Of a stretch of 32,000 bases of DNA, positions 1-32,000 are shown piece by piece. The notes under the pieces were generated by a model. The model was not told the origin of the DNA. It did not search any database and was given only the letters and a program-made list of their open reading frames with translations. The number at the start of each line of letters is the position of its first letter. Position 1 is the first letter of the stretch. The position numbers and the translations under genes are program-made. This DNA is from Candidatus Electronema halotolerans (GTDB lineage Bacteria; Desulfobacterota; Desulfobulbia; Desulfobulbales; Desulfobulbaceae): the NCBI GenBank assembly GCA_942493095.1, contig OW818675.1:600001-632000 (forward strand). Direction: 5' to 3'.

Positions 1-107
1 CAAATTAGCGCGGCAAAAGCACGCTGTCAAGAAAAAAATATGCGGTGCGCGGCAGCGAAGCAAAATCTTCGCTCTGCGATCAAAGAGGAGAATTGGATGA
101 GGAAATA

Positions 108-143
108 GAAAAAATATACCTGCTCATAGGAAAAGCCTATGAG
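108..143 (-). terminator. weak candidate intrinsic terminator after vapC
   Basis: Minus-strand hairpin with an 8-bp stem (plus coords 123-130 ctcatagg / 136-143 cctatgag, 5-nt loop). A T6 run follows about 8 nt later (plus A-run 109-114), which is poor spacing. A related 13-bp inverted repeat lies at 157-193. Confidence 0.3.
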
Positions 144-212
144 GAAACAGACGCGGCCTATTTGCTCATCCCTTTTTCCTATGAGCAGATAGGCGGAGAC
201 TGTGAAGAGAGG

Positions 213-605
213 TCAGCCGCTGATCAGCAGTTCGTCCAGTTCGCTGTACGCTGAAAACCAGCCGTCAAGGCTGATCAGTTTGCTTTTGCTGACAATCGCT
301 GTGGCGATGATGAATCTGTCCGCAGGGTCTTTATGATGATACGGAAGCTGGCCCGCAAGCTGCGCTGCCGCCGCGCTGACCGGGAGGACCTGCACATCGG
401 AGCCGCGCAAAGCCTCCTTCAGCCATTGGTCAATTGGCAGGGGCAGCTCAATCCGGCGGAACCGCTCCAGCAGGACAACCTCCCAGCAGGAAATGGCGGA
501 GACGGCCAAGGCATCGGCAGTTTCAATCAAATCAATGAGATTCTGCGGCAGCGGATCATCCGGCAGCAGCCAGCGCAGCCAGATGTGGGTATCCATCAGG
601 ATCAT
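213..605 (-). CDS. vapC: PIN-domain toxin, VapC family
   Basis: 130-aa ORF. Acidic PIN residues are in the expected order: MILMDTH (Asp5), SCWEV (Glu), HKDPADRFIIATA (Asp), LISLD (Asp). It shares a 4-bp ATGA overlap with the upstream small ORF, as is typical of type II TA pairs. Confidence 0.85.
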   Translation of the reverse strand: MILMDTHIWLRWLLPDDPLPQNLIDLIETADALAVSAISCWEVVLLERFRRIELPLPIDQWLKEALRGSDVQVLPVSAAAAQLAGQLPYHHKDPADRFIIATAIVSKSKLISLDGWFSAYSELDELLISG

Positions 606-829
606 CGCAGAATGTCCCAGTCTTCCGGCGGAGCGGCGGGCGACACGATATCGCCGAGAATCTTTCCTTTGCCGCTGATTGCGAAGGAGGGCTTGCGCCG
701 TTTCTTCGCTTTCTTCCTGTCCTCCGGCAGCAGAAAAATTGCTTCCATACGAATGTTCGGCGGCAGCTGCGGTTGATGCAGCAGCCTGCCGTGCTGATCG
801 GTCTCAAGAATGATTCGTTTAGTCTGCAT
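602..829 (-). CDS. type II antitoxin partner of VapC (VapB-like)
   Basis: 75-aa ORF translationally coupled to vapC (overlap 602-605). The acidic tail GKGKILGDIVSPAAPPEDWDIL is typical of small antitoxins. An AGGAGG sits directly upstream, with unusually short spacing. A promoter with a palindrome lies upstream. Confidence 0.7.
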   Translation of the reverse strand: MQTKRIILETDQHGRLLHQPQLPPNIRMEAIFLLPEDRKKAKKRRKPSFAISGKGKILGDIVSPAAPPEDWDILR

Positions 830-846
830 GATGCCTCCTGTCAGTT

Positions 847-885
847 TACGCTGATGAGCGTATCTTGCCGCGTTTATTCTGTCAA
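847..885 (-). promoter_or_regulatory. candidate vapBC promoter with overlapping palindromic operator
   Basis: Minus strand reads TTGACA (plus 880-885), a 17-nt spacer, then TACGCT (plus 857-862). The -10 element is the left arm of the perfect palindrome TACGCT-catc-AGCGTA (847-862). This is the classic layout for TA autoregulation. Confidence 0.5.
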
Positions 886-920
886 GCGGAACAAGGATTG
901 GGAAAAGCCGGAGCCTATAA

Positions 921-954
921 ACAGAAAAGCCCCTCCCGTTTTCCCGGAAGGGGC
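921..954 (-). terminator. intrinsic terminator after the PFOR gene
   Basis: Minus strand has GCCCCTTCCG-ggaaaa-CGGGAGGGGC, a 10-bp GC-rich stem with one U-G pair. It is followed directly by TTTTCTGTTT, about 25 nt after the stop at 979. Confidence 0.65.
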
Positions 955-978
955 CTGCTTGACGGAATCAGTCAGGAC

Positions 979-4554
<3,576 letters not shown>

Positions 4555-4577
4555 AAGAATCTCCCTGAATCCTGAAG

Positions 4578-4607
4578 TTGACGTATCCCGGCGGGATGCC
4601 GTAAAAT
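4578..4607 (+). promoter_or_regulatory. candidate sigma70-type promoter, rightward
   Basis: TTGACG (4578-4583), an 18-nt spacer, then TAAAAT (4602-4607). It could drive the small Cys-rich ORF and rluB. Based on consensus match only. Confidence 0.3.
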
Positions 4608-4735
4608 AAAAATGTCTGAACGCAAGGGCTGATTGCGGCTTGCGATGATTTTTTGATATTATTAAGAGATAGACGGTGTTCCGGCAGCGCGGGCGGCGGA
4701 CGACCGCTATGCCTGGAAAAGAGCAGAAATTTATC

Positions 4736-4764
4736 ATCATAGAACAAAATTGACGTTTGCGCAA
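4736..4764 (-). promoter_or_regulatory. candidate sigma70-type promoter for PFOR
   Basis: Minus strand reads TTGCGC (plus 4759-4764), a 17-nt spacer, then TATGAT (plus 4736-4741). This would give a leader of about 180 nt. Based on consensus match only. Confidence 0.25.
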
Positions 4765-4899
4765 GGGAAAGAAAACGCGGCGGTCTGCGGCCTTTGCCAT
4801 CCAGCCAATTATATCGGCAGGCACTCCGAGGCCCAGTTCAGCCACGGCTTCTGTCAGGAGTGTGCCAAAAAACATTATCCAGAGGTGTTTTCAAAATGA
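4750..4899 (+). CDS. candidate small Cys-rich (zinc-ribbon-like) protein, 49 aa, TTG start
   Basis: Absent from the ORF track because it is under 60 aa. The frame is open from 4666. Translation from TTG 4750 gives MTFAQGKENAAVCGLCHPANYIGRHSEAQFSHGFCQECAKKHYPEVFSK*. The CxxC-x18-CxxC pattern with an SHGFC core resembles small metal-binding proteins I recall from anaerobes. There is no in-frame ATG and no clear SD. Confidence 0.35.
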   Translation: MTFAQGKENAAVCGLCHPANYIGRHSEAQFSHGFCQECAKKHYPEVFSK

Positions 4900-5005
4900 A
4901 CAGCACCTGTCCGGCAATTGGCTTGTCTTTCGTATTCTGTCCACTTTTCCGGCAGCTTGATGCGTTCATGCCGCCAAATTTTCGCTAACCGCGTATCTGC
5001 CGATC

Positions 5006-5725
5006 ATGAACCAGAAAGAGCGTCTTCAGAAGATTATTGCCCAGGCAGGGATATGCTCGCGTCGCAGGGCGGAGGAATATATTGCTGCCGGACGGGTGGC
5101 AGTGGATGGGCGGACCGTCACGGAGCTGGGCTTCAAGGCAGATCCGGCCCAGGCGGTGATCAGTGTGGATGGACAGCCTGTCCGGCAGGAGAAAAAAAAA
5201 GTGCATCTCCTGCTCAACAAGCCGCCCGGTTATGTCACCACCTTGTCTGACCCGCAAGGCCGTCCGATTGTCACCGACCTGCTGCCGCCAGACCTGCGGC
5301 TGCGGCTTTTTCCAGTGGGCCGCCTTGATTTGGACAGCGAGGGCGCGCTCTTGCTGACCAATGACGGCGACTTGGCCAACAGAATACTGCATCCCAAATT
5401 TGAGGTGAAAAAGACCTATGAGGCCACAGTCAGGGAACTGCCTGCGGCAAGCGACCTGCGGCGGCTGGAGGCAGGCATTATTGTTGATGGCCAGAAGACT
5501 TGGCCTGCTCAAGCGCGGGTGCTGCGGCGGACAAAAACAGCGGCAGTGATCGAGATTATCATCCACGAAGGAAAAAAACGACAGGTGCGCAAGATGTTTC
5601 AAGCCATTGGCCACCCGGTCCTGCGGCTGCGGCGGACTGCCTACGGCGGCCTGCGGCTGGGCGGTCTGGGGCCGGGCAAGTGCCGTTTTTTGACCGAAAA
5701 AGATATTACAAATATATTTTATTGA
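5006..5725 (+). CDS. rluB: 23S rRNA pseudouridine synthase, RluB/RsuA family
   Basis: 239 aa. It has an N-terminal S4 domain (RLQKIIAQAGICSRRRAEEYIAAGRVAVDG), the catalytic motif PVGRLDLDSEGALLLTNDG, and HEGKKRQVRKMF. Confidence 0.9.
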   Translation: MNQKERLQKIIAQAGICSRRRAEEYIAAGRVAVDGRTVTELGFKADPAQAVISVDGQPVRQEKKKVHLLLNKPPGYVTTLSDPQGRPIVTDLLPPDLRLRLFPVGRLDLDSEGALLLTNDGDLANRILHPKFEVKKTYEATVRELPAASDLRRLEAGIIVDGQKTWPAQARVLRRTKTAAVIEIIIHEGKKRQVRKMFQAIGHPVLRLRRTAYGGLRLGGLGPGKCRFLTEKDITNIFY

Positions 5726-5896
5726 TTACTTGCTAACAATTCCTTTACAATCAGAACGATACTGGCCATAATACAACGGAAGATAAATTTTGCCAGCCGA
5801 ACTCTGTTGGAGTGCGGTTTCAACAACAGGCAGCCCAAGTCCGTTTCTTGGGAAAATCAAGCAACTGGCTGCAACAAGAGGAGAAAATTGAACAGC

Positions 5897-6196
5897 ATGA
5901 ACAAATCAGAACTGATAGAGGCTCTGGCTGAAAAAGTCGATCTGCCGGTGCGTGAGACCGCGTCCGTGACCAAAACTATCATCGACACCATGAGCGATGC
6001 CTTGGTCAAAGGAGATTCGATTGAAATCCGTGGTTTTGGCAGTTTCACGGTCAAAAAGTACGGTGCCTACACAGGCCGCAATCCCAAGTCGGGCGAGCAG
6101 ATCAATGTGGCCCCGAAAAAACTACCCTTCTTTAAAGTGGGCAAAGACCTGCGCGAGCGGGTTGATGCCGCGATGCGGGAAGAGAAGGAGCAATAA
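5897..6196 (+). CDS. ihfB: HU/IHF-family DNA-binding protein, IHF-beta-like
   Basis: 99 aa from the ATG at 5897, with a GAGGAG SD at about 5878-5884. Sequence MNKSELIEALAEK...IEIRGFGSFTVKKYGAYTGRNPKSGEQINVAPKKLPFFKVGKDLRERV matches the IHF beta signature. The 30-aa upstream extension in the ORF track was discarded. Confidence 0.85.
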   Translation: MNKSELIEALAEKVDLPVRETASVTKTIIDTMSDALVKGDSIEIRGFGSFTVKKYGAYTGRNPKSGEQINVAPKKLPFFKVGKDLRERVDAAMREEKEQ

Positions 6197-6250
6197 TCTC
6201 CTGTGGGCGGCTGATGATGCAGCGGAAGCAGTATAAAATGACGGTTCAGA

Positions 6251-7585
6251 TTATTCTGCGCCGACTATGCCGCCCACCAAATCGTAAATATGGGCCTCGG
6301 TGATGCGCACTGTGACGATGTCGCCGGGGCTGGCCCCGCCTTCGTTGATATAGACGCAGCCGTCGATCTCCGGAGCCTGAAAACGGGTGCGGCCCTCCAA
6401 AAGCAGATCCGTTTCTTGGCTCAGTCCTTCCACCAGCACTTCCATCTCTTGGCCGACATAACCTTGCAGCCGCTCCTGGCTGATGGCGGCCTGCAATTCC
6501 ATGACCTGCTGAAACCGCTCCTGTTTCACCTCATCCGGCACCTTGGGCAGAAAGTCCGCCGCAGGCGCGCCTTCCTCATCTTGATAAGGAAACACGCCGA
6601 CATGGTCCAGCCGCCAATCCTGCAAGGCTGCGAGCAGCTCCTCCACATCCTCTTCCGTCTCCCCAGGAAAGCCGACCATCAGCGTGGTGCGCAGGGCGCA
6701 GTCTGGCACCTGTTTTCTGATCCGGGCAATCAGGCAGTCCAAATCCTGCCGTCCGTAGCGGCGGTTCATGCGCTGAAGCACTTGGTCGCTGACATGCTGA
6801 AAGGGGATGTCCAAATAGGGCAGCAGGCATCTTTCTGCGGCCATCAGGTCCAGCAGCTCATCCGTGACTGAGGCCGGGTAAAGATAGAGCAGGCGCAGCC
6901 AGGGAATATCAGTTGCTGTCAAGAGTTCCCGGAGCAGCGCAGGCAGATTGCTGGCCCTGTCCAAGTCATTGCCGTAAGCAGTCAGATCTTGGGCAATCAA
7001 GGACAGCTCCTGCACCCCGGCCTGCCCCAATGCGCGAGCCTCAGCCGCCAGATCAGCAATCGGCCTGCTGCGCAGACTGCCCCGGATGGCCGGAATCATG
7101 CAGTAGGTGCAGCGGTTGTCGCAGCCTTCAGTGATTTTCAGCCAGCTCCGAAAAAAAGGCGTGGAAAGACGGCGCGGCATGGTGCTGCTGCTCAGAAAGC
7201 AGGAGGGCTGACGCAGAACCACGCTGGCATTGCTCGGCATCTGCTGAATCAGCTCCGGCAGCCGCGCTTCATCATCAATGCCGACAAAAAGATCAACTTC
7301 TGGCAGCTCCTTGGCCAAATTCGCTCCATAGCGCTGAACAAGGCAGCCAGTCACCACCAGCTTTTTCGCCGGAGCAGCCTGCTTGTATTCAGCCAGCCGG
7401 AGAATTTCATCCACTGCCTCCTCCACTGCTGGGCGGATGAAGCCGCAGGTGTTGATCAGGAGCAGATCCGCTGATGCCGGATCGTCAACCGTCCGCCAGC
7501 CGCTGAGTTCCAACGAGCCGAGCATCAGTTCAGAATCAACCAAATTTTTGGCGCAGCCGAGGCTGGTGAGGTGCAGTGTTTTCAT
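6251..7585 (-). CDS. rimO: ribosomal protein S12 methylthiotransferase
   Basis: 444 aa from the ATG at 7585 (MKTLHLTSLGCAKNLVDSE). Radical-SAM motif CDNRCTYCMIP is present. A C-terminal TRAM-like segment is present (GDIVTVRITEAHIYDLVG). Length and architecture fit RimO rather than MiaB. Confidence 0.85.
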   Translation of the reverse strand: MKTLHLTSLGCAKNLVDSELMLGSLELSGWRTVDDPASADLLLINTCGFIRPAVEEAVDEILRLAEYKQAAPAKKLVVTGCLVQRYGANLAKELPEVDLFVGIDDEARLPELIQQMPSNASVVLRQPSCFLSSSTMPRRLSTPFFRSWLKITEGCDNRCTYCMIPAIRGSLRSRPIADLAAEARALGQAGVQELSLIAQDLTAYGNDLDRASNLPALLRELLTATDIPWLRLLYLYPASVTDELLDLMAAERCLLPYLDIPFQHVSDQVLQRMNRRYGRQDLDCLIARIRKQVPDCALRTTLMVGFPGETEEDVEELLAALQDWRLDHVGVFPYQDEEGAPAADFLPKVPDEVKQERFQQVMELQAAISQERLQGYVGQEMEVLVEGLSQETDLLLEGRTRFQAPEIDGCVYINEGGASPGDIVTVRITEAHIYDLVGGIVGAE

Positions 7586-7729
7586 ACCCTGAGTTTGATA
7601 GGCAAACTGGATCAGCTTGATATTTAAAGAAGGCGGCAACCGGCGGTCTCCTATTTTTCGAGACAGCAACACTTGACAGGGGTGCCACCCAAGAGGGAGA
7701 CCGACAAAAAAAGCGACAAAATAAATGAA

Positions 7730-7853
7730 GTATTTTTCGAGGAACCCTTGATGCCGAAATCATAACATAATAGACTGAAATTTCAATATTAAAATAAAAA
7801 ATAACAAAACAAATGCAGCAGAATGGATGTTGTATTTTTCGAGGAACCCTTGA
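7730..7853 (-). mobile_element. IS-end scar: 102-bp fragment of the IS5-family element plus an extra 18-bp terminal repeat
   Basis: 7748-7849 matches 30258-30359, the transposase-proximal end of the IS at 29055-30359, with one mismatch (7761 c vs 30271 t). The terminal 18 bp gtatttttcgaggaaccc occur twice (7730-7747 and 7832-7849). Each copy is followed by TTGA. No transposase is present. Confidence 0.8.
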
Positions 7854-8548
7854 ATCGAACGGATGAACTTGGCCGGATTGACCTGCGCAGGCCGGGTCGG
7901 ATCCATGTCCGGGATCACTGCTGCCGCGCCAAGAGCTGTGGCGAAGAGGCCGAAGAGCGGAAAGCCGGGCTGATCAATATCGCCGGGGCCGATGCCGTAG
8001 TAGTCGCGGATGAGCTGGAGCTGATGAAAAAAAATGCCGTGCGTGTATTGCACGCCCTTGGGTGGGCCGGTCGAGCCGGTGGTGAAAATAATCGCGGCCA
8101 GTTCGTCTTCGCTCGTGCTGACAGCAGTGAAATCAGTGTCCTCGCCTGCGGCGAGTTTGGCTCCGAGCAGGCCGCCAAGGGATGGGCCGATGCAGATGCG
8201 GCGGCGGACAGTCTGGAAGGGTTTGCGAAAAAAACGGGCGATGAGCTGCACCGGCGGAATGGCGATCAGCACTGCTGGTTTGACTGCGCCGATGCAGCGG
8301 AGCAGTTTTTTGTAGCCCATGCCCGGATCAATCAGGATCACGGTTGCGCCGAGTTGGAACAGGGCCGCACCATGAGCATGACCCGGTCGCCGCGCCGCAC
8401 CCCTTGCGCTTGCAGGGCAGCAGCATGACGGCAGCTCGCGGAAGCTCCATTGCTGGTATTGGCCGTTTTTACCGGTGACAAGGGCGAGGGCATCGCCTCG
8501 CGTAGCTGCGGCCTCATGCAGGGCCGCGCCGATGTTGCAGTTGGTCAT
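7850..8548 (-). pseudogene. acyl-CoA/AMP-dependent ligase pseudogene (frameshifted, internally deleted, 3'-truncated)
   Basis: The N-terminal half of an AMP-binding enzyme is present, including IIFTTGSTGPPKGV. Around 8370-8430 the family-typical sequence CRHAAALQAQGVRRGDRVMLMVRP is encoded in a different frame from the flanking FREL and ALFQLGATVILIDPGMG segments. About 10 expected residues are missing before ALFQLGA. The reading frame then runs into the IS end at 7849, and the C-terminal half is absent. Confidence 0.75.
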
Positions 8549-8754
8549 AGGATGATTGAAGAAAGTTGCATTTTTTCGTTGCAAAGTCGCATGGCTGACC
8601 CATCGGCTGCATGCTGTTTAGTAACTATTCAAAATGATTGGTTTTTTTATTTTTCAAGCTATATGCTTGCTGAAATATTTTGACTTTCCTCTACGGGCTG
8701 TGATATTTATATAGTAACGTTTATTTTTTACAACTTACTGTCAAGGAGACAAAA

Positions 8755-9780
8755 ATGAAAGTAAATTATTCCGTTATGATGAAAGTAGCACTGTGCGCAA
8801 TGTTCTCGGCTGGCAACGGTTTTGCGGCAACAATTATAGTTGACAACAACCCGAACCACAGCGCAGATTACACGACCTTGCAAGAAGCTGTTGATGCGGC
8901 AACTGCTGGGGATACTATATTGATAGGACCATCTTTTAATGGAAACTCATACGGAGACGCAGATATAAAGAAAAAACTCTTTATTTATGGTACAGGATAT
9001 TTGCTTGAAGAGAATAATTACAAAGGAGGAGTTTCGCAGCTTGGATATATTACTTTTTGGGGTGATTTCATTGGCTTGTCTCCGAATGGTTCAATTATTT
9101 CTGGAGTAGAAGCTAACAGTATTGATATTTCAGTCCAAGACGATGAAGCTTACGTAATTGAGAATATTTCGATAAAAAGAAATAAAATCGGACAGGTTTC
9201 TTTGAATTCTTCTAATCAAGAGTTAAGAATTAAAGATATTATTATATCTAACAATATGATTACAGGAGGCGCGATTAGTATCGGAAATGCAATAGCTATT
9301 ATTAATAATAATATTATCAAAACCAATAGTACTTCAGGTACAGGTTTCGTGTGCTTTTCCGGGGAAATATTAATGTTTAACAATTCGTTTATTTATGCTA
9401 AAGCGTCTTTTAATCCATCACAAATGTTTAATGGAGAATGTTCAGGAGAAGTCTATGGTAATATATTTAATGAATATGAAAAAGGATCATCAATACCTGT
9501 AAATATCCATGATAATTACAATGGCACTTATACGGTATTGGAACAACAAGTTTATACATGGACAGGTTCTGAAGATTCTCAGTTTCAGCTCAGGGCGAAT
9601 TCTCTTGCCAAAGGCGCATGTTTGAATGGTGCAGACTGCGGCGCTTTTGCCGGTACGACCCCGTATATTCTGTCCGGCCTGCCGCCCCGTCCCAGAATAA
9701 CCAACCTTGAGCTGCCCGCTTCCGTGCTGAAAACCGATACAACCATGCAGGTTACAGTTTCTGCTGAAAGCCGCAATTAA
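8755..9780 (+). CDS. secreted right-handed beta-helix repeat protein
   Basis: 341 aa with an AAGGAG SD and a signal peptide (MMKVALCAMFSAGNGFA). The motif ATIIVDNNPNHSADYTTLQEAVDAATAGDTILIG and repeated NN-I-x-x-N turns are typical of PbH1/pectate-lyase-like folds. The gene is visibly AT-rich compared with its neighbours. Confidence 0.7.
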   Translation: MKVNYSVMMKVALCAMFSAGNGFAATIIVDNNPNHSADYTTLQEAVDAATAGDTILIGPSFNGNSYGDADIKKKLFIYGTGYLLEENNYKGGVSQLGYITFWGDFIGLSPNGSIISGVEANSIDISVQDDEAYVIENISIKRNKIGQVSLNSSNQELRIKDIIISNNMITGGAISIGNAIAIINNNIIKTNSTSGTGFVCFSGEILMFNNSFIYAKASFNPSQMFNGECSGEVYGNIFNEYEKGSSIPVNIHDNYNGTYTVLEQQVYTWTGSEDSQFQLRANSLAKGACLNGADCGAFAGTTPYILSGLPPRPRITNLELPASVLKTDTTMQVTVSAESRN

Positions 9781-9792
9781 CAGGGGGACATC

Positions 9793-12210
9793 ATGCGCCG
9801 CATCTGTCTTATTCTCTCTATCTTCCTGTGTATTGCCGCCGGACAAGCATGGACGGCAGAAATCACAAAGATGGAATATTTTTATGATAACGATCCCGGA
9901 TTGGGCAACGGAACCGATCTGGCAATCACGGCTGGTGCAACCGTCACTGTAACAGCCGATCTTCCTCTTCCTGCCAATATCAGTGAAGGTCTGCATCATC
10001 TTTACGTGCGGGCTATGGATTCAGATGCAAATTGGGGTATTTTTCGTGTGCATCCGTTTTATGTTCCTTCACTTCACAGTCTTTCTCCTTTGCCGGATAT
10101 CACGGCCATTGAGTGTTTTATTGATGAGTTGACAGATGAAGGCACTGGTACACAGGTTGTAATCACACCTGGAGCGGAAGTGGAGCAAACCTTCAACATG
10201 GATTTTAATTCTCTGTCAGAAGGGCTGCATTATCTCTATGTCCGGGCCGAAGATTCTCAGGGAATATGGGGCATCGCCAGAGTAACGCCTTTCTATGTTG
10301 TTGATGCCTCAGCCCTTCCAGATATCACGGCTATTGAATATTTCATAGACAATGATCCCGGGCTTGATCTTGCACAAAAGATTTCCATTACTTCCGGCCC
10401 GAATCCAGAAGGAAATCTTGCTCTCGATTTGACAGGGCTGTCAATTGGCACACATACGATCGGAATTCGCGCCGTTAATTCTGCTGGTATATGGAGTGTC
10501 ATCGAGACTGCTCAATTCGAGATTAAGAATGCTTATACTGTGACACCCTCCGCAGGCAGCGGCGGTTCAATAAGTCCAAACACAGCACAGAACGTGGAAG
10601 CCGGCACAACAACGAACTTCACCGTTACCCCAAATACAGGCTTCATAGCTGATTCGGCCGTCGGCGGCACTTGTCCTGCTGGAAGCTGGAGCGGCAGCGT
10701 GTACACCACCGGCGCGGTGACTGCCGACTGCTCGGTGAGCTTCAGCTTCACGCAAAATGCAGTCACCCGCACAGTCACGCCTTCCGCAGGAGCCGGGGGC
10801 AGCGTCAGCCCGACTGCGGCGCAGAAGGTCAATGACGGAGCCAAGGCCAGCTTCACTGTCACCCCGAACGAGGGCTTCACTGCTGATTCCGCCGTCGGCG
10901 GCACTTGTCCTGCTGGAAGCTGGAGCGGCAGCGTGTACACCACCGGCGCGGTGACTGCCGACTGCTCGGTGTCTTTCAGCTTCACGCAAAATGCAGTCAC
11001 CCGCACAGTCACGCCTTCCGCAGGAGCCGGGGGCAGCGTCAGCCCGACTGCGGCGCAGAAGGTCAATGACGGAGCCAAGGCCAGCTTCACTGTCACCCCG
11101 AACGAGGGCTTCACTGCTGATTCCGCCGTCGGCGGCACTTGTCCGTCTGGAAGCTGGAACGGCAGCGTGTACACCACCGGCGCGGTGACTGCCGACTGCT
11201 CGGTGAGCTTCAGCTTCACGCAAAATGCAGTCACCCGCACAGTCACGCCTTCCGCAGGAGCCGGGGGCAGCGTCAGCCCGACTGCGGCGCAGAAGGTCAA
11301 TGACGGAGCCAAGGCCAGCTTCACTGTCACCCCGAACGAGGGCTTCACTGCTGATTCCGCCGTCGGCGGCACTTGTCCGTCTGGAAGCTGGAACGGCAGC
11401 GTGTACACCACCGGCGCGGTGACTGCCGACTGCTCGGTGTCTTTCAGCTTCACGCAAAATGCAGTCACCCGCACAGTCACGCCTTCCGCAGGAGCCGGGG
11501 GCAGCGTCAGCCCGACTGCGGCGCAGAAGGTCAATGACGGAGCCAAGGCCAGCTTCACTGTCACCCCGAACGAGGGCTTCACTGCTGATTCCGCCGTCGG
11601 CGGCACTTGTCCTGCTGGAAGCTGGAACGGCAGCGTGTACACCACCGGCGCGGTGACTGCCGACTGCTCGGTGAGCTTCAGCTTCACGCAAAATGCAGTC
11701 ACCCGCACAGTCACGCCTTCCGCAGGAGCCGGGGGCAGCGTCAGCCCGACTGCGGCGCAGAAGGTCAATGACGGAGCCAAGGCCAGCTTCACTGTCACCC
11801 CGAACGAGGGCTTCACTGCTGATTCCGCCGTCGGCGGCACTTGTCCGTCTGGAAGCTGGAACGGCAGCGTGTACACCACCGGCGCGGTGACTGCCGACTG
11901 CTCGGTGAGCTTCAGCTTCACGCAAAATGCAGTCACCCGCACAGTCACGCCTTCCGCAGGAGCCGGGGGCAGCGTCAGCCCGACTGCGGCGCAGAAGGTC
12001 AATGACGGAGCCAAGGCCAGCTTCACTGTCACCCCGAACGAGGGCTTCACTGCTGATTCCGCCGTCGGCGGCACTTGTCCGTCTGGAAGCTGGAACGGCA
12101 GCGTGTACACCACCGGCGCAGTGACTGCCGACTGCTCGGTGAGCTTCAGCTTCACACAAAAATTGACAGGTTCCGCAAAGCCTGCTATTTGGTTGCTGCT
12201 GAAGAAGTAA
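9793..12210 (+). CDS. repetitive secreted/surface protein
   Basis: 805 aa. It starts 12 nt after the previous gene, with a GGGGGA SD and signal peptide MRRICLILSIFLCIAAGQAWTA. Three diverged units of about 90 aa share (E/A)I(E)YF(Y/I)DNDPGL...GLH.LYVRA.DS.G.WG. Seven 78-aa units follow (TVTPSAGAGGSVSPTAAQKVNDGAKASFTVTPNEGFTADSAVGGTCP.GSW.GSVYTTGAVTADCSVSFSFTQ). These resemble divergent InlB-B-type repeats. Confidence 0.85.
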   Translation: MRRICLILSIFLCIAAGQAWTAEITKMEYFYDNDPGLGNGTDLAITAGATVTVTADLPLPANISEGLHHLYVRAMDSDANWGIFRVHPFYVPSLHSLSPLPDITAIECFIDELTDEGTGTQVVITPGAEVEQTFNMDFNSLSEGLHYLYVRAEDSQGIWGIARVTPFYVVDASALPDITAIEYFIDNDPGLDLAQKISITSGPNPEGNLALDLTGLSIGTHTIGIRAVNSAGIWSVIETAQFEIKNAYTVTPSAGSGGSISPNTAQNVEAGTTTNFTVTPNTGFIADSAVGGTCPAGSWSGSVYTTGAVTADCSVSFSFTQNAVTRTVTPSAGAGGSVSPTAAQKVNDGAKASFTVTPNEGFTADSAVGGTCPAGSWSGSVYTTGAVTADCSVSFSFTQNAVTRTVTPSAGAGGSVSPTAAQKVNDGAKASFTVTPNEGFTADSAVGGTCPSGSWNGSVYTTGAVTADCSVSFSFTQNAVTRTVTPSAGAGGSVSPTAAQKVNDGAKASFTVTPNEGFTADSAVGGTCPSGSWNGSVYTTGAVTADCSVSFSFTQNAVTRTVTPSAGAGGSVSPTAAQKVNDGAKASFTVTPNEGFTADSAVGGTCPAGSWNGSVYTTGAVTADCSVSFSFTQNAVTRTVTPSAGAGGSVSPTAAQKVNDGAKASFTVTPNEGFTADSAVGGTCPSGSWNGSVYTTGAVTADCSVSFSFTQNAVTRTVTPSAGAGGSVSPTAAQKVNDGAKASFTVTPNEGFTADSAVGGTCPSGSWNGSVYTTGAVTADCSVSFSFTQKLTGSAKPAIWLLLKK
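10519..12157. repeat. tandem repeat, period 234 bp, 7 units (6 near-identical)
   Basis: Unit starts fall at about 10519, 10753, 10987, 11221, 11455, 11689 and 11923. This matches the identical ORF-track fragments spaced 234 bp apart (10757, 10991 ... 11927). The first unit is diverged in its 5' half only. Confidence 0.95.
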
Positions 12211-12236
12211 ATTTTATTTCACCGAAGCGAAAGGAA

Positions 12237-12270
12237 GGGGTTGCAACAAGATGCAACCCCTTTTGTTTTT
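12237..12270 (+). terminator. intrinsic terminator after the repeat-protein gene
   Basis: GGGGTTGCA-acaaga-TGCAACCCC forms a 9-bp perfect stem (12237-12260). It is followed by TTTTGTTTTT (12261-12270). Confidence 0.85.
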
Positions 12271-12442
12271 CAGATTGTCTATATGAAAACAACTGTAAGA
12301 TATATTTCGTATTTTTTATTAAACACCGTAATTGACCGCTTGATCGACACACTTACATTCTTCGGGTAATTTCGAGCAAGAAGGGCCGGTTGTTACTTGA
12401 CAAACAGACTGGCGCACGGTTAGCTGAAGGACAATCGCAATC

Positions 12443-15400
12443 ATGCTGAACAAAGGGGTGGAGCCGGTGAAAAAAAAGAAACTGCTTCTTGTCGCAGGAG
12501 GTGCTGTAGCATTGCTGGCAATCAGTCTGCTGGTATTGCCGCCGCTCCTGCTTTCTTCCAATTGGGTACGGGGCCTTGTGCTCGGCAAAGTCAACCGCAG
12601 CATTCCGGGCGAACTGGCTGCGGAACGTTGCAGCATTGGCTGGCAGCAGGGCACTCAATGCTCTGGAGTGGTCTATAGCGACTCCGGGCAGGGCCTGCGC
12701 TTGGATATTGGCGAACTGCGCCTCAACCGGGGCCTCTGGCCGCTCCTGACCGCACCGGAAGACCTTGGCGAAATTGTTCTCGACAGACCGGAACTGCTGC
12801 TGACCCTCAAACCTGCTTCGCCGGAGCAGCCAGCGGCTCAGACGGCAGATGCTGCTGATCAGCCAGCAGTTGAAAAAAAGGCCGGGGCAGACAAGGGCCA
12901 GTCTGCGGAAACTGCGGCTGCTCCAAAGGAGAGCAGCGATTTCCTGGGTAAAATGAAAGCGCGGCTGACTGTCCGTGAGGCAGCGGTCAAAGTTGCCCAA
13001 GACGGAAAAACGCCGCAGCTTTTTCTCAGCAACGGCGCACTGCGGGCGGATGTGCAGGCCGGGCAGGTCCAGTTTGAGCTGACTGCGGCGGACGGGCAGC
13101 AAGGCCAAGCGCAAGTTTCCGGCTCGGCCAAGCTGGCCGAACTTGTTCACGGCGGCTTGGCAGGCGCGGATATCCAAGCCAAGCTCACGGAAGTGCAGGC
13201 CCGGCCTTTTCTTGCTTTAAATCCGGGGGCGCAGGGCCTGCCCCAAGGCAGCGGCAAGCTCTCCGCAGACATCAAAATCATTGGCACGGCAGACGGTTCC
13301 TTGAATCTGAGCGGCCCAGCTTCGTTGACCGATGTTGATCTGACTGGCGGGGTTTTGGGCGGCGATCATCCCCGGTTCAGCCAGCTTGCCGTTGATCTGG
13401 AGGCCAAACAGGAGAGCAGCGGCTGGCAGTTGCCGGTCTTGAAAGCAGTGTCAGATTTCGGCAGCCTGAATATCCAGAGCCGCAGCAGCGACAGCGGTTT
13501 TCAGGCAAACGGCGAGGGCAAGATTGATCTGGCCCTGCTCTTGGCCCAGTTTCCGCACTTGTTCAAAATCCGCGATGATCTGCGCCTTGACCGGGGCGAG
13601 CTGAACATCACCGTTGATTTGGCCAAGGAGGGCGACCAGCTGCGCATCAACGCAGATGCGGCGGTGGACAGCTTGGCCGGGCGGCAGAATGGCGAGGCCT
13701 TTGCCTGGGACAGCCCTCTGACCGTGCGCGTGGTCGGCAGCTTGGCTGACAAGGAGCCTGAAGTGGAAAACTTGGTCTTCAGCGCGCCCTTTCTTAATCT
13801 GGAAGGCCAAGGCAATCTGCGCCAGTTTTCCTTGAACGGGCGGGCGGATTTGGACGCGGCCATGCGGGAGGTCAACCGGATTTTCCGCTTTGACTGGGAT
13901 GCGGGCGGCAAGCTCCAGCTTCAGGTCCAGCTCGCCAAAGATGAGCAAGACCGCTACGAAATCAATGCCAAGGCCGAGATTGCTGACAGCCGTCTCTCGC
14001 ACAAGGGCAAGGAGATTCTGCCTTCCTGCGCAACCACCTTCAGCGGCAGTCTGAGCACTCCCGGCCAAATCCCGGAAAGCAGCAATAACACGGCGGAACT
14101 GACCTTTGACCTCTCCTCTTGGCCAGGCAAAATCAGCGGCACCTTGGACGGGCTGTACCGGAAAAATGGCAAAATTTCTTCCGGCTATCAGGTGCAAGCC
14201 AAGCTGCTGCTGGGCCGGGTGGTTGAACTGCTGCACAAATTCGAGGTCATGGACCAAGAACAGAGCTTGGCAGGCGATATGGACTTCAATGCCTCCGGCT
14301 ACACTGAGGACAATCGCGTGGTGCTGCGCAGTTTGGACAGCCGGATCAAAGATTTCATTCTTTACCGGAACGGCAAGATTGTCCGCGATCCTGACCTGCG
14401 CCTTGCCACCCTGCGGGCTGAGGAGGCGGAGCAGGCTGTGCGGCCTTTGATCGAGGCGGACAGCAGGACTGCCTTTTTTGCTGACGGCGGCGGCTACAGT
14501 CTGATTGATCCGGCAGCGCACCGGCTGATTCTGCGTGATCTCGACTTTTCCTCCGACTTTGCTGGCTTCAAACTGCATCTGCTGGCAATGGATGACTGGC
14601 AGCATCAGCCCCTGCCTGCCTTGAAAACCTTGCAAATTGAGGGTGATTCGCAGTTGGACAAGCTGGCTGATCTGCTCCGCCAGCTCGACGTGATGGTGCC
14701 GGAGCAGAAGCTGGGCGGCGCGGCTGAGTTCGCAGTTGATCTGACCGAGCAGGGCAGCATTCCGGGCAGCGGCACGGCAGGCAGCAGCGGCACAGTGGCT
14801 GTTGATTTGGACCGTTTTTTCTACGGCAAAGAGGGCAGCGTTTTGGCGGCCAAGGAAAAGGTGGAATTTCGCAGCAGGCTGCACGGCGATCTTGCTGCCG
14901 GAGACATTTATTTCACCACCTTTGATTTGCAATCCTATCCCCTGTCCATGCAATCCAACGGCAGGTTGGAGCTGACCAGCAAGATGCCGCATCTCTCTCT
15001 GGAGGGCGCGGCCACGCCTGATTTTGCCGCTGTGATCGCCGTGCTCAACGGCATGTATCCGCTTGGCATCAGCGCGGCAGGCGGGAAAAAGGAAAAGTTC
15101 AGCCTCTATTTTCCGTTCACGGAAAAGCGGCAGGCCGAGCTGAAATTCGCCGCCCGCTTCCATGCCGACAGTTTTGCCAAGTCCGGGATCAAGGTCAGCA
15201 ATCTTGATGCGGACACAGGCATGAAAGAAGGGGTGATCAGCACCGCCTTGCAGGGCAGCCTGAACGGCGGCACGGTGCAGCTCTCGCCCAAAATTGACTA
15301 CACCAAGAATCCGCCCCTGCTCAGTCTGCCAGAGCCGGAACAGGTCTTGGACAAGGTCGGCTTGGCAGACACCCTGACCAACGGCCTGCTCAAAAGCATT

Positions 15401-15997
15401 CATCCCCTGCTCGGCGCATTGGCCAAACCGGCTGGCATGATCAGTGTCAAGGCGGAGCGGTTCTCCATGCCAGTCGGTGGCAAGGGACTGGAGCAGGCTG
15501 ATTTCAGCCTTCATTTTGATCTGGCGAGCGTGGTGCTGGAGCCTGCCAATGCCTTGGCTGGAATATTGGAGATTGCCGGACTCAGCGGCCAGCCGCTCAA
15601 TCTGAAAGAAAAAACAATGGACTGCGAAGGCAAGAAAGGCCGGATTTCCTGCTCGCCAATCAAGATCACCATTGCTGATTCAGAAATGGTTCTCAGCGGC
15701 ACGGCTGGCTTTGACGGCAGTTTGGATTATCTCCTTGAAGTGCCGGTGACGAAAAATTTAGTCGGCAAGAAGGGCTATGAGCTGCTCAAGGGCGCAACCC
15801 TGAAAGTGCCGATCAAAGGCACCAAGGACAAGCCAGTGTATAACCCGGATGCCCTGATGCAGGCCGCCTCTGATCTGCTCCGGCAGGCGGCGGGCCATGC
15901 GGCAAAACAGGCAGTGCAGGAGCAGGTGGAAAAGATTGTCCCCAAAGAGGTGCTGCCTGCGCTGCCCGGCCTGCTGGACGGATTCTTGGGACGATGA
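12443..15997 (+). CDS. large envelope protein with N-terminal membrane anchor, AsmA/TamB-like
   Basis: 1184 aa with a GAAGGA SD. The N-terminal anchor is KKKKLLLVAGGAVALLAISLLVLPPLLL, followed by a long beta-rich body of normal composition. It ends in an ATGA overlap with crcB. The family assignment rests on architecture only. Confidence 0.6.
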   Translation: MLNKGVEPVKKKKLLLVAGGAVALLAISLLVLPPLLLSSNWVRGLVLGKVNRSIPGELAAERCSIGWQQGTQCSGVVYSDSGQGLRLDIGELRLNRGLWPLLTAPEDLGEIVLDRPELLLTLKPASPEQPAAQTADAADQPAVEKKAGADKGQSAETAAAPKESSDFLGKMKARLTVREAAVKVAQDGKTPQLFLSNGALRADVQAGQVQFELTAADGQQGQAQVSGSAKLAELVHGGLAGADIQAKLTEVQARPFLALNPGAQGLPQGSGKLSADIKIIGTADGSLNLSGPASLTDVDLTGGVLGGDHPRFSQLAVDLEAKQESSGWQLPVLKAVSDFGSLNIQSRSSDSGFQANGEGKIDLALLLAQFPHLFKIRDDLRLDRGELNITVDLAKEGDQLRINADAAVDSLAGRQNGEAFAWDSPLTVRVVGSLADKEPEVENLVFSAPFLNLEGQGNLRQFSLNGRADLDAAMREVNRIFRFDWDAGGKLQLQVQLAKDEQDRYEINAKAEIADSRLSHKGKEILPSCATTFSGSLSTPGQIPESSNNTAELTFDLSSWPGKISGTLDGLYRKNGKISSGYQVQAKLLLGRVVELLHKFEVMDQEQSLAGDMDFNASGYTEDNRVVLRSLDSRIKDFILYRNGKIVRDPDLRLATLRAEEAEQAVRPLIEADSRTAFFADGGGYSLIDPAAHRLILRDLDFSSDFAGFKLHLLAMDDWQHQPLPALKTLQIEGDSQLDKLADLLRQLDVMVPEQKLGGAAEFAVDLTEQGSIPGSGTAGSSGTVAVDLDRFFYGKEGSVLAAKEKVEFRSRLHGDLAAGDIYFTTFDLQSYPLSMQSNGRLELTSKMPHLSLEGAATPDFAAVIAVLNGMYPLGISAAGGKKEKFSLYFPFTEKRQAELKFAARFHADSFAKSGIKVSNLDADTGMKEGVISTALQGSLNGGTVQLSPKIDYTKNPPLLSLPEPEQVLDKVGLADTLTNGLLKSIHPLLGALAKPAGMISVKAERFSMPVGGKGLEQADFSLHFDLASVVLEPANALAGILEIAGLSGQPLNLKEKTMDCEGKKGRISCSPIKITIADSEMVLSGTAGFDGSLDYLLEVPVTKNLVGKKGYELLKGATLKVPIKGTKDKPVYNPDALMQAASDLLRQAAGHAAKQAVQEQVEKIVPKEVLPALPGLLDGFLGR

Positions 15998-16389
15998 ACA
16001 GTACAAATCTGTTCCGCCTCCTCCTTATCGGTGGGGGCGGCTTTGTCGGCGCAGTGCTGCGCTTCTTTGTCAGCACGTGGGTGCAGGCCCGATCCGGCTC
16101 AATTGCCTATCCCTTTGGCACCTTGAGCGTCAACATGATCGGCTGCCTGCTGATCGGCTTTCTCAGCGCGCTGGCCGAGAACCGCTCCTTGTTTTCTGCC
16201 GAACTGCGCGGTTTTCTCCTTGCCGGACTGCTCGGAGCCTTCACTACTTTTTCCACCTTCAGCAACGATACCCTGAACCTGCTTCGCGACGGACGGATAG
16301 ACTTGGCCATGCTCAATGCCGGATCACAGGTTGTTTTCGGGGTGTTGTTTGTCTGGTTGGGTCGAATCATGGCAGGAGTTCTGAGTTGA
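15994..16389 (+). CDS. crcB: fluoride ion channel CrcB/FluC
   Basis: 131 aa with four hydrophobic segments. Family motifs are present: GGGFVGAVLRF, PFGTLSVNMIGCLLIG and GAFTTFSTFS. Confidence 0.9.
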   Translation: MNSTNLFRLLLIGGGGFVGAVLRFFVSTWVQARSGSIAYPFGTLSVNMIGCLLIGFLSALAENRSLFSAELRGFLLAGLLGAFTTFSTFSNDTLNLLRDGRIDLAMLNAGSQVVFGVLFVWLGRIMAGVLS

Positions 16390-16482
16390 TTTTCCAAAAG
16401 GGGACAGGCAAAAGAAGGACAAAATCGTGAAGAGGCGCAGGCATGGTTGCTGAACTGCTGACAACGAAGAGGAGTTGAGAGA

Positions 16483-19137
16483 ATGTTATCGGCTTTATTA
16501 GGGCAATATCTTGCGAAAAAGGCGGTGCAGAAAATAATCATCAACGCTGTATTCAGCGGCGCATTATCTTTGCTGAATCGGGATGCTCTGAACAAGGCAA
16601 TGAAGGAAGTAATCAAAGAACTTTTTGATCTGCTGGAATATGAACTTGGTCTTGACGAAGATACAGATACTGAAGAACTGATTCCAATTCGTCGGGCAGT
16701 TGATGCCTTCCTTGAGCAAGAGGCAGTGCAGCAGGCCATCATTTCTTTGCTCAAAGAACCGCAGTATCAGCTTGATGCCACAATTCTTGCTCAAGCATGG
16801 CAGGATGTTCAGGATGCGCCTGTGTTGCCGGAAGATTTCTCATGGCAGCGGATTAGCAAACATTTCAGCAAAAAGGCCAAGAAAATCCGCGACAGCATCC
16901 CGGAGCTGAAGGCTATCTTTGCCCAAGAACTGGCAGCTCAAGCAGACAAGGCCGTTGCAGACAACCTTGGCCCGCAGCCTGATTTTGATCTTGAAATCTA
17001 TGCCAAAGCATTGCTGGAGAAATTCGGCAGGCCGGGCAGTCTGGCTTTAGCAAGCGTTGATCTTGACGGCCCGGCGTATGATGCTGTCCGGCTCTGGCAG
17101 GTCTTTGTGCCGCAGTCGGTGCGGGAATGCGAGAAATTTCAGCCTCGGCATCTCGAACAGCCCAAAGGCGAGGAAGAGCGGCCAGAACGGCTGCGCCCGT
17201 ATTTTGATCAGCAGCCGCGCCCGGTGCTGGAAGTCTGCGCGGATCAGCAGCTTGAACGGATTGTCCTTCTTGGCGATCCCGGCTCCGGCAAATCCTCGCT
17301 GCTCCGCTTTCTCGCCTTGGAATGGGCGCGGGACAGCGACCCGAATCACCGCGCCCTTGCCCCGGTGCCGCTGCTGATTGAACTGCGTGAATACCACAGC
17401 AAACGCAGGCAGGGCGAGTGCAGCGACAGTTTTCTCAGCTACCTGCACAAGGCGTACTCGCTGCACCGCTTCAACCAGAATGCCCTTGCTGATTTGCTGA
17501 AAAGCAGGCCGGGCCGTTTTCTGCTCCTCTTGGACGGCCTTGACGAAATCTTTGACCGGCAGGAGCGCGAGCAGGTCATCAGCGACATCCATCGTTTCAG
17601 CAACGAATACAAAGGAGTGCGGATAATTGTCACTTCACGGGTGGTGGGCTATGAGGCGCACCGGCTCCGTGATGCCGAGTTCCGCGACTTCATGCTGCAA
17701 GATTTTGATGAAGAGCAGATTGAGGAATTTCTCAAGCTCTGGCACCAGATCACTTTCAGCGACCAAGAGGAGGTGGAGCGCAAGCGGCAGCGGCTGGCCA
17801 AGGCAATCGCCGATTCGCGGCCCATCAAGCTGCTGGCACGCAATCCGCTCCTGCTTACTCTGATGGCGATCATCAACCGTCATGAGGAATTGCCCAAAAA
17901 TAGGTTTGAACTTTACGAGAAAGCGGCCAAGCTGCTTCTCCAGAATTGGGACACGAAACGGCATTTGCAGGATTATCCCGGCCTGAGCGCGGAGATTGAT
18001 TTGCGGGCCAAGTCCGCAATCCTTCGCAAAGTGGCTCTGTACATGCAGACAGCTAACGACAAGGCAGCAAACCTGATTGAGGGCGAGCAGCTTGTCGGGC
18101 TACTTGAGGAATATCTGCACGATGAGCTGCGTTTCAGCCAAGCCCGTGCGGCGGCCAATGCTTTGGTTGAGCAGTTGCGGGAGCGCAATTTTATCCTCTG
18201 CTGGCTCGGCGGCGACAGCTATGCTTTTGTTCACCGCACCTTTTTGGAATATTTCTGCGCGGCTGAATATGTGCATCAGTTTGAGAAGAAACGCAGTCTG
18301 AGTCTTGATGATTTGTTGGCAGTGTATGATGCGCATTGCCGCGAGGACGACTGGCAGGAAGTGCTGCGCTTGATCTGCGGCCAGCTTGAGGAACACAAGG
18401 TTGATAATGAATGGATTGTCGAAAAAATTATTGAGCATTTGACCGCGCGGGTGGATTTGGAGAAGTGGGACAAAGAAACTCCGCTGCCTGAGTTAGCATT
18501 GGCAGTTTGGTGTTTGAGCGAGGTCAAAAATATAAATCTGATTGATGAAACAACAGGTGGAAAGTTACTGTTGAAAGTCTTTGACTTCTTCTTCATAGAA
18601 GAAAAGACGGATAATAGCTATGAGTTGTTTGTCGCTGCTAAAACTGTTGGAGAAAGATGGCCTGGGAAGAATATATTTCAGTTTGACGGCTTGTTCCCAG
18701 AGCAGAAAGAGAGGCCATATAGTATATATATTAGATGGTTTCAATTATTGGCGCATATTTTTCGTTGTCGGCAGTGGATAGAAAAATTTATTAATTCTGA
18801 TGATATAGAAATAAAAGAATCGTGTATTGCTATTATCTTGCAACATTGGCGTGATGACAGAACACATAAGATGCTTGTCAATGCTATGCAGGATAAAGAT
18901 ATTTCCGTCAGGCAAATTGCATTTTTTTCTTTTGTGGAATTCTTTCTATATGAAAAACTCCAAGGATCCGGTATTCCCCCAGACAAAATAGACGAGGCTG
19001 TGTGTTCGCTTTCAGCGGACATAATAGCGCACATAGTGCGCTCGCTTTCAGCGCACATAACAGACGAGGCTGTGCGTTCGCTTTCAGCGCACATGGGCTG
19101 GGACATCACCAAGGGCAGTTTGGCCGAGAAGCTGTAG
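16483..19137 (+). CDS. NACHT-domain STAND NTPase with helical N-terminal region and HEAT-like C-terminal repeats
   Basis: 884 aa with a GAGGAG SD. Walker A is RIVLLGDPGSGKSSLL (aa about 259-274). Walker B is FLLLLDGLDEIF (aa about 346-357). RIIVTSR is also present. The C-terminus has HEAT-like units (ILQHWRDDRTHKMLVNAMQDKDISVRQIAFFSF) and ends in three 12-aa repeats. The last 700 bp or so are visibly AT-rich. Confidence 0.85.
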   Translation: MLSALLGQYLAKKAVQKIIINAVFSGALSLLNRDALNKAMKEVIKELFDLLEYELGLDEDTDTEELIPIRRAVDAFLEQEAVQQAIISLLKEPQYQLDATILAQAWQDVQDAPVLPEDFSWQRISKHFSKKAKKIRDSIPELKAIFAQELAAQADKAVADNLGPQPDFDLEIYAKALLEKFGRPGSLALASVDLDGPAYDAVRLWQVFVPQSVRECEKFQPRHLEQPKGEEERPERLRPYFDQQPRPVLEVCADQQLERIVLLGDPGSGKSSLLRFLALEWARDSDPNHRALAPVPLLIELREYHSKRRQGECSDSFLSYLHKAYSLHRFNQNALADLLKSRPGRFLLLLDGLDEIFDRQEREQVISDIHRFSNEYKGVRIIVTSRVVGYEAHRLRDAEFRDFMLQDFDEEQIEEFLKLWHQITFSDQEEVERKRQRLAKAIADSRPIKLLARNPLLLTLMAIINRHEELPKNRFELYEKAAKLLLQNWDTKRHLQDYPGLSAEIDLRAKSAILRKVALYMQTANDKAANLIEGEQLVGLLEEYLHDELRFSQARAAANALVEQLRERNFILCWLGGDSYAFVHRTFLEYFCAAEYVHQFEKKRSLSLDDLLAVYDAHCREDDWQEVLRLICGQLEEHKVDNEWIVEKIIEHLTARVDLEKWDKETPLPELALAVWCLSEVKNINLIDETTGGKLLLKVFDFFFIEEKTDNSYELFVAAKTVGERWPGKNIFQFDGLFPEQKERPYSIYIRWFQLLAHIFRCRQWIEKFINSDDIEIKESCIAIILQHWRDDRTHKMLVNAMQDKDISVRQIAFFSFVEFFLYEKLQGSGIPPDKIDEAVCSLSADIIAHIVRSLSAHITDEAVRSLSAHMGWDITKGSLAEKL
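18985..19092. repeat. 3 x 36-bp tandem repeat, each unit containing a hairpin
   Basis: Units lie at 18985-19020, 19021-19056 and 19057-19092. They encode KIDEAVCSLSAD / IIAHIVRSLSAH / ITDEAVRSLSAH. Units 2 and 3 carry the inverted repeat GTGCG(C/T)T-cgctttc-AGCGCAC; unit 1 has a degenerate version (gtgtgtt...agcggac). Confidence 0.9.
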
Positions 19138-19190
19138 CGGCGGGAAAATTTCCATTCCGGTAAAATCAGCATCGAATCTTGTTTGACAGC

Positions 19191-19421
19191 AAACAAATGC
19201 TGTTAAACAACCAAGAAATTTTGTTTATCAACAAAGGAAGGTTGTTCAACCAGAAAGAAGTGCTTTTTGATCGCAAAGAAGTTGTGCTGATCAAGGAAGA
19301 AATGTTGTTCGATAAAGAACGAGTTTTGATAAACCACAAAGGAATGTTGTTTATCCGCAAAGAAGTTTTGATTCCTGACAAAGAAACGTTGTTCAACAAC
19401 AAGGCTCTGTTATCAGTCAGC
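19191..19421. repeat. degenerate tandem repeat, period 21 bp, 11 units
   Basis: The consensus is roughly AAAGAARTGTTGTTCAACMRC. Several units contain GTTGTT-n-AACAAC or TTTGTT-n4-AACAAA palindromes. Read in the frame of ORF 19179-19514 (TTG start), the units give the heptads KQMLLNN QEILFIN KGRLFNQ KEVLFDR KEVVLIK EEMLFDK ERVLINH KGMLFIR KEVLIPD KETLFNN KALLSVS. Confidence 0.9.
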
Positions 19422-19507
19422 AACAAACCGAATTTCTACGATTCTTCCTGCCGGAAAAGCGGCTCTTCCGCAAAGACAACGGCCATGCCGCGCTGTTCTC
19501 TCAAAAC

Positions 19508-19555
19508 AAAATAGACGAGGCCGTGCGCTCGCTTTCAGCGCATCTGGGATCAGAC
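19508..19555. repeat. orphan copy of the 36-bp repeat plus 12-nt tail
   Basis: 19508-19555 aligns with 19057-19104, which is unit 3 plus the following atgggctgggac. I count 39 of 48 identical positions by hand. The first 14 nt are identical to unit 1. It ends 15 nt before the HAD-like start codon. Confidence 0.85.
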
Positions 19556-19569
19556 AAGTATATTAAGCC

Positions 19570-21702
19570 ATGCAGCATTCATCCAAAATCGCTCCGACAT
19601 GGACAGTCGGCCAAGATTCCTTTGCCCATATCTGCCGCTATCTCCAAGAACAGGCCGAGGACGGGGTCAAATACTTCTGCTTTGATTATTTCGACACCTT
19701 GGCGGTGCGCGAGATTGAGCCGGAATACAGCAAGCAGCTTGCCGCCCGTCTGCACAGCCAGCTCTTGGCGAGCAAAATGCCGCCGGAGCAGCTCTACGCC
19801 CTGCGCCAGCAGATCGAGCGAGAACTTTGCGAAGCAAGCGCAGCAGCAGGCGGCGAGCTGGAATTTTACATGCAACCCTTTATCCGCGCCTACCGCCAGA
19901 AATTGCTGGAGCAGCTTGGCTATCTTGCCCAACTCCGCGATGCGGAACGCTTCACGAAAATCATCCTTGCTCTTGAAACGACTGTAGAAAAGACAGTGCA
20001 GCAGCCCTGCGCCGAAGCTGTGCAGGTGCTCGCTTGGCTGCGACAGCAGGGTTTCCAAACCGTGCTGGTTTCAGATTTCTATCTGCCGAGCCGTTGCTTC
20101 ACCGAAATGCTGGCAAATCTGAGTTTGGACGGCCAGTTTGATCACATTTATATTTCCGCTGATCACGGCTTGGCTAAGTCATCTGGCAGGCTTTATGAAA
20201 AAATTTGCCAAGACCTAAACTGCCAGCCGGATGAGCTGTTGATGATCGGCGACAATCCCCATTCTGACGTGAAGCAGGCGCAGGAGAACGGACTGCGCTG
20301 TCTGCATCTGCTCAATCCTGCGCAAAAAGCATTCTACAAGCAATGGCAGCCTGCCCAGCTTGATGCGCCGGACAAGGCGCGGCAGCGATTCAACAAAGCA
20401 GCGGCTGAGTCCGGCCTGTTTAAGGAAACCGGCACCAGCCTCTGGCTCTTTACGTGGAATCTGCTCCAGAACTTGCTCCAACAGCAGACGCAGGATGTTT
20501 TCTTCTTTTCCAAAGAAGGCGAGTTCCTGAAAAAGCTGTTTGATCAGATGCAGGCCGACCTTTTCGGCAGGCCGGTCGTGCGCAGCCACTATTTGCTGGT
20601 TTCGCGCAAGGCCACCTTTCTTGCCTCGCTCAAGCCGCTGGACGAGGAAGATTTCAGCCGCCTTTTTTATTTCTACCGCAACATCTCGCCGCGTGATTTT
20701 CTTCTCAGTCTGAACATTGAGGAGCCGTTGGCCGCTGAACTCTGTCAGCAGGCTGGAGTGGATTTCCAGACCCGCCTACCGGATTTGGTCAATCAGCCTG
20801 CTTTTCAGCAGCTCTTGGCCTTTGCGCCCTTCCGGGAATTGTACGAGCAGCGGCGCAGCAGCCAGCGAAGGAATTTCATTGCCTACTTGGATTCCTTCAA
20901 CGTTGATTACAAAAACAATGTCCTGACCATTGTTGATGTGGGCTGGAAAGGGTCGATCCAAGACAATATCTGGCACATTCTTGGCGGACAGGTGCGGATG
21001 CAGGGTTATTACGCAGGCTTTCTTGATGCTGCGGTCAAGCAGCCGAACAACGACAAGCTGGGCCTGCTCTTTGACAACACCAGACCGCTGCCGTATTTCA
21101 ATGTCTATAACAACAACCGCTCACTCTTTGAGATGATGCTCGGTGCCTCGCATGGCAGCGCGGACGGTTATTTCACGGCAGAGGAATTTGCCAGCCAGCC
21201 TGATGATCATCATCGGGAAATACGCCAGCGCATTGAGACCGAATCTGGCGAATTGCTGATCGCTGCCTTAGATATGCCGGAAGAACGCGCCCTATTTGAA
21301 GAGAAAATCAGGCCGCTGCAAGAACAGATGCTGGCAGAGGCGGCCCGGCTCAATCTGGCCTGTCTTCGCTCCGGCTGCGCTGTGCCTGATTTAGAATGGT
21401 TCGCCCGCCGTCATGCCCGCATGGTTTTCCTGCCTATACGCAAGGAAGTTGAGTTTTTTGAAAATCTCTATCACTTAGAGAACTTCGGCGTGTTTGAATA
21501 CACCGACTTCCGCACTGGCAGCCGTCTTTCCCTGAAGCAGCGATGGAACAACTTTGTCAAAATGCGCAGCAATCCTGCCATGTTGGAAATGGGTATCTGG
21601 CCGCCGATTATTCTCCGGCGGCTGGGGCTGGACTGGTACCGGCACATCAACGGCAGAAGACGGTTTCAGCGGGAGTTTGGCAGCTATTTTTTCACGGATT
21701 GA
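19570..21702 (+). CDS. large HAD-superfamily hydrolase-like protein with about 450-aa C-terminal extension
   Basis: 710 aa. HAD motif I variant is YFCFDYFDTLAVRE, motif II-like is VLVSDFY, and motif IV is MIGDNPHSDV. From memory this resembles the COG5610-type predicted hydrolases with the FDxFDTL signature. The C-terminal part (VDVGWKGSIQDNI...) has no function I can assign. Confidence 0.7.
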   Translation: MQHSSKIAPTWTVGQDSFAHICRYLQEQAEDGVKYFCFDYFDTLAVREIEPEYSKQLAARLHSQLLASKMPPEQLYALRQQIERELCEASAAAGGELEFYMQPFIRAYRQKLLEQLGYLAQLRDAERFTKIILALETTVEKTVQQPCAEAVQVLAWLRQQGFQTVLVSDFYLPSRCFTEMLANLSLDGQFDHIYISADHGLAKSSGRLYEKICQDLNCQPDELLMIGDNPHSDVKQAQENGLRCLHLLNPAQKAFYKQWQPAQLDAPDKARQRFNKAAAESGLFKETGTSLWLFTWNLLQNLLQQQTQDVFFFSKEGEFLKKLFDQMQADLFGRPVVRSHYLLVSRKATFLASLKPLDEEDFSRLFYFYRNISPRDFLLSLNIEEPLAAELCQQAGVDFQTRLPDLVNQPAFQQLLAFAPFRELYEQRRSSQRRNFIAYLDSFNVDYKNNVLTIVDVGWKGSIQDNIWHILGGQVRMQGYYAGFLDAAVKQPNNDKLGLLFDNTRPLPYFNVYNNNRSLFEMMLGASHGSADGYFTAEEFASQPDDHHREIRQRIETESGELLIAALDMPEERALFEEKIRPLQEQMLAEAARLNLACLRSGCAVPDLEWFARRHARMVFLPIRKEVEFFENLYHLENFGVFEYTDFRTGSRLSLKQRWNNFVKMRSNPAMLEMGIWPPIILRRLGLDWYRHINGRRRFQREFGSYFFTD

Positions 21703-21783
21703 TTGCGGGCAGCGCAAGAGAGATTTCGTGAGATTTTTGAGCGCAACTTTTCGTAATATTTACAAAATAATCCCACCTCAGCA

Positions 21784-21843
21784 CCGATGACCCTGCCCGG
21801 CCCTTGGGTCTTTTTCCCGGAAAAATGAGCTGTTTGGCTTATT
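21784..21843 (+). promoter_or_regulatory. leader module copy 1 with mini-ORF MTLPGPWVFFPEK* (21787-21828) and stop-codon hairpin
   Basis: It shares ccgATGACC...TGGg..TTTTTCCc.g.aAAATGAG with 23119-23152. A 6-bp hairpin aatgag (21824-21829) - N8 - cttatt (21838-21843) contains the TGA. The module lies about 110 nt upstream of the FmdE-like start codon. Confidence 0.5.
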
Positions 21844-21891
21844 GTCCGGGCTGCTGGAATATGTTTTCTTGAAGGAAAGGCAAACAAACCG

Positions 21892-21922
21892 CTTGAGCGC
21901 AGGCTCAAGAGCATTTTTCTTC
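21892..21922 (+). terminator. candidate leader attenuator hairpin before the FmdE-like gene
   Basis: CTTGAGC-gcag-GCTCAAG forms a 7-bp stem (21892-21909). It is followed by agcaTTTTTCTTC and ends about 10 nt before the GGAGGAG SD of the gene starting at 21940. Confidence 0.4.
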
Positions 21923-21939
21923 ACCACAAGGAGGAGTAC

Positions 21940-23031
21940 ATGTTCCGCAGCAAAACAAGACACAAAAAACTGGCAGTGCTGATAGCCCTCACCGCAGGCT
22001 GCCTGATGCTGGCTTCTGTCACTTGGGCAGGCGGCAGCAATGCCGATTCCGAGTACAGCCGCTGGCAGAATGTCGGGGCGCAGGCCGCGTTCAAAGCGGC
22101 GGCGATGATCCGCAAGCAGTCGCCCGGATTCAAAACTGCTGACAGCATTGCCATGACCAATGCCGGTTATGCAGACATCAACGGCCAGTCAACAATGGCT
22201 GCGCTGGACGGCCTGAGCAGCGTTCTCAAGGTCAGCCGGGGCGCACAGAGCCTGATTGAAATCCACAGCTCGGCCAGTACGCCGCTTTGGTTTGCGGTCT
22301 ATGATAAAGATTCTGGCAACTGCGCCTACTTGCAGGTTGATCCGGCAGCCATGCAGGAAGAAGATGCGCCGCTCTTCAGCAAAGAGGCGGTGGAGCAGGT
22401 CAATGCCGAGCATCTCTTTGCCAATCCGGCTGAATACGGGCAGAAGTTTGATGACAAAGTCTTTGGCGGCAACGAGTTCCGCATTGTCACCATTGCCAAC
22501 GCGCTGACTGCCGGAGTTTCCACCAAGGCGTTGCGGGCCTTTGAGTTCCATGACCACTACTGCCCCGGCGTGACTTCCGGCATTTTGATGGCTAAATACA
22601 TTGAGCAGCATTTCAGCGGCAGCCTGTTCATTCAGAGCATTCAGCCGTGGTGCAAGGAAGATGCGTTGCAAGCCATCCTCAACACCACTCCGGGCAAAAA
22701 AGGTTATGATGTCCTTTATCCGACAGAAACTGATCTTGCCAATTGGCCGAACTGGGCCAAAGCCGCCTCCACCATTGTCTATAACAAAGCACCCGGTTCA
22801 GATATTTGGACCGGCACAGCCTTGGGATTCCAGTTCAGCGAGACCGGCTGCCCAGCCTACGGCCACAGCGTGTTAGACAAACTCTGCGCTGATCTCTGGT
22901 ATTTGGACAAGATGGATCGCCTAGAAGACTTCATCACGGTTGAGCACAACTTCCAGCTGGGCGCAGACAGTGACCCGAAAGAGCTGGCCCGTCCCGGCGT
23001 TGATCCAGTACGCATGATCACCAAATTGTAG
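21940..23031 (+). CDS. exported FmdE-domain protein
   Basis: 363 aa with an AAGGAGGAG SD. The signal peptide is KKLAVLIALTAGCLMLASVTWAGG. It carries the FmdE signature FEFHDHYCPGVTSGILMAKYI, plus further Cys residues (QPWCKED, ETGCPAYGHSVLDKLC). Confidence 0.75.
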   Translation: MFRSKTRHKKLAVLIALTAGCLMLASVTWAGGSNADSEYSRWQNVGAQAAFKAAAMIRKQSPGFKTADSIAMTNAGYADINGQSTMAALDGLSSVLKVSRGAQSLIEIHSSASTPLWFAVYDKDSGNCAYLQVDPAAMQEEDAPLFSKEAVEQVNAEHLFANPAEYGQKFDDKVFGGNEFRIVTIANALTAGVSTKALRAFEFHDHYCPGVTSGILMAKYIEQHFSGSLFIQSIQPWCKEDALQAILNTTPGKKGYDVLYPTETDLANWPNWAKAASTIVYNKAPGSDIWTGTALGFQFSETGCPAYGHSVLDKLCADLWYLDKMDRLEDFITVEHNFQLGADSDPKELARPGVDPVRMITKL

Positions 23032-23051
23032 CATCAGCAACGCTCTCTCCT

Positions 23052-23108
23052 GGCGGCAGCCGCAGCTCCTCTCCTCGTTCCTTTCTTTGCGGCTGCCGCC
23101 TTTTTCCC
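23052..23108 (+). terminator. intrinsic terminator after the exported FmdE-like gene
   Basis: GGCGGCAGCCGC (23052-23063) pairs with GCGGCTGCCGCC (23089-23100) in a 12-bp perfect stem with a 25-nt loop. TTTTT follows. Confidence 0.75.
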
Positions 23109-23118
23109 CTTCCTGCGC

Positions 23119-23166
23119 CCGATGACCTGGGCATTTTTCCCAGCAAAATGAGTCTTCCGCCTCATT
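23119..23166 (+). promoter_or_regulatory. leader module copy 2 with mini-ORF MTWAFFPAK* (23122-23151) and stop-codon hairpin
   Basis: This is the same module as 21784-21843 minus 12 nt (four codons, in frame). The hairpin aatgag (23147-23152) - N8 - ctcatt (23161-23166) contains the TGA. It lies about 90 nt upstream of the TonB-dependent receptor start codon. Confidence 0.5.
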
Positions 23167-23241
23167 GAACGGGCACTCGGAAAAAGTTATAAAATTTGAA
23201 CTTTGAGCTGGGTTTTCAGCATTCTTTCCGAGGTGAAGACA

Positions 23242-25455
23242 ATGAAGAAGAAAAAATATCAAAAAACTGTGCTGTTAGGACTTGCTGCCGCTGCTGCGGC
23301 CGGGCAGGGTTATGCGGCGGAAACCCAGATGGCGGAAGTGGTGGTCACTGGCGAGAAGCTGATCACGCCGACCATGCAGGCCAGCGAGACGGTCTATACT
23401 GGCAGCGAGATCACGCCCAAGGGCATTGAGATTCAGGGCGTGAAGGCCAGCACCAGTGTTTATGGCACCTTGGACATGCTGCCGGGCGTGAACGTTGAAA
23501 GCGCGGACAGCAGCGGCCTTGCTGCCGAAACAGGCAGCATCCGGGTGCGCGGCGTGCGCAGCTCAATGGGGGCTATGACCGTGGAAGGAGTGCCCAACTA
23601 CGGCGGCAACCCAATTGGCCCGCGTGATTATCTTTATGACCTTGAGAACATGCGCGGCGTGTCCATGTACAAGGGAGCCGTGCCTGGCGACATCGGCACT
23701 GGGGTCGGCTCACGCGGCGGCGCGATTGAGCTGCGGCCTGCTTGGCCGGACGGCGACCTTGGTCTGCATTTCAAGCAGAGCTTTGGCTCCAACAGCTACA
23801 CCCGCAGCTATTTCCGGGTTGATTCCTGCCCCCTGCCTGAGACCGGCACCAGCGCATCAGCAGCCTTGTCCTACAGCGAGGCGGACAAATGGCGCGGCCC
23901 TGGAACCTTGGGACCGCGAAAGAACGCCAATCTCAGCCTCAATCAGCCCTTGGGCGACAAGGCGGACATCAAGCTCTGGTACAACCACAACGATCTGGAC
24001 CAGCATCTGTACCGCTCCCTGAGCTGGGATGAAATTCAAGACTTGTCAGCCAATTACGACAAGGACTACAATGCCTCCCTGACCGGCATTCCAGCCCAAG
24101 ATATTGATTATTACGACTACAACCGGGGCGAGTATCAGAATGACGACATCCTTGCCGTGATGACCATGCAGGTCACAGATGCCCTGCGCCTGACCGCCAA
24201 GCCCTATCACAGTGAGGAAGACACGCACATCCTCCAAGGCTCCACCACCAGCGGCGGCTCGGTGCAGAAACGAACCCGCGACATCACCCGCTCCGGCATC
24301 ATCGGCGAGGCCCTGCTGGAGCGCGGCGAGGTCAAGGCGACGCTGGGCTATCATTTTGAAGATGGGGAAATGAACATCTTCACCCAGAATTACGCCATGA
24401 CCAAATCCGGTCTTGATTACCGAGGCTATGGCCGGATGTCAGCCAGTGAAGGCAGCAACTATCTCAACAGCCCGTATTTCAAGCTGGCCGGCAGTCACGG
24501 CCCGTGGGACTGGCAGGCAGGTCTGAAGTATTTCCACTATGAGGAATCGTCGAGCCAAGGCTATGTTTCCGGCCCTGGCCCGGCCTATGCCCTCAAGCGC
24601 GCCCCTGATCTGGACCGCAGCGGCGGCGATTTGGACATCTGGCTGCCCACCGCAGGCGGCGCCTGGCACTTCAACGACAAGATGGAGGCTCATGCCAGCT
24701 ACGGCAGAACCTTTATCCGGCCCTATTCCTACATGCCGCTGCACAACATCTACCTTGCCAACCGGGACGCATTTCAGGCCCAAGGCATCAGTCTGCAAGA
24801 CCTGTTTAACGGCTACGACTTTGAGCGGGCCAATATTGTTGATGTTGGTCTCCGCTGGACTGAGGAGCGGTTTGAAATTGCCCCGACCTTTTTCTATGGC
24901 AAGCATGAGGACCTGCTGACCACCATTTATGATCCCCGTGTTGATCTCAACTATCAGCAGAACGTGGGCGAGGCCACCGGCATGGGCCTTGATCTGGAGA
25001 TGAACGCCTTTTTGGACAAGGGCCTGACCCTGTTCTTCAATCCGACCTACACTTCCATGACATACGACAATGACCTGACCTATGCGGGCAAGACCCGGCC
25101 CACCAAGGACAATCAGGTCATTGACACCCCGGAATGGATGCTCAAGACCGGCCTGATCTGGAACTGGCGGGAGTTTGAGGTCGTGCCCATGCTGCGCTAT
25201 ATCGGCGAACGCTATGTCGATGCGGAGAACATCAATGAGGTGGATTCAGCCATTGTCGCTGACCTGCGGATGAGCTACACGCTGCCGCAGCTACTCCAGA
25301 GCAAGGAGGCCAAGCTCTCCTTGGAGCTGAACAACCTGTTTGACAAAGAATACATCTCCAGCATCAATGGCTCGGACGACAGTCGGAACGGGCAGGCCAG
25401 CTTTTATCAGGGCGCGCCTTTTGCGGCCATGCTGACTTTTTCTTTGCGCTACTGA
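23242..25455 (+). CDS. TonB-dependent outer-membrane receptor
   Basis: 737 aa from the ATG at 23242, with a GAGGTG SD. The signal peptide is MKKKKYQKTVLLGLAAAAAAGQGYA. A TonB-box/plug start is present (ETQMAEVVVTGEKL), followed by a plug region (IRVRGV). The beta-barrel body is Y/G/N-rich and ends in the terminal aromatic LTFSLRY. Confidence 0.9.
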   Translation: MKKKKYQKTVLLGLAAAAAAGQGYAAETQMAEVVVTGEKLITPTMQASETVYTGSEITPKGIEIQGVKASTSVYGTLDMLPGVNVESADSSGLAAETGSIRVRGVRSSMGAMTVEGVPNYGGNPIGPRDYLYDLENMRGVSMYKGAVPGDIGTGVGSRGGAIELRPAWPDGDLGLHFKQSFGSNSYTRSYFRVDSCPLPETGTSASAALSYSEADKWRGPGTLGPRKNANLSLNQPLGDKADIKLWYNHNDLDQHLYRSLSWDEIQDLSANYDKDYNASLTGIPAQDIDYYDYNRGEYQNDDILAVMTMQVTDALRLTAKPYHSEEDTHILQGSTTSGGSVQKRTRDITRSGIIGEALLERGEVKATLGYHFEDGEMNIFTQNYAMTKSGLDYRGYGRMSASEGSNYLNSPYFKLAGSHGPWDWQAGLKYFHYEESSSQGYVSGPGPAYALKRAPDLDRSGGDLDIWLPTAGGAWHFNDKMEAHASYGRTFIRPYSYMPLHNIYLANRDAFQAQGISLQDLFNGYDFERANIVDVGLRWTEERFEIAPTFFYGKHEDLLTTIYDPRVDLNYQQNVGEATGMGLDLEMNAFLDKGLTLFFNPTYTSMTYDNDLTYAGKTRPTKDNQVIDTPEWMLKTGLIWNWREFEVVPMLRYIGERYVDAENINEVDSAIVADLRMSYTLPQLLQSKEAKLSLELNNLFDKEYISSINGSDDSRNGQASFYQGAPFAAMLTFSLRY

Positions 25456-25528
25456 GCCGCGCCGGATGCTCGCGGCTTTGGCGGGCAAATTTTTGCATTG
25501 CAACTTTCATCAGCACAGGAGAATTTTT

Positions 25529-26062
25529 ATGAGCACAGAGAATGACTGGGACCAGTGCGTCGCCTTTCATGGCCATGAATGCCCCGGATTAGCGATTGGC
25601 TATCGGGTGGCCAAGGCGGCGCAGAAACGATTGGGCGTGAGCTTCTCGCCTGACGAGGAAGTGGTCTGCATTACGGAAAATGATGCCTGCGGTTTAGATG
25701 CCGTGCAGTTTCTCACTGGCTGCACCTTGGGCAAGGGCAACCTGATTTACCGCGACCGGGGCAAGCAGGCTTTCAGCTTTTTCGTCCGCCCCCAGAACAA
25801 AAAGCTGCGGGTGGTGCTGTCGCTAAAGTTTGACCGGGACAAGATGGACCGGGAAGCTCTGAAAAAACAAATACTCACCATGCCGGATGAGGACTTGTTC
25901 GCCTTCAGCGAGCCGAACTACGACCTGCCGAGCCGGGCGCGGATTTTCAAAAGCGTGACCTGCGAACAGTGCGGCGAGACCTGCTCCGAGCGCAACGTCC
26001 GTTTGCACGAAGGCAGGCAGTTCTGCATGGATTGCGCCCCGGATTATTCGCGGGGCTGGTAA
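25529..26062 (+). CDS. cytoplasmic FmdE-family protein with C-terminal zinc ribbon
   Basis: 177 aa from the ATG at 25529, with an ACAGGAGAA SD. The sequence reads MSTENDWDQCVAFHGHECPGLAIGYRVAKAA and carries the C-terminal motif CEQCGETCSERNVRLHEGRQFCMDC. There is no signal peptide. Confidence 0.85.
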   Translation: MSTENDWDQCVAFHGHECPGLAIGYRVAKAAQKRLGVSFSPDEEVVCITENDACGLDAVQFLTGCTLGKGNLIYRDRGKQAFSFFVRPQNKKLRVVLSLKFDRDKMDREALKKQILTMPDEDLFAFSEPNYDLPSRARIFKSVTCEQCGETCSERNVRLHEGRQFCMDCAPDYSRGW

Positions 26063-26085
26063 GCTTGCAGGGCAGTTTTCAGCAG

Positions 26086-26123
26086 GGCAGGTCTTGATTG
26101 ACCTGCCTTTGTTTTTTGTTTTT
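26086..26123 (+). terminator. intrinsic terminator after the FmdE/Zn-ribbon gene
   Basis: GGCAGGTC-ttgatt-GACCTGCC forms an 8-bp stem (26086-26107). It is followed by TTTGTTTTTTGTTTTT. Confidence 0.75.
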
Positions 26124-26140
26124 CGCCAGACTAACTTATC

Positions 26141-27706
26141 ATGAACCATCGCTTCTGCCAGATTATCTTTTTCCTCGCCGCAGTCTTCTGCCTCTTCTTT
26201 GCCGGCGCGGCAGCCGCAGCCCCTACAGAAATCCGCATTGCTGATTCCAACGGCGACTGGGGCTATCCCAATCCGTACCGCCACTATCCACGCGGGCCAG
26301 GCTACATCCGCATGAGCATGGTCTTTGACACCCTGATCTGGAAGGACGAAAAGGGCGCGATTCCGGCCTTGGCCCTGTCGTGGGACTATCAGCCGGAAAG
26401 CCAGAGCTGGGTCTTCAAACTGCGGGACGGCGTGAAATGGCATGACGGCCAGCCCTTCACGGCGCAGGATGTGGTCTTCACGGTGAAGTACATGCAGGAG
26501 CACCCCTACAGTTGGATACGGCTGAACAAGATTGCCAGCTGCGAGGCCAGCGGCCCGCTCCAAGTGACGATCAAGCTCAAGGAGCCATACGCGCCTTTCC
26601 TCTCTTTCATGGAGACCATGCCCATCCTGCCGGAGCATGTCTGGAACAAGATTGATGAGCCGAAAAAGTATGAAGGCATGGACAGCTTCATCGGCACTGG
26701 CCCGTACAAGTTCATCAACTTTGACAAGGTCAAAGGCAGCTATCTCTTTGAAGCCTTTCCTGACTATTACTTGGGCCGCCCCAAGATCGACCGCCTGATC
26801 TACATCCGGGCCGATGACCCGATTTTCGCCCTGCTGACCGGCAAGGCTGATTTGGTTGGTATTGAGCCGAACATGGCTGCCATGCTCAAAGGCAAAGGCA
26901 TGACCGTGATTGAGGACAAGCGGAGCTGGAACCGGAAGCTGATGATCAACCACCACAAGGAGCCATTCAGCAATAAGAAGTTCCGCCATGCGCTGGCATA
27001 CTCCATCAACCGACAGGAGTTGATCGACAAGGGGCATCAGGGCTTTGGCACCGTGGCTTCCTGCGGCCTGCTCTCGCCGGATCACGAGTTCTACAACCCG
27101 CAGACTCCAACGTATGAATACAGCCCGGCAAAGGCGGGTCAGCTACTGACTGAGCTGGGCTACAGCAAGGGCGCGGACGGCTTTTTCAGCAAAGACGGCA
27201 AACTGTTGACTGTTCACCTGCTCGCCTCGGCTATGGGCAGCACCGACCGGGACGGCGAGATCATCCGCCAGCAATTGGAAAAGGCGGGAATCAAGGTTGA
27301 TTTGCAGAACATGGAGAAGACTGCGGCGGACAGCAAGATCATGAACTGGGATTTTGATCTGGCGGTTTCCGGGCACGGCGGCCTGCTTGGCGATGCCGTG
27401 CTGCTCAACCGTCTGCTTGGCGATGATCAGTCTGCTGGTTCCATCAACTCGGCCCGCTATCAGGTCAGCGAGGAGCTGGGCAAGCTGTTTAAAGCGCAGG
27501 TGCGGGAGATGGACAAGGAAAAACGGCGGCAGTTAGTCTGGAAAATTCAGGAAATCGCTGCGGATGAGCTGCCTGCCCTGCCGCTCTACTATCCAAAGGC
27601 CATGTCTGCCTATAATCCGGCCAAGGGCGTGCAGTGGCAGTACACGCCCGGCGGCGTGGGCAACGGGGTGCCAACCCCTCAGAATAAAATTTTCTTAGTC
27701 CGTTGA
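26141..27706 (+). CDS. ABC transporter substrate-binding protein, family 5 (NikA/DppA/OppA type)
   Basis: 521 aa. The signal peptide is IIFFLAAVFCLFFAGAAAAAP. Family-typical segments include LALSWDYQPESQSWVFKLRDGVKWHDGQPFTAQDVVFT and FRHALAYSINRQELI. Confidence 0.9.
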   Translation: MNHRFCQIIFFLAAVFCLFFAGAAAAAPTEIRIADSNGDWGYPNPYRHYPRGPGYIRMSMVFDTLIWKDEKGAIPALALSWDYQPESQSWVFKLRDGVKWHDGQPFTAQDVVFTVKYMQEHPYSWIRLNKIASCEASGPLQVTIKLKEPYAPFLSFMETMPILPEHVWNKIDEPKKYEGMDSFIGTGPYKFINFDKVKGSYLFEAFPDYYLGRPKIDRLIYIRADDPIFALLTGKADLVGIEPNMAAMLKGKGMTVIEDKRSWNRKLMINHHKEPFSNKKFRHALAYSINRQELIDKGHQGFGTVASCGLLSPDHEFYNPQTPTYEYSPAKAGQLLTELGYSKGADGFFSKDGKLLTVHLLASAMGSTDRDGEIIRQQLEKAGIKVDLQNMEKTAADSKIMNWDFDLAVSGHGGLLGDAVLLNRLLGDDQSAGSINSARYQVSEELGKLFKAQVREMDKEKRRQLVWKIQEIAADELPALPLYYPKAMSAYNPAKGVQWQYTPGGVGNGVPTPQNKIFLVR

Positions 27707-28695
27707 TGCAGTTACGCTCTTCCGGGCGGCGCAGGAGCAGGCGGACAGACCTGCTGCTCACCTGCGCCCTCTCAGCCCTGCTGATGATCTGGATGAGCCA
27801 TGCTCTGCCCCGGCTGCTGCCCGGCGACTTTGTCACGGCCATGTATGCCAGCTCCGAGGATGTCATCCTCAGTGCCGAGCAGGAAGCGGAGCTGCGGGCC
27901 TATTACAGCCGCGAGGCGGGCTTTGGCCAGTATCTGCTCCGGCTGGCCAAGTTGGACTGGGGCTATTCCTATGCCTTCATGGCCCCGGTCTCAGAGCTGT
28001 TTTTCAAAGCACTGCCGTGGACGCTGCTGCTCCTGCTCTCGGCCAATCTGATCGCCGCTGTGATTGGCTTTATTGCCGGAGTGGAGGCCGCCTCACGTCG
28101 CAACAGCGGCTTGGAGCGCGGTTTGGTCAGTCTCAGTACGATTATGGAGGGCATCCCGGAAATTTGCACCGGAGTGCTCCTCTTAGCCGTTTTCTCGCTC
28201 TGGCTGGGCTGGTTTCCCTCGTCCGGGGCCGAAACCGCTTATGCCGAGCTGTCCTTCAGCGGCTGGCTTTTAGATGTGCTCCATCATCTCACCCTGCCGC
28301 TGCTCTCCTTGGTGCTGGCTTACCTGCCCGGCAACTTCCTCCTCACCCGCACCAGCATGGTGATGGTCATCCGCCAGCCCTACATCCGCACCGCACAGGC
28401 CAAGGGCTTGTCAGCCGCCCGCATTCGTTACGCCCATGCCGCCCGCAATTGCCTGCTGCCCTTGGTGACGCGCTTCGGAATGCGCTTGGCCTTCATGGTC
28501 ACTGGCGCGCTGGTGGTGGAGCGCATTCATTCCTATCCCGGCGTGGGCACGCTGCTTTTCAATGCCATCCGCCTGCGCGACCTGCCCGTGATTCAGACTG
28601 TGGTGCTGATCTCCTCGCTCATGGTGCTGGCCGCCATGACCAGCTTGGAGTTTGTCTATGGCTGGCTTGATCCACGGGTGAAAGAGGGACGGTGA
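27706..28695 (+). CDS. ABC transporter permease (NikB/DppB type)
   Basis: 329 aa from the ATG at 27706, which overlaps the SBP stop codon (TGATG). It has an LPGDFV N-terminal motif, multiple TM segments and the C-terminal YGWLDPRVK. No second permease or ATPase gene follows. Confidence 0.9.
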   Translation: MQLRSSGRRRSRRTDLLLTCALSALLMIWMSHALPRLLPGDFVTAMYASSEDVILSAEQEAELRAYYSREAGFGQYLLRLAKLDWGYSYAFMAPVSELFFKALPWTLLLLLSANLIAAVIGFIAGVEAASRRNSGLERGLVSLSTIMEGIPEICTGVLLLAVFSLWLGWFPSSGAETAYAELSFSGWLLDVLHHLTLPLLSLVLAYLPGNFLLTRTSMVMVIRQPYIRTAQAKGLSAARIRYAHAARNCLLPLVTRFGMRLAFMVTGALVVERIHSYPGVGTLLFNAIRLRDLPVIQTVVLISSLMVLAAMTSLEFVYGWLDPRVKEGR

Positions 28696-28730
28696 GTGGA
28701 GGTGATTTGAGAATGCGTTGTCCTGCTTGG

Positions 28731-29024
28731 CTATAGCTGGCCTATCTTCTGCATATACTTCATGTAGATCATTGAAATGATAGTTGCCCCGCCTCTTATC
28801 TCATCAGGGAGCGTTGGATAGTCAGTGCTGAATTCTTTAATGACCTGATGAGTATGTTGCTCAATTTCTTTGTAAGGTATTTTTGTCTTCTTTTCGATCT
28901 GAGCAATAATAATATCAAGCCCTTCTTCAAAGCATTCTTTGCTTATGGAGTCGAATTTACTCCAATGTTTTACAACGGCTTTGATAACCTGCTCACTATG
29001 TTTAATGAGCTTCCTTTTTCGCAT
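28731..29024 (-). CDS. hypothetical 97-aa protein (AT-rich orphan)
   Basis: The internal ATG at 29024 is preceded by AAAGGAG. The ORF-track start at 29132 lies inside the IS and is rejected. The product is MRKRKLIKHSEQVIKAVVKHWSKFDSISKECFEEGLDIIIAQIEKK..., predicted to be helical. I recognise no family. Confidence 0.5.
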   Translation of the reverse strand: MRKRKLIKHSEQVIKAVVKHWSKFDSISKECFEEGLDIIIAQIEKKTKIPYKEIEQHTHQVIKEFSTDYPTLPDEIRGGATIISMIYMKYMQKIGQL

Positions 29025-29054
29025 TGCTCTGTCTCCTTTGGTTCCAGTCTTCAA

Positions 29055-30359
29055 GGGAACCTCGAAAAATTTGAGATAAAGTTTTTTCAGCTTATCAATA
29101 GTGTCTTTGACAGTTGAAAATTTCAAATACATAAATTGTTATTTCCTGTTTTTTATTTATTTTGAGCAAACTTCCGTTGAAATATGTTCCTGAATGCGTT
29201 TCTTTTTTTTAAATCTTAAATTTTATTAAGAGTTCCGTACCTGTCAATATTGAACGTCAAGTTTCTCAAGCCTATTTTCGCAGCAGCGCGAATGAAACCT
29301 GTTCCTCGGAGAATCATATTGCCAGCACGTTGCGCCTGGATGCCGAAGACGTGTTCAATCCGGGAGCGAATTTTTGATCTTGTCCGATTTCCCTGCTTCT
29401 CCCATTCGGTCAGTTTCCGGCTTCGTGTTCCTTTGCGGTTCAGATGCTCTCTGTATCCATTCTCGTTCAACCAGTTGAGCTTTTTTTCGGATCTGTATGC
29501 CGAATCCGCATAGATATCCCGACTGGTGTTGTCAGGGTCAAGCAGCTCCTCAAAAATATTGCTGTCATGAACCTCGGCGCTGGTCACCGCATATTTTCGG
29601 ATGAATTTATGCTTCACATCAACAGATATATGATTTTTATAACCAAAAAAGCTTCTGCCGTTCTTTTTGGTCCAACGGGCATCAGTATCCTTCTGCGCCT
29701 GCTTATTCTCACTCCATCCTTCAGGCTGTTCACCATTCTTGATCTGCTTGTTTTCCTTGCGGCTGTTACGCTGGATCGGGGCGTTGACTATGGAAGCGTC
29801 GACTATCTGCCCTTTTCTGGCTTGATATCCATTTTCATCAAGAAATTCGTCAAAAACAGAAAACAGTTCCTCGATTTTTCCTGCTTTGGTCAAAGTTTCA
29901 CGAAAAAGCCATATCGTTGTCGCATCTGGAACTTTGTCAGCCGCCCGAAGTCCAAGGAATCTGGAAAACGAATATCTGTCAAGAATTTGATATTCCATCC
30001 CTTTATCAGAAAGATTGTATAATGATTGCAAAATTAAAATTTTGAACATCATGACTGAATCATAACCTTTAGCTCCAGCATTTGATTTCACAGGCTTTCT
30101 TTTTGCTTCTTCAAGAATTGGCCGAAATATTTCCCAGTCAATAGCCTTGTTGATCTTAACTAAAGGATCACCTGCTTTGTCAATTCGGGAAAGACGAATA
30201 TAAAAATCAAAAAATCCAAGTTGGTTCATCTGTGCATCTCCGGCAGCATGAGTTGAATTGATGCCGAAATTATAACATAATAGACTGAAATTTCAATATT
30301 AAAATAAAAAATAACAAAACAAATGCAGCAGAATGGATGTTGTATTTTTCGAGGAACCC
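29055..30359 (-). mobile_element. intact IS5-family insertion sequence, 1305 bp
   Basis: Terminal inverted repeats are GGGAACCTCGAAAAAT (29055-29070) and GGGTTCCTCGAAAAAT (reverse complement of 30344-30359), identical at 14 of 16 positions. They are flanked by a 4-bp direct repeat TCAA (29051-29054 and 30360-30363). A single transposase ORF lies inside. Confidence 0.85.
29216..30229 (-). CDS. IS5-family DDE transposase
   Basis: 337 aa. The N-terminus MNQLGFFDFYIRLSRIDKAGDPLVKINKAIDWEIFRPILE is InsH-like. DDE region motifs are VDASIVNAP, IYADSAYRSEK and RSRIEHVFG. Confidence 0.9.
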   Translation of the reverse strand: MNQLGFFDFYIRLSRIDKAGDPLVKINKAIDWEIFRPILEEAKRKPVKSNAGAKGYDSVMMFKILILQSLYNLSDKGMEYQILDRYSFSRFLGLRAADKVPDATTIWLFRETLTKAGKIEELFSVFDEFLDENGYQARKGQIVDASIVNAPIQRNSRKENKQIKNGEQPEGWSENKQAQKDTDARWTKKNGRSFFGYKNHISVDVKHKFIRKYAVTSAEVHDSNIFEELLDPDNTSRDIYADSAYRSEKKLNWLNENGYREHLNRKGTRSRKLTEWEKQGNRTRSKIRSRIEHVFGIQAQRAGNMILRGTGFIRAAAKIGLRNLTFNIDRYGTLNKI

Positions 30360-30472
30360 TCAAGAGAGATGCCGTAGTTGCGTAGGTCTGCTTGCGGGTA
30401 AATTTAAGCAATGAGCAGTCCGCTTTCGTTGCGCTCAAGCAGACTTACCTCTGCAAAACGTTCTGTCAGCCC

Positions 30473-30501
30473 ACTTTACGCAGCACATCTCCCTCTGTCA
30501 A
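30473..30501 (-). promoter_or_regulatory. candidate sigma70-type promoter, leftward, now separated from the 97-aa ORF by the IS
   Basis: Minus strand reads TTGACA (plus 30496-30501), a 17-nt spacer, then TAAAGT (plus 30473-30478). Downstream lie a 13-bp-stem inverted repeat (30382-30394 / 30436-30448) and then the IS insertion point. Confidence 0.35.
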
Positions 30502-30629
30502 CTGAAAAACTGCCGCAAAGCAGCTCGTCGTCTCCCGTCCTCCCCGCTGCTTCCTGAAAAACATCGAGCGACGCTTTTTTTCGCCATTCGTCATGCGGCG
30601 GCAAGATCATTAAAGAATTCAAAGTTGCG

Positions 30630-31556
30630 TTACAAATCCTCGTCCGCCAAGGGCAGCACCTCAGCAAGGCTGCTTCGTCCCAGCAAAATCATGAAAAGAC
30701 GGTCAAGGCCAAGGGCGATTCCGGCGCATTCAGGTAGCTGGGCAAGAGCGCGGAGGAATTGCTCCGGCATCAGACTGCTGCTGATTCCGGCTTTGGCCAT
30801 CTCCATCTGAAACCGTTGCCGCTGGGCTGCTGCGTCAGTCAGTTCGGAAAAGCCGTTGGCCAGCTCAATGCCGTTGATGTACAGCTCCACTCGCTCGGCA
30901 AGCAGCGGATTATCCTGCTTGGGCCGGGCCAGCGCGGCCAAGGCTATTGGGTAATCACAAAGGAAAACCGCGCCCAAGCGGGCCAGCTCAGGCTCCACTT
31001 TCTCAACTAGGAGCAAATCGAAGTCACCTTTTCTGACCGCCTCTTCCGCAGCAATGCCAGTGAATTGCTGAAAGGCCTCGGCCACGGTCAGACGGGGCCA
31101 CGGTTCCGTCTGCATTGCCCACGCAGGTAGCGGCTGCCAGCCCTGTTCAGCGCAGAAGCGGGCCAGCGAGCGGACCAGCTCCTCGCATTCCGCCATCAGC
31201 TCCGCATAGCTCCAGCCGGTCTGGTACCATTCCAGCATGGTGAATTCTTCCTGATGGAGCCGCCCGCGCTCGCCTTTGCGGAAGCAATGGCAAATCTGGA
31301 AGAGCCGTTCGCAGCCATTGGCGAGCAGCCGTTTCATGCACAGTTCCGGCGAGGTCTGAAGGAAACGGTCTTCCGAGCGCAGAGGCTGAATTTCCGCCTC
31401 TGGGATGAGCGCGGGCAGACGGGCCGGGGTGTCAGCCTCTATATAGTCGTGGGCATGAAAAAAACTGCGCACTGTCTGAAGCAGGGCCGAGCGTTTGCGG
31501 AGGTCAGCGGGTGAAAGCATCTGATTGGCGCTGGGGCGTTTAGTTTCAGTAACCAT
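30630..31556 (-). CDS. epmA: EF-P (R)-beta-lysine ligase (class II LysRS paralog, GenX/PoxA)
   Basis: 308 aa. Matching segments are LLQTVRSFFHAHDYIEADTP, FLQTSPELCMKRLLANGCERLFQICHCFRKGERGRLHQEEFTMLEWY and GIALGLDRLFMILLG. There is no anticodon-binding domain. The start codon is uncertain (M1 or M13, neither with a clear SD). Confidence 0.85.
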   Translation of the reverse strand: MVTETKRPSANQMLSPADLRKRSALLQTVRSFFHAHDYIEADTPARLPALIPEAEIQPLRSEDRFLQTSPELCMKRLLANGCERLFQICHCFRKGERGRLHQEEFTMLEWYQTGWSYAELMAECEELVRSLARFCAEQGWQPLPAWAMQTEPWPRLTVAEAFQQFTGIAAEEAVRKGDFDLLLVEKVEPELARLGAVFLCDYPIALAALARPKQDNPLLAERVELYINGIELANGFSELTDAAAQRQRFQMEMAKAGISSSLMPEQFLRALAQLPECAGIALGLDRLFMILLGRSSLAEVLPLADEDL

Positions 31557-31617
31557 TTACAATGGTTGATCGGGCCAGCATAAAAAACATCCATCTTTCT
31601 GTCAACAGGGAACATGC

Positions 31618-31646
31618 TTGCTGTATGACTGTCTTTCGGCTATCAT
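31618..31646 (+). promoter_or_regulatory. candidate promoter of the riboswitch-controlled transcript
   Basis: TTGCTG (31618-31623), a 17-nt spacer, then TATCAT (31641-31646). It lies about 45 nt before the aptamer P1 stem. Confidence 0.35.
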
Positions 31647-31689
31647 GCGTCAACGGCAGCTTGGCCTGCCGCTTCACATCAAGAGAGAT

Positions 31690-31833
31690 GTTTCAGTGAA
31701 CGGAACACGGTGCGATTCCGTGGCATTCCCGATGCTGTGACCCCGAATAAGCTCTTCAGCAGATTGCAGCCACTGTTTTTCGTAAACGGGAAGGCTGCTG
31801 AATGAGCGGGGAAGCCAGAAGACGAACTGAATG
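31690..31833 (+). promoter_or_regulatory. cobalamin (B12) riboswitch aptamer
   Basis: P1 pairs ttcagt (31692-31697) with actgaa (31826-31831). Core elements are GGTGCGATTCCGTGG (31709-31723), CCCGATGCTGTGA, GCCACTG (31769-31775), CGGGAAGGC (31787-31795) and the B12 box AAGCCAGAAGAC (31812-31823). They occur in the same order as in the btuB-type consensus. Confidence 0.8.
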
Positions 31834-31935
31834 TCGATATTTTTTTTGCGAACGCGATGGCAAAGGGTTCCGCAGAGCAATTGTTCTGCTGGAACCCTTT
31901 CCGCTTCCGGCAGGGCAAAACCTACAAGGTGCGTC

Positions 31936-32000
31936 ATGAAAACCCAATTGGAAGCAGCCCGCGCAGGCATCATCACCAACGCAGTCCAAACAGTGGCCCA
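31936..32000 (+). CDS. 5' end of a ThiC-family radical-SAM gene (ThiC or the BzaA/BzaF 5-hydroxybenzimidazole synthase paralog), partial
   Basis: The ATG at 31936 gives MKTQLEAARAGIITNAVQTVA before the window ends. This resembles the ThiC-family N-terminus (TQ.EAAR.GIIT). Only 21 codons are visible. Its position behind a B12 riboswitch rather than a TPP riboswitch favours the Bza paralog. Confidence 0.5.
   Translation, partial: MKTQLEAARAGIITNAVQTVA

Follow-up and report, generated by a model that had tools for sequence, protein, structure and literature searches.

Two copies of one module are located in the window (the whole 32,000-nt stretch analyzed here), at positions 21784-21870 and 23117-23193, and features of their sequence suggest, with a probability of roughly 65%, that each copy is a DNA promoter-operator cassette of a metal-uptake regulon instead of a translated or structured leader. 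The cassette is limited to cable bacteria, Candidatus Electronema and Electrothrix.

Two copies of the module in the window

The initial annotation of this DNA had described two copies of one module, and the sequences that it quoted are present where it placed them: ccgATGACCctgcccggcccTTGGgtcTTTTTCccggaaAAATGA in copy 1 (21784-21828) and ccgATGACCTGGgcaTTTTTCccagcaAAATGA in copy 2 (23119-23151). The common pattern TTTTTCCCRGMAAAATGAG occurs twice in the window with 0 mismatches, compared with a chance expectation of 0.05 matches when 3 mismatches are permitted. A 73-column profile constructed from 40 homologues scores the two copies at 49.0 and 55.7 bits, and a search of the whole window with this profile detected no third copy. 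The distance from the end of the TGA to the start codon is 112 nt for copy 1 (gene at 21940) and 91 nt for copy 2 (gene at 23242), in agreement with the earlier estimates of approximately 110 and 90 nt.

Regarding the limits and internal alignment of the module, several details required revision. Similarity continues further in the 3' direction than originally delimited, via TTGnnnGGGC to approximately 21870 and 23193. The inverted repeat AATGAG-N8-CTYATT is present in both copies, with its 3' arms interchanged relative to the first description: CTTATT belongs to copy 1 and CTCATT to copy 2. The palindrome TTTTTCC-c-GGAAAAA noticed in copy 1 is found at 21811-21825. The length difference between the copies had been interpreted as a 12-nt in-frame indel, which holds under only one choice of alignment. 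Both MAFFT and the core-anchored, ungapped family-wide alignment match the copies differently: GCCCGG-ccc-TTGGGT of copy 1 aligns with GCCCG-atgacc-TGGGC of copy 2, a GC-rich inverted repeat whose loop in copy 2 holds ATGACC. The ATG previously proposed for copy 2 (23122-23124) sits within this loop. The elements of the two copies are as follows.

21795-21809, + strand: copy 1, GC-rich inverted repeat 1, GCCCGG-ccc-TTGGGT (from sequence); its 3' arm is also the left half of site A
21805-21820, + strand: copy 1, site A, palindrome TGGGT-N6-CCCGG (family alignment columns 22-36, pair counts)
21822-21844, + strand: copy 1, site B, AAAATGAG-N8-CTTATTG (20-bp inverted repeat AATGAG/CTTATT)
23117-23132, + strand: copy 2, GC-rich inverted repeat 1, GCCCG-atgacc-TGGGC (from sequence and alignment)
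23127-23143, + strand: copy 2, site A, palindrome CTGGGC-ATTTTT-CCCAG (alignment, pair counts)
23145-23167, + strand: copy 2, site B, AAAATGAG-N8-CTCATTG

Conserved architecture of the module family

Approximately 40 non-redundant homologous modules make up the family, all with the core CCC-N3-AAAATGAG-N8-CYYATTG-N3-GGG. A search for the strict core CCC-N3-AAAATGAG-N8-CYYATTG-N4-GG recovered 35 metagenome contigs in addition to loci from cable-bacterium genomes, which were covered with flanks of up to 10 kb, and a co-directional ORF lies downstream of every instance with enough sequence to judge. Locus L097, which matched the pattern, contains a CRISPR-like repeat array; it was discarded as a false positive and is left out of this count. 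It can be observed in the alignment that the spacings of GGG-N7-CCC-N3-AAAATGAG-N8-CYYATTG-N3-GGG are invariant across the family. Such invariance is typical of protein-DNA sites and thus counts in favor of an operator acting at the DNA level. Site A has the family consensus CGGGC-ATTTT-GCCCG with a constant GGG-N7-CCC spacing, and the spacer of site B is 8 nt in all members. As a point against the proposed operator, the halves of the cassette are imperfectly symmetric, with 6 nt from CCC to ATGAG and 5 nt from GGG to CTCAT.

Roughly 27 of the 40 members carry inverted repeat 1, GCCCG...CGGGC, whose loop varies from 3 to 13 nt and which displays three apparently compensatory variants (CCCAG/CTGGG, CCCAC/GTGGG, and GCCCA/TGGGT). 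The variable loop and the compensatory variants look more like a nucleic-acid hairpin than a protein site. A GC stem of 5-8 bp is common in this repeat, followed by ATTTT in about two-thirds of cases and otherwise by AAGCTG, GGAATG or GATAAG. It may serve as a terminator or insulator against upstream transcription, although about one-third of the repeats are without a U-run.

The mini-ORF is not maintained among homologues

The initial annotation had suggested that a conserved mini-ORF works in the manner of TnaC, as a ribosome-arrest leader: the peptide MT(LPGP)W(V/A)FFP(E/A)K would be translated and would stall the ribosome at the Pro/stop in response to a ligand. In both window copies an ATG and the TGA are indeed in frame, and a 9-codon ORF, M-x-W-x-F-C-P-x-K, recurs at loci L098 and L108. 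Taken alone, the window copies resemble TnaC-type arrest leaders in that their short ORF contains Trp and places a Pro close to the stop. At the level of the family, this reading is already refuted, and by an observation that the initial annotation had itself named as speaking against it. The motif including the TGA is invariant in 38 modules, but neither the start codon nor the frame is: an in-frame ATG exists in 8 of these and is missing from the other 30, an ORF of 6-25 codons is found in only 6, and 7 carry an in-frame stop 1-8 codons upstream without an ATG. At locus L115, a 95%-identical orthologue, TTG replaces the ATG of copy 2. Comparison of the copy-1 ORF with L115 reveals 3 nonsynonymous changes and 1 synonymous change, a very small sample that displays no synonymous excess. 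As had been remarked at the outset, neither ATG is preceded by a convincing Shine-Dalgarno sequence; no purine-rich candidate occurs within 15 nt upstream (cctcagcaccgATG; cctgcgcccgATG). The peptide-like pattern W/R-A-F-x-P-x-K arises because the conserved DNA block CGGGCATTTTGCCCnnnAAAATGA is translated, and the conserved DNA palindrome accounts for the apparently conserved peptide. A further difference from TnaC-type leaders is the probable position of the module ahead of the transcription start. A stalling leader peptide is consequently hardly credible here. It should be noted that a mini-ORF conserved between two copies can be the mere translation of a conserved DNA palindrome.

Tests for a structured RNA

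If the module were transcribed, it might regulate the downstream gene in cis as an RNA, by sensing a metal in the manner of a riboswitch or as a leader bound by a protein, with GCCCG, CGGGC, GCCCR and YGGGC (segments 1 to 4) forming mutually exclusive helices around an AAUGAG-N8-CUCAUU hairpin. Both copies fold in a three-way arrangement on the plus strand, with seg1:seg4 enclosing seg2:seg3 and hairpin B, and the orientation of the module to the downstream gene is constant. The seg1:seg2 repeat also displays three compensated variants, G.U but no A.C combinations, and a loop of variable length. However, a search of 21500-23400 against Rfam 15 with E up to 10 returned no match on either copy, and Rfam at its gathering thresholds likewise gave nothing for the module. 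Covariation did not exceed that of shuffled alignments: helices P1 and B together scored 0.052, where shuffling gave a mean of 0.061 and 453 of 500 shuffles were at least as high, and helix seg2:seg3 scored 0.140 against 0.121, with 88 of 500 at least as high. P1 never extends past CCC:GGG, the adjoining A never being matched by U (pair 36-64). The arm change in hairpin B had been thought to preserve pairing as G-U. That does not hold across the family, in which one pair of helix B is an A.C mismatch in 12 of 40 modules (30%), variant 5' arms are never compensated, and the loop remains exactly 8 nt throughout. Folding z-scores are only -1.9 and -1.3, and the plus strand folds no better than the minus strand. 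On pair counts, both the model combining P1 (CCC:GGG) with hairpin B and the seg2:seg3 hairpin were rejected. Pairing of CCGCC in the loop of B with a post-core GGCGG, seen by eye in several members, is missing elsewhere, including copy 1, and was dropped.

The surroundings of the module also argue, indirectly, against its transcription, since a terminator or stop codon abuts it and no upstream promoter is apparent. A strong intrinsic-terminator-like hairpin at 23052-23105 on the + strand (GGCGGCAGCCGCAG...GCGGCTGCCGCC followed by TTTTT) ends the FmdE-like gene and stops 12 nt before copy 2, so close that no separate promoter would fit between them. At L001, L104, L079 and L116, the preceding gene has its stop codon at most approximately 30 nt from the CCC. 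The sole conserved promoter-like block is downstream of the core. A cis-regulatory RNA is therefore unlikely. One specific form would be a new metal-responsive RNA switch, in which CGGGC would switch between two pairing partners, GCCCG upstream and GCCCR downstream, beside the invariant AAAAUGAG...CYYAUUG, an element that might bind nickel or a nickel-loaded protein; the evidence disfavors this form, which we regard as quite improbable. The module resembles NiCo (czcD) and other metal riboswitches of Rfam in its location upstream of metal-transport genes, and differs from them in having neither an Rfam 15 match nor covariation. A protein operator, which the initial annotation had left as an alternative, is the reading that the evidence favors.

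Predicted promoters

The conserved block continues into a promoter-like arrangement, TTGnnn, 16-18 nt, then TRTGn and a T/A-rich hexamer. A TG positioned for a 16-18 nt spacer after TTGnnn and followed by T(T/A)(T/A) is present in 31-34 of 40 modules; the invariance of the TTG itself is to be read in light of its inclusion in the search pattern. Against this assignment, the predicted -10 hexamer often has T, not the near-universal A, at -11 (TTTACT, TTTGAT, and TTTCTT in copy 1). By consensus match, the following elements are predicted.

21842-21870, + strand: copy 1, predicted sigma70-type promoter (consensus match, family pattern); -35 TTGTCC 21842-21847, GGGC 21848-21851, 17-nt spacer ending TATGT, weak -10 TTTCTT 21865-21870
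21892-21919, + strand: copy 1 leader, terminator-like hairpin CTTGAGCGCAGGCTCAAG then AGCATTTTTC (from sequence)
23165-23193, + strand: copy 2, predicted promoter (from sequence, family pattern); -35 TTGAAC 23165-23170, GGGC 23171-23174, 17-nt spacer, -10 TATAAA 23188-23193

Transcription would start near 21877 in copy 1, approximately 60 nt before the start codon, and near 23200 in copy 2, approximately 40 nt before it. The CTTGAGCGCAGGCTCAAG hairpin follows the predicted start of copy 1 and precedes the ribosome-binding site of the gene that begins at 21940. The fit to sigma70 is good in copy 2 (TTGAAC-N17-TATAAA) and poor in copy 1 (TTTCTT). When 21500-23400 was scanned with a sigma70 consensus, nothing passed the thresholds; TATAAA is missed because the scan demands T at the last -10 position. 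The spacing of a sigma54 promoter (-24 GG / -12 GC), judged by eye, fits neither copy. The family shares TTGnnn, the 16-18 nt spacing, TRTGn and a T/A-rich hexamer with extended -10 sigma70 promoters, but is set apart from them by the conserved GGGC in its spacer and by a hexamer that frequently has no A at -11.

The core itself could instead be the promoter of an ECF-type alternative sigma factor, for example with AATGAG as -35 and the GGGC block as -10, the two being approximately 17 nt apart and both strongly conserved. ECF sigma factors often govern TonB-receptor genes, as in FecI-type systems. Known ECF elements are GAAC-like at -35 and CGTC-like at -10, and by this comparison the AATGAG and GGGC blocks are unlike them. 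Furthermore, no sigma/anti-sigma genes were seen beside the modules, and the conserved TRTGn box and the position of the NikR-type boxes described below would be left unexplained. An ECF promoter thus appears rather improbable.

Downstream genes and NikR-type boxes

Homologous modules do precede TonB and metal-transport genes, as the initial annotation had proposed should be checked, and its placement of both window stretches as regulatory modules before metal/TonB genes is borne out. The genes that follow modules encode TonB-dependent receptors, ExbB/ExbD, Nik/Opp ABC transporter parts, NicO, DUF4198, FmdE-like proteins and Cys-rich small proteins. In the window they are as follows.

21940-23031, + strand: exported FmdE-like protein, 363 aa, after copy 1 (Pfam FmdE)
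23242-25455, + strand: TonB-dependent receptor, after copy 2 (Pfam)
25466-26062: small FmdE, operon member after the TonB-dependent receptor
26141-27706: Nik/Opp-type binding protein, in the operon headed by the TonB-dependent receptor
27703-28695: permease, in the operon headed by the TonB-dependent receptor, after the binding protein

The order of TonB-dependent receptor, small FmdE, Nik/Opp binding protein and permease has already been described for cable bacteria (PMC11247825). The downstream genes constitute a metal-uptake regulon, most likely for nickel. Nickel as the signal is suggested by the gene annotations and by the NikR-type boxes that relatives possess; the signal may instead be cobalt or some other metal.

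In delta-proteobacteria, NikR operators are boxes of 27-28 bp, GTGTTAC-N13/14-GTAACAC, or the reversed Desulfotalea-type form GTAAYAC-N13-GTRTTAC (PMC545781). Reversed boxes of this type start 17-21 nt after the core, directly after the hexamer, and reach a score of at least 10/14 in 7 of 39 modules. Such a score occurs in only 1.6% of random 70-nt windows, and a score of 12 in 0 of 4000. Near either window copy no NikR box was found, the best score of 7-8/14 being equal to background. These boxes and the module are alike in that NikR operators control nickel-uptake genes and occur in the same promoters of Electrothrix relatives; they differ in that the box is a separate element downstream of the -10, and the module core has another sequence and spacing.

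Whether the core palindrome is itself the NikR operator of cable bacteria was also considered. In favor of this, the regulon has the look of nickel uptake, ATGA as a half-site is similar to GTATGA of enterobacteria, and one locus, L099, has a truncated NikR_C ORF nearby. Against this, the ATGA-N10-TCAT spacing is unlike all described NikR boxes, which span 27-28 bp (PMC545781), and the delta-proteobacterial NikR-type boxes occur separately, downstream of the same modules, which makes a second, different NikR site unlikely. This identity is accordingly very doubtful. A tblastn search of the DNA of all collected loci with E. coli NikR, Fur and RcnR yielded only the truncated NikR_C ORF in L099 and one Fur-like match at an unrelated locus.

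Candidate regulator and proposed mechanism

In 7 of 10 loci, NarX/NarL-type two-component genes immediately precede a module. The orthologous histidine kinase and response regulator pair, a HAMP-HisKA_3 kinase and a Response_reg-GerE regulator, ends just before the module at L001, L104, L099, L096, L100, L080 and L114, and the genes downstream differ among these seven; at L001 the response regulator gene spans 4977-5636. The full-length kinase family occurs in cable bacteria only and possesses a sensor domain with invariant histidines. Among three extra two-component loci, a module is present in one, and none follows the response-regulator gene in L112 or L113. The link between the two-component system and the module is frequent, not obligatory, and no NarX/NarL-type system is encoded in the window itself.

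Relative to the predicted start, the palindromes are centered at about -43.5 (B), overlapping the TTG of the -35, and -65 (A). Going by the predicted start site, site B, a 20-bp inverted repeat near -43.5 overlapping the -35, resembles the lux-box and tra-box sites of LuxR/GerE activators, and site A, a GGG-N7-CCC palindrome near -65, resembles DosR-type sites of the NarL family. DosR sites have a GGGAC...GTCCC core. In common with these systems, a GerE-type response regulator gene adjoins many modules; the difference is that the module joins two unlike palindromes in one cassette. To our knowledge, the half-sites AATGAG and CGGGC match no described regulator, and no relevant description of a cable-bacteria regulator or motif of this kind was found in the literature. 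The cable-bacteria-specific NarX/NarL-type system, with its GerE-type response regulator on the palindromes, is tentatively put forward as the likeliest regulator.

In the proposed promoter-operator cassette, the GC-rich inverted repeat GCCCG-loop-CGGGC would come first from the 5' side, followed by palindrome A (CGGGC-N5-GCCCG) near -65 and palindrome B (AATGAG-N8-CTCATT) near -43.5 over the -35 TTG, then by the conserved GGGC immediately after the -35 and an extended -10 (TRTGn and a T/A-rich hexamer). By occupying the palindromes, placed as for class I and class II activators, the response regulator would activate a promoter that is weak on its own. Copy 1 would drive the FmdE-like gene and copy 2 the TonB-dependent receptor operon. 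In some relatives, not in this window, NikR may add nickel-dependent repression via the separate box over the start site.

Relevance to nickel supply in cable bacteria

Cable bacteria conduct electricity over centimeters, and their periplasmic fibers are thought to contain nickel. The motif is new, of an ordinary kind, and its importance lies mainly in the nickel biology of these organisms, in which it offers a sequence handle on the control of nickel supply. A 2024 comparative genomic study of cable-bacteria nickel homeostasis described the TBDT-Nik/Opp locus and no regulator or regulatory site (PMC11247825). The motif defines a putative lineage-specific regulon of TonB receptors, ExbBD, Nik/Opp parts, NicO, DUF4198, exported FmdE-like and several uncharacterized Cys-rich proteins, and points to a sensor kinase and response regulator peculiar to cable bacteria as its candidate controller, with NikR-type boxes layered onto some of the module promoters. 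The uncharacterized members of the regulon are candidates for nickel trafficking or cofactor assembly.

Module copies, neighbouring genes and family

The duplicated module ahead of the FmdE-like gene and the TonB-dependent receptor gene probably acts at the DNA level, combining promoter and operator, and not as a leader peptide or an RNA, a reading to which we assign a probability of about 70%. On inspection, both module sequences quoted in the initial annotation are present at the coordinates listed here, and the stop codons of its putative leader peptide, MT(LPGP)W(V/A)FFP(E/A)K-stop, end 112 nt and 91 nt ahead of the start codons at 21940 and 23242.

21784-21843: module copy 1
21940-23031: exported FmdE-like protein gene
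23119-23166: module copy 2
23242-25455: TonB-dependent receptor gene
25466-26062: small FmdE protein gene
26141-27706: family-5 solute-binding protein gene
27703-28695: ABC permease gene

A 19-nt degenerate pattern shared by the two copies has exactly two matches in the window, against a chance expectation of 0.05 even with three mismatches permitted, and a profile from 40 homologues matches only copies 1 and 2. The similarity continues 3' past the limits originally drawn, via TTGnnnGGGC to ~21870 and 23193. The nearest relatives of the FmdE-like protein are found in cable bacteria (Candidatus Electronema and Electrothrix), for which the TBDT-Nik/Opp gene order of the window has already been reported, with no mention of a regulator or regulatory site (PMC11247825). 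Since the operon ends at the permease, a DDE transposase gene (DDE_Tnp_1 + DUF772; 29216-30229, minus strand) is next and the second permease and ATPase genes expected for a Nik/Opp-like operon are absent from 28695-30229, the operon may have been cut short by an IS element. A STAND NTPase gene (16483-19137, plus strand; NACHT domain, NNH2 N-terminal domain), of a kind characteristic of anti-phage or conflict systems, lies two genes upstream of copy 1. At 31677-31845 on the plus strand, close to where the window ends on the right, is a cobalamin riboswitch aptamer (RF00174 of Rfam, 71 bits, E = 7.6e-16), and the gene it controls runs past the window end.

A profile from the two copies alone already found homologues in Electronema and Electrothrix loci, on the coding strand and upstream of genes, sharing the core CCC-N3-AAAATGAG-N8-CYYATTG-N3-GGGC. 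Exact matching of this pattern against the metagenome collection yielded 35 contigs, and metagenome contigs and genome loci together gave 40 non-redundant instances. One of these (L097) was then discarded as a CRISPR-like array at 6200-6350, in which the unit ...TTTTGATCCCTATTGCTCTGGAATTAAGATAGAAC recurs with spacers. A profile search added variant modules at L079 2935-3003, L080 2183-2250, L100 4910-4957 and L106 3053-3121, and in L114, L116 and L117. Among 76 genome loci with FmdE-like homologues, from many Desulfobacterota, the module is confined to cable-bacterium loci with one apparent exception. On this contig (L007, JADGDO010000021.1), assigned to a 'Candidatus Fermentibacteraceae' bin, two modules accompany an FmdE-like gene and Nik-type genes of the sort usual in cable bacteria; mis-binning or horizontal transfer is the probable cause. 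In L002, a degenerate copy (AAAACGAG...CTCATTG; 9488-9524) overlaps a terminator-like hairpin 3' of the receptor gene; next come a TTGACA-N17-TATAGT promoter, canonical in form, and a c-di-GMP-I riboswitch (RF01051; region 9679-9756). The literature searched contained no account of this motif or its regulon; the motif is new and its kind known, and it matters for the nickel biology of cable bacteria rather than as a new regulatory principle.

Leader-peptide and RNA readings

The TGA of the putative mini-ORF is invariant among the modules because it is contained in AAAATGAG. When 38 non-redundant modules were walked upstream in frame from this TGA, an ATG preceded the next stop in only eight and an ORF of 6-25 codons was present in only six, while seven showed an in-frame stop 1-8 codons upstream without an ATG. 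At the orthologous locus L115 (95% identical), the copy-2 ATG is TTG, and the copy-1 'ORF' differs by four substitutions, three nonsynonymous and one synonymous. The recurrent 'peptide' R/W-A-F-C/F-P-x-K is the translation of a conserved DNA block, CGGGCATTTTGCCCnnnAAAATGA. Across the 38 modules the nucleotide motif is thus kept and the ATG and frame are not, and the conserved mini-ORF proposed by the initial annotation falls away. No Shine-Dalgarno sequence precedes either ATG of the window, and the 12-nt in-frame indel that the initial annotation described between the copies depends on the choice of alignment; in the family-anchored alignment, copy-2 ATGACC forms the loop between the arms of a GCCCG...TGGGC inverted repeat.

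Regarding RNA, no Rfam match to the module was obtained at E up to 10. A model combining P1 (CCC:GGG plus flanks) with hairpin B (AAUGAG/CYYAUU) gave a covariation score of 0.052, which 453 of 500 shuffles also reached (shuffled mean 0.061); for an alternative CGGGC/GCCCR hairpin, 88 of 500 reached the observed score. P1 is limited to three invariant G-C pairs without extension, helix B has an A.C mismatch at one pair in 12 of 40 sequences, and a compensating change for the altered 5' arms AATAAG, AATGAA, ATTGAG and AACGAG was never seen in the modules. The 'loop' of B keeps a length of exactly 8 nt throughout the family and all other core spacings are fixed too, giving the appearance of a protein-DNA site. 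The window copies fold with a modest advantage over shuffles (z = -1.9 and -1.3), and in the inverted-repeat region upstream the plus strand has no folding advantage over the minus strand. By these sequence comparisons, RNA structure of the module is unsupported. Its sole feature that appears to behave as a nucleic-acid hairpin is the first inverted repeat, GCCCG-loop-CGGGC, with a loop of 3 to 13 nt, compensated variants in three members and ATTTT behind two thirds of these repeats; it may be a terminator or an insulator-like element, sharing its 3' arm with site A (CGGGC-N5-GCCCG). As the defining features of leader peptides, riboswitches and NikR operators were tested and not found, the module lies outside these families.

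Predicted promoter and operators

The ATTG ending the core provides a TTGnnn hexamer, and TG at the 16-18 nt spacer position followed by T(T/A)(T/A) is found in 31-34 of 40 modules, usually as (T)ATGGTTTAnT or TGTGGTAnnnT, resembling an extended -10 (TRTGn) promoter. Copy 2 would use TTGAAC-N17-TATAAA, and copy 1 the weak TTGTCC-N17(..TATGT)-TTTCTT; many predicted hexamers have T in place of A at -11. A sigma70-type promoter, and with it the transcription start, is predicted directly 3' of the core. This placement is supported by the module adjoining the end of the upstream transcription unit, with no conserved promoter-like block upstream of it. In the window, 12 nt separate copy 2 from the end of a 12-bp GC-rich terminator with a T-run, and in L001, L104, L079 and L116 the upstream-gene stop codon lies within ~30 nt of CCC. 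Both predicted 5' leaders contain, directly before the ribosome-binding site, a short hairpin and then a T-rich run (CTTGAGCGCAGGCTCAAG+AGCATTTTTC, 21892-21919; GCTGGGTTTTCAGC+ATTCTTTCC, 23207-23229); similar hairpins occur in L115 and L117, and they could be attenuators or stabilising stem-loops.

An independent second observation for this promoter position comes from reversed delta-proteobacterial NikR-type boxes, GTAAYAC-N13-GTRTTAC (PMC545781), which begin 17-21 nt past the core, right behind the predicted hexamer, in 7 of 39 modules. Their score, at least 10 of 14, is reached by only 1.6% of random 70-nt windows, and 0 of 4000 reach 12 of 14. Boxes directly behind the predicted -10 are located at:

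L002 5794-5820
L003 1726-1752
L106 3316-3342
L089, L109 and L102

NikR-type repression usually acts from an operator covering the -10 and start site. The boxes imply that FmdE-like and TonB-receptor genes of cable bacteria would be under a NikR signal like that of Desulfotalea; neither window copy has such a box. Being separate from the core in the same promoters, the boxes also make the core itself unlikely as a NikR operator.

With TTG taken as -35, the remaining elements are placed as follows.

Palindrome B, AATGAG-N8-CTCATT: centre ~ -43.5
Palindrome A, CGGGC-N5-GCCCG: centre ~ -65, two helical turns from B
Conserved GGG: -29 to -27

Class II and class I activators, LuxR/TraR-type GerE proteins among them, act from positions such as ~ -43.5 and -65. 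The closest functional likeness of the module would be a lux-box or NarL-type activator site with an extended -10 promoter, and the GGG-N7-CCC core of site A resembles DosR-type NarL-family sites. The cassette would then be a weak sigma70-type promoter whose activity depends on a bound protein, most likely a phosphorylated NarL-type regulator at B and/or A whose kinase would sense periplasmic metal status, with NikR adding start-site repression at some Electrothrix promoters.

Genes behind the modules

The question raised initially, whether modules stand before metal or TonB genes, is answered by the TonB receptor, ExbB/ExbD and Nik-type ABC genes downstream.

TonB-dependent receptors: window, L002, L078, L080, L086, L089, L106
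ExbB/ExbD: L079, L084, L107
Nik-type ABC ATPases and a permease: L007, L102, L105
NicO-family transporter with His-rich loop: L100
DUF4198: L096
Exported and small FmdE proteins: window, L001-L003, L092, L116, L117
Exported double tetrapyrrole-methylase protein: L007
Conserved ~75-aa Cys-rich protein: L079 (~5612-5900), L081, L093-L095, L098
CACCHGG-repeat peptide, four AAPCACCHGGAYQ repeats: L108 ~635-830
350-aa protein with Cys-rich tail, ending CACDCCCYGCDACSGCDGCSGCDCCGACDCSC: L100 3615-4667, minus strand

The ~75-aa protein (...EYDCPLTHKHVQLK...CCSNVGQCGCDVVRIIYGMSYTVDWKKCSLYS...), repeatedly the first gene 3' of the module and matching no Pfam family, is a candidate metal-binding protein; the L108 peptide and the 350-aa protein also have a striking Cys/His content. 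This gene content and the NikR-type boxes point to nickel acquisition, and the module quite probably marks a regulon for that metal; cobalt may be the metal instead.

Candidate two-component regulator

In L001, L104, L099, L096, L100, L080 and L114, a module immediately follows orthologues of a single two-component pair, with HAMP, HisKA_3 and HATPase domains in the kinase and Response_reg and GerE in the regulator. The gene 3' of the module varies among these loci (FmdE-like, DUF4198, NicO or receiver protein), and in L100 a second module precedes the kinase-containing operon. Full-length kinase homologues were found in cable bacteria only, and the extracytoplasmic domain of ~150 residues contains invariant histidines and His-rich stretches. 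Two of three further two-component loci (L112, L113) have no module 3' of the regulator gene and the window encodes no such HAMP-HisKA_3/Response_reg-GerE pair, so that the link is only suggestive and the adjacent NarL-type regulator is a tentative candidate for the module-binding protein.

In L099, an ORF (2559-3035, plus strand) with only the NikR C-terminal nickel-binding domain (PF08753, E = 9e-16), without the ribbon-helix-helix part, adjoins the sensor kinase gene start, and may represent a relic of NikR or a nickel-binding domain that works alone. The N-terminal sensor and HAMP of the kinase recur in two Electrothrix diguanylate cyclases (P0195, P0196; 48-50% identity over 55% of the query), implying that this sensor type may also feed c-di-GMP signalling.
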